In this document: positions 1 to 64,000 of the stretch, one piece after another
How the letters are laid out: each line of letters opens with the position of its first letter
Numbering within the stretch: the first letter of the stretch is position 1
Assembly: GCA_036785375.1 (NCBI GenBank)
Contig: JAWMAR010000097.1
Location: 4,464,001-4,528,000, forward strand
Length of the DNA: 64,000 nt
Direction of reading: 5' to 3'
From: Leucoraja ocellata
Lineage: Eukaryota
Notes under the pieces: model-generated
What the model was told of the DNA's origin: nothing
The model's input: the letters and a program-made list of their open reading frames with translations, nothing else
Databases searched by the model: none
Made by a program: the position numbers and the translations under genes

Positions 1-359
1 TATGTACTAACTTACTAACCAATGCATCTACATTTATGTCCACGTCATTTACATATGACCTTTCTTAAATAAGGAGACCCAAACTGCACAGGGCTTCAGC
101 TGCGGCTTTGCAAGTACCCTATACAATTGAGGTAATGGTTTCTCATTTTTAAAACCTCTTGCAATATTTTGGTGAGGGGAGGTGGAGGGAATATTCCCAG
201 CTGGCTCTAAGCTGCCTACTTTGAGAGGCCAAGTCTTGTAGTCTACTGTGCTAGTGTTGCTTAAACCTCTTGCAATATTTGGGTGAATGTAGTCTCCTCA
301 TCCCGGAGCCTTTCAGGCAGCGGAGCACCTCTACTTCCATCATGTTAATTGGACATGGA

Positions 360-495
360 AACATAGAAAATAGGTTCGGGAGTAGGCCATTCGGCCCTTC
401 GAGCTAGCACCGCCATTCAATATGATCACGGCTGATCATTCAAAATCAGTACTCCGTTCCTGCTTTCTCCCCATATCCATTGATTCCGTTAGCCC
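360..495 (-). mobile_element. CR1 (HER1-like) LINE 3' tail fragment
   Basis: catagaaaatagg..gagtaggccattcggcccttcgag is the reverse complement of the CR1 3' end seen at 8340-8400 and 50330-50400. Confidence 0.8.
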
Positions 496-589
496 TACAG
501 TGGGGACAAATGGTTAATGAAGAAAGCTGCCTTTCCTATCTCTCCCAGTGACTCTTCAATAGGTGGTGCACTGAATTCTTCACCTGCCA

Positions 590-1533
590 TGCCCAAGCAA
601 AATATGAGATGGTGTTCCTCCAATTTGTGTTTAGCCTCACTCTGACAATGGAGGAAACCGAGGAAGGAAAAGTCTGTGTAGGAATGGGAAGGAGAATTAA
701 AGTGGCTGCAACCGGGAGATCGGGTTGGTTCACTCGGGCTGAGCAAAGGTGTTCCGCAAAACGATTGCCCAGTCTGCATTTGGTCTCGCCAATGTATAAA
801 AGTCCACATCTTGAACAATGGATACAGTAGATGAGGTTGGAGGAGGCGCAAGTGAACCTCTGCCTAACCTTGAAGGATTGTCGGGGTCCCTGGACAGAGT
901 CAAGGGAGGCGGTATAGTGTCGGGTGTTACATCATCTGTGGTTGCAGGTAATGGTACCTGGGGGAGGGGGTGGTTTTAGTGGGAAGGGATGAGTTAACCA
1001 AGGAGTTGCAGAGGGAACGGTCTCTGCGGAAGGCGGAAAGGGGTGGAGATGGGGAAAATGTGGCTAGTGGTGGGATCCCATTGGAGGTGACGGAGAATTA
1101 GGTGTTGTATTCGACGGCTGATGGGGTGGAATGTAAGGACTAGGGGACTCTGTTGAGACTAGGGGGAGGGGAAGCAAGGGCAGAGTTGCGGGGTACCGAG
1201 GAGACACTAGTGAGGGCCTCATCTATGATGGGAGAGGGGAGCTCCTGTTCCCATAAGAATGATGACATCTCGGATGCTCTAGAGTGGAGCACCTCCACTT
1301 GGGCGCACTTGCGGCGTAGACGGAGGAATTGGGAGTAGGGGGATAGAGTCTTTGCAGGAAGCAGGGTGGGAAGAAGTGTATAGTTGTGGGATTCAGTGGG
1401 TTTGTAATGGACGTCAGTCTATAGTCTATTTCTTGTGAAGGAGACTGTGAGATCAAGAAAGGGGAGGGAGATGTCATAGATGGTCCAAGTAAACGAGTGC
1501 AGGATGAAAATTGGTGGTGAAGTTGATGAAGTC
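590..1533 (-). mobile_element. Penelope-like retroelement fragment (RT C-terminus and GIY-YIG endonuclease), degraded
   Basis: Minus-strand peptides HFNSPSHS and EAKHKLEEHHLIFCLG; reverse-complement homology to 32928-33960. Confidence 0.85.
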
Positions 1534-1639
1534 TGGAATGCCAGGGAATGCTCTATGTCTCTGACTGTGTAGAGTGGGGAATTTGATCATTTTTAGGGCA
1601 GTCATGTAGAAAATTGATTTCTTGGTGAATTAGAAAATT

Positions 1640-3470
1640 GAATTGACTTGAATAAATTTTATTAGCCAAGTATGTATACATACAAGGAATTTGCCTTGGT
1701 TATTTGCTTGCAAGCAACAACACGATATACTGTAGACAATTAAAATTAAACATAATTTAAACATATGAAGAATTAAATTAAATACCAGAGCAAAAAGAGG
1801 CTACAGACTTTTGACTGTTGAGTAGAGCTGCTGCTCGTGGGAAAAAAAGCTGTTTTTATGTCTGCTTTGACAGTCCGGAGTCACCTTCCAGAGGGAAGTG
1901 CTTCAAAGAGTTTGCGACCAGGGTGAGAGGGGTCAGAGATGATCTTACTCGCTCGCCTCCTGGCCCTTGCAGTGTACAGTTCGTCGATGGGGGGCAGCCA
2001 ACAACCATCTCGGCTGATCGAATGATGCGCTGCAGCCTCCGGATGTCATGCTTGGTGGCTGAGCCAAACCAAACCATGATAGAGAAGGTGGGGACAGACT
2101 CTGTGATGACAGTATAAAACTGGACCATCATTGCCTGTGGCAGATTGTGTTTTCTCAGCTGCCGCAGGAAGTACATCCTTTGTTGAGCCTTTTTGACTGT
2201 GGAAAAGATGGTGGCTTCCCATGACTCTGGAGAAGATGGTTCCAAGTAACTTAAATAACTCCACAGATGTGACTGTGATGTAGTTGATGGTGAGTGGGGG
2301 GAGGGGAGGGGGAGCTCTCCTAAAGTCTGCCATCAATTCCACTGTCTTAAGAGCATTGAGCTCCAGGTTGTTGCGATGGCACCAGGACGCCAATTGTGTC
2401 ACTTCCTGTCTGTAGGCATATTCCTCCCCATCCTGGATCAATCCAATCGGTGTTGTGTCGTCTGCAAACTTGAGAAGCTTCACAGAGGAGTCAGTGGAGG
2501 TGCAGTCATTGGTGTAGAGGGGGGAGTACGCAGCCTTGCGGTGCTCCTATGCTGAGGGTCAGCGGGTCCAAGATGTACTTTCCCAGCCTCATGTGCCACT
2601 TCCTCTCTATCAGGAAATTGGTGATCCACTTCAACTGGGAGTTTGGAGTGTAGTAGCTCTGGCACAATGGTGTTGAATGCAGAGCTAAAACCACAAACAA
2701 AATCCTTGCATAGGTCTCCTGGCGGTCTAGTGCAGGCCCAGGTTGACTGCGTCATCCACTGATCTATTGGCCCGGTATGCAAACTGCATGGTGTCCAGCA
2801 GGGGTTCATGATATTTTTCAGGTGGGCCAGCATGTCTTTCAAGGGTCTTCATGGTTACAGAGGTCAGTGCGACATTAAGACCAGTAATCCTTGGCTTTTG
2901 AGTACGGGAACAATAGTGGAGACTTTGAAGCAGGCCGGGACAGTGCAGGTTTACAGGGACTGGTTGAAAATGTCTGTGTAGACTGGTGCCAGTTATTCGG
3001 CACAGACCTTGAGGGTAGAGGGGGAAACATTGCCCGATCCTAGAGATTTCCGTTTTTTCTGTACTGAATAACTTTTCCACCTCCTCAATTGCTATTGTTA
3101 GTGATGGAGAAGTGGCCAGACTGATGTTGGGCAGCAAGGATAGTGGACGAGTCAATATTTGCAGATTGGAATCAGGCTGTAAGTGGTGATTGGGGAGGAG
3201 TGGGTGGGGGAGGGAAGGAGGGGGTACCGGGGTTATGTTTCTGTCTATCGAACCTGCATTAGAACCCGTTCAGGTCATTGGTCAGCTAACGATTGTCCAA
3301 GGAGCGAGGGGTTTTCCTCTTGTAGTTGGTGATTTCTTGCAAGCCCTTCCACACTGAAGAGTCATTAGCTGAGAACTTGCGCCTCATCCTCTCAGAGTAC
3401 CTTTCCTTGGCAGCTCTGATTCCTCTTCTCAGCTTGTACTTGGCCTGCCTGTAGAGATCTGCATCCCAGC
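1640..3470 (-). mobile_element. Rex/Babar-clade LINE, 5'-truncated, frameshifted RT
   Basis: ORF pieces QFAYRANRSVDDAV, GAPQGCVL, KFADDTT and KKAQQRMYFLRQLRK. Confidence 0.88.
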
Positions 3471-5925
3471 TTTGAAAATTTGAAGAATGAGATAATTTAA
3501 CATCTTAAAAACTGAACTCTGTATTTTTCAGTTGGTTCTAAGTCTAGATATGACTTGGTTGATGTTTAATGTTGAGCCAGCTGGCTTCCAATACACTTCC
3601 TGTATGTAGTGTTGGTGACTGCCCCACGCCTGAAATCAGAATATGCAGCATTATCAGTTCATGTTGACTTCTGGTTTCCAAGTAGGAGATCAAAACATAG
3701 TGGTTACTGAACGATGGCATTTTCTTTTCATTTTAGTAGAGTTATCTGGAAGAAGACGAGAACTAAGCCTTGTTGAAGATAATAGTAAATATAGGAAGGG
3801 AAGATGCACAGTGCTGGAGTTACTCAGCGGGTCAGGCAGCATCTCTGGAGAACATGGATAGGTCACATTTTTCTCAGACTCTGATCAACTGAACAAGGGT
3901 CCTCCTGAGATGCTGAGTTACTCCAGTGTCTTGTAAACAAGCATCTGTATTTCCTTGTTTCTAAATATAGTAAGGGATTTGGTTGAGGCACTTGCTGTGG
4001 TAACACGAGGTAAAACTGGATCAACAGGTGCAAGGGAACAAAGGAAATGTAGAAAAGTATGCTGTGCAATAACGTGAGCAGATTTGAGTGGAATATAACT
4101 ACAGCATAAACATTTCCGCCTGTTCCCGGAGTTTATATTCTTTGTTAAAATTGGTGACAACATTTAATAAAGTCCATCAGATTGGGTTTTCCCTGTAAAC
4201 TGCCCCTCATCAGAAACCTTTGACTTGTAAACTCCTTTCAAAATTCTAAAATCCTTCATTAAATTACCATTTGACCATTTCTTGTGCAGGGAATAAAAGC
4301 TTAATAAGAAAATCAAAGAACTGCCGAAATGGGGGGGGGGGGGGGGAAACAGTTCTGATGAAGGGTCATGAAACTGAAACTTTATCTATTTATCTTTCTT
4401 AAGAGGGGCCTTGACCTGAAACACCGCCAATCCACTTTCTCCAGAGATGCTGCCTGACCCACTGAGTTACTCTGACCCTTTGTGTCTCTTTCCACAGGCT
4501 GCCTGATCTCCTGAGTGTTTCCAACATTTTCTGTTTTTATCCTAATGTACATAATTTCTGAAGTTAAATAATAGATCCCGCGAGTGCTGATAACATTCTG
4601 GGAATATGTGGTGTGCTCCTTGCAAGCTCAATGTTCTCTAAGGTACACTGCCCAGAACTGTAGGAGGCAGTGTGGTACCCAAGATTTAGACATTCTCCAC
4701 ATGTTCAATGCTGAATGTATACATTTTATCCCCTCCTAATCCCATTACATTGAGTAGCAGTGAACCTGCAATTGTTCTATAAATTACAGAACCTGTTATC
4801 TGAAATACACAGCTTTATTATATATCGTTATATTCATTATATATCAAGAATATCATTCAATGTTTGTGGCACTTCAAGTTCAAGTTCGCGTTTATTATCA
4901 TTTAACCAACTAAGGTACAGTGAAATTTGAGTTACCACATGAAGAAGATGTCAGCAGTCAAGCAGCATCTGTGGAAACAAAAAGGGATTGTTGATGTTTT
5001 GGTCCAGACCCTGCTTCAGGATGAGAAATTGGTCGTGGTCTATAGATTCTGGAAATGTTTCTGTGGTTTGGAGGGTATCAAATGTGACCCTGATGTTTAA
5101 AAGAACAGAGGAAAACAGAAAATGGAGAACTACTGCACCTATCAGTCTAATGTCAGTGATAGGGAAGATCCTGCAAATGATGATGAATGATATAGTAACA
5201 GAACACCATAAATGAAATAATAGATTGAGCAGAGTAACATAGATTTAAAGAAGTTATATTTGACAAATCTGCTGGAATCCATGATGGGCCAAAGGGCCTG
5301 TTCCTGTGTTGCCTTGTTCTGTTCTATGGCCAAGCCTCCATAGCCTTGTGGGAAGTGAACTCTGAAGTTTTAGTTTAAATATCAAAGACCATTCTTCCTT
5401 TGGAAAGTGAACAATTGGATAAGCATCTGGCATAATGCTCCATCACCCTGATCAAAGATATGGCCTGGATATATACAGGGTTGTTCTCAAATACCAACTT
5501 TGTGTTTGTCATCAAACACCAGTTTCCATTTACTATTTTGGTTGTTGCACGGTGATGGTGGAGAAGTGGGTTTGGGCTTGTGCTCATTGTTAACCCCCTC
5601 CTTTACTTCAGTTTGCTTCTGACTTGCCCACTTGCACTGCTCAGGACAAATTGATTATTGGTGTCGGGTTTGTATACTAATGCAGGACGTTTTACTTTTG
5701 AATGATCCCACCAGTAAGTCGATCAGCTGAAAAGGGAACACTAGACTGATAATTATTGTGATTATTGTATTATTCAATTTTGATATTTGATCATGTTGGG
5801 ATGATGCACCACTATGTTTAATGGGTTTGTTGCAATTGAAAGTGGCAACTTCAAACTAACATGACTGAAATGTGATTAACTCCTCACAGGCCCTACGTTT
5901 ACAGTGGTTCTGATTTGTCTTGCAG

Positions 5926-6054
5926 ATCTGTTTGTCGACTGGAAACAGAATGCTGATGAGGTTATTGTGAAGTTGAAGCCAGGAGAGGGGGGCCTAAAGG
6001 TTGATGAGATTGATGCAGCTTTCACAGACTCTGACTGTGTAATTACACTGCCAG
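5926..6054 (+). CDS. USP19: USP19 exon, CS1 domain first half (DLFVDWKQNADEVIVKLK...DAAFTDSDCVITLP)
   Basis: ttgcag acceptor, CAG|gtgagt donor, 129 nt, phase 1-1; resembles USP19 LLDWRQSAEEVIVKL...DAAFTDTDC. Confidence 0.93.
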
Positions 6055-7414
6055 GTGAGTGAGACATCATGGGAACATTATTGCTGTTACTAATTTAAGT
6101 TTCACAGCAAGGAGCACCCTTGGGACATGGTTGCAGCGTGTGTAGTAACAGACTCCTCATTGCATTCTCTCCAGAATGCCTTTTAAAATTCCTCTGCATC
6201 TAATTTTTTTTTTTTTCAAATCATATCCCGAGTCTTCACTACACTTCCAGACCCCAGCCTCTGGGGCAGCCAGTCATTAACTCCACTCCCGTTACTTCAG
6301 CGTGCTGTTTCATCCGATCCAATATTGTCATCAAGCCACTGTCAAGGTGCTGTTGTATGACATATAGTATCTGGAGGTCCATGGTTCATTTCCATATCAA
6401 CACCCTACTACCAACACTAACCAAGCCACTAATTCCTGGACTCTGGATAAGCTCTCAGATCATTCAGGTGCACAGTTCTATTTCACAATGGTTGGCTCAT
6501 TGGTAAACCTCTCTCTTATAGTCCCTTTCTGATCGTCGTAGTTAAGGGAGATTGGTATCTAAGCCACGTGCTTTATAGAAGGTATAGGAAAGAACTTAAA
6601 GAAATCAAGAGGCCAAAAGGGGCCATGGAATGACTTGGAATGGCAAATCAAATTAAGGCTAGTCCAAATATTGTGTGTGTTTATTAGAGGCCAGAGTGTG
6701 ACTAATGAAGGACTAAATCCCCTCTGGGTTCAACGAATTAAAGTGTGCTTGGAGCCAGGAGAAAGATCCTAAATGAATACTATTCACCAGGGAGAAGGAC
6801 GCGGTGACCAGAAAGTTAAGGGAGACGCTCATCTGTAACGGGGAAGAGGATGTGTTAGAAATCTTGGAGCACATTAGGGTGAATAAATCCCGAGGACAGG
6901 ATGGGACCTATCTCCGTAAGCAAATGGAAGCAATGGAGGAGGTTTCTGGGTTAGGACAGATTTTATTAACTGCACATGAGGTAGAAGTGACAAGGTTCCA
7001 CATGTCGGCTACTTGTTTCAGAGAAAAACCTTGGAGTTCAGATTATTGCCTTTCAAAATGATTACTTTTCTCTATGTTTTTAACTAATGCAAATTTATTT
7101 CAGTTTACTCACTAGACCTGTTGCTGTGACATTTTTTTGTTTTTAACTGTGAAGACAACAGAATATTTGCTTAATTTCTCTGCCATTTCCTCATTGCTCA
7201 TTGTAATTGTTCTTGCTTCAGTCTGAAAGGCACCCACATTAACTCGTCAGACTTTTGTTTGTATATCTATTGGAGCTTTTGCAATCAGGTGCTTTGTCTT
7301 TTTGCTGGATTACCTTTGTGCTTACTCTTGGACCTACCTTGATTGTAGCCATCAGACTGTGTGGTGTTGAAGGAGGTTTAAAATAATTATAAATTGTACA
7401 TTCTGTCTCACATA

Positions 7415-8405
7415 GGAGATTAGTGGGCAAAATTAGAGCACATGGTATTGGGGATAGGGTACTGACATGGATAGAAAACTGGTTGGCAGACAGGAAACTT
7501 AAGAGTAAGGATTAACGAGTCCCTTTCAGAATGTCAGGCAGTGAGTAGTGGGATCCAGCAAGACTCGGTGCTGGAACAGGTTGGGTGAGTGGGCGGATGC
7601 AGTTTAATGTGGATAAATGTGATGTTATCCACTTTTATGGCAAAAACAGGAAGGCAGATTATTAACTGAATGGTATCAAGTTGGGAAAGGGGGGAGTGCA
7701 AAGAGATCTGGGGGTCCTTGTTCATCACTCACTGAAAGTAAGCATGCAGGTACAGCAGGCAGTGAAGAAAGCTAATGGCTTGTTGGCCTTCATAACAAGA
7801 GGAGCAAAGAGGTAATTCTGCAGTTGTACAGGGCCCTAGTGAGACCACACCTGGAGTATTGTGTGCAGTTTTGGTCTCCTAATTTGAGGAAGGACATTTT
7901 GCTATTGAGGGAGTGCAGCGTAGGTTCACTAGGTTAATTCCCGGGATGGCGGGACTGTCCTATGTTTATAGAATGGAGCAGCTGGGCTTGTATACTGTGG
8001 TATTTAGAAGGATGAGAAGTGATCTTATTGAAACATATAAGATTATTAAGGGATGGGACACGCTAGAGGCAGGAAAAATGTTCCCGATGTTGGGGGAGTC
8101 CAGAACCAGGGGACACAGTCTAAGAATAAAGGGTAGGCCATTTAAAACGGAAATGAGGAAAAACATTTTTACCCAGAGAGTTGTGAATCTGTGGAATTCT
8201 CTGCCTCAGAAGGCAGTGGAGGCCAATCCTCTGGATGTGTTCAAGAGAGAGTTAGATAGAGCTCTTAAAGATAGCGGAGTGAGGGGATATGGTGAGAAGG
8301 CAGGAAAGGGGTACTGAATGTGGATGATCAGCCATGATCACTGTGAAGCATGGTGCTGGCTCGAAGGACCGAATGGCCTACTCCTGCACATATTGTCTAT
8401 TGACT
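7415..8405 (+). mobile_element. CR1 LINE 3' fragment
   Basis: [34 protein letters not shown] followed by the CR1 3' hairpin tail. Confidence 0.92.
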
Positions 8406-8587
8406 TTTAAATAATTTAACATTAATATAAAACCATAGTTCCTTGAATGGAAATGAGGAAAGGAGTAGGTTGCCAGGGCAGAGAAATTCACAGACTACTC
8501 TTGATTATACGTATTCTTTCTAAAACAAAACGCTTCCAATTTTTCATTTAATCTTGTATTTTTTCTTGCTGTGGCACTTTAACGTAG

Positions 8588-8724
8588 ATGGACGCCAGTG
8601 GAGTTGTCAATTCCATGAAGAGATTGAGAGCTCGTGCAGTAAGCTGCAGTACAAAGAGAAGGGAAACATCCTCCAACTTGTAATGCCAAAGAAGATTCCG
8701 CTGCACACGTGGTCATCTCTCATG
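8588..8724 (+). CDS. USP19: USP19 exon, CS1 second half (DGRQWSCQFHEEIESSCSKLQYKEKGNILQLVMPKKIPLHTWSSLM)
   Basis: cgtag acceptor, gtatag donor, 137 nt, phase 1-0; CS-domain PKK..W..L motif. Confidence 0.92.
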
Positions 8725-11009
8725 GTATAGTAAATTACCAACATGTGTTACAGCTGTTGTTATTTCTCTCTGAATTGTTCTTCGAGGCCTTCGCACGTGA
8801 CTGGGCCAAATGGCCTTTGGTGTTCTTCCCTTGGACGGAAGCATGGCTAGAAAGACCATTTTTTATTGGCTGTCCAAGATGTATTTGAAGATGGTGTTCT
8901 TCCATGAAGTAACCTCCAGAGTACTCTGTGGCAGAGAATTCCAGAGATGTGTCGCCTTCTGCAAGAAAGAATTTCTAAGTACCAAAGTTTTGCATCTCGC
9001 ATCATTTTGACATCCACCTAACAAGTTCCCTTAGTGTCTGCAGATATCAATAAGAGTGTGCCTCATTTTCCTAAACTCCATTTAAACAGATCCAACCTGT
9101 TTAGGACAATGCTCACATTCCAGAAAATAGCCTAGTGGATATCCTTTGGACTGTGAATGCTGATCTATCCTTTCTAGGGAAAGGGGACCAAAACTGCCTA
9201 CAGTGCTCCAGATGTGACACTGCAAGCACTGTACAATTGTTCATATTTGTTTCGAGTTACAGCATGGAAATTGCCCCTTCGGCCCACCAAGTCTATGCCG
9301 ACTGTCAATTATAGTAAAGCTTCCCTATTTCTCAACCCCAACCCTGTGTCGTCTTAACTATTGCTGCATCTGCCTGCTAACTTGTGTTTTGTGCGCGGTA
9401 AATCCATTTGACAAGTTTTTGTCCTCGCTCACTCAATGCCCTTTTGTAGAATCTCAGTATCTTGATTGTTGTTTCCCTTTCCAACCATTTCACACCATCA
9501 GCAAATCTGAACACCTTATATTCTCTTCTTCTCCCCCCCCCCCCCCCTCTCCAAATCATTAATAACAAGTTACTGAGGCCAAGAAGTGAACTGGGCAACA
9601 CTACTCATTGCATCCTGAAAAATATCCACTTGTCTCATATGTTTTGCTTTTCAGGAAAACAGGTTGATTTGTTATGTTTGTGTTTGTTTGTGGGAGCTTG
9701 TTTTGCATAGCCGATCTGTCATATCTCTATCCTTGCCATCATGATTACAACACACTGCCCAATGACTGCAAGGTTTCCCAGAGTATCTTGAGATTGTGAA
9801 AGAAAGGCACAGTAGTTTTTTTTCTGCTTTTAGTTTTGTTCCTGCTTTGGAGACACAAGACTGCAGATGCTGGAATCTTGAGCAAATGTGCTGGAGAAAC
9901 TCAGCAGGAGGAACACGTGTGGAGGGAAATAAAAGGCGATGTTTCGGGTCAGTGGCCCATCTTCAGACGATCCAAGCTTTTGCTTTTCTTGAAGGAGAGG
10001 TTGCATTTTCATCCCAAACTATGACTGGTGACTTTACTTCAATACTCATCTAATATTAGAACTACAAGATTTCCTGGCTTGAAATGGTAAAGTTATGCAA
10101 TTGCGAAATGGAGCTGCCACTGAGAATTTCAAACATTAACTGACCGTATTGGCTTTAAAAAGATTTTAGTCCTGTGACAGCAATCAGATTTGATTTCTTG
10201 TGCAAAGTATTAGCAGGTCACGACAGCTCTTCCACAGGTTCCTGCTGTGCATTGGAATCAGCCCATTATGACCAATCTTTATTGTCCTTGGCCTGTATTT
10301 GTTCCACACCACCCTCCAGCTAATTAGTGATGCCATTTACCTCCTGAAAATGCTATTTAAAAAAACACTAGGTTTCGGAATGGAAACACAATCGGCAAAC
10401 ATTGTGTGTAGGAGATATTGTGTGTCTGAAGAAGGGTCTCGACCCAAAACATCACCCATTCCTTCTCTCCAGAGATGCTGCCTGTCCCGCTGAGTTACTC
10501 CAGCAATTTGTGTCTACCAGCAAACATTGTGGGTGTTCGAAGTCTCCACTGATTTGTATGAATCAGGTGTTCAGTGTAGACACAAGCAACTACAGATGTT
10601 GGAATCCTGAGGAAAACTCAAGGTGCTAGAAGAACTCGGCTGGTCAGACAGTATCTGTGGAAGTAATGGACAGACGATGCTTTAGGTCGGGACCCTTCAT
10701 CAGACTCTCCCCTCATGTTCAGTATATTGTGACGAATATTCAAATTACTCTTTAAAGGCATGTTTGGTCAGTGCCAAGTACAGAATGAGGAACAGTCCTG
10801 GTCTCCTTCTCATAAACATATATTCTACTGATTCTTGGCAGGTTTTTTGCATCCATTCATTATCGTTAGTCTCTGTTCCCAGTAATATTTTAAAATGAAC
10901 ACTCCAGGAAAGCAACCTTGGGTGGTTTCTCAGATGTTCCTCGAGTTTGATTAATTGAAAGATGCAGCATGAAAACAGGCCCTTCGTTCTATTTTTGATC
11001 ACCTATTTA

Positions 11010-11240
11010 TACTAGTTCTATGTTCCCCACTTTCACATCCACTCTCTACACCAGGTTCATTTTATAGAGGCCAATAGCCTCCAAACCCACACGTCTTTGG
11101 GATGTGGGAGCACACAAAGAAAACCCATGCGGTCACGGGGAGAACGTGGAAACTACACACAGACAGCACCCGAGGTCAGGATTGAACCTGGTCTCTGGTG
11201 CTGTGAGGCAGCAGCATTTCCAGGTGTGCCACTGTGTTGC
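11010..11240 (-). mobile_element. tRNA-derived V-SINE (HE1-like)
   Basis: Reverse complement shows a tRNA-like head (B box ggttcaatcc) and the V-domain-type gggttttc..ctcccaca..caaagacg core. Confidence 0.75.
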
Positions 11241-11859
11241 CCTCATGTTATACTGATTCTTGACAGGTCTCCTGGGTCCATTCATTGTCAACATATTTTT
11301 GGTTCCCACTAATGGGAAAGCAACCTGGGCTGCTTGTTGGCGTACATTGAGTTTGGTATAACTAGTTAACCATGACAGTCTTCACAACCTTCATCTAATG
11401 GAATGAAATGTTCTTGTTGGAAGGAGGGTCTATTACCAAAGGGCACAAATTCAGTCATTTGTAAAACCAAGCAAAATGAGTCGTGATTTGACAAAAGATT
11501 CTGTAATTCTTAAAAAGGAATAAAACAAACTGCAGGTCTTTGAAGAAAGAAGGGAGTGAGGTTAATTGGGTGGCTCTTTTAAAGACACACATCTGCGATG
11601 CAGTCACTGGTTGCTTGCCTATTGCAGCCAGCTGCCCTTTTTCACAGCCAACCTCGGGTGACATTGGCATGCAATGCCCACCTGTGCATGTGATCACAAG
11701 AACCACTGGTTAGTGATCAAGAAGGATAAACAACCCTCTGGATATCCATCCATGTTTTCTCTTACCACATTGTTTGCAATATGCCAGATTAACGGAGGCA
11801 CCCATGAACTCTATGTTCTCTGCACACGTTGTCTTTCCCTGCTGTGTCCTCACAGCGAC

Positions 11860-12345
11860 GGCCTTATTGATTTATTATTGTCATTCGTACTGAGATGGTG
11901 AAGCGCCTTTTGAGTACTGAGATAAGCTTTTGTTTGCGTGCTATCCAACTAAATCGGATCATGCTGTACACGAGTCCCATCAAGCCACACACGTATCCAG
12001 ACGATAGAGCAAAGAGAAATGTGCAAGAGTGCAGAATATGGTTGCACAGCATTGCAGATTTACAGATCCCGAGGAAAGGTCCATGGGCCGCAATGAAGTA
12101 CTTTGGGAGATTAGGACTACACTAGTTCATGGGAGGACTGTTTAGTAGTCTGATAACAGCGGGGAAGAAGCTGTTCCAGAATCTGGTGGGGCTTGCTTTC
12201 AGATTTTGTATCTTCTGTGCAGTGGGAGAGCAAGAAATGCCTGTGGTGTGAGTGGTCCTTGATTATGTTGGCTGTTTGTGAGGCAGCGTGAAGTATAGAT
12301 GGGGGTTGTGATTGCACGGTGGGCTGGGCTACATCCACAACTCTT
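11860..12345 (-). mobile_element. Rex/Babar-like LINE 3' remnant
   Basis: ANIIKDHSH-like peptide and gggaagaagctgttc motif shared with other Rex 3' ends in the window. Confidence 0.65.
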
Positions 12346-13709
12346 TACGAGTTGTGGTCTAGTGTCTTAGAGTCAGACTGTTTTCCTCCTGCTCTGTTTA
12401 CCTGAGTTCTATTCTGAGCATTGCCTTTACTTGCTTTGCTGACTAGATGGGATTACTGTGCTATTTTTATTCTGCTTCATTTGCCACCACAGTGAAACAT
12501 TTACAAGTGGGCTTCTTGATTAACCAGCAACTGATTTACTGTATAGCTGGTTGGTCATGTGATGTTTCAAAGGCTTCTGTGTCAAAGTAAGAAGGCATCT
12601 CTAGAGAATACTCCCAAGTGTAGACATGAATTCATTAATTATGGTAAGGGCATATCTTCAGACACAGTGGTCCAGTTAAAAGGTAAGTGCATTGAAGTTT
12701 ATTCACACAGCAAGCAGCATTGTATCTGAGAACCAGAGAGTATGTGTATTCAGACACCTGCAAAGGAAAGTGTGGCTTTGACTAGTGAAGAGAGACTTGT
12801 AATAAAAAATGAATTGCAGATGCTGGTTTACACTAAAGTTAAACACAAAATCCTGAAGTAACTCGGCGGATCAGGCAGCACCTACGAAGAAAATCAATAG
12901 GTGACATTTGGATCTAGACCCATTGTCAGACTTGTATTTGAGAAGTTAGGACAGCAATGCTCAAAAGTAAATGTGACTATTTTAACAATAAGCTATTTGC
13001 AACTTTTGTTCCTTGCATATTAATGTGGTTTGCACTATTCTTAGATTACCTGTATTTTTGGGGTATCTATAGTGTTCTTCTCTCCAATACTTCAGCCTGT
13101 GGGTTCCCTACAGTTTATCTAATGGCGAGCTTGGTTGTTATGTTAATTATGACATGATGTGCCGAGTGCCTTGTGCAGGAGGAAGTGAGGGCCAATCAAT
13201 TAGAAGATTCGCAGAAGGTAGAATTGTCTGCCAACGCTAGAGTGTTTTTGTTTACTCATCTCTTACTTATCTGGTAGATCGCTTATCTCCGATCTCACAG
13301 CTCTGATCGAGTGTCATCCACTGCGGCCTGACGAGACCAAGCCATTGCTTCCATGATTGCATGCAGATATTTCCAAGAGCAATGGACCTGTTGAAATATT
13401 TGAATAATGTATAAAATAAATTAGTTTTTTCAAATGGTTAATTATGGATTTTTTCTGTATTGTATAGCAGGGGGGTGCGCGGCAAGTTCAATAGCAATTT
13501 TGAAAAGGGAATTGGATATGTATTTGAACAAAGCATTGTAGGTCTATTGGGGATAATGCAGAGAGTAAGACCAATCAGAGAGGCCATTCAGAATCCACGC
13601 AAAGACAGCGGATCGAGTTGCCTGCACTGTTCGATTCTGCAATTCTGTAAAATGCGCTTCAAAGGTGCAGCTTTTCAACTGACTGACGTTGATTTCATTG
13701 CTGTTGCAG

Positions 13710-14213
13710 AAGAAGAAAAACAAAGGGCAGCCCATAGTTATTCCACCAAAAGATGTTGGGAAGGAAAAGGTTTTGCCCAGCGAAAATATCGAAGTGGAAA
13801 AATCAGGAAAATTATCTGACATCGCAGAAAGGAAAGCGAAAGCAGAGCGCGGAATTAAGCGCCCCATCAAGGTGAAAGCTCCAGGAAAGACAGAGTCCCC
13901 GCCTGAACCTGGGATGAAACGGACCAGTCAGTGCAAGACTCTGAATAACACTCGAGATATCCAGGAGCCCATTGCATCACAACCTGTCTGTGTCAAGTCC
14001 AACGAAGAAACTGATCCCGCTTGTTTTCAAAAACCTGCAGAGGGTCCAAAAAGCCCGGAGGATGAACTCATTGTAAGTGATTCTGATGGAGGATTATTGG
14101 ATGCCGCGGTTGAGGCTAAGGTGAAGAAGAACGGCCGTGGTCCCCAGGGAGATTGGCACATGGAAGACAAAAGTGAAATGAATGTGAGGCAAGCATCGAC
14201 TGAGAAAGCTGAG
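13710..14213 (+). CDS. USP19: USP19 exon, inter-CS linker 1 (KKKNKGQP...STEKAE)
   Basis: Within the 181-aa ORF 13689-14234; ttgcag acceptor, GAG|gtacat donor; 504 nt, phase 0-0; non-repeat sequence. Confidence 0.8.
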
Positions 14214-14298
14214 GTACATTTTTCTAAATCATAGTCATACAGCACGAAACAGGCCCTTCAGCCAATCTCAGTCCATGCCGACCAAAATGCCGCATCTA

Positions 14299-16029
14299 TA
14301 GTGCCCTCCATGATGTTTGGGACAAAGACCCACCATTTATTTATTTGCCTCTGTACTCCACAATTTGAGATTTGTAATGGGAACAATTGCATGTGGTTTA
14401 AGTGCACATTGTCAGATTTTAATAAAGGCCAATTTTATACATTTTTGTTTCACCATGTAGAAATTACAGCAGTGTTTATACGTAAGCCCCCCCCCAATTT
14501 CAGGGCACCAGAATGTTCGGGACACAGCAATGTCATGTCAATGAAAGTAGTCATGTTTAGTATTTTGTTGCATATCCTTTGCATGCAATGACTGCTTGAA
14601 GTCTGTGATTCATGGACATCACCAGTTGCTGGGCGTCTTCTCTGGTGATGCTCTGCCAGACCTGTATTGCAGCCATCTTTAGTTTATGCTTGTTTTGGGG
14701 GCTAGTCCTCTTCAGTTTTCTCTTCAGCATATAAACGGCATGTTCAATTGGGTTCAGATCAGGTGAGTGACTTGGCCACTCAAGAATTGACCATTTTATT
14801 AGCTTTGGAAAAACTCCTTTGTTGCTTTTGCAGTATGTTTGGGATCATTGTCTTGCTGTAGAATGAATCGTCGGCCAATGAGTTTTGAGGCATTTGTTTG
14901 AACTTGAGCAGATAGGGTGTGTCTATACTTTTCATAATTAATTATGCTACTACCATCAGCAATTCTATCATCAATGAAGATAAGTGAGTCAGTACTTTCA
15001 GCAAACATACACGCCCAGTCCATAACATCACCACCACCACTGTATTTCACAGATAAGATGATATGCTTTGGATCTTGGGCTGTTCCTTCCCTCCTCCATA
15101 CTTGGCTCTTGACATCACTCTGATATAAGTTAATCTTCGTCTCATCTGTCCACAAGACCTTTTTCCAGAACTATGGTTGCTCTTTTAAGCACTTCTTGGC
15201 AAACTGTAACTGGGCCATCCTATTTTTACGGCTAACCAGTGATTTGTATCTTGCAGTGTAGCCTCTATTTCTATTCATGAGGTCTTCTGCAGACAGAGGT
15301 CATTGAGAAATCCACACCTGACTCCCGAAGAGTGTTTCCGATCTGTTGGACAGGTGTTTGAGGATTTTTCTTTATTATAGAGAGAATTCTTCTGTCATCA
15401 GCCTGGCCTGCTACCTTGGCCTGCCAGTCCCTTTGCGATTAGTAAGCTCACTAGTGCTCTCTTTCTTCTTAATGATGTTCCAAATAGTTGATATAAGTAA
15501 GCCGAAGGTTTGGCTGATGTCTCTAAAAGTTTCATTTGTGTTTCTCAGTCCCATAATGGCTTCTTTGACTTTCATTGGCACAACTTTGGTCCTCGTGTTG
15601 ATAGAAAATAGGTGCAGGAGGAGGCCATTCAGCCCTTCGAGTCAGCACCGCCATTCATTGTGATCATGGCTGATAAACAGCAATAAAAGTTTCCAAAGGT
15701 AATGGAAAGACTAGGTGCTGAGAGCTCTCTTATACCTGCATTAAGGAGGTAATTAAACACGCCTGAGCAATTATAAACACCTGTGAATCCATGTGTCCCA
15801 AACATTATGGTGCCCTGAAATGGGGGGGGGGGGGGGGGGTTCTATGTATAAACGCTGCTGTAATTTCTACATGGTGAAACCAAAATGTACAAAAATGTCC
15901 TTTATTAAAATCTGACAATGTGCACTGTAACCACATGTGATTTTTTTCTATTACAAATCTCAAGTTGTGGAGTACAGAGGCAAATAAATAAATGGTGGGT
16001 CTTTGTCCCAAACATTATGGAGGACACTG
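14299..16029 (-). mobile_element. Tc1/mariner DNA transposon, IR/DR type, full length with decayed transposase
   Basis: ~225-bp terminal inverted repeats with internal direct repeats; TA duplication at 14297-8 and 16030-1; transposase WTDETKINL..QQDNDPKH..SPDLNPIE (about DD34E, frameshifted). Confidence 0.95.
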
Positions 16030-16671
16030 TAAGTTTGTCCCATCTACCTGCATTTGGCCTATATCCCTCTAAACCTTAATCTATCCATGTATCTGTCTGA
16101 ATGTCTTTTATATGTTGTTATTGGACCTGCCCTAACTATTTCCTCTGGCAGCACATTCCATATGTCCACCACTGTTTGTGTGGAAAAAAAATTGCCCCTT
16201 TGGCTCCTGTCAACTCTTTCTCATCTCACCTTGAACTTGTGTCCGCTAGGCTAGATCATGATTTCCCTACCCTGGCAAAAATATGATGTATTTGCACTTT
16301 CTGTTCCCTTCATGCTTTTATCCGCATCTATCAGATTGTCCCACATGCCTCCAGTTTGACCAATGGCCTTCCTCCACCAGACTGCTTCTTACCTTAAAGC
16401 CAATTCTATATCTTGTTAGCTACCTCTTCCTAGATCCCATGCGCTGTAACCTTCTAGAGCAGCTGACCATGCAGAACTTATCAAAGGCCTTTCTGGTCCA
16501 TATAAACAATGTCAATGGCCTTGCCCTCATCAACCTTCTTGATTTACTTCTTCAAAAAATTCAATCCTACACTTTGGCTGTGTTCATCTCCTGTGTCAGG
16601 CCTGTTATGTTAGTGAATGGGGATCCCGTGGATTCTCCATGATACTAATGCTTGTATTATCTTTCCAACAG

Positions 16672-17032
16672 CTGGAAGTAACTGAGAAGGAGAAACTGCT
16701 TCCTGAGAACCAAGATATGAATGCTGCACAGTCTTCAGATGTCAATGTTCCTATGGATCAGATAGTGAGTGAGACTGAACCGAACGCTCCGGAATCTATT
16801 GGAGGCTGGCTTGAGGTTGCAGATGTAACCGTGGAAGAAACTGTTACTCAAAGTTGTTGTGTAACTGAGAACTCTGACACATCTGCCGGGAACCAAATGG
16901 GGCCCACTAAACAACTGACTGGAGAGCAGCTCCCATCAGGAAGCTCTGATGAGGACACCACGGTGCCCTCTCCAGCATCTGTGGAAGAGACCAGCCAGGT
17001 GAAGGAAAACCATGCTGAGGAAAAGGTTGAAG
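16672..17032 (+). CDS. USP19: USP19 exon, acidic inter-CS linker 2 (LEVTEKEK...EEKVE)
   Basis: ctttccaacag acceptor, AAG|gtaagt donor; 361 nt, phase 0-1, which is needed to bridge to the next phase-1 exon. Confidence 0.87.
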
Positions 17033-17629
17033 GTAAGTAACCAATGTACCTTTTAAAATTAAATACTATTTGGAGGTGTGAGGTAAAGAAGCTACAAATA
17101 AAAAGCTTCCATCTGCTGGCTTCCTGCACTGCTTTGCATTTCTGCTAGGACTGGCCTTCATACCAAGAACCTTTAAGTATTGAGACAAGGTGTCAGCTAC
17201 AGTTATATTAGGCCTTCATAATACCCTGCAGGATAATGTCCCATTTTGGTCTCCTTGTCTAAGAAAGCATACTTTCTGCCGGGGGAAGTGCAGCAAAGGC
17301 ACACCAATTTGATCCCAGAGAGGGCACGATTCTCAAACAAGGAGAAATGAGTTAAACTAATGTGAGTTTCACTGCTTCCCGTCCCTCTAAATGAAGAAAT
17401 CTCGTCTCTCAGATTCAAATTTATGAGTGTCAGGGGTTATGGGGAGAAGGCAGGATAATGGGGTTGGGAGGGAGAGGTAGATCAGCCATGATTGAATGGC
17501 AGAGTAGACTTGATGGGCCGAAATGGCCTAATTCTATTCCTATCACTTATGATCTTAAATGTTGTCCATCTGACACTGATATGGACATCAAAATGGCAGA
17601 TGGAGTTTAAAACGGGCACATGCAAGGTT

Positions 17630-17810
17630 TAGTTTAGAAATACAGCACGGAAACAGGCCCTTCGGCCTGCCAAGTCTTCGGCCCATCAACAATCCCTGTA
17701 CACTAAAACACTATCCTACACATACTCGGTACAATTTACAATTTTACCAAGCAAATTAACCTACAAACCTGTACATCTTCGGAGTGTGCGAGGAAACCAG
17801 AGAAAACCGT
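17630..17810 (-). mobile_element. V-SINE 3' part
   Basis: Same tail and core as 26915-27210. Confidence 0.7.
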
Positions 17811-17811
17811 A

Positions 17812-18300
17812 CGTATGCTTGCCTTTATCGGTCTGGGCATTGAGTATAACAGTCAGGAAGACATGTTGCAACCTTATAAAATTTTGGTCAAGTTGCATAT
17901 GGAGTATTGCATGTATTTCTTGTCATCCTATTACAGGAAGGATGGGAAGGATTTGGAGAAGGTACAGAAGATGTTTTCCAGTAAACTGTCTGGATTAGAG
18001 GGTATTAGCTATGTGAGGTTGAGAAAACTTGGATTATTTTCTCTGGAACTTCAGAAGGCCTGATCGAAGTATATAAAATAATGCGAGACGTAGATAGGGT
18101 AGACGGTGAGAACTTTTTCCCCAGAAGGCAAGGCTTTAAGTTGAGAGGGGCGGTTAAAAGAAGATGTGCAAATCAGGTTTTCTGTTGCACAGTGCTGAGG
18201 TCTGGAACATGCTGCCAAGGATGCTGATGTAAGCAGTGTCATTTTGTATCGTATTCGGCACAGACATTGTGGACCAAAAGGCCTGTTCCTATGTTCTACA
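17812..18300 (+). mobile_element. Old CR1 fragment
   Basis: YKILVKLHMEYC..LEKVQK peptide, a degenerate LVRPHLEYC. Confidence 0.75.
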
Positions 18301-18868
18301 TCATCCAGGGTTGTCTTACCTTGCCATATTTGTACATTCTCCTATTGAGCTCCATGCAGCTGAGCCTTAAATGATTCCCACATATCAGATGTGCACTTGG
18401 CTAAGTACAGCTGCTCCCAGTTTATTCTCCCAAGCTTGATAATGTTATAATTTCCCCCCTCCAATTGAGAATTTCCTTTCCCCAATGGTCCAAACTTGTC
18501 CTTATTCATAACCATCTTTACAACTTGGGAAAGAACTGCAGATGCTGGTTTAAATCAAGGGTAGACTCTAAATGCTGGAGTAATTCAGCGGGACAGGCAG
18601 CATCTCTGGAGAGTAGGAATGGGTGACATTTTGGATCAAACCCTTTTCTTCAGACTGAGACATGTTTGACAACTTAGGAGTTGTTGTCAAACATGGAGAG
18701 ATTACTGGGTCAGTATTCTAGAGTTTAAAAGAATGAGCCTGATCCCACTGAAAAGTACACATTTCTTTGTGCTTTGTGGGGATTGATGCTTCCACTGGTC
18801 AAAGAAATAATGGTCAGCCTCAAAATCAGGCATTCAGGACAGATGAAAAGTAACACTTTCACCCAGAG

Positions 18869-19228
18869 GTCATAGAGTGATACAGTGTGGAAACAGGCAC
18901 TTCGGCCCAAATTGCCCAAACCGGCCAACAATGTCACAGCTAAACTGGTCCCACTTGCCTGCGCTTGGTCCACATCCCTCCAAACCTGTCCTATCCATGT
19001 ACTTGTTTTAACTGTTTCTTAAATGATGGGATAATCCCAGCCTCAACTACCTCCTCTGGCAGCTTGTTCCATACACCTCCCACCCTTTGTGTGAAAAAGT
19101 GACCCCTCGGATTCCTATTAAATCTTTTCCCCTTCACCTTGAACCTATGTCCTCTGGTCCTCGATTCCCCTACTCTGGGCAAGAGACTCGATGCATCTCC
19201 CCGAACTATTCCTCTCATGATTTTGTAC
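18869..19228 (-). mobile_element. CR1 3' fragment
   Basis: ORF ESRTRGHRFKVKG..FFTQRVGGVWNKLP. Confidence 0.88.
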
Positions 19229-19796
19229 GAATCTTGGAATTCTCCACCAACGAGAAATGTGGAATTTCAGTTACTGAGTATTTTCAAGGCAGAGATCAAT
19301 AGATTGTTATCAATAGAGATAACGGGTTTGTGCAAGAAAATAGAGCTGCTAGAGTTTGCTCATGGTCTTATTGAAAGAAAACGCAAGCACAAGAGGGCGA
19401 ATGATTCTGCTGCTTGTTTTCTGCTTACAAATGGTAAATCGCAAGTACATTGTATAGAAGAAGCAGTTATGGTAAAAGGTGAACAGGAGAGCTATGTCAG
19501 TAGACTTTCTCATCTGCAGTGATCACTACTGGGAATAAACTCTGCTGCAATCCAATAAAGGTGGAAGCTCTGTCGTTATTAATGGAACAGTGGATATTTC
19601 AGTAGGGAGTTGAAAATCAAGTTTTTCTGAATGGTTTTCTGCTTAGAATTCCATAGTCATCATGAGAATCTGTATGTGTCCAATATGTAATTGAGAGATG
19701 TGTTACTGAGCACAAACCTCTACGATGTGTAGTAGGTACTGTACACATTTGTGCACAAGGTCCAAAATTGTAAGAATGCTTTGTTTTATCCCGCAG

Positions 19797-19953
19797 TACC
19801 AGATGGTTACATGAATCTGAAATTAGTAAAGTATGACTCGTATGAGAAAGGCACAGATACCATGGTGGTACACGTGTATGTGAAGGAGATCTGCAAATCC
19901 ACATCCAAGGTGCTGTTTCGGGAGCAAGACTTTACTCTCATTTTCCAGACCAG
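19797..19953 (+). CDS. USP19: USP19 exon, CS2 start (VPDGYMNLKLVKYDSYEKG...LFREQDFTLIFQT)
   Basis: ccgcag acceptor, CAG|gtgagg donor; 157 nt, phase 1-2; near identity to USP19 DSYEKG..VVHVYVKEIC..VLFREQDFTLIFQT. Confidence 0.96.
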
Positions 19954-20274
19954 GTGAGGGCCAGTCTAGTCACCTGTAGATTTCGCAGAGAGGAAACACT
20001 ATTTCACTTTATCTGCTTACTCAGTTCAATTTGGTTTACAAGGTACATACAATTTCTGTGGGGTATATACTTTAAAAATGTCACTTTTTCATTGCATTCT
20101 CCGATCCACTACAGTGGAATTGAGTTTAATCTAGTTATGTAGTCACTGAGCTATGCAGAATTGAAACGGGTTCTTTGGCCAAACTTCTCCATGCCGACCA
20201 TGTTGCTTAACCAAGCTAGTCTCGCCTGCCTGCGTCTGACCCACATCTCTCTAAACCTTTAAAAGTCTTTTAAA

Positions 20275-20770
20275 TTTAACACTCACAACAAGCCAAAGAA
20301 ATTTCCTCGACTACAGTATAATAACCGGGAAAAAATTAATATTAAAATTTTGGAAAGGCCCTATAACCCCCACAATTAAAATGTGGATTGTGGAAATGTC
20401 AGAGACCCTACATCTAGAAAGAATTAGACTTGTCTTAATGGACAAACAAGAACTTTTTATTAAAATATGGGCTCCATTCATTAATTATCTGAAGGGATAG
20501 ACTGGCCCAGCATGAAAATCCAACTGAAACTTGAACTCGGGAGTAGATGAAAAATTATACTTTATAATCTACGAACCTACCGCCAATGACATATTATAAG
20601 TAATCCATTCCACCTTTTTGTTTTTTTTGATATTTGTAACACTTTTTTCTCTCTTTCTCTCTTTTTCTATCTATATATAAAAAAATAGAAGCAGAATTAA
20701 TCGACAATTGAAAATGTTAATAATGTATGACTGATGTATATGAAAAGTTTTTTTTACTCTAATATGTAAC
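20275..20770 (+). mobile_element. L1-clade LINE 3' end (ORF2 C-terminus and AT-rich UTR)
   Basis: Translates ..KFWKGPITPTIKMWIVEMSETLHLERIR...FIKIWAPFINYL*, typical of L1 ORF2 ends. Confidence 0.65.
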
Positions 20771-20892
20771 TATACTTTACTAGACCAAGTGCAGACCCGT
20801 TGGGTCTGTTCCCCCATCGTGCGGTTGTGTGGGGGGGGAGGCACGCAGCGTCACACACACTAACCATCTCCCCCCCGCACTAACTAAAGAGA

Positions 20893-21330
20893 GTGAGGGC
20901 AGAGAGAGAAAGGGCAGAGACAGAGAGAGAGAGACAGAGACACAGAGAGGGGCAAGAGGGATAGGGGGGTGGAGAGGAGGATAAGAGGGAGGGTGGGTGG
21001 GAGGGGAAAGGTGGGGGAGGAGGGGAGGAGAGAGTGAGGGGGAGAGAGAGGGAGTGCTGGGAGGGGAGGGGGAGGGTGGAGGTAGGGGTGTGTGGAGGGG
21101 AGGGGGGAAAGAGGGTGTGCTGAGAGGGGAGGGGGAGGGTGGAGGCAGGGGTGTGTGGAGGGGAGGGGGTTTAGGGGAGGAATGGTGGGGGAGGGGGGAG
21201 AAAGAGAGGGGGAGAGGAGGGGGGGAGAAAGAGAGGGAAGGGGGAAGGAGAAGAGAAGGGGGGGAAGGAGGGGGAGAGGAGAGGTGGGGGGGAAGAGGAG
21301 AGAGGAAATGGGGGGGGGGGGGGGGAGAAC
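20893..21330 (+). repeat. G/A-rich low-complexity tract (G-quadruplex/triplex-prone)
   Basis: Dozens of G3+ runs, very purine-rich on the + strand. Confidence 0.9.
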
Positions 21331-21337
21331 CTAAAAA

Positions 21338-21492
21338 ACATTTTAGAACCGAAAAAGAAACATTCTGCAAGCATTGTAGAACCAAAAGAGACACTTTTTG
21401 CAAACATTTTAGAACCAATAAAATGGTTCTAACTTCTAACACTTTTTGCAAACATTTTAGAACCAATAGACACATTCTGCAAGCGTTTTAGA
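21338..21492. repeat. ~33-bp minisatellite, about 4.5 copies (cattttagaaccaaaagagacactttttgcaaa)
   Basis: Visible tandem units of 33, 33, 48 and 31 nt. Confidence 0.85.
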
Positions 21493-22118
21493 GGAAGGAG
21501 AGACTGTGGCTATTTCTTAATCCTTTCACCACATGATTTTATATGCCAAGGTCACCCCTCAGCATCAGTGTTGAAAAAAACCACCCAGCCTATGCAGCAT
21601 CTCCTTACAACTCAAAGCCTTCAGGGCTGGTTACATTGCCCAATTATTTGTTGTTGTTGCATCCTTTCTAGTTTAATGATGACCTTCCTATGACGGGGTA
21701 ACCAGAACTCCACATGTGGATTTACCAAGGTCTCACAGCTGTAATGTGACTTCCCAACTCCCAAACTATACCCTGACTGATAAAGGCAAGTGTGCGAACA
21801 CTGCATTCATCGCCCTGTTCACCTGTGTTGTCACCTTCATGCAACAATGCACTCCTTGATTTCTCTATTCAACAGCACACCCAGGGCCTTGTCATTTACT
21901 GTGCAAATCCTAACCTAGTTTGTCCTACCAAAATGTACCTGCTTATATATACTGAATTCTTATTTATACCTTGGGGGAGTACTGTACATTAACGCTACTT
22001 TCAGTAGAATGTCTAGCCTCTTCATTTGAGCTAGTATTGCTGCAGTGTATAGTGCAGTGCAGTGACTGCATAATAAACAGACTATTTTCTACATGAATGT
22101 TCTGATTATATTTTAAAG

Positions 22119-22190
22119 CCACGAGCCCTTTCTGCGCATGCACCCTGATTGTGGACCAAACACCATCTTCAAATGGCAGGTTAAAGTTCG
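22119..22190 (+). CDS. USP19: USP19 exon, CS2 middle (SHEPFLRMHPDCGPNTIFKWQVKVR)
   Basis: ttttaaag acceptor, gtaaga donor; 72 nt, phase 2-2; resembles FLRLHPGCGPHTTFRWQVKLR. Confidence 0.93.
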
Positions 22191-23453
22191 GTAAGACCAG
22201 TAGTGTTATAGATATTTGGCATGAACTTCGTATTGGTCACGAGAGCTTCGAGGGGTATATGTTATTCTGGGGGGTCATAGCAGAGCTCCTGTTTAAAAAA
22301 AAAAAACTTAATATGGTTTAAGAAGGAATTACAGATGCTGGAAAATCAAAGGCAGACAAAAATGCTGGAGAAACTCAGCGGGTGACACAACATCTATGGA
22401 AATAGGCAACGTTTCAGGTCGAAACCATTCTTCAAACTTAATATGGTTGTTTGTTAAAAAATGTAAAATGTTCTTGAGCATGCCAAGTGATATTTGATCA
22501 CTTGATCGTTTGGGGAGCGGTCTTGGTTTATTTCAGTTGAATTACGCATCATAGTCTCCAAGATCAGCTCCCACGAGTCTTGGGTATGAGGAGCTTCTTG
22601 TGTGCAACATGTGTGTAATGATGAGCTGATGGGTCCAACAGTGACCTGTTTGCACTTTACTGAGTGGGTTTGTCATTGAGGATAATACCATAATTAGCAG
22701 ATTGGTTAGATGATAATAGGAATAAACAGGCAGTTTTCAGGCTTGTTAACCAGTGATTAGAGGAAACCAGAAATCAATGTCAGATCAAGCTTTTTGCTGC
22801 CTATTTTAACTACATGGACGCAGGCACCAAGTGTTTGTATTGGTTCCCAATGCAAGGTAGGTGAAACAGCAGTGCACTGAAGACGACACAGTATCTTTGA
22901 TGGAATAAAGAGGTTGTTAGACAAAGCAAAACCATAATGTGGGGGAATTGTAGGGTTATCCATTTCGGCTGGGAAAAAAAACAAAATTGGAATATTAGTT
23001 TCTTGAATAAAGTTAAATGGAAAGATTTGGACATATTCTGCAACCAATGTAGTGTTACCATATGTTGATTGTTAGGGAGGGTAGAATACAAAAATAGGAA
23101 AGGCTTGTGACAAATATATAATGCTATGGCGAGATCATACCTGGTGTTGTACAGTTTACAGAAGGAAACACTTGCATTGGAAACCGTTATAGTGAAGATT
23201 CTTTCATGGAACATCTGTCTCGTATGCAATACAAGGTTTCTTCTAAACTTGGAAATCAGATTATCTTCGGCTACCTCTCCAAGGTGGAAAAACCCAGTAT
23301 ATAAGAGACTTGAGGAACTGCAGATGCCATCTTACAAAAAAATATCAAGTGCTGCAGTAACTTAACGGGTCAGGCAGCATTTGTGGGGGACATGGATAGG
23401 CGGTGTTTTTGGGTTGAGACCCTTCTTCAGACTCGTTATATAAGATAACGATA

Positions 23454-26064
23454 TGGGAGCAGCAACTGAACTGAAGGAGAGAGGATAGAGACAGTGAGGG
23501 GAGGGGATGTGAACGTTGTCGAGAGACATTGTTCACCAGACATGGAGTTTATTACATTGAAATGTCGACCATTCTATCTGCCGCGGGAGTTCACAGCTGT
23601 CGTTATTCTGGCTGTTTATATTCCACCAAGTGCCAACGTCAAGCTAGCACTGAACACCCTGCTAGCATCAATCAACAAACTACAGACTGCGCACCCTGAT
23701 GTGATTTTCATCGTGGCTGGAGACTTCAACCAGGCTAATCTAAAAACTGTTCTCCCTAAATTCCACCAGCATGTCACGTGTCCGACGAGAGGTCAAAATA
23801 CACTGGATCATGTGTACAGCAACATTAGGGATGGGTACAAAGCCTCCTCTCTCCCTCACCTCGGCCAGTCTGACCATCTATCACTCTTTCTCACCCCGGC
23901 ATACAGACCTCTCATTATGAGAACCAAGCCCAGTGTGAGAAACATAAAGACTTGGCCCGAGGGCGCTGCCGCCCAACTTCAGGACTGTTTTGAGCGCACC
24001 GAGTGGGACCTGTTTGCAAACCAGGACATACAAGAATACACATCCACAGTCATGTTCTATATACAGAACTGTATCAACAACGTCACTGTCGACAGGGAGG
24101 TCAGGTGCTATCCAAACAACAAACCATGGATGACCAGGGATGTCAGGAAACTGCTGAGGGAACGCAACTCAGCCTTTAGATCTGGCAGTGATGAATTGTA
24201 CAGCACTGCCAGATCTAAACTAAAGAGAGCCATTAAAGAGGCAAAGACAGCCTATGGAAGAAGGTTAGAGGGGTATTTTAACGAGAGGGACCCTCGGCGT
24301 GTCTGGCAGGGCATTCAGCAACTCACAAACTACAAGGGCAAGGGGGGGCCGATCATCAGCAGCGGTAACAACTCGCTAGCTGAGGAGCTCAACCACTTTT
24401 TCGCCTGTTCTGAGCTGAATGAGGCAGAGCCTGCACCTGCAGCCGCACCCAGCACTGCCGACCTGGCACTCACTGTGAGTACGGAGGACGTCAGAAGAAC
24501 ACTCCGCAGGGTCAACCCCAGGAAGGCTGCTGGCCCAGATGGCATCCCAGGGAGAGTATGCGGGACTGTGCAGACCAGTTAGCGGAGGTTTTAGCAACAT
24601 CTTTAACCTCTCTCTGTCAACGTGCACGGTCCCTAAATACTTTAAGACTGCTACCATCGTGCCTGTACCCAAAAAAACATCCATTACCAGCTTGAATGAC
24701 TATAGACCTGTTGCTCTCACTTCAACGGTGATGAAGTGTTTTGAACGGCTGATTCTGGCCCACATTAAGTCCTCACTCCCATCCACCCTGGATCAGCATC
24801 AGTTTGCATATATAGCTAATAGGTCAACGGAGGATGCCATCAACATAGCTCTACATTCTGCACTGACCCATCTGGAGCGTCCTGGCTCATATGTGAGGAT
24901 GTTATTCGTAGATTTTAGTTCTGCATTTAATACCATCATCCCCAGCAGAATTGTGGACAAACCGTCTGATCTGGGTGTTAATGCAAACACATGCAAATGG
25001 ATTAAGGACTTTTTAACAGACTGCCCATAGACTGTCAGGATGGGGTCCAATTACTCCCCAGTCCTGACGCTCAGCTCAGCTCAACAAGGTTGTGTGCCGA
25101 GTCCCATCTTGTATAAAATATACACTTATGACTGTATGCCAACACACAGTACAAACAGGATCATCAAGTTTGCGGACGACACGACTGTGGTGGGACTGAT
25201 AAACAACAACGACGAGTCTGCCTACAGGGATGAAGTCCAAAAACTGACTGTCTGGTGTACCAAAAACAACCTGGTACTCAACCCATCAAAGACAAAAGAA
25301 CTGGTCGTTGACTTCAGGAGGAAGAGGAGAGAGGAACCTGCTCCCTTATACATCAAAGGAGACATGGTGGAGAGAGTCACTGGCTTTAAGCTCCTGGGAA
25401 TGAACATCTCCCAGGACCTCAAATGGCAATGAACACCGTCACTCTTGTGAAGAAGTCACATCAGCGGCTGTATTTCCTGAGGTCTCTGCGGAGAGCAAAC
25501 GTCTCACAGCCGCTGCTGCTGTCCTTCTACCGATGCGCCGTGGAAAGTATCCTATGGAATCCTGGTGTGGTTTGCTAGCTGTACTGTGGCTGAGAGGAGG
25601 GCACTGCAGGGAATTATAAAAACTGCACAGAGCATGACAAACGCTCAACTGCCCTCCTTGGATGATATATACAGGGCCCGATGCTTGCGCCGGGCCACAA
25701 ATATCAAGCAGGACACATCCCACCCTGCCAACCACCTTTTCACTCTGCTACCCTCTGGGAGGCGATTCAGGTCTCTGAAGGCTCGCACCGGTAGACTAAG
25801 AAACAGTTTCTACCCATGTGCGATAAAAGAACTTAATTCCAACAGAGAACACGGGGGAAGCAAAATGTAATTCCAAGAAATGCCGCCAAATTCATTTAAA
25901 TTCTTTTTAAATACTTATTTATTATTATACTAGTAGGTATACATATGTGTCAATGGTTGTCGTGTTGGTATTTATTTATTTATTTTTTAACCGGAGGAGA
26001 TGTAATGGAATTTCGTTGCACAGTATTGTGCAATGACAATAAACGTATTCATGCATTCATTCAT
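23454..26064 (+). mobile_element. Rex/Babar-clade LINE, large 5'-truncated copy (APE endonuclease and RT), few disablements
   Basis: ORFs with [30 protein letters not shown] and KFADDTT; AATAAA at 26038 and (cattc/attc)n tail; candidate TSD acgata at 23448-53 and 26065-70. Confidence 0.95.
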
Positions 26065-26112
26065 ACGATAAAAGGTCATCTAATGATTTACTTTTAATCT
26101 CTCTCCCTCTAG

Positions 26113-26228
26113 GAATCTTATTAACCCAGAACAATGTCACTATACCTTCACGGCCTTACGCATTGACATCTGTTTGAAGAAGAGACAGAATCAACGATGG
26201 GGAGGGCTGGAAGCCCTGGCAGCACAAG
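26113..26228 (+). CDS. USP19: USP19 exon, CS2 end (NLINPEQCHYTFTALRIDICLKKRQNQRWGGLEALAAQ)
   Basis: ctctag acceptor, AAG|gtctga donor; 116 nt, phase 2-1. Confidence 0.94.
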
Positions 26229-26561
26229 GTCTGAAGAGTGATATCTGACCGCTTCTAAATACTGGCAGTGGAAGCTGGGCTAGGCAGTAGCTGGCAAGAG
26301 AAGGGGCGTGTTGTGATGAAGGGAATACAACCCACCACCTCTCCAGATGCTGACTGAACTGCTGTGTGTTTTACTCTGATTTTATCCCAGTGTTACACAC
26401 GGCTGCTATGACATGCCAATTATTATTAATGTAGTTCAGTAAGTGCTCCCTGTGCATTTTTGCTTTGTAAAGATAGGGACCGTGCAAGGCTGTTGCTTCA
26501 GTGAAGTGTTAATCTGATTGCACAAGGCTTTCATAGAAAGCTACTTGCAACTGGGGAAGCA

Positions 26562-26865
26562 GTCATAGAGTGATATAGTGTTGAAATAGGCACTTCGGCT
26601 CAACGTCCACATCGGCCAACAGTGTCCCAGCTACACTAGTCCCACTTGCTGGCGTTTGGTCCATATCACTCCAAACCTACCCTATCCATGTACCTGTCTA
26701 ACTGTCTCTTAAACAACGGGATAGTCCCAGCCTACGCTACCTCCTCTGGCAGCTTGTTCCATACACCCACCTTTTTAACTTTTTGTGTGAAAGTTACCTC
26801 TCGGATTCCTATTAAATCTTTCCCCCTTCACCTTGAACCGATGTCCTCTGGTCCTCGATTCCCCT
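26562..26865 (-). mobile_element. CR1 3' fragment, same subfamily as 18869-19228
   Basis: Near-identical sequence to 18869-19170. Confidence 0.85.
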
Positions 26866-26914
26866 GGTTCATGTGGTTGCTGAATTTAAACCATCAGAAT
26901 GTTGTTTGAAGAAG

Positions 26915-27212
26915 TTTTAGTTTTAGTGATACAGAGTGGAAGCAGGCCCTTCAGTCCACTGAATCCGAGCTGACCAGCGATCAACCGTACACTAGTTCTA
27001 TCCTACACACTAGGGGAAATTTACAGAAGCCAATTAACCTACAATCCTGCGTGTCTTTAGAATGTGAGAGGAAACCGGAACCCCCGGAGAAAACCCACAA
27101 GGTCACAGGGAGAACGTACAAACTCTGTACAGACAGCACCTGTAGTCAGGATTGAACCCGGGTCTCTGTTGCTGAAATGCAGCAACTCTACCACTGCACC
27201 ACTGTGTTGCCC
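26915..27212 (-). mobile_element. tRNA-derived V-SINE (HE1-like), full length
   Basis: Reverse complement: A box (gtggtgcagtggt), B box (ggttcaatcc), core gggttttctccgggggttccggtttcct, CR1-like tail. Confidence 0.85.
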
Positions 27213-28539
27213 CATAGAAGAGTCTATGACTGATTGTACAGCACTTGATCACAGAATTTGATACAGGACAGGTGCAGGGCATGTTTCCCTCGATATAACA
27301 CAGATCGGCAAGTTAATGAAGTGGCTATAGTATAGAAGTACACAGTTGTGTCCAGTCTAACAGTGTAACATTGAAGTGCACTACTATTGGGTACAGGTCT
27401 GGGTCTGCTCTACTATGGGGTACACTGGGGCATGGTGAAGATTCTCTCAAATCTGCGTCTCAAAGCCTAACGTGGGTTTGTCGGGTATTGTGTTTAGGAA
27501 GTCTGTTTCTGTATAACACTGGGCTACTATCAGGATGCAGTTCTCGTGTTATATGATAGAACTATCATATATAGATAGGTATATTAGGCCCTTAATAGCA
27601 GGTTGTATTTTTATTTCAGTCACTGCTGTTCAGCATTGCTGGGGGCAAGCATTACTCGGATGGGTCCAGTCCCAGTCCTACAGCTCAAAGAATACCCATT
27701 GCTCAGTTAATAGTACTTCAGTTGACGTGACTCTGCTTTGGAACAAGGGCTGGAATGTGCACTGTACTTAAATAGAACTTCCAAATTTAGTATCTCCATT
27801 TGAATCCGCTCCTTGTGCTGATGAAACAGCAGACTCCGTGTGGGGGGAAGACTTTTATAACCGAGGTCAGATAGCTGCTACTTAAGTCTCCAAAGCACAA
27901 TATCAGAGTGTAAATAAATGTCAGTGGGCCTTTTCACATCCAGTCTCCCACATGCCGGGAGTAACATTTTGTGTCTACGATGCTGGCCTCTCCTGACTTG
28001 TTCGCCAGTGGCTGTACCCTTTATCTTACTTATTCCTGGTTATCTATCATAGAGCTGTACATCATGGAAACAAGACCTTCAGCCCAACTTGTCCATGCTG
28101 TCCAAGTTGGCACATTGGGCTAGTCTCATTTGCCTGTATTTATCCCACGACCCTCTGAATCCTACATATCCATATCTGTCCAAATGTCTTCTGAAAGTTG
28201 TAATTGTATCCTCTTTTATAACTTTCTCTGTCAGCTATGGACTACATTCAGTGAAAAAATGCTCCTGACGTTCCTGTTAAATCTCTCGTTTCAAGCCAGT
28301 GCCATTTAGCATTTGTTAAAACAATGCAGATGGAGTATTATTTTGAACCCAAAGCCAAATCAGTCTTGTCCAGGGAATGTTTGATTGGACTGTATAGAGG
28401 GAGTTTTACTGATCCTGATCCAACTCTTGTGGGAAATGAGAGGCGTTACAGCTTTATTTGTTGTTTTTAAAATATGCTTCAGTCTGTTTGTGTCTTTGCT
28501 TGACCTTCTAAACACAAGCCATGTGCTCCCCTGTTTAAG

Positions 28540-28754
28540 GTGCAGTGGGTGGTGCCAAAGTAGCTGTGCCCGCAGGCCCGCCATCACTAGATAAATCCCA
28601 GCCTGGGAGCAGTCAACATGCTCTTCCTCCCAAGGAAGAGCCACGCTCGAACGAGAAAGAGAAGGTGTGCTCTGAGGAGGTCAGCCTCGAGTCGGTGGCA
28701 ATCAGGCCCATGCACGAGAACGTCCAGATTAAGCAGGACCCGCTGGTGACCTCG
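28540..28754 (+). CDS. USP19: USP19 exon (GAVGGAKVAVPAGPPSLDK...QDPLVTS)
   Basis: tttaag acceptor (alternative cag 6 nt downstream), TCG|gtaagt donor; 215 nt, phase 1-0; VGGAKVAVP motif. Confidence 0.92.
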
Positions 28755-29389
28755 GTAAGTCGTGCACCTGTGGTAAGCTTGTTTCTCTATCCCTTAGTTA
28801 TAAATGTTTAACGTCTCCTGGGACGTGAACTTCGCAGACAACGCCCGTGCTAATTGCCCACCGCCTGGTTGCTTTGCGGTGAGTTACTCTCGGCTTGAAC
28901 GGCGGACAGTGCAACCGAGTGATCCGGACGTGTTCCAACCCCAGCCCAACTGTTTCCATCCTGGAAAATGGTTACTTGGTTCAGGGATTACCAAGGAATA
29001 TCTGATCACGCTGTTAACAAAGCGACCTGTTTGAGGATCTATGCTATTTGGAGGATGCGAGTATGTTGATGCATGGTGATTGATCAGACTGGCTGAGGGT
29101 TGCGCAAGTATATATGGTCCCTTCCTGTGTGTAAGTGCTGTGTGTAGAGCCAGGAGACAGGGTTCTCATGCAGAGGAAGATGCTACTGACATTAGTTGAC
29201 CTGTAGATACTTTGTCCATCTCTTTTCTTTTTAAACAAGTGCACTACTTTAGCAACTGTCAAGTTCACCAGCACAATTTCAATAGCCAAAGAGGATTGGG
29301 AAATAATATTTGGAGCCTACATTATAGCTTACCATATTTCAAGAGACGGAGATACATTGTATGAATGCCTGTAGATTTATCTACTTTTA

Positions 29390-29690
29390 AGTTTAGTTTG
29401 GAGATGATGTGGCAGTAGGCCCTTTGGCCCAGCGATTCTGTGCTGACCAGCGATCTCTGCACACTAACTCTATCTCACAGCAGGGACAATTTACATTTTT
29501 AACAAAGTCAAGTAACCTCCAAACCTGCACGTCTTTGCAGTGTGGGAGGAAACTGGAGCAATCGGAGCAAACCCATGCAGGTCACGGAGAGAATGTGCAA
29601 ACTGTGCAGACAGCACCCGTAGTCAGAATTGAACCCAGGTCTCTGGCGCTGTAAGGCAGCAATTCTACCACTGCACCACTGAGCCGTGCT
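29390..29690 (-). mobile_element. tRNA-derived V-SINE
   Basis: Homologous to 26915-27212. Confidence 0.85.
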
Positions 29691-30644
29691 AGATGCTAAA
29701 CCCTTGCTATGTCCTTTTCCTCTTTCTATTTCTAGTGCAGCATATTGTTTCTCCATGATACTGGTTCACTCTCTCTCCAGAGGCTCTCTCCATGCGGCTT
29801 CCTCTTTATTCTTGTGAAAAATACCTATTGTTTTGTTTTCATTTTGCCTGCCAGTGTTTTATTCATTAACTTTTTTTGTATACTAATTTCCATTTATATT
29901 CCTCCTCTGGAGTTTCTATTGTATTTGGGCTTTCTGTGATGTTGACCCGCTATTTGTCAGAACCTTTTTTGTTGCCCTACGCAGTGTAATATTTTACAAC
30001 GATGTCCAGGTCTCATAAAGTGAACTACAAAGAATGCTAACCATCATGCACGCCCTCTTCAGCCAGTATTAAACTTTATTCCATTTTCTGCCTTGGTGCT
30101 AGTTCAAGTTGCTCTCTGTACAACCACACTATATGAGCAACATCCTTTCAGTTATCTATCTCTGTAAGGAATGTCCAAATCCACCAAGTAATGACATAGC
30201 TTCTGTTGACAGTAATGATTCCTGTATTCATGGCCAATTATAGTTAACAGCCACTCGTGTAGTTGCTACTGGTATGTAGTTGCTTATTATTGAATAGCAC
30301 AAAAGAAACTGCATGTTAGAATTCACTACTAATTGAAATTGACTTAAACACTAAATGTAAACATAAATTTTACAACAGCACAATTCTGTTAATAACTCCC
30401 ATGCATACCAAATTCCAGATTGTACTGTGTAAAAAAATATTGACAATTGGGAGGGAGGGGAACAATTTTATGAGTAAAAATGATCCAATAAAGACAAGAG
30501 GGTCACTAATAAATGGGGCTCTGTGTGAATTTAAGCATGAGTGCAGAGCCAATGTGGAACTGTAGTGTGCAGTTGACAGGAATAACACATTTACGGATAA
30601 GCTAGATAAATGGATTACAAGGGAAAAGGTAGATCTATATCATA

Positions 30645-30855
30645 GACACAAGGAACTGCAGGTGCTGATTTACATAAAAAGACACAAAGTGCTGGAGTAA
30701 CAGCAGGCCAGGCGGCATCTCTAGAGAACATGGATAGACAACGTTTCCGGTCGTGACCCTCAGAAGAAAGGTCCCTACCCAAAATGTCCCTATCCAAGTT
30801 CTCTAGCGATGCTGCCTGACCTACTGAGTTACTCCAGCATTTGGTGTATTTTTAG
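30645..30855. repeat. Palindromic head-to-head pair of Penelope-derived short repeats
   Basis: gctggagtaac..gcatctctagagaacatggatag on the left mirrors ctatccaagttctctagcgatgctgc..gttactccagc on the right. Confidence 0.8.
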
Positions 30856-30983
30856 AGAGAGATATATATATATCTTGGTAGGATGGAATGAAATTCACAT
30901 GAAGGAACATAAATGCTAGTATGGACCATGTGGGTTGAGTGGCCTGCTTCTGCCACACAAGAATGTTTGGAGGTGCACCTTGA

Positions 30984-31241
<258 letters not shown>

Positions 31242-32147
31242 TGAGAAACCTCAGCAGTCAAATTGCTGCTGAGGATGGCACTCTCTCCAAACCAGAACCT
31301 TGAACCCGAACCCGAGCAAGAGAGAGCCATCCTGGTGCTACAAGGAGGGTGAATGGTGATCAGCAGTGTCGCAGTGGACCAAACTATCAGATGCTAACTC
31401 ATCAAACATTAATCCAAGCCTGTGCACATAGATCTAAATATCTCACAGCTACTAACTAATACGAGGGCTGTGGAGTTATCCCTGAACCAACATCAACCAG
31501 GTTATGTGATCATTGTATTATTAGTTTGTGGGCGACTCCTGAATGCAATGACCTTCCAAGTTGCTGTGCCTTTTATTCCGGGGACATCGGGGTTGAAGGC
31601 GTGACCTTATTGCCGTTCATGAAATCATGAGGGGCAAAGACCAAGTGAATGGCCACTGTCTTTTCCTCGGGGTGGGAAGTGTAAAATTTGAGAGCATGGG
31701 TTGAAGGTGAGAGGGGAACGTTGTGCAAGGGACCCAGGGGGTGGTGTTTTTCCCCTCACAAGGTGATGCATGTATGGAACAAGCTGCCAGAGGAAGTAGT
31801 AGAAGCAGGTACAATAGAAGTAATAGAAGCAGGCGTTTAGAAAATGATGTACATGGATGGATAAGGAATGTTTGAAGGGCCAGGCACAGGCAAGCGGGAC
31901 TGGGTTAGGCAAATTGGGCCAGAGGGACTGTTTCCATGCTGGATTGCTCTTTGACTCTCTGATTGCTGTTAGTAGTGACCATGCTTCAGAACTTTATAGC
32001 ATACAGAGTGCTTTGTATGTTCAGAGATATGATGGGCACTATATAAATGCTAAAATTCTTCTCTCAATCAACCCGAGCACAATATTTAACTGGACAATTA
32101 TCGATGCCATTTAGGGGAAATTGATGTCTGGATAGCGCCTGCTTTTA

Positions 32148-32312
32148 GACAATAGGTGCAGGAGTAGGCCATTCGGCCCTTCGAGCCAGCACCTTCATTC
32201 AATGTGATCATGGCTGATCGTCCACAATCAGTACTCCGTTCCTGCCTTCTCCCCATATCCCCTGAATCTGCTATCTTTAAGAGCCCTATCTAGCTCTCTC
32301 TTGAAAGTATCC
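32148..32312 (-). mobile_element. CR1 3' tail
   Basis: gacaataggtgcaggagtaggccattcggcccttcgag motif. Confidence 0.8.
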
Positions 32313-32490
32313 TACAATTGGATACTTTAATATTGAAAGTAACCGAAAGTAATCTACAATTGGCTCATTGGGAAATACTTTGCCAGGTTTTTGCAAATTG
32401 TCGAGTTTAAGTTTTGATTTATTTAATGCCAGCGTTTGAAGAAAAAATTAAGATAGAGTTGTGACTGGTTGTGCTTCTGTGTTTGACCAG

Positions 32491-32624
32491 ATCAATCCTT
32501 TGAGTCGGAAATAAATTACAACAACCCTCTGGGGACGGGCGGGCGCCTGGCCATTGGTTTTGCAGTGCTGCTGAGGGCTCTGTGGAAAGGAACGCACCAT
32601 GCCTACCAACCGTCTAAGTTAAAG
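32491..32624 (+). CDS. USP19: USP19 exon (DQSFESEINYNNPLGTGGRLAIGFAVLLRALWKGTHHAYQPSKLK)
   Basis: accag acceptor, AAG|gtgagt donor; 134 nt, phase 1-0; USP NPLG.GG motif. Confidence 0.97.
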
Positions 32625-32927
32625 GTGAGTGATCCCTCCTTGGCAGAACCGCGCACCCTGGTGTCAGCACAACCTGTTAAGCTGAGCATCGTTGGAGCCT
32701 TATGGGAACAGGAGGAAGAGAATGAGGCGGTTTAGTCCCTTGGGCACGGTCGGCTGAAGAAGGAATTAGATATTTAAAGTGGGAGGATTAAATATGTGTG
32801 GAGCTTGCTTAACGGAAAAAAATGTGTGGGCAGGCACCATTCTGCTAAAGAATAATAATTACAGGTTATACAGTGAGTGGGAATTTGCTTTGCGAGAAAT
32901 TTGAGTGGGGCAGAGATTACATTACAC

Positions 32928-34270
32928 GTACCTGTTCCAGGCCCTATCCCTGAACTCTACCTCCATTACATTGATGACTGCATCGGTGCTACCTCCTGCA
33001 CCCTTGCAGAACTCATGGACTTCATCAGCTTTACCACCAATTTTCATCCTGCACACAAATTTACTTGTACCCTCTGCGACACCTCCCTCGCCTTTCTCGA
33101 TCTCACAGTCTCCATCACAGGAAATAGACTATTGACTGACGTCTATTACAAACCCACTGACTCTCACAACTAGTTCGACTACACTTCTTCCCACCCTGCT
33201 TCCTGCAAAGACTCCATCCCCTACTACCAATTCCTCTGTCTACGCCGCATCTAAGCCCAAGTTGAGGTGTTCCATACTAGAACATCCAAGATGTCCTCAT
33301 TCTTTAGGGAACAGGAGTTCCCCTCTCCCATCAACGATGAGGCCCTCACTCGTATCTCCTCGGTACCCCGCAGCTCTGCCCTTGCTCTCCCTCCCCCTAT
33401 TCGGAACACAGCCATAGTCCCCCTAGTCCTTATCTTCCACCCCATCAGCCATCGCATACAACACATAACCCTCCAAAATTTCCGCCACCTCCAACGGATC
33501 CCACCACTAGCCACATTTTCCGATCTCCACCCCTTTCCGCCTTCCGCAGAGACCGTTCCCTCCGCAACTGCCTGGTTAACCCATCCCTTCCCAAACCACC
33601 CCCTCCTCAGATACCTTCCCCTGCAACTGCAGAAGATGCAACACCTGTCGTTATTTCTCCTCCCTCGACTTGCACCCCCTCCAACCTCATCTACTGTATC
33701 CGTTGTTCAAGATGTGGACTCTTCTACATCGGCGAGACCAAACGCAGACTGGGCGATCGTTACGCGGCACTTCGTCGCTCGGCCCACGTGAACCAACCTG
33801 ATCTCCTGGTTGCGGACACTTTAATTCTCCTTCCCATTCATACACAGACCTTTCTGTCCTCAGTCTGTCAGATTAAAGCTAAACGTAAATTGGAGGAACA
33901 GCATCTCATATTTTGCTTGGGCAGCTTACAGCCCAGTGGTATGAATATTGATTTCTCTCACTTCAGGTAGCCCCGGCATTCCTTCTCTCTCTATCCCTCC
34001 CCTAGCTTCACATTTTCACCCAACAAGCAGCTTACAATGGCCTGGTTCCGTTATCATCGTTACTTTTTTGCATATCTTTCATTCATTGTTCTTTATCTCT
34101 CCACATCACAGTCTATCTCTCGTTTCCCTTATCCCTAACCAGGCTGAAGAAGGGTCTCGACCCGAAACATCACCCATTCCTTCTCTCCAGAGATGCTGCC
34201 TGTCCCGATGAGTTACTCCAGCTTTTTGCGTCTACAGTTTAACCAAGCATCTGCAGTTCTTTCTTACACA
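32928..34270 (+). mobile_element. Penelope-like element, 5'-truncated: RT (YIDDC), GIY-YIG endonuclease and 3' repeat with hammerhead-like core
   Basis: YIDDC..FLDL..YYKPTD RT motifs; IYCIRCSRCGLFYIGETKRRLGDR at ~33689; tail ctgaagaagggtctcgacccgaaac. Confidence 0.92.
34141..34176 (+). ncRNA. Minimal type I hammerhead-ribozyme-like motif in the Penelope 3' repeat
   Basis: CTGAAGA-A-GGGT(ctcg)ACCC-GAAA-C-ATC; other copies retain GAAACGT; stems I and III are very short. Confidence 0.55.
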
Positions 34271-35384
34271 AATACATTGAAGGACCAAGTTCTTTTGCCC
34301 ACAATGTCTGTGCCAAACAATTGTGTCAAATTGATCTAATCCCTTCTACCTGCATGTGATCCATATCCTTCCATTTCCTGCATTTCCATGTGCCTATTCA
34401 AAAGCAGCTTAAATGCCCCACCACCCCTGGCAGCGGGTTCCAAGCAGCCACCTGGGCAAATGATTCTAGTAGTCTACCCGTATCCATATTTCCCCTGTTA
34501 AACAGTTGACTTGTGTTGAGGAGATGCTTGGGTGTGTGCGGGGCGGTCATTGAAGAATTTTCCAAAAACACTTGCCCCAGACTGTGTGTAGTTTGGTTTT
34601 TTGATTGTACGTGAAACGTGACTGATTGGAAGGTTGATTGGCATTATCCTGTTTCAGTCTAAAAGGTTCAAACGGGTAAATGGTTCTCGCCTGTTTTATT
34701 AGAAATGGCAGTGCAAGATTCAGTGTTGATCTACATCAGTAGGATGATGAGTGTTTCTGTGCCTCATTCCCAAATAAAATCTGAAAATCTATTCATTGTG
34801 GGGATTGTTGCTTCCCCTGGTCAAAAAGCCTGCAAACTAGGTCAGTCTCTAAATCAGGCATTCAGGACAGAAGGAAAGTAACGCCTTCACACACAGGTGG
34901 TGAGTCTATTGGAATTCACTACCTGCAAGGATTGTGGAGTCTCGGTTACTGAGTATATTCAAGGCAGTTATCAATAAATTGTCATCAATAGAGATAACAG
35001 GTTTGTGCAAGAAAATAGCACTGAGGTTAGAGTTTGTTCATGGTCTTATTGAAAGGAAGACCAAGCACAAGAGGGCGAATGATTCTGCTGCTTGTTTTCC
35101 ACTTACAAATGGTAAATTATATAGAAGAAGTAGTGGACGAACGTGGCAAAATGAACGGGAGAGCTCTGTCAGTGGACTTTCTCATCTGCAGTGATCGCTA
35201 CTGGGAATAAACTCCGCTGCAATACAATAATTGTGAAAGCTTTGTAGTTTTAGTAGGGAGTGGAATATCGAATTTTTCTGAATGGTCTTTCTGCTTATAA
35301 TTCCATAATCATGAAAATCTGCCTGTGTCCAATAAGTAATTGAGAGAATTATTACTGAGCAGAAACTTTTTCAATGTGTAGTAA

Positions 35385-35945
35385 GGAGATCTTTCTGCAG
35401 TTGCACAGGGCCCTGGTGAGACCGCACCTAGAGTATTGTGTGCAATTTTGGTCTCCTAATTTGAGGAAGACATTATTGAGGGAGTGCAGCGAAGGTTCAC
35501 CAGGTTAATTCCTGGGATGGCGGGACTGACATTTGTGTTCACTGGAATTTAGAAGGATGAGAAGGGATCTTCTAGAAACATATAAAATGTGGACCGGCTA
35601 GATGCAGGAAAAATGTTCCCAATGTTGGGGAAGTCCAGAACCAGGGGTCACAGTTTAAGAATAAGGGTTAGGCCATTCAGGACTTGGATAAGGAAAAAAC
35701 TTTTCACCCAGAGAGTTATGAATCTGTGGAATTCTCTGCCACAGAAGGTAGTGAAGGCCAATTCACTGGATGTTTTCAATAGAGAGTTAGATTTAGCTCT
35801 CAGGGCTAAGGGAATCAAGGGATAAGGGGGAAAAGTAGGAATGGGGTACTGATTGTGGATGATCAGCCATGATCATATTGATTGACAGTGCTGGCTCAAA
35901 GGGCCCAATGGCCTACTCCTGCAACTATTTTTCTATGTTTCTATG
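35385..35945 (+). mobile_element. CR1 3' fragment
   Basis: [13 protein letters not shown] and RTRGHSL..NLWNSLP peptides, (tttctatg) tail. Confidence 0.9.
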
Positions 35946-36849
35946 AGCCAATAATATCGGCGACAGCCATTCAAACATAGTTTTCAGGAACAGAGGCCTC
36001 CAAAGAATCTGAGCCTTTAAGTGTGAACTTTTCTCCAAGTGGGTAACTCCTCAAGACCATGCCCCTAATTCCGAGATTCTGGCCTGAGGGAGCAGCCTCA
36101 AATCTATCCTGGCCGTTTTACTCGGCATCCTCAATGTCCTTTCTCATTCCTATTAATTCAAGACAGTGTAGACCATTTGCTTTTGCTCTCTCGTGAGACA
36201 AACATCCAAGGGAGCAATCTAATGAACCTATGCTGCTCTAGCTGCAGGGACTGTGTGACCTCCTTTTAGCTGCATTATTCCTTGGTCGATATGGCATACT
36301 TTGAACTGATGTAGATTATGAATATCTGGAGGTATTGTGCAGCCATGATTATCTCCCCAGGTCCCTGCTCTGCAAATGACAACAGATGCCATCTTCCGAA
36401 TAGCCTCTTTCCCTCCTCTGGCATTGTGCCGTTAAACTGCCAAAACACATTTCTCAAAAATCAGCTTTACAGAGCTGTGCCTGACGGCTTGTTAAACGGC
36501 AGCGGTGATGGAGCAGTGAGTTAGTGCTGCACTAGGGTTGCTTTTATCAGTAAGGTATGCAGTGCGGAGAAAGATTACCAGTTTGATTCCTAGGATAAAG
36601 AGATTTTTGTAGTAAGAAAGATTGGGCCAACACCTATTGGGGTTTAGAAGTGTGAGAGGCTGTGTTGAATGACACAGACTGTCCAACTGTTGCGACTGTT
36701 TCTCGGATATTAGAGCAATGACATTCTTGCTGCAGCTCAACAGGCCTATAAAGACAGTAATGCACAAAATAAAAATACAATCAGTTAATAAGTAATACTA
36801 GGTAACCATATGGTGCAAAACCAAGGTCCGTAGTGTAACGAAAGAAACA

Positions 36850-37470
36850 GTCCATAGAAGATCATAGTTGCTGAGGTTAGTGTTGTGCAGTGTTCAAGAG
36901 CCTGATGGTTGCTGGGAAGAAGCTGTTCTTGAACCTGGAGGTCACGGTTTTCAGGCTCCTGTACCTCTTTCTTCTGTTATTAGCAGTGAGATGAAAGCGA
37001 GGCCAGGATGGTGTGGGTCTTTCATATTAGCTGCCTTCTTGAGGCCGCACCTCCCGTAGATCCCTTGGATGGTGGCAGGGGCGGAAAACCCGGGGGGGGG
37101 GGGGGGGCAGGCAGAGGGGACACGTCCCCCCCATGTTTTGAGAGGTGGGGGACATCCACATCCCCCCCCCCAAGTTTTTGTGATCCCGATGTTAAAATCG
37201 CCTCTTTTAGCGCTGGATTGAGCCTCCGAAGCCTCGGGCGTATGTGTGAGTGTGCGCATGCACGCGTGGCCGCCAAAAAATTGTGTCCCCCGTCCCCTCC
37301 ATGTTTTGATAGTGAGTTCCGTTCTTGGATGGTGGGAAGGTCAGTCCCTGTGATGAACCGGGCAGTGTCCACCACTCTCTTTGTTCCTGGATGTTCGAGT
37401 TGCTGAAACAGGCCACGATGCAACCAGCCAATAAGCACTCTACTGTACACTTGCAAAAGTATGATAGAAA
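36850..37470 (-). mobile_element. Rex/Babar-like LINE 3' remnant, interrupted by a MITE
   Basis: KKAANMKDPHHPG peptide and gggaagaagctgttcttgaacctgg motif. Confidence 0.7.
37076..37327. mobile_element. hAT-type MITE, 252 bp
   Basis: TSD gatggtgg at 37068-75 and 37328-35; imperfect TIRs caggggcggaa / ttccgttcttg; subterminal gtcccc..catgttttga repeated; host LINE rejoins cleanly on removal. Confidence 0.75.
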
Positions 37471-37821
37471 ATTTGGCAATATGTGCCAAATAAATGTCAA
37501 AGTATGTGTTAAAATTAACAGGATGTAATGCAGGCTTGGAAAAGGTGTTGCTGGGCAGTTTCCACTGCTCGACCAGCAAATGTCACTGCACAGACACTCC
37601 CAGTGAGAACTGCTGTAAAAAGCTCAGCAGTCCAGGCAGTGTCTGTGCAGAAGCAATGTGTCATCTTGATTCTCATGGGCCATTTTTGGCACCTACTGAC
37701 ACTAGACCAGGGCAAAGGCCACCCAAGAGTAGAGCAGGAATATCCAATGCCTAAATCTGTGTGACGCAAATAACTCTGCCATTTGTTGTTTTGGCTACTT
37801 GTCGTCAATCTTTCCTTCCAG

Positions 37822-37980
37822 GCTATTGTGGCAAGCAAAGCCAGCCAGTTCACCGGCTACGCACAGCACGACGCGCAGGAGTTTATGGCGTTTCTGCTTG
37901 ATGGCCTCCATGAGGACCTAAATAGGATACAGAATAAACCGTACACTGAGACCGTGGATTCCGACGGGCGCCCCGACGAG
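37822..37980 (+). CDS. USP19: USP19 exon ([53 protein letters not shown])
   Basis: ttccag acceptor, GAG|gtaagc donor; 159 nt, phase 0-0. Confidence 0.98.
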
Positions 37981-38554
37981 GTAAGCTTGTTACCCCAGAC
38001 CTGACACTGTTGCCGGGGACTTTCACTGCATCTGTTCCCAACGTTACATGTTGGCCTTTGCGTACATCCCCATGAACAGTGCCTTCTGTGTATTAGTGCC
38101 TTGTCCATTCGTTAAATGCTTTGTTGTTCCTTGTTCAGTTCAGTACTGGTCAAGTTGCGGTGGAATTTTGGCCACCCTTTTAACAAAGTGAGCGTTCAGT
38201 TAACCATAGAGACAGAGAGTCCTAGAGCTATGCGGCATGGGAACAGACCCTTTGGTCCACACTGTCCATGCCAAACAAGTTGGCATATTGGGCTGGCCCT
38301 ATTTGCCTGCGTTTGGCCCGTAGCCCTTGTTATTTGGCAAGGCCTTTCACTTTCTATTAGGAAGAAACTGTCCCTCAGCAGTTTATTTTGTACTGCTCAT
38401 GCTTTCCCTGTACTGCTTGTCATACAAATAACCTTAGAGAGAAGATTAAGTACCAATGATCTCATATTGCTATTGATTACTCTGGTTGAAATAAGGAATT
38501 CTATAGCTTCTTTAATCTGCAGTGTTTCCTGTTCCTTCTATATGTGGAACGTAG

Positions 38555-38674
<120 letters not shown>

Positions 38675-39830
38675 TAAACGAGTGTGATGCAGTTGCCTGC
38701 ATTATGGACTGTATTATTCAATGCCTCGCCTATTCAAGTGCCTGTCTAAATATATCTAAAACACAGCAATTGTGTCTGACCACCTGTTCATTGGGCAACC
38801 ACTCTTTGCTTTAAAAAAATATATATATATTTCTCCCATCTCCTTTCGCTTGTCATAAACCCATACCCCCTTTTTGATACCCATACCATGGGAAAAAGAT
38901 TCTGTCTATGTCTGCCTTTTATAATTTTACATAGCACTCTCAGATTGTCCCTCGATTCCATTACTCTGGGGATTACAAGTCGAGTATATCCAATCTCTCC
39001 CCATAAATAAAGTCTTACAATTCGGGCAACATCCTGGTGAATCTCCTCTGCACTCTCTCCAGTGCTACTGCACTAAAGTGTGTTGACCAGAATTGCTGCA
39101 AATGCGGTCAAACCAATATTTTATAAAGTTGGAACATAATGTCCAACCGTTTACGTTCTGTGCTGTGGCTAGTGAAGAGAACATGACCTGTGCCTACTTC
39201 ACCGCCCCATCCACTGGTACTGCTGCTTTTGGAGAACTGTTTCTGGTAACCCTGGATCCCTCTGTTCATCAGAAATAAGAGGGATCATGAAATGAATGTT
39301 CACCAATCCTGAAAGATGGCAGGTGGATAAAGTGGTTACAAAGGCAGGACACTCTCCATGACTGTGGTATAAAATATAAGCAGGAAAGTTATGCTTGAAT
39401 TGAGTACGCTTGTTAAACCGCAGCTGATGAACTGTGTGCAGTTTTGGTCGCCATGTTACAGGAATAATGGAAGTGTACTGGGGGGGATGGCGAAGAGGTT
39501 AATGAACACTGGAACGTTTTACTGCTGAGAAAGATTGGAGATAAATCGAAGTCATTGTTTACGCCAACAAAGACAAAAGTCCATGACCACTATACGTCTG
39601 CGGCAGGAAACTCCCGAGCCCACAAAACAATATCAACGATGGGACCAAAGAAATGATAGATCATTACCTGTCAGCTGAATCAGTTCGAACAAGACACCAT
39701 ACCTGGCAGCAATCCTTGGAAAATGCTTCAAAGTCAAGGTCATACAACTCAAACAAGTCCTTGGGCCCAACTTGCCCACGCTGACTAAGATGCATATCCA
39801 CACTGGGCCCACTAGCCTGTGTTTGGCACA

Positions 39831-40025
39831 TATAGAAACATAGAAAATAGGTGCAGCAATAGGCCATTCGGCCCTTCGAGCCTGCACCGCCATTCAATAT
39901 GATCATGGCTGATCATCCAACTCGGTATCCTGTACCTGTCTTCTCTCCATACCCCCTGATCCCTTTAGCCACAAGGGCCACATCTAACTCCCTCTTAAAT
40001 ATAACCAATGAACTGGCCTCAACTA
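39831..40025 (-). mobile_element. CR1 3' fragment nested in another CR1-type tail
   Basis: Reverse complement of 50210-50400. Confidence 0.85.
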
Positions 40026-40059
40026 CCTTCTAAACCTTTCCTATCCATGTATCTGTCCA

Positions 40060-40900
40060 GTATGAACTGTGAAGAGAATGCTGTGAGGGTGCAGGGTGAC
40101 TTAGACAGGTTGGGTGAGTGGGCAGATGCATGGCTGATGCAGAATAATATGGATAAATGTGAGGTTATCCACTTTGGTGGCAAGAACAAAAAGGCAGATT
40201 ATTATCTGAATGGTGTCAGGTTAGGAAAAGGGGAAGTACAATGAGACCTGGGTGTCCTTGTGCATCAATCACTGAAAGGAAGCTTGCAGGTACAACAGGC
40301 AGTGAAGAAAGCTAATGGCATGTTGGCCTTGATAACAAGATGAGTTGAGTATAGGAACAAAGAGGTCCTTCTGCAGTTGTACAGGGCCCTAGTGAGACCG
40401 CACCTGGAGTATTGTGTGCACATTCTTGCTATTGAGGGAGTGCAGCATAGGTTCATAAGGTTAATTCCCGGGATGGCGGGACTGTCATATGATGAAAGAA
40501 TATGATGGCTTGTATTCACTGGAGTTTAGAAGGATGTGGGGGGATCTGATAGAAACATATCAAATTATTAAGGAATTGGACATGCTAGATGCAGGAAACA
40601 TGTTCCCGATGTTGGGAGGTCCAGAACCAGGGGCCACAGTTTAAGAATAAGGGGTAGGTCATTTAGAACTAGGATGAGGAAAAACTTTTTCACAAGGAGA
40701 ATTGTGAATTTGTAGAATTCTCTGTCTCAGAAGGCAGTGGAGGCCGATTCACTGGCTGCATTCAAAAGAGAGTTAGATAGAGCTCCTAGGGCTAGCAGAA
40801 TCAGGAGATATGGGTAGAAGTGTTACTGATTGTGGATGATCAGCCATGATCAAATCGAAGGGCTGAATGGCCTACTCCTGCACCTATTGTGTATGTATAT
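40060..40900 (+). mobile_element. CR1 LINE 3' fragment
   Basis: QGDLDRLGEWADAW..DKCEVIHFG peptide through to the 3' tail. Confidence 0.9.
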
Positions 40901-43159
40901 GTAATTTTATATAGCTATGTAAGATTACCGAAGATAGACACAAAATGCTGGAGTAACTCAGCGGGACAGGCTGCATTTCAGGATAGACGGGATGGGTGAC
41001 CTTATCGGGTCGAGACCCTTCAGATTGAGTCAGCGGAGGGGGAGATACAGTGATAAGGAAGTGAAAGGTGTGAGTTCAAGACATCAAAGGGGGTGGAGAT
41101 CAAGGTAAATGTAGAATAGATTATTGTTGGCTGGGAGAGGGTTACAACAAAACAAACAGATCCAATGTAATCTGGACAGTCAGTCTGACTGTAAAATCAC
41201 CCTTGGCTTCCTGCGCTCCAAGGAATAAAGTCCACCCGATCACCGAAGCTGGCCTGTTCCTGCTCAAAATGGTGAATAAGCAAATGCAAAATACTGAACT
41301 CATTGAGTGTTATGGTGAAAGCAATGACCATGACCAGCAGAATGCACTCGGGACATCTTTAACTACCTACCCTAAGTGCCCCCATCAAGATGAATAATTG
41401 CTGAATATGTACAAGGGTTTCACAACTTTTCGAGCATTGAATAAAGTTATATTTGAATTTAAATGATCTGCTTTTGTGGAAAGAAGTAATTTAATGTAAC
41501 TGAACAAATGTTGCTTATGTTGTGGATGATGTCATCTTCTGAACTGCATCCACACAGACTTGTATATTCCTAACATAACACTAGGTGGTGATGTTCAGCT
41601 GAAGTTACAGCGTGAAAGCCAAATAAGGATGTAGACCTCATACAAGAAAACTTGCACGTAAGCAATGGCTTCTAGTGTCTAGTGCTTCTGAAATAGGACC
41701 CAGTGAAGGCTGGAGAGGTTTACTGCATTTGAAAGATGCGGAGGGTTGTATAGCACAGACATGGGTCCCTTGGCCGACCATGTCCATGCCGAAATCACTT
41801 GCCCACATTAGGACCATATCCTTCTGTGCCTTGCCCATTTAAGCCTGTCTAAATGTCTGTTAAATACAGTGATATCAGATTACACCTCTGGCAGCGAGCT
41901 CCTGATATCAACCACTGTGCGTGCTTAAAAGATCTTCCCCCAAATTCACTATAAAACTCCTTCCTCTCACCCCAAACTTGCCCTAGTTTCTGATACTTCT
42001 ACTGTGAACAAAATATTCTACCTGCCCTATGTTATGTCTGTTATAATTTCAGTCGTACAAGCAGAAACAGACCCTTCAACTCGTCTGCACCAACCAAGAT
42101 GCCGAGCTGGGCTAGTTCCATTGACTTGGATTTAATCCATATCCCTCTAAACCTTTGCTGTCCGTGTGCCAATTCCAATGTTATTTTAATGTTGCAGTTG
42201 TACCTGCCCCTACCACTTCCTCTGGCAGCTCATTCCACATAACCTGCACCCTCTCTGTGGGAAAACCTGTTCCTTGGATCCCCGTTAAATCTTGCTCCTC
42301 TCACCTTAAGCCTAGGCTCTTTAGTTTTAGACTCTCTTAGCCTGGGGAAAAAGGCAGGTCTGCAAGGTTGGATCACATTGGACCTAGGGTGAGGTTGCCA
42401 ATTGATCAGTGTGGTAACGGGTTGTTTTTCACACTGGTGGCCTGTGACTGGTGATGTGCACACTTTATTGATATTAATGGATTGAACGTAGATTGTGGTG
42501 GAGCAGTGTTTGGAACTGAGGCTGTAGTTATTATTGGTTGTGAGAGGGACAGGACTGACCGCTCAACATCCAGGTTTCCGATGTTTCAGACGTGCTAGCG
42601 AGAGAGGTGGGTGGGTTACATTACTAATCGGGGAGAATGTCACAACATCACTCCGAGGTCACATTGGAGGAGTCGCCCTCTGATGCAATATGAGTAGAGC
42701 TAAAAAATAAAATGTTCAATCACTCTCTGGAATTAGCAGCTGGAGATTTTTTATATTCCCTCTAGCCTCAGGCAAAGGGCTGGAGGATAGCCAAAGTTGT
42801 TCCCTTGTTTCAGATGGGAATAATCCAGGAAATTAAAGGCATGTGAATTTCACATTATTGATCGATAGGTGTCATGTTCAGCACAGACATTGTGGGCTGA
42901 ATGGCCTGCTCCTGTGCTGTACCTTTCTACATTTATCAGTCAGTGCTACCCTAATCAAGTTCAAGCAATCCTTTCCCCAAATGCCTAATAGGAGCGTGGG
43001 TGTATAGTTGTTGAGACACCGTCACATACTCTGCTTTTCATATGAGGTGTAAATGAATTTTAAAAAAGCTCAAAATGTATCTCGTGCTGTTGCAGCAATC
43101 AATTTCCCAAACCAAATAAGTCGCCTTTCAGAGTGGTATGTGTGGTAGTTGGGAAACAT

Positions 43160-43570
43160 GGCAACAATGATGCCTGGATTAGGGGATATTAGCTGCAGGG
43201 AGAGATTGGAACACCAGAGGTTGAGGGGAGACCTGATAGAAGTATATACAATTGTGAGTGGCACAGATAGGATAGACACTTAGAATCCTTTCCCCCAGGA
43301 TGAAAACAAATCAAATACTATAGTGCATAGCTTTACGGTTAGAGGGCAAAAATTTGAAGGAGATGTGCTGGGCAAGTTTGTTTTACACAGAAGGTGATGG
43401 ATGCCTGGAACACTGCCACGGGTGGTGTGAAAACAGACTATAGTGATATTTAGAAGACTTTTGGATAGGCACATGGATATGTTGGGAATAGAGAGATTAT
43501 GTGCAGGTAGATAAGGTATGGTTGTGGCATTTGGCCCAGACTGTTCTTGTGCTACACTGTTCTATGTTCT
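43160..43570 (+). mobile_element. Old CR1 3' fragment
   Basis: aggttgaggggagacctgatagaagtatata motif and (ttcta) tail. Confidence 0.7.
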
Positions 43571-44069
43571 ATAATGTTCTACACACAGCACGATCCAGTG
43601 GGCAACATTGATGGAAACATCCAGGTAATTTGACAATAATTGATGACCCCAGGCAGGGAGAATAGACATGGCATCCATTTCATGCCTCATCAAAAAACTA
43701 CAACTCCAATAGTGCAGCCCCCCCCCATGAGTGGTCAGATTGTTGGTCAAGCTCACAAACTACAATGTTTAAACCAATTTGGAAGCAAAGTACTGAGAAT
43801 AAGGGCAGAGGTATAAACAGGGTACTGCTTTATTATCCCACGAGGCTGGGAATATGATTAATCCCAGGCTCTGCAAATCATCTTCTTTGGCCGTGAGCGA
43901 CTCGTGGGAAGCTTCTGAGAGCTTCAGTCTGAAGGAAGAAGTCGGGGTCATTTATGTCCTTTATGGGGTGATGAAGACGTGGTGAAGGTGCCTGAGTGAG
44001 AGAGGACAGTGTCAGTATCTGTCTGTATGTGTCCCTGTGTCTGACTCATCTGTAAGTTTTGTTTTCCAG

Positions 44070-44180
44070 GTATCGATCACGTTTGATCCTTTCCTCTACT
44101 TATCGGTCCCATTGCCACAGAAACAGAAGCTGCTGACTGTTTTCTTTTTTGCTAAAGAGCCTCACATAAAACCAATCAAG
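44070..44180 (+). CDS. USP19: USP19 exon (VSITFDPFLYLSVPLPQKQKLLTVFFFAKEPHIKPIK)
   Basis: ttccag acceptor, AAG|gtaaga donor; 111 nt, phase 0-0. Confidence 0.97.
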
Positions 44181-45475
44181 GTAAGAGCAGTGTTGCTGTG
44201 TAGAACTGGTCAACACAGCTACATGGTGTATACAATTCCCGTCACACAGTCGTGGAAGTGAGGGGACTTGCTTTGACATGGGCAATACAAGATTGAACAG
44301 AGGGACAGTTACATTAGAAAGGCCACTAATCAAATACCAAACATTATAAGTGGATAGTAAAACACAAAGTGCTGGAGTAACTGAGCAGGTCAGGCATCAC
44401 CTGTGGAGGGAACGGACAGACGACATTTTGGGTCGGGATTGTTCTTCAGACTGATGGAGTAGGTGGAGAAAGCTGGGAAAGAGAGGTGGAGGTGAGACAA
44501 GGTCTGGTAAGTGATAGGTGGATACAGGCGAGGGGGTGATTGGCAGATGGGTGGAGATAGTGCCGAAAGCTAGAGATGTAAAGGTGATTGTAGGTTTTTT
44601 AATATTATTGTCATATATACTGGGAGAGTGAAAAGCGTTGTTTATTTTATTGTTGTTTGTAAAGTGTGAAGGCAGAGCAGCGGTTAATGCACTGTCTCCC
44701 GCGGGCGGCCACAGGACAGTGAATAGTCCATCTTTGCACTGTTGATGTTTGAGGCTATAATTTCAAATTGATCAGTCTCACTTGTTGGCAATTCTCTGGA
44801 GATGCTGGGTCTGTCCCTCAGAGGAGACTTGCAAAGACATGACTGATGTTCTGAAACTCAGTTTATACGTCATACGGCACAGAAACAGGCCCTTTGGCCA
44901 CTGTATCCGTGCCGACCATTGAGTAGCCATCTATGTGAGTTTCATTTTCCAGCAGTCTCTACAGTTCTTCCCTTCCTTTGCAATTTAAATGGCCAGCCAG
45001 AGACAACTTTAATGTGTGTGACTCTGCACCGACCACTCCTTAGGGCATTCTTCCTCCGATCCTCTCTTAACTTTCCTACCCCTTGCCTTAAATCTGTGCT
45101 CTCTGGTTCTCCTCTGCTATGAAGAAACTATTTGCACTGTTCCCCAATCCATGCCCTCATGACTTTGTATCTCTGAATCCCTTGCCCCCACCCTTGGCTT
45201 CTTCTGCTACAAGGATAACAATTGCAGCCTCTTCAGTGACAAAACTATACATCTGTGAAATAATTCTGAGATTTCCTTCCTAAACCTCTCTGCCTCGATT
45301 TCTCTTTTAAGATGCTCCTCCAAACTTGCTCTCATTGCCCAGGCTCTTGGTTAACCATCTAAATTGCTTGATATCAGAGGTTGCTTATGGTCTTGTGATG
45401 ACCCTTGCAATGTTTTGCCGCTAAAGGCGCTCTAAATAAATTCTGTTAAAGTGATTGCTCCTTTTCTACCAACAG

Positions 45476-45577
45476 ATCCTGGTGAGTGTGAGCAAGGAGA
45501 ATGCCAGCGCCACTGACATATTTGAGGCCGTTTCCCGGAACATGAAGGTAAAAGCAGGCATACTTCGACTAGCTGAG
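45476..45577 (+). CDS. USP19: USP19 exon (ILVSVSKENASATDIFEAVSRNMKVKAGILRLAE)
   Basis: ccaacag acceptor, GAG|gtaagt donor; 102 nt, phase 0-0. Confidence 0.94.
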
Positions 45578-46857
45578 GTAAGTCTTCGAAACGCCGCAAA
45601 GGTGATGGCATTAAACTGGAGCAGGCCCTGGGGAAGTGGGTTAAACTCAGCACTGACATTTCTATCTTGGAAATCCACCTTTGTCTATAGCATGCAGAAC
45701 ACAGTGCTGGAGTAATTTGGTGGGTCAGGGGACATCGGTGGAGGGAATTGAAAGGCAACGTTTTGGGTCTTGATCCTTATACTTGTTCTGTCAGAATTGT
45801 TCTGGAGTCTGCAAGTCAGTGTTAAACTCTGATGACATTGATGGGAGCAAAAACAAATATCGAAAAATGTTTAAGAATTGTTTCTCTCATTTTATTAAAA
45901 TACTCTTCTTCATAAACCCTTTGCTGATAAGGTAAAATACCTTTGGTTTGAATTGGATACGAGACCGGAGGTGGTGACAGAACTCCAGGGAAATGTTCCC
46001 CCAATTTAAAACAAATCCATTCTGTGAATTGGGCTGAATTTCCAAGAGAAATTAGTTGAAAGTCCCCAAACAAGATAGTCCTTTGTTTACAACAGGATTC
46101 CCAGACTCGCTATGTGCTTTCCTGAGCATATCGAGGGCACATTCCATTCCATTCCACATTTAACTGGTGTTTCTGATCCTGAATATTGATGAATAATTTC
46201 AGCTTGCAAAACGTGCACTTCCGATTGACACTGAGAAGGTAGTTGGTTCTGGGAATGAAACCTCCGAGATTGATTAACCTGCCAACAGTCTGTCTTAATA
46301 TAGTAACTGTGGGCCCTACTGCCCTTCAGCCTGCCCTGGAGTTCAGTCAGATCATTGATGTTCTGTGACCTATCTCCAGCTGCATTAATGCAGAGAAACT
46401 TAACAACATGATGGCAGCTTTTCTGCATATGGACTACAGCTTTGTAGATTTAAATACTCTTTAAATACACAGTGAACTACATTTTAAATGATATGAGTGG
46501 GTCTGCCACTTCCTACCATTCCCCTCCACCTTCTGGATGAAACCCAAATACTTTAGATTTTTAATTCTTGTTAAGAAAAACGAGTCCTGTCTGTAGATCA
46601 CTTGCAATTTTATGTGCCCAATGACATCTCCTTTGTTTCCTATGTTCCTGAAAGAGAAACTGCAACTTATCCAGACTCTGACTCAAATTTTCCATTCGGG
46701 TCGACAACTGTCCATGCAATTGCATCTTTCCTGTTAGTAAGCAGCCTACACACTTGAGCTGAGGCCCAACAACTGATGTATCCTGTTTCAGCCTAACCTC
46801 TCTGCCCTTGCAGTTTGTGCTTTGGCTAGTAAAGAAATATCTTTATAACCATCTTCA

Positions 46858-47158
46858 CTTTACTTTAGAAATACAATACGGAAACAGACTCTTCTGCCCA
46901 CTGAGACTATGCCTACCAGCAATCGTCCCGTACACTAACACAATCCTACACACTGGGGACAATTTACAATTCTACCAAAGCCAATTAACCTACAAACCTG
47001 TCTTTGGAGTGTGGGAGGAAAACGGAGCATCCGAAGAAAACTCACGCAGTCACAGGGAGAACGTACAAACTCCGTACAGACATTAACCCACAGTCGGGAT
47101 TGAACCCGGGTCTCTGGCGCTGCAAGGCAGCAACTCTACCGTTGCACCACCATGCAGC
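46858..47158 (-). mobile_element. tRNA-derived V-SINE
   Basis: Homologous to 26915-27212, with A and B boxes on the minus strand. Confidence 0.85.
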
Positions 47159-47224
47159 ATTGACCGGAGCTGGATGGACCTGTGGACGCTCTACACTTTT
47201 AATTACAGTTAAATAATAAATAAT

Positions 47225-48420
47225 GAATTCTGCCGCAGCTAAAATATATATATGCATATATACCATTTATTGTCACTATACATGTACAGTGAAAGTGAAA
47301 GCTGCTCGTACTCAGTGCATACATACAATTTAGCACAAGAAACAAGAAACAGAAAAAACAAAAAACAGAAGGGAGAAGGGGGGGGATGGGGGCGGGAATA
47401 GGTGCACAATTTCTGCGGCGCTACATACATATATACATATATACAGATGGAAGTCCATGGTGTTGGGCAGTGAAATCAGTGCATGTGTGAATTAGAATTA
47501 ATAGTAGTTATAATTCTCGGAAAGCAACTATTCCTGAGTCTATTTGTCCTGGATTTGATGCACCTATAGCGCCTTCCAGAGGGCAGCAGGTCGAACAGTC
47601 CAAACGCAGGATGGGAGCTGTCTTTGATGATCTTCTTTGCCCTGCTAAGGCAGCGGGAGGTGTAGATGTCCATCAGGGAGGGGAGAGGGCAGCCAATGAT
47701 CCTCTGCACTGTCCTAGTTACCCTCTGAAGCCTCTCCCTGTCTGCCATGGTGCAGCTGCCATACCATGCTGTAATGCAGTATGTCAGCAGGCTCTCGATG
47801 GACGAGCGGTAGAAGGTCAGCAGCAGGTTAGAGTCCAGGTTGTGCTTCCTGAGGACCCTCAGGAAGTGCAGCCGCTGCTGAGCCTTCTTGATGACCGCTG
47901 TCGTGTTGCCCTTCCAGGAGATATCAGCAGCGATATGGACGCCGAGAAACCGGAAGGTGTTGACCCTCTCCACACACTCGCCGTTGATGTGTAGGGCGGC
48001 TAAGTCGGTGCTGTGCCTCCTGAAGTCGACAATGAGCTCTTTTGTTTTCCTGGTGTTCAGAGCCAGATTGTTTTCTGAGCACCAGGTTGTCAACTTCAGG
48101 ACTTCCTCTCTGTAGGCTGCCTCGTCTCCCTTTGAAATAAGTCCGACCACAGTAATGTCGTCAGCAAATTTGACGATGCGGTTGTTGTTGTGGGCCAGAC
48201 TACAGTCGTAGGTGTAGAGACAGTATAAGAGGGGGCTTAGCACACAGCCCTGTGGGGAACCGGTACTCAACCTGCGAGTGGAGGAGAGGTGGGGGCCGAG
48301 TCTCACAGTCTGGGGCCGGTTGGTGAGGAAATCCTTTATCCAGGCACATGTGAGAGTGGGGAGGCCGAGAGTGACCAGTTTACCAATGAGAATGTCCGGA
48401 ATGATTGTATTAAATGTGTT
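47225..48420 (-). mobile_element. Rex/Babar LINE, 5'-truncated, RT frame still open
   Basis: [26 protein letters not shown] uninterrupted for about 310 codons; AATAAA on the minus strand near 47265. Confidence 0.93.
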
Positions 48421-48653
48421 GAATCTGACTATGTCCACGGGACCATCTCTTCCATTACCTGTCCAATTCCTGCAGACCAAATCAATAATTTCATGAACTA
48501 ACTTCAATGTATTTAAGTGGTTTAACAACTTAATGTTTTGTCCATTGCTGATCCACTGATATAAGAAGATTCTCAGCTGCATTTGGAGAAGGTGTATGTT
48601 TCTCTGCTGATGACTGGCTCTCTCATGTTTGTTCGACTTTGTTTCCCCGGTAG

Positions 48654-48794
48654 GTTGTGAGAAACAGATTCCATCGGCTATTTTTGGCGTCGCAGTCCCT
48701 GGATACCGTTTCCCCTAGCGATACACTCTTCTGCTTTGAGGTCCATTCTCAAGACCTCACAAAAGAGAGAGTGGTCGAATTGCAAGTACAACAG
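48654..48794 (+). CDS. USP19: USP19 exon ([30 protein letters not shown]...VQQ)
   Basis: cggtag acceptor, CAG|gtacgt donor; 141 nt, phase 0-0. Confidence 0.95.
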
Positions 48795-49774
48795 GTACGT
48801 CACCAATTATTGTTTCTTCTGAACTGTCTTTGGTTGCCTGCTTTCTGATGGGGTGGCAATAGGGGTTGCTGTAGCCTTGAGGCAGGGAGAGGTCGTTTAC
48901 AATGAGACACAAAGAACTGCAGATGCTGGTTTACAAAAAAAGACAAAGTGCCAGAGTAACTCAGCAGGTCAGATAGCATAAATGTAAGATACAATTATGA
49001 CTTTTAAAGGACATTTGAACGGATATATTGATTAGGTTTAGAGAACAAGACATAAGGATCTGGGGGGAAAAGCAGGAACGGGATACTGATTTTGGATGAT
49101 CAGCCATGATCCTATTGAATGGCAGTGCTGGCTTGAAGGGCCGAATGGCCTTCTCCTGCACCTATTTTCTATGTTTCTATGATCTGCAGATGCTAGAATC
49201 TTGCGTTGAACACGAAGTGCTGGAGAAACTCAACAGATTAGGCAGCATCTCTGGAGGACATGATTAGAGTTTGGAGGCTGGGTCAAGAATGTTTAACTGA
49301 CATATATACTATAAGCGGAACAATTAAATTCTTACTATGGCCGAATGCTGGCAAATGTGACCAGCTGAGTATACCAACTCGGTTGGCATGGAGAGGGTGG
49401 GCCAAAGGACCTGTTTCCGTGCCAGATAACTTTATAACTCTGACAAAGTGAGGAATGGCAACACAAATGTGACATCCCTGATACAAATAAAGATTGAGCA
49501 AATTGTCTGACGTTGGAGAATTCAAGTTTGAGTCTGAATCGTGTTTTTGAGGTGCACTGCAGTTTCTGTGGAATAAGCTCATCCACTTGTGTGTGTGCTT
49601 TCTGTTCCTGCCCGAGCACCATCGTGAGTTCTGTTACAGTTAACCAGGTGCCACTGGGGTGAGGCCATGTTTGGTGATTGCAGAAAGAAATACATTTCTG
49701 AATCTTGTTTGGAAAGGAATCAAACGCACTGGCTGAGTTGGAGGTTGCTAACGATGCTACCTGCACCTCGAGTG

Positions 49775-50402
49775 TATCATAGCAAAAGGATTTGAGTATA
49801 GGAGCAGGGAGGTTCTACTGCAATTGCACAGGGTCTTGGTGAGACCACACCTGGAGTATTGCGTACAGTTTTGGTCTCCTAATCTGAGGAAAGACATTCT
49901 TGCCATAGAGGGAGTACAGAGAAGGTTCACCAGACTGATTCCTGGGATGTCAGGACTTTCATATGAAGAAAGACTAGATAGACTCGGTTTGTACTCGCTA
50001 GAATTTAGAGGGGGGATCTTATAGAAACTTACAAAATTCTTAAGGGGTTGGACAGGCTAGATGCAGGAAGATTGTTCCCGATGTTGGGGAAGTCCAGAAC
50101 AAGGGGTCATAGTTTAAGGATAAGGGGGAAATCTTTTAGGACCGAGATGAAGAAAACTTTTTTCACACAGAGAGTGGTGAATCTCTAGAATTCTCTGCCG
50201 CAGAAGGTAGTTGAGGCCAGTTCATTGGCTATATTTAAGAGGGAGTTAGATGTGGCCCTTGTGGCTAAAGGGATCAGGGGGTATGGAGAGAAGGCAGGAA
50301 CAGGATACTGAGTTGGATGATCAGCCATGATCATATTGAATGGCGGTGCAGGCTCGAAGGGCTGAATGGCCTACTCCTGCGCCTATTTTCTATGTTTCTA
50401 TC
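49775..50402 (+). mobile_element. CR1 3' fragment (young subfamily)
   Basis: [29 protein letters not shown] peptide and (tttctatg) tail. Confidence 0.92.
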
Positions 50403-50452
50403 TGGCTTTTCCAGCTGCGTCACAAGTAATTTGCTGCTTCTTTGTCTTGCAG

Positions 50453-50568
50453 CGGTTGGTGATCCCCAACATCTCGATCAATAAGTGCGCTGCCTGCCAG
50501 AAGCCCCAGCAGCCCGACGAGAAGCTGCGACGTTGCACCAGTTGTTACCGAGTCGCCTACTGCAACCA
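50453..50568 (+). CDS. USP19: USP19 exon, MYND zinc finger first part (KCAACQK...RRCTSCYRVAYCN)
   Basis: ttgcag acceptor, gtgagt donor; 116 nt, phase 0-2; CxxC...CxxC...YC pattern. Confidence 0.96.
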
Positions 50569-50600
50569 GTGAGTCAGCCCTTCCTTTCCATGCACCTTGG

Positions 50601-53153
50601 TTTTTTTTTCCTTTTTTACTTTAGTCTTTATTGTTTTTATGCATACACAAATAAAACACAAATATTACAACGAAACATACAACAATGCAGTGAAACATAC
50701 AACAGTGCAGCTGTTTACAATTAATGATGCAGTATACAGAACTATTTTCTTAAAACATTTTCCAATAACTTACATTATTGTCAATAAAATTATACAGTGT
50801 TGATGTCTTTATTTCTATACCTAATCCATTTTTCCCATTTTCTGTTAAACTCGTCTTCTTTCACTCTTAGAGAATATGTCATTTTCTCCGTGACACATAT
50901 TTCCTGTACTATGTCTAACCATTGTCTAAGTCTGGGTGTGTCCACTGCAAGCCAGTTTCTGTAATGGCCTTTTTGCCAGCTGTGAGTAGGATTTTAACCA
51001 AGTAATGATCTTCCTTCAGCACCACTGTAGTTATATTACCCAGGTGTAAAATGGAACACTTCTTGGAAACTATATATCCTAATACCTCCTTTAATTCTGA
51101 ATTCACTCTGTCCCAACATGGTTCTATTTTTGGGCAACTCCAGAAGATATGTGCATGATTTGCGTCTGTTTGGCCACATTGCCCCAGCATGTTTGCTGCC
51201 TTAGAATTTGCTTGCTTTTTATGTTAGGCGTAATAAAGAAACAAATCAAAAATTTCCAAGTAAATTCTCTTCATTTTTGTGAATTAGTGGATGTCTGTAG
51301 CGTTACACACATATGATGCCATTCTTCGTCTGATATTGTGATGTTCAATTCCTTTTCCCACTTAAATTTTACACAAAATGTAGTTTTAACTTGACATTCC
51401 ATTAAACTATGATAAAGTTTAGAAATAATCCTTGATGTTTTTTGATGATACGCATTAACTGTCACTTCTACCACTGGATTCTTTTCTTCTAGTGCCTCCC
51501 TTTTTACTTTTTTATTGTAATAATCTCTCAGTTGGAGATATCTAAACAAGTCTTGTTTCCGAAGTGCAAATCTATCCATCAAATCTTGAAAACTTCTTCG
51601 GTCTCCATTTTTAGTAACAGCACAAAATGCAGTCATTCCTTTTTTCATCCACTCTCTAAATGTTGAGTCATACATCCCTGGTTTAAATTCACTATCCAAA
51701 GCTATACATCTTCAAACCTTTTGTCCTTTATTCAGTTTAAGTTGTCTGGTAAGAGTGAACCAGGTTTCTAAAGTAAATATCGTTATTGGATCGATTATAC
51801 TCCTGATATGTCCAGGAAGCGCGTTTTCTCCCAAGAGTGTTTGGATGTGGAAGTCGGGGATATATGTCTCAATCTCTTTCCACCTAGCTATGTAGCTGTC
51901 CTCATGCCAATTAATTAGTGGTCGAAGTTGGGCTGCATAGAAATATCCTAAAATTTGGAAGTGCCATTCCACCTTTGTCCTTTGGCAACTAGAGTGTAGT
52001 GTATCGAACTCTGGCCTTCTTTCCTCCCCAAATAAATCTAGATATTAATTTATCCCATTCCGTGCATTGTTTTAATGCTACCTCTATTGGCAGAGATTGA
52101 AATGAGTACAATAGCCGTGGCAAAATATTCATGTTCGCCACATTTATCTTAGTACTAAAATCCATTGGGTAGGTGGACCATCTTTCTATATCCTTTCTTA
52201 TGTTTTGGTTGATGTGATTATAATTGGCCCCATACAACATTGATATATTTTGTTATGTGTATTTGATTGATTTTGAATCCCATTTAATATTATACTTTTG
52301 CTTGATTTCTTCTGTAGGAGCACATTTAAATAGGAGGGTTTGAGTTTTTGAAATATTCACTTTATATTCTGCATAAAAGTTAAATTTCTCTATGATCCCC
52401 ATCATCCTTGGAAAGGAGGTGTTTACTTCTGTGATACATCATTACGTCATCTGCAAAAAGGCCAATTTAATGTTCTCTGTCTCTTATAGTTACTCCCCTC
52501 AGTTCCCTACCTTGACGAATCACTTGAGCCAATGGTTCAATATATGTATATATATATATAGCAAACAGGGTAGGGCTAAGACAACATCCTGTCTCGTTCC
52601 TCTTCCTAACACAAATCTCTCAGTTAAGGACCGATTCACCTTTACTCTTGCAGTAGGTGGCTGGTAAATTGCTTTAATAACTTGAATTGAACCTTCGGTA
52701 AAGCCAAATCTTTCTAGTGTTTGATATAAGAATTCCCAATTAACCCTATCAAAAGCCTTTTCCGCATCTAGGCTTATCAGAACAGCGCGCATACGTTCCT
52801 TTTGAATCTTGTGTATTATATGTAGGGTTCTTCTAATACTGTCCTGTGTTTGTCTGCCTATTATAAAACCAGTCTGGTCTTCATCAATTAAATCTGGCAT
52901 GAACTTTTCAAATCGTTTGGAGATAATTGAAGAATATAATTTATAGTTGACATTTAGAATTGATATTGGCCTGTAGTTGGTACAATTTTCCTCGTCTTTG
53001 TTCTCTTTGGGAATTAATATTATAATAGCCTCTTTTCATGACGAGGGTGTCTTTGCCTTCTTCGATAATCCAGTTAAAGGTTCTCAGAATAAGTGGGTTC
53101 AGCTCATTCTGAAATATTTTATACCATTCTATAGGGAAACCGTCGCTGCCTGA
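50601..53153 (-). mobile_element. L1-clade LINE, 5'-truncated and degraded ORF2
   Basis: [26 protein letters not shown] and zinc-knuckle-like CG...HIFWSCP motifs; poly-T at 50601; candidate TSD accttg(g)ttt at ~50594 and ~53154. Confidence 0.92.
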
Positions 53154-53324
53154 ACCTTGTTTCATGTTTTCTGGCTGCTCCATTCGGGAATGGTGTGAAG
53201 TGATAGATCTGTGGGCTGAATTGCTAACAGTCTGCAGTGGAACAGCAAAAGGCTTTTTAAACCCTCTTGCTTGTTGCACTGAGATCATGGCTGAGCTGTG
53301 ATGTAATTTAGTAGCTATTAGTAT

Positions 53325-53770
53325 TTGTTTGTTATTGTCACGTGTACCGATACGAAGTGAAAAGCTTTTGTTTGCATGCCATTTCAGTCAAATAATACCG
53401 TCCACGAATACAATCAAGCCATACACAAGTACAACAGGTAGTGCAAAGAGAAAAATACCAGAGTGCACAATATAGTGTTACAGAGTTACAGCGTTAGAGC
53501 CAGAAAAAATGTCCAAGGTCCACAATGAGCTGGGTTGTGAGATCAGGACCACACCCTTGCTTATGGGAGTTCAGTAGTCTAATGTTCCGTAGTCTAATAA
53601 CGGCGGAGAAGAAACTTTTCTTGAGTCTGGTGGCACGTGTTTTTTTAATGTTTGTGACTTCTGCCCGACGGGAGAGGGGAGAAGAGGAAATAACCAGGGT
53701 GAAAGTGGTCCTTGATTATGTTGGCTGCTTTCCTGTGACAGTTTAAAGTCAGAATGGGGTCAGTGGTGGG
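53325..53770 (-). mobile_element. Rex/Babar-like 3' remnant
   Basis: RKAANIIKDHFHPGYFLFSPLPSGR peptide. Confidence 0.75.
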
Positions 53771-54736
53771 GAGGAACCTACCTTTCCCCATTTCCCTCAA
53801 AGCCTTGCAGGTATTACATTTTTCCCCATCCAATGTTAACAATTAACAGTTACCATTTCTGATTAAGAATTCTGAATTTCTACCATCACCTGTGCACAAA
53901 CTTATTCCAATCTTCCTTGAAAGCCCCCAGTTCCAAGGTTGAAACTTTGCCCTTACTTGCAGAAAATCTTACTAGCGATAGCATCACAGGCACATGGGCT
54001 CAGACACACAGAAACTCGTTATACATAATTATGCATAAATCATAGAAGGCTGTGAAAAACAAAGTACAAAAGAAGACATTTGTGCAAAAAACAATTTTAA
54101 TGTAAGTTGCGGTAGTGCAAGAGGTGGTCCGTGGTGTTCCATTGCTGAGGTAAGATTAGAATTATGCAGGTTGGATTCGGAATCTAATAAGGCTGTCCCT
54201 CTTATGGTTGCGACCCTCTTATCCCAGTTAATTGAGAAAGAGCCAAGTCCTCTCAGGGAAAGTGGTAGGTGTTTTATGAGCTCTTGCCTTCCATGTGGTA
54301 TTGAAGACCAGCCTCACCCATGGGGAAAGAAGATTCTGTCGCCTCATTTCTTAGCTGGGCTTGGATGTACTCGCAGGGTTTGAGCATTGCACCCTCTGAC
54401 TTGCAAATGCAAGTGGTTCCCACTGAGTCAAAGGTTCACTGTTGCTGGACAAGAAGCATGTTTATTTTTGAATTCACTAAATTGCTACTCACAAATTATA
54501 CAGTAAGGGAAGTCATACATGTATTAACTCTTTCAAAGGGCTGCACATTCAGCCGTCACAGCCTGGGTTTCCCCTGGTGCTCTGGTTTCCTCCCACTTCC
54601 CCAAAATGTGCTGGTAGTTGGGTTTTTTGCAATCAATTTAACCCCAGTGTGCAGGAGAAAGGTAGAATCGGGAAGTTGATGGGAATGTGGGAGGAATAGG
54701 TTACAGAGAAAATTAGTGGTGAGATGGCTGTGCTCT

Positions 54737-55390
54737 GCTTTTGCATTTCCGTACAACGTGGAAACCCATTTAATCTGTCAACTAACATAGAAACATAGAA
54801 AATAGGTGCAGGAGTAGGCCATTTGGCCCTTCGAGCCTGCACTGCATTCAATATGATCATGGCTGATCATCCAACTCGGTATCCTGTACCTGCTTTCCCT
54901 CCATACCCCCTGATCCCTTTAGCCACAAGGGCCACATCTAACTTCCTCTTAAATATAGCCAATGAACTGGCCTCAACTACATTCTGTGGCAGAGAATTCC
55001 AGAGATTCACCACTCTCTCTGTAAAAAATGTTTTTCTCATCTCAGTCCTAAAAGATTTCCCCAGTTTAAGGATAAAGTGGAAATCTTTTAGGACTGAGAT
55101 GAGAAAAAACCTTTTTTTACACAGAGAGTGGTGAATCTCTGGAATTCTCTGCCACAGAATGTAGTTGAGGCCAGTTCATTGGCTATATTTAAGAGTGAGG
55201 TAGATGTGGTACTTGTGGCTAAAGGGATCAGGGGGTATGGAGAGAAAGCATACTGAGTTGGATGATCAGCCATGATCACATTGAATGGCGGTGCAGGCTC
55301 GAAGGGCCGAATGGCCTACTCCTGCACCTATTTTCTTTGTTAGTTGACATAGACTAAATGGGCTTCCACGTTGTACGGAAATGCAAAAGC
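54737..55390. repeat. Long inverted repeat (~320-bp arms, ~18-nt spacer) of a CR1 tail plus ~50 bp of flank
   Basis: gcttttgcatttccgtacaacgtggaa... is mirrored by ...ttccacgttgtacggaaatgcaaaagc; centre at 55061-55078. Confidence 0.93.
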
Positions 55391-55589
55391 TTGTTCATCT
55401 GCAAAATTTCAAGTATTTTTCCAATTTTTCTTATGAAAGTAATTTCAAGATTTATTGTTTGGAACTGAATTCAGTTTCTTGGACAACTAGGATAGGTTTG
55501 AACACGTTCGCTCAACAAGTTGAAAAAGTTCAGTCGTGTTACATTTGTCCGACTGATATCTTCTGGGTGGAAGCGAGCACCACTGAGTC

Positions 55590-56240
55590 ATAGTCAAGAG
55601 TGTTTTATTGTCATATTATCATATGTCCCAGATAGAACAATGATACATATATACATATGTATGTGTGTGGGTGTATAAATACATACACATAAAAAACAAA
55701 CAGTAATAGTGCAATAATAAGAGTTTATTTGGAGGTCGTTGTGTTTAATAGCTTAATGGCTGGAGGGAAGAAGCTGTTCCTGAACCTGGATGTTACAGTT
55801 TTCAGGCTCCTGTAGTTCCCGATGGCAGAGGTAAAATGAGTATATGGCCAGGTTGGTGTGGGTCACTGATGATGCTGGCTGCCCTTTTGAGGCAGCGACT
55901 CCGGTTTTAATGTTGGGGAGGTCAGAACGCGTGATGGACTAGACAGTGTTCACAACTTTTTGCAGTCTTCTTTGCTCCTGGGCATTCAAGTTGCCGAACC
56001 AAGCCATGATGCAACCAGTCAATATGCTCTCTACTGTACACCTGTAGAAGATTCAAGAGAATCCTCTGTGTCATACCGAAGCTCTGTAATCTTCTCAAGA
56101 AGTAGAGGCATTGACAGGGTTTCTTTATAATTGCATCAGTGTGCTGGGTCCAGGAAAGATCTTCAGAAATATGCACGCCCAGGAATTTGAAGCTTTTGTC
56201 TCTCTCCACCATCGTCCCGTCTATATAGACAGGTTTGTGA
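55590..56240 (-). mobile_element. Rex/Babar-like 3' fragment
   Basis: SFKFLGVHISEDLSW..LYFLRRL peptide. Confidence 0.85.
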
Positions 56241-56366
56241 ATAAAGCAAGGGCCATGTAAACTGGAACAGTGATGAGGCTCTCCAAGTGAAAATTGCTGT
56301 TTCATGATGTTGAAAATACACTAACCTTATTGGAATAATTCTCTCTCTGTCTTTCCCCTCCCACAG

Positions 56367-56504
56367 GACCTGTCAATTGAATCATTGGTCAGATCACAAA
56401 AACCAATGTAGAGCAGAAAACATTGGCTTCCCCTTCATTATCAGTGTCCCAGAATCACGGCTCACGTATTCCAGACTCACCCAGCTGCTGGAGGGATATT
56501 CAAG
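56367..56504 (+). CDS. USP19: USP19 exon, MYND end (TCQLNHWSDHKNQCRAENIGFPFIISVPESRLTYSRLTQLLEGYS)
   Basis: ccacag acceptor, AAG|gtacaa donor; 138 nt, phase 2-2. Confidence 0.96.
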
Positions 56505-57409
56505 GTACAATGGAAATAAATTCATATAGAAATGCATAGCTGGCTGTGCGGGTTAGTACAGCAGTGGTTTAGAGTAACAGCTGTCCCTTTCTCCCACTGG
56601 GCAGAGAAACAATGGCTGTAACACATGCATGCATGCCTTTCACTTTATTTCAACATTGTAGAAGGGTTTTATGAATCATTCAAATATGTGATATACAAGA
56701 AGGCTTTAGTCACAGGGATATGACTTCTCTGACGTTTGAGTTATGTGGCAGGCCTCCTGACTCCATTGTTCCACAATGCGTGGACTTTATGCGGTGTGAA
56801 TATTAATTCCCCCTTGGGTTGTGTGGTCTGCTGAGCTAGCTGCCTATTACTAATGATTCAGTGGGTTGGAGTGTGATGCTGGTTTCTGCTGCCATCGGCC
56901 AGAGGGAGTTATCGGCAGAGGGAGTTGGTATTCTGCTGCACTTTACCACCTTGTCACTCATACCATTGTACACAATAAAGCACCCTTGAGCCAGTGGTTC
57001 TTTCCCTAATTATCTGAACCAATATGGTCTTCTAGTTACTGAGTCTGTCAGCGGAAACAGTTTTGCCTTAATTGCTGTATTAAAATCTCTCTTGGAAACT
57101 GTCCAGGTAGCCAGCTGCGGGGGAGGTTATCTTCAGTTTCACGCAAGGCGTACATCTTCACGTTATGGTGACTCCCCATGCGTGTCAAGAGATGTACCAT
57201 GAGAGTCGCGCTTACCTACGATCCACGCTCGCTTCAACCTCCAACTAACAATGATCAATCTGCTGGTATTTTATTGGGCACCACCTCACAGATAGGCTCA
57301 GACTGCTTGATCATTGTCTACTCCCCAACATCTAATTGGTTGTGCTGTCCCAATTTATGAGAAATTTTACCAGATAAAATCAGAAGAGATTGTTATATTA
57401 AGATGTTTT

Positions 57410-57915
57410 TGGTTTATTATTGTCACAAAACTTTGTTTTGCACGCTGTCCAAACAGATCATGTCCCCTACACACATAGATGCAATCAATTCAAGCTCAAC
57501 TCGATAGATAGAGCAAAGGGGAAGATACAGATTGCAAAAAGTAGCTCTTGGCATTGTAGCGACAATGTCCACAATAGGGTAGAGGTGAATCTGACAGTAC
57601 CCTAGCTAATGGAAGGACCATTCAGAAGCCTGATATCAGAGGGGATGAGTCTGTTCCCAAGTCTGGTGGAGCCTATTTTCAAGCTTCTGTACCTTTTGCC
57701 AGACATAAGCAGGGAAAAGAAGGAAATGCCAGGGTGGGACTAGTTTTTCTGAGACTGAGTGAGGGGTTGATGGATTGAATGGTGGGGAGTCTGGTCTGAG
57801 TGATGGACTGGGGTACATCTGCAACTCTCTGCAATTTCTTGCAATTTTGGGCAGAGCTGTTATCAAACCGAGCTGTGATGCATGCTGACAGTTTGCTTTC
57901 TACGGTACATCTGTA
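57410..57915 (-). mobile_element. Rex/Babar-like 3' remnant
   Basis: VES.LSACITA.F.NSSAQNCKKLQRV peptide. Confidence 0.72.
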
Positions 57916-58210
57916 TTGTAGATCATTAGACAATCCAGGAGCTGGCAAAAACACTGCAGGGGAGATGGAAATTGCATTTTACTTCTCGGGTTATGATAGG
58001 GCAAGCGCAGCGGCAGTGGAAAGGGATTCAGTTGGGTATTTCAAAACCACATTGGGTTGAATGTTGTAAAATGTTGTGGTGGTGTGAGGCTAACTGCAGA
58101 GATGGAGCTGCCATAATGTAATAGTGGTCTCTTCCAGTGCCATATGATGTGATGTCTGTATTGTCTGGAAAAGGACATGCTTAACATTCTTGCATTATAT
58201 TTTGCCGTAG

Positions 58211-58575
58211 GTATTCAGTGAACGTCTTCCAGCCACCCTTCCAGCCAGGTCGAATCTCGCCAGAGCCACCACCCTCCAAAATGGACAGCACGCAGCCCTC
58301 TGCTGGAAGCAATCCTAGCTCTGAGACTGGAGACGGAAAGCTGCCCTCAGAAGTTCAGGAGAGAGACTTCAGGCCTGTCCCCCGTCCTCACATAACCAGC
58401 TCTGTTTCCGAGCCCCTCCTGACATCCGCTTTCTCAAAGGGAACGAACTTGCCAGGCAGAGAGAGGGAGTCCATTCACAGCTACGACTCTGGATTCTCGG
58501 AATTGCGGCCAGAATCGCAGGAGCACTTGGGATGCGAGAAAGAAACCTCTTATGAGAAGGCGCCAAAGCCTGAAG
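58211..58575 (+). CDS. USP19: USP19 exon (YSVNVFQPPFQPGRISPE...SYEKAPKPE)
   Basis: ccgtag acceptor, AAG|gtaggc donor; 365 nt, phase 2-1; VFQPPFQPGR motif. Confidence 0.95.
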
Positions 58576-59689
58576 GTAGGCTTTGTGCCCTCTATGAATT
58601 ATTTTGATAAGGAGGGTGGTAAATATATCACAGTCATTCCTAGCCCTTTAGACTCCACCTGAGATGGAAGGCCAGCCTGAGAAACCAGAGAGGGCAGTGT
58701 AATTGTCATGGCCTCCTTCAAGGAGCAGAGAAGACCCACAACATTGTTCAAGCTTCAATGTTGTTGCTTGATTTTGAACACAAGCAGTGTCTTCGTCATT
58801 GTAATAAAAACTAAAAATACTTGACAGCTCAGGCTGCCTCTGAGACAGTGAATGTTTACCGCACCACATTTTCCCACCAGAGATACCCGGTATTATTGTA
58901 CGTACAGGGAATTATCTGTTCATTTTATTCCATCACTAATGCACCGACGGCCACATTTTATGTTCCAGTTTAACTTTGTGTTCTTTGCTGAGTAATTTGC
59001 TCCTAGCTTTGGGGCTCTGTGTTGGGATGGTGACTTTGGGAGGATGAAGATCATCAACTAATTGCTGGACAGAATAGAAGGGTGTAAACATCATTCCTTC
59101 AACGCTCGCCTCATTCATACTTGCTGTTGCGTGCACCCATATCAGTACATATTTAGGTGGCTTGTCAATGTCTTGGTGTGGATTTGTATCAACTAGTGTC
59201 TAGATTCCAGTGTTCTATTGTCACTATAAATCTGGAATGTTGCAGGTGACAGATTTGCCTTCATTTTTATCACCACACCAATATAAATAGATTGCAGTGT
59301 TTTTTTTAACCTACTGTACTATCGTAAATGAAAACTTCACTCCTACCTTTCCTTGCAAATCATGTGCTATTTTTCAATTTTATATTATCTCATTCTCAAG
59401 ATTTGAGCATTTTGCTACATTATAATTAAAATTCTATATGTGCTTAAATGATACTAGATTGGAGAACAGAGGGCAAGTTTTCTTACTCTTGTAGGACCTT
59501 GCATCCTTACTCTCCCTTGCCCAGACATGCCCCAGAATACACTGTAATAATCCTAAAATCCTTTGACCAAAGTATAGGTTGAGCTGCTGGTAGACCCAGC
59601 TGCCTCACCAATCCTCTGTGCCACAAAAATAAATCCAAATGCTTTACCCACTATACCCAGAAAATTCCCAGGAACCTCCAAGAGTTCAG

Positions 59690-59932
59690 TGGGACCTGGT
59701 TCAATGTTGACCTCTGGTGCTATCTGTGTGGAGCTTGCACGTTCTCCCTGTGATCAAGTGGATTTTCTGTGGGTGCTCCGGTTTCCCTCCACATCCCAAA
59801 GCTCTGCGGATTTGTGGGTTAATTGGCTGCTGTAAAGTAGCCCCTAGTGTGTAGGGAGTGGATGAGAAAGTGGGATTGTGTCGAACTAGTGTAAATGGTC
59901 ACGTGGGCTCGGTGGGTTGTGCTGTATCTCTA
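59690..59932 (+). mobile_element. V-SINE, sense orientation
   Basis: B-box-like ggttcaatg and core ggtgctccggtttccctccacatcccaaag. Confidence 0.75.
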
Positions 59933-60177
59933 AACTCCTGTGTCTTCCCTAGAGAATTTACTAAATGTTCTATGTAAACTTAAAGGCCATTTTCTAGTTA
60001 TTTTCTTGTCAATCTTATTTGATGCTTGAGACTGAGCAGCTTTTCTTATAGGTGAGGGATTCCCCCCCCCCCCCCCCCCCCCCCCAAGGCTGTTATTAAA
60101 CAGCAGTAAAATTAACATGTGTCATATGAGCCGAAACAATGACATTCTTATTTGTTGCAGCTTTACAGGTACATAGA

Positions 60178-60770
60178 CCATTGAACAGTACAGCACAGTA
60201 GCTGATCCTTTGGCCCACAATGACTGCACCAGACATGATGAAGAGTAACACTAATCTCCTCTGCCCGCATGTGATCCATATTCCTCCATTCACTGCATAT
60301 CCATGTGACTACCTAAAAGTCTCTTCAATGTCATTTTCATAGCTACATCCACCACATCAAACATCGACCAATCTGTATGGGGGTAAAAACAGTCTGCGCA
60401 TCACCTTTAAACTTTGCCCCTCTCATCTAAAGGTTGTGTCCTCTAATCCTTGACCTGTCCATTCTAGGAAAAGGATTTACCCCATCTGTCTCTCATAATT
60501 CTTTATAGCTAATAACCTCTCCTTTTTGCTAATAGCCTCCAATCCAGGCAGCACTCTGGTAAACCTCTTCTGTACTCTACAGAGTCTCAACATTCTTCCG
60601 TAATAGGATAAGCAAAACTGCACTCAATACTCCAAATGCAGCTAAACCAAAGTCTTATAAAGCTGCAACATGACTTCCTGACTCTTATACTGAGTGCCCC
60701 AACCAATGAAGGCAAGTGTACCATATGCCTTCTTTACCACTCTTATCTACTTGCGTTGTCACTTCCATGA
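60178..60770 (-). mobile_element. Old CR1 fragment
   Basis: aaactgcactcaatactcca is the reverse complement of an LEYCVQF-type segment; CR1-type tail at the left end. Confidence 0.7.
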
Positions 60771-61244
60771 AGCGCAGCAACAATACATATACGATATATT
60801 ATTGGTTATTCTAAGTAAGCTAGACCATGGTAGTGTCAAAGCCAAAGTACCTAGAGCAAACAGAGTGGTGCTGAAGCCGAAATGCCTCTGTGCTTAGCAG
60901 CAACGTTCAAGTACAATAGGCCATTCAAGAGCCCGATAGTTGCAGGCAAATAGAACTTGCCTTGTATGCCAACTTGGTCAAGGTGCACCAAAGAACCTGT
61001 TCCATGCTCTGACTATCCCTTGTCACACTCTCAGAACAGAGGTCAGGCACAGAGTGACACTCCCTCTACACTTCCGGGAGTTACTGGGAATGTACAGGTG
61101 GAGTGGAGAAGATATTTGGATTTATTTTTGTGGCACAGTGAATTTCAATTGGTGTTGGCAGGGGGCTTGGAAGCTCTCCTTCCTGTGCTGTGGGTTGGAG
61201 CTGGGATACGTGATCACGGGGTGAGTGAGGAGGAGAGGCAAGAG

Positions 61245-61665
61245 TCGAGAGTGTTTAATTGTCATCTGTATCGGCAATGGGACAATGAAATTCTTACTTG
61301 CAGTAGTATAACAGGCCTGTTAGCACAATAACACACAGATAAATATACAGTAATCAATAATACAATAAATTAATAATGGTATTACTAGTTAACCATAACT
61401 AAAGTCTATAGTGCAACCAAAGACATTGTCCACAGAAGATCACAGTGTTGTGTCGTGTGTAGAACCTGTTCTAGAACCTGGAGGTCCCGGTTTTCAGGCC
61501 TTGTTCCCGATGTTGCAGCGAGGTGAGAGTGTGGCCAGGGTGTTGTGGGTCTTTGATGCTAGCTGCCATTCTGGGACAGTGCCTCCTGTGGATCCCTTTG
61601 ATCGTGGGGAGGTAGTATCTGTGATGGACCGGGCTCAGCCGACTACTTTTTGTAACCTTTGTCCT
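61245..61665 (-). mobile_element. Rex/Babar-like 3' remnant
   Basis: LPTIKGIHRRHC..AASIKDPQHPGH peptide. Confidence 0.72.
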
Positions 61666-61707
61666 TGTTTTTGCACCTTGTGATTCCCCCGTGTCCTCTC
61701 TCCACAG

Positions 61708-61818
61708 CCGCAGTCCCTGGTTACCAGCAGCCATCTGCATCTGTGCGTTTCCACACTCCCCAATTTTACATCAAACTCATTGACCCATCAAACAAAGAGC
61801 AGAAAATGGAAGATAAAG
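61708..61818 (+). CDS. USP19: USP19 exon (AAVPGYQQPSASVRFHTPQFYIKLIDPSNKEQKMEDK)
   Basis: ccacag acceptor, AAG|gtgagg donor; 111 nt, phase 1-1; resembles AAVPGYQHP..HTPQF..ID.SNREQRLEDKG. Confidence 0.94.
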
Positions 61819-64000
61819 GTGAGGTGAAAAGTGGGGATACGCCCCTTTTTAGGCTGTGGGCCGAGCATCAAAAATGTGTCTAGAAATGAACTTTTGTGAC
61901 CCGTGTCTCGGAACTGCATGAAATTTTGCATAGATTAAGATAAAAAATAATTGAGAAGGAAGTTGTAACTCGCCAGTGCCAAAAGCCGCAATATAAATGT
62001 GTGTGTTTTTTGAATAAGACTGCCACAGAGGACCAGCTCCTGAACCAGCCTAATTAATGGGTGAGGGCAGTTCTTCTGGGTTCCCCCGTTTACTGAACCC
62101 CACTGACTGCCAGTGTGCAGAGTGGGGGTCACGGCCATAGTGGGACTGGGGCAATACCAGGCTGGGGGAAGGCTAAGGCATCTTCCACTGAGAGGAAAAT
62201 GCTTAACCCTTTACTAACCCTAACTCACACCCCCGTTCCAGAGCTGCCCACAGCTGGAGCTGCCGCCGCTTTGGGACCTGCAGCGGGCTCCGTACGTGTG
62301 GCCGCTCAGCGAGTCCACCTCGATCAGCGTGCCCTTCTGGATCGTGGTGGTGATGATGGTGGCACTGACCTGCACTCCGCCCGGGCCGCCTTCAGCACCC
62401 CCATAGTGCCGGCTCCATCAGTCTGCCCGCTCGCTGCAACACCGGCCTACCGACAGCCTGACCGACCCCTCGCAGCACTCACCTGCCGTCCGACCACTCT
62501 CACCATCCACCAGCGGACCGACTGCCCGACCGATCGGCCACAGCATCCATCGGCCCACCGACAACCCCAACTGACCCTAATCCTAACCCTAGCTGCACCT
62601 TTGTTATTTATCATTTTTATTTAAGTTCACATCATAACTTTATAAAGATAATTCAATTGAAAAACAAAAGATCAACAAGGTTAGCATTACCATTATCCTT
62701 GGAAACCTCGCTATTGCTATTGATGTAATGAGGAGGCAGCCATGATCCCAGTGTCCTCGCTGCCTAGCGACCATAAAGCAAAGCGCGGGATTGGTCAATT
62801 TGCGTCCATGTCAAACATGCATCGATTGGACAATTACTAGTCGGAAAATTGGAAGTATTTGTCATATTTAAACAATATGCGCAGGTTTTGTTCTTGACGA
62901 GTTTCAGGTGTGATTTATATAATATTTTTACACAATATATTAAAAAATTCAGGTAGTTCCGTGAGTTGGGACACAAACCTGAACGAAAAAGCTCCTCGGC
63001 CCACAGCCTATTTGTGTAACTTCCAGATGTGGCTGTTTGTTAATGTGTGTGTGGAATTTTATCTCTCTGGCCAGCTGCTGTACAAAGCTAGGTTGAAATA
63101 TAGAGCAACTGTAGCTATTTTGGGAACCTTGTCATTCTGAGCAGTCTAGTTTAATCCAGTCCCTTCATAATCCTTCCAGATACATTGCCTGAAAGCGCAC
63201 CCTGCCAGAGTCGTGAGTTTAATTGTGCCGACAGGAGAACAATGAAAATCTTACTGGCTGCAGCGTAACAGGCCCGCAAACACAATACACACCAACCATA
63301 TATTGTCTCCTTCCAAATGCACTTACCTCTTCAGTTCTCTATTGACTTTCCTCTGCTCCCTCGTCCTAGTACCTGCTGTGAAAATTAATTTCCCTTTTGT
63401 TTTCCATAGATCCCGAAGAGGTTGCCTCCATGAATCCTCGTTGTCCAGCAGCTTGTAACACTGATGCATGGGGGGGTTTGCCACTGAGAGCGGTCACCAG
63501 TTAGACTACGGAAGGCATGTGGACTGTCAGTGGCAGCTGTTAGCAGCTCCTCTGCCAGACACGGTAGATGGGTTTTGTATGGCTTTCCACAAAGCTGGCC
63601 TCCTGTTACACAGTGAGGACATGTCAGCCATCAACCCAAGTGCTCTGTTTCTAACACCCTGTTTCATTCAATTTAAACAAAACATTTCAAGTCAGCTATT
63701 TGCTTTATTAAATGTGATGTGAAGATTCGGTAGAAAAGAAATGACGAACTTTTACATTCTGTCCTCCCACCTCACCCTCTCAAACTTCTGTGTAAGAATT
63801 TACAATACTGTATACAAAATAGTTCTACAGCACAGAAACAGGCCCTTCGGCCCAATTCATCAATGCCAATCACGATGCACTATCTAAGCTAGACCTATTT
63901 GACCATATACCTGTCCAAATGTCCTTTAAATGTAGTTATTGAACGTGTCCCAAACTAAACATGGAATTGCAGATGCAGGAGGCTTGAGCAAAACACAAAG

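Follow-up and report, generated by a model that had tools for sequence, protein, structure and literature searches.

The USP19 Window and its Penelope-Like Copies

The window, by which is meant the whole stretch of 64,000 nucleotides of Leucoraja ocellata DNA that was analysed, lies within USP19, the exons of which were located on the plus strand by tblastn with a 1526-aa USP19 homologue and extend from about -3.6 kb to +81 kb, so that all the module copies in the window are intronic. Twenty exon matches fall in the window, and the closest named homologues of the USP19 exon are chondrichthyan. Downstream of the exon with the catalytic Cys box lies a Penelope-like copy that ends in a short module with a hammerhead motif:

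31008..31206, plus strand: USP19 exon with the catalytic Cys box, the host gene marker
32940..34270 (about), plus strand: 5'-truncated, frameshifted Neptune-clade Penelope-like copy, with the RT motif YIDD at 32967-32978, a GIY-YIG region near 33725 (YIG 33725-33733), a 3' UTR, and the terminal module with tail
34141..34270, plus strand: terminal module (very probable pLTR/5' leader), tailed form, a profile match
34142..34173, plus strand: minimal hammerhead, damaged in this copy, in which G at 2.1 breaks the first stem I pair and ACAT replaces the palindromic ACGT; predicted cut 34171/34172
34234..34270, plus strand: "tail" of ~35 nt, which separates the short class of 3' ends (profile 385-392) from the long one (profile 425)

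The motif that the sequence-only reading had placed at the 3' end of this Penelope copy is present at 34144-34171, and consists of CUGAAGA (34144-34150), an extra A (34151), stem II (34152-55/34160-63), GAAA (34164-67), and CAUC (34168-71). The altered stem I is common to 11 of 29 similar loci (~8 independent, all chosen for their likeness), which suggests, from the sequences, that a sub-lineage may have been copied without the first stem I pair. A splice-acceptor-like pyrimidine tract followed by CAG is found in the module at 34177-34190, just past the predicted cut.

A profile of the module built from 29 genome copies gave 20 matches wholly inside the window, together with one that spans its end. 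The other Penelope-related features of the window are:

590..1533, minus strand: second Penelope-like fragment, which spans RT thumb to EN and lacks the module, and the frame of which matches PF01541 (E 7e-4, below the cut-off)
3800..3959, both strands: decayed head-to-head pair, minus arm 3871-3800, plus arm 3903-3959
4398..4488, plus strand: solo module, short end, broken core, with a degenerate partial core just upstream (~4355)
4951..5022, minus strand: decayed module
9860..9968, minus strand: decayed module
10424..10518, plus strand: solo module, short end, 17-bp target site duplication (TSD) with 2 mismatches and filler; G12 lost
10584..10706, minus strand: solo module, tailed; GAAA lost
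12808..12936, minus strand: solo module, 11-bp TSD candidate
18528..18657, minus strand: solo module, tailed, 14-bp TSD candidate; G12 lost
22316..22447, minus strand: solo module, exact 15-bp TSD; GAAACGTT intact, C3 and G10.1 mutated
23313..23439, minus strand: solo module, tailed; G12 and U16.1 lost
30650..30850, both strands: head-to-head pair, tailed arm minus 30760-30650, short arm plus 30760-30850, 10-bp TSD candidate
40927..41033, minus strand: module with UTR-like sequence upstream; CUGANGA deleted
44359..44455, minus strand: module behind the UTR of another subfamily; stem II destroyed
45699..45874, minus strand: old decayed module
48911..49256, minus strand: two 3' fragments without the core (48979-48911 and 49256-49179)

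The focal copy is 79% identical to the fragment at 590-1533. All ten further sites of the sequence-only reading were recovered to within ~50 nt, and its "4353" site proved to be a short degenerate core preceding the module that begins at 4398; the solo at 12808-12936 was absent from its list. That most copies are decayed is borne out by the 14 window copies examined, none of which combines an intact core with stem II, the palindrome, and stem I, and the TSDs show that the short dispersed copies are real insertion products.

Other repeats were also observed. A long inverted repeat at 54737-55390 (87.6% arm identity) is built from two 3' ends of an abundant LINE-like repeat, which is also found at 7576-8400 and 35380-35945, while LINE fragments lie at 23470-25430 (plus strand; endonuclease and RT) and 47476-48714 (minus strand; RT and an ALKBH8_N Pfam match). 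The Rfam scan of the window returned no hammerhead family at E<=10, and its sub-threshold miRNA-type matches at 54950-55200 were traced to the inverted repeat at 54737-55390, which is unrelated to the module.

Identity and Abundance of the Module

Walking upstream from the module led to long copies encoding an RT, a Cys-rich CxxC-CxxC linker, and GIY-YIG (translations of loci L141 and L143). Coding copies end, on their 3' side, in the module, which is read as the pLTR or 5' leader because it also stands directly before the ORF in near-full-length copies (L162, L165, L164, L170, L172, and L178). The Penelope origin proposed from the sequence alone is upheld by these domains and by the presence of the module at both ends of the near-full-length copies. 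An RT followed by a C-terminal GIY-YIG with a Zn-finger-like Cys linker is a feature of the Neptune-clade EN+ Penelope-like elements (PLEs), and is present here, as are the pLTR at both ends, the inverted 5' copy, and the one-sided tail that characterize EN+ PLEs. The linker motif, in the form given in PMC8557442, served to assign the clade. The module is thus, with little room for doubt, the hammerhead-bearing terminal repeat or 5' leader of a Neptune-clade PLE. The long copies recovered by the upstream walk, among which no intact ORF was found, form the usual 5'-truncation ladder.

Both the ribozyme and the class of element are already known, and the present family is a further member. No description of the module in chondrichthyans was found in the papers searched; Repbase, Dfam, or the supplements of papers may contain one.

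For an estimate of abundance, 89 stretches of 10 kb each, spread evenly over large contigs (890 kb in all), were sampled, and yielded 450 profile matches, 414 of them reaching the module, the 36 upstream-only pieces being dropped. This corresponds to 0.47 modules per kb and 4.9% of the sampled bases, and extrapolates to ~1.6 million copies, an approximate figure given that the assembly has apparent duplicate stretches. Many loci are present twice on different contigs, with 96-99.9% identity, which suggests retained haplotypes and may inflate genome-wide counts. The exact 31-nt pattern of the intact core has 57,428 matches genome-wide, and its reversed control none. A descriptor of the minimal hammerhead ribozyme (min-HHR) gave 114 matches in 1.49 Mb, 109 of them in the module, vs 3-9 in each of five dinucleotide shuffles.

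Conservation and Decay of the Hammerhead

The assignment to the minimal type I hammerheads with a palindromic ACGT stands, as all four subfamily consensuses conform. The CUGANGA and GAAA boxes with U16.1-H17 are found in all four, the boxes being kept in 124 of 273 ungapped copies, and the 15.2-16.2 segment, with no loop III, reads ACGT in the consensus, with CpG decay in individual copies. The 10.1-11.1 pair is GC in 276 copies and GT in 73. The extra nucleotide between 9 and 10.1, which the sequence-only reading had listed among its caveats, is A at a frequency of 0.95, and is a published feature of the minimal type (PMC4209133). A hand-made alternative, in which the motif is of type III and cut at -4/-3, was rejected, as it leaves stems I and III unpaired.

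The four consensuses keep all the core bases, and their ribozymes differ only in loop II, H17, and pair-preserving U-A/U-G swaps, a pattern that may be taken as modest evidence of constraint in the source elements. The swaps between subfamilies are one-sided only (296/101 and 183/86), and double changes in the helix pairs number 3-9 per pair, approximately the product of the single-site rates.

The proposal that the core is preferentially retained in the dispersed copies did not hold, as conservation in the 197 copies ungapped over both regions is 0.945 at the non-CpG core positions and 0.939 at 31 downstream positions, which were chosen after the profile was seen. G12, which is part of a CpG, is kept at 0.75, vs 0.78-0.83 at the downstream CpGs, and decays like any other CpG. 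Individual copies decay neutrally, and 48 of the 273 ungapped copies are fully intact. The module folds with no unusual stability relative to shuffles (z 0.77 and -0.42), the predicted active fold lies 4-5 kcal/mol above the minimum-energy fold, and the ACGU duplex is absent from the predicted dimer minimum. The ribozyme is probably functional only in the source elements, as a dimer or with the help of proteins.

Geometry of the Insertion Ends

The 3' ends of the copies are bimodal (profile 385-394 and 415-425), the two classes being ~35 nt apart, which corresponds to the known PLE tail. The stubs have TSDs of 11-16 bp, and a TSD of at least 11 bp was found in 30 of 261 solos, vs 2 of 520 shuffled flank pairings. 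Twenty of these 30 TSD-defined 5' junctions lie at -13..+8 relative to C3, four further upstream, and six at +61..+96, and none falls between +9 and +60, a range that includes the cut site (+28). Several junctions contain 4-13 nt of filler, and the TSD ends often have 2-6 nt in common with the start of the module.

The base frequencies are consistent with these junctions. In 99 solos with a unique upstream flank, the family base is present at -1 (T, 0.68) and -2 (G, 0.62), falls at -3 (A, 0.49) and -4 (C, 0.31), and reaches the background by -5, which places the usual 5' end at -2/-3. About a quarter of the solos (34/133) reach upstream of -3, and among ~23 independent copies of the leader-ORF junction, four extend upstream of -3 and eight stop at -7..+13. 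An artefact of the profile boundary explains part of the 5' pile-up, through the UTRs of other subfamilies and these 34 of 133 solos, but the TSD-defined ends remain. The CAG that precedes UCUGA resembles a splice acceptor; a splicing origin of the 5' end is nevertheless disfavoured, given that retention is as frequent for G at -2 as for T at -1, and that there is no common upstream exon.

Head-to-head pairs (149) greatly outnumber tail-to-tail pairs (25). A tailed arm is combined with a short arm in 98 of the 113 classifiable pairs, where 56 would be expected (p 2e-16), 36 pairs with an unclassifiable end having been dropped, and a TSD of at least 10 bp (mode 13-15 bp) flanks 52 of the 113, vs 7 of 339 controls. 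The head-to-head pairs are single insertions, each with one tailed and one tail-less arm. An inverted 5' copy and a 30-40-bp tail at one end are known from other PLEs (PMC8557442, PMC3846280).

Further end positions were observed at the leader-ORF junction loci (L253-L280), 13 of 30 of which lose the match ~130-146 nt beyond the end of the tail, while ~7 independent loci begin at the position of the short 3' end. These are possibly further RT start sites, although selection bias is likely, as the query ended there.

An Independent Ribozyme-Bearing Family, an Unlikely Reading

The discrete length, the TSDs, and the very high copy number would all suit a non-autonomous family of the retrozyme or SINE-like type, which would have a short RNA of its own and depend on the Penelope protein in trans; a non-autonomous ribozyme-bearing family mobilised by the Penelope element is what the sequence-only reading had proposed. 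PLE-derived retrozymes are on record for vertebrates, one of which is a chondrichthyan (bioRxiv 10.64898/2026.07.22.740005), and a solo may undergo secondary transcription from its own leader promoter. In the four clusters (289 copies), however, the attached, solo, and inverted consensuses agree within 0-2 of 104 columns, the "EN-attached" label being automatic and noisy, and copies that continue into the 3' UTR are found in every cluster. As none of the clusters has a consensus particular to the solos, the module does not represent an independent family.

Retrozymes are defined by tandem units, each with a hammerhead, which are processed to circular RNA (PMC7229834; bioRxiv 10.64898/2026.07.22.740005), and on this definition the module falls outside the class. 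The 714 matches that were sorted comprise 346 solos, 295 arms of head-to-head pairs, and only 73 in tandem, and no intact-core tandem array was seen in the 1.49 Mb sampled, in which the six arrays inspected have units of 54-66 bp without CUGANGA, although rare true arrays may exist elsewhere. The insertion ends are also away from the ribozyme cut site, where a circular-RNA route would put them, and the head-to-head junctions vary from copy to copy, which implies that each pair arose anew. Given this, a separate family mobilised in trans is an unlikely source of the stubs.

The arrays themselves form a distinct set of observations. Those at L105:5537-5890, L067:513-800, L214:7041-7310, L211:6624-7100, and L231:5824-6400 repeat a 66-bp part of the module that begins at GAAA and stops just short of the short 3' end, and the array at L109:4838-5090 has a 54-bp unit, likewise without CUGANGA. 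Several have an identical composite junction, and the arrays therefore probably move as one family; an origin through reiterative, telomerase-like copying is speculative.

Proposed Copying to the 5' End of an Uncleaved Leader RNA

The stubs are best explained as dead insertion products of the PLE, and a probability of roughly 0.8 is given to this reading as a whole. In vitro, the protein of an Anolis element cuts and extends both target strands without requiring hammerhead cleavage, and reverse transcription begins at two internal sites, one at either limit of the tail (PMC11167929). By analogy with this system, the endonuclease would nick both target strands ~14 nt apart, and each nick would prime a cDNA that starts at either of two positions inside the leader RNA, one cDNA giving rise to a solo, and two, with one start site each, to a head-to-head pair. 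The counts favour a reaction of this type, in which both strands are primed, at two start sites, on RNA that has not been cleaved. The DNA copies keep the part of the core that lies 5' of the cut, from which it follows that the RNA templates were presumably uncleaved.

The PLE pLTRs are known to contain internal promoters (PMC2377424, PMC3846280). Reverse transcription primed inside the uncleaved leader RNA would run off at the 5' end of this RNA, just before the hammerhead, the fixed end corresponding to a putative transcription start in the conserved CAGT, which is common to the subfamilies. This CAGT is taken here to be initiator-like, and an RNA start within it would account most simply for the fixed 5' end. 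The run-off step, considered separately, has about an even chance of being correct. In the RNA reads of related species, no pile-up of read beginnings or ends was listed at -3 or at the cut site, at a threshold of a fifth of the depth, an observation that is weak either way given the fragmented libraries and the many loci.

The alternative to run-off agrees on the identity of the element and differs only in the step at which copying stops. In this case, the stubs would be 5'-truncated copies of the ordinary type, for which long RNAs are primed at their 3' repeat and the RT stalls or joins preferentially at the front edge of the hammerhead, owing to folded or protein-bound RNA, or to microhomology. 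The normal truncation ladder of the long copies, the copies that reach into the 3' UTR in all four clusters, and the short stretches common to the TSD ends and the module start are all consistent with this. Read-through copies exist, and an intron end adjoins helix I in D. virilis (PMC4209133), which makes a stalling or joining preference of the RT a real rival. Stem II is merely 4 bp, however, the module folds no better than its shuffles, and the stop lies beyond the hairpin, on its 5' side, and within ~3 nt. Copies primed downstream of the leader also end there (the eight of ~23 independent loci described above), which likewise speaks against this alternative. A stop of this type may account for the stubs, but is given less credence than run-off.

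The run-off reading lends itself to a broader model, put forward tentatively, in which the stubs (about a million) would be an in vivo record of a dimeric RT-endonuclease that nicks ~14 nt apart, uses one start site per strand, and copies as far as a capped 5' end that lies three bases ahead of the hammerhead. The role of the ribozyme, which would cut ~30 nt behind the cap, might then be that of a self-decapping switch between translation and copying, rather than the processing of the template. Two open points of PLE biology can be addressed with the geometry of the ends: how inverted repeats and a one-sided tail come about, and whether the template is processed by the hammerhead.

Possible Effects on the Host Gene

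The sequence-only reading had also suggested that sense copies could cleave the USP19 pre-mRNA. The ~57,000 intact cores of the genome and the module reads in bulk RNA (0.17% and 0.28% of the reads in two runs of related species) make trans-dimers conceivable, but regulatory ribozymes of this kind are highly improbable. No window copy examined is intact, the predicted active fold is not the most stable one, and min-HHR monomers are described as inactive in vitro (PMC4209133). The sense:antisense skew of the window (3:13, p 0.02) was not replicated in 60 intragenic stretches (600 kb), assumed from neighbouring exon matches to lie inside myosin or dynein genes, in which the solos number 82 sense to 90 antisense (p 0.59) and the strict intact cores 11 to 4; there is thus no depletion of sense copies in the introns. 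A post-hoc stratum of core-less intronic fragments numbers 7 sense to 22 antisense.

The USP19 exon bins in 28000-38000 are covered at merely 0-4x by the two bulk runs of related species, a depth too low to reveal either cleavage or exonisation. At L162:1055-1230, a strand skew of ~5:1 over the module was seen in two single-cell runs of a related species, where the bulk runs are ~1:1, which might, as a guess, reflect internal oligo-dT priming on the A-rich antisense UTR.

Nothing special is indicated for USP19, and the stubs, which are mostly broken, are likely harmless to the host gene. The value of the module, which accounts for ~5% of the sampled DNA and belongs to a known class, lies in the data that it provides on the copying of PLEs.

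Comparison with Known Systems

The ribozyme closely resembles the min-HHRs described by Cervera and De la Pena in 2014 (PMC4209133) in its CUGANGA box, the extra nucleotide at 9/10.1, the G10.1-C11.1 pair, GAAA, the palindromic 15.2-16.2 segment, and the lack of loop III. The dispersal is also alike, with mostly single motifs and some opposite-strand pairs, and the known examples include fish Neptune elements. Helix I has 2 bp, as in D. virilis, whereas helix II has 4 bp here and 6-8 bp in the examples described. The 57,428 intact cores exceed the ~4,000-9,000 motifs reported for the coelacanth and Xenopus.

The non-LTR retrozymes are similarly non-coding, pLTR-related, and equipped with a type I hammerhead, but they are organized in tandem arrays that give rise to circular RNA, in contrast with the solos and inverted pairs with TSDs found here. 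The insertion unit of the EN+ PLEs (PMC8557442, PMC3846280) has the same head-to-head geometry, one-sided tail, TSD, and Neptune CxxC linker. The present unit differs in being the dominant product, with only ~95-130 nt per arm and a sharp 5' end at the hammerhead, and its TSDs are of 11-16 bp, compared with 8-10 bp in Adineta.

The Anolis Poseidon element PAc (Frangieh et al. 2024, PMC11167929) belongs to another clade, and its ORF starts within stem II, whereas the long ORF here apparently starts past the tail. The two systems are nevertheless alike in the position of the hammerhead at the pLTR-ORF junction, and PAc is described as having both strands cut and extended, with RT start sites at the two limits of the tail, ~100-150 nt downstream, and without RNA ends at the hammerhead cut. 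The combination of one tailed and one short arm in 98 of 113 pairs matches the two RT start sites of PAc in vitro.
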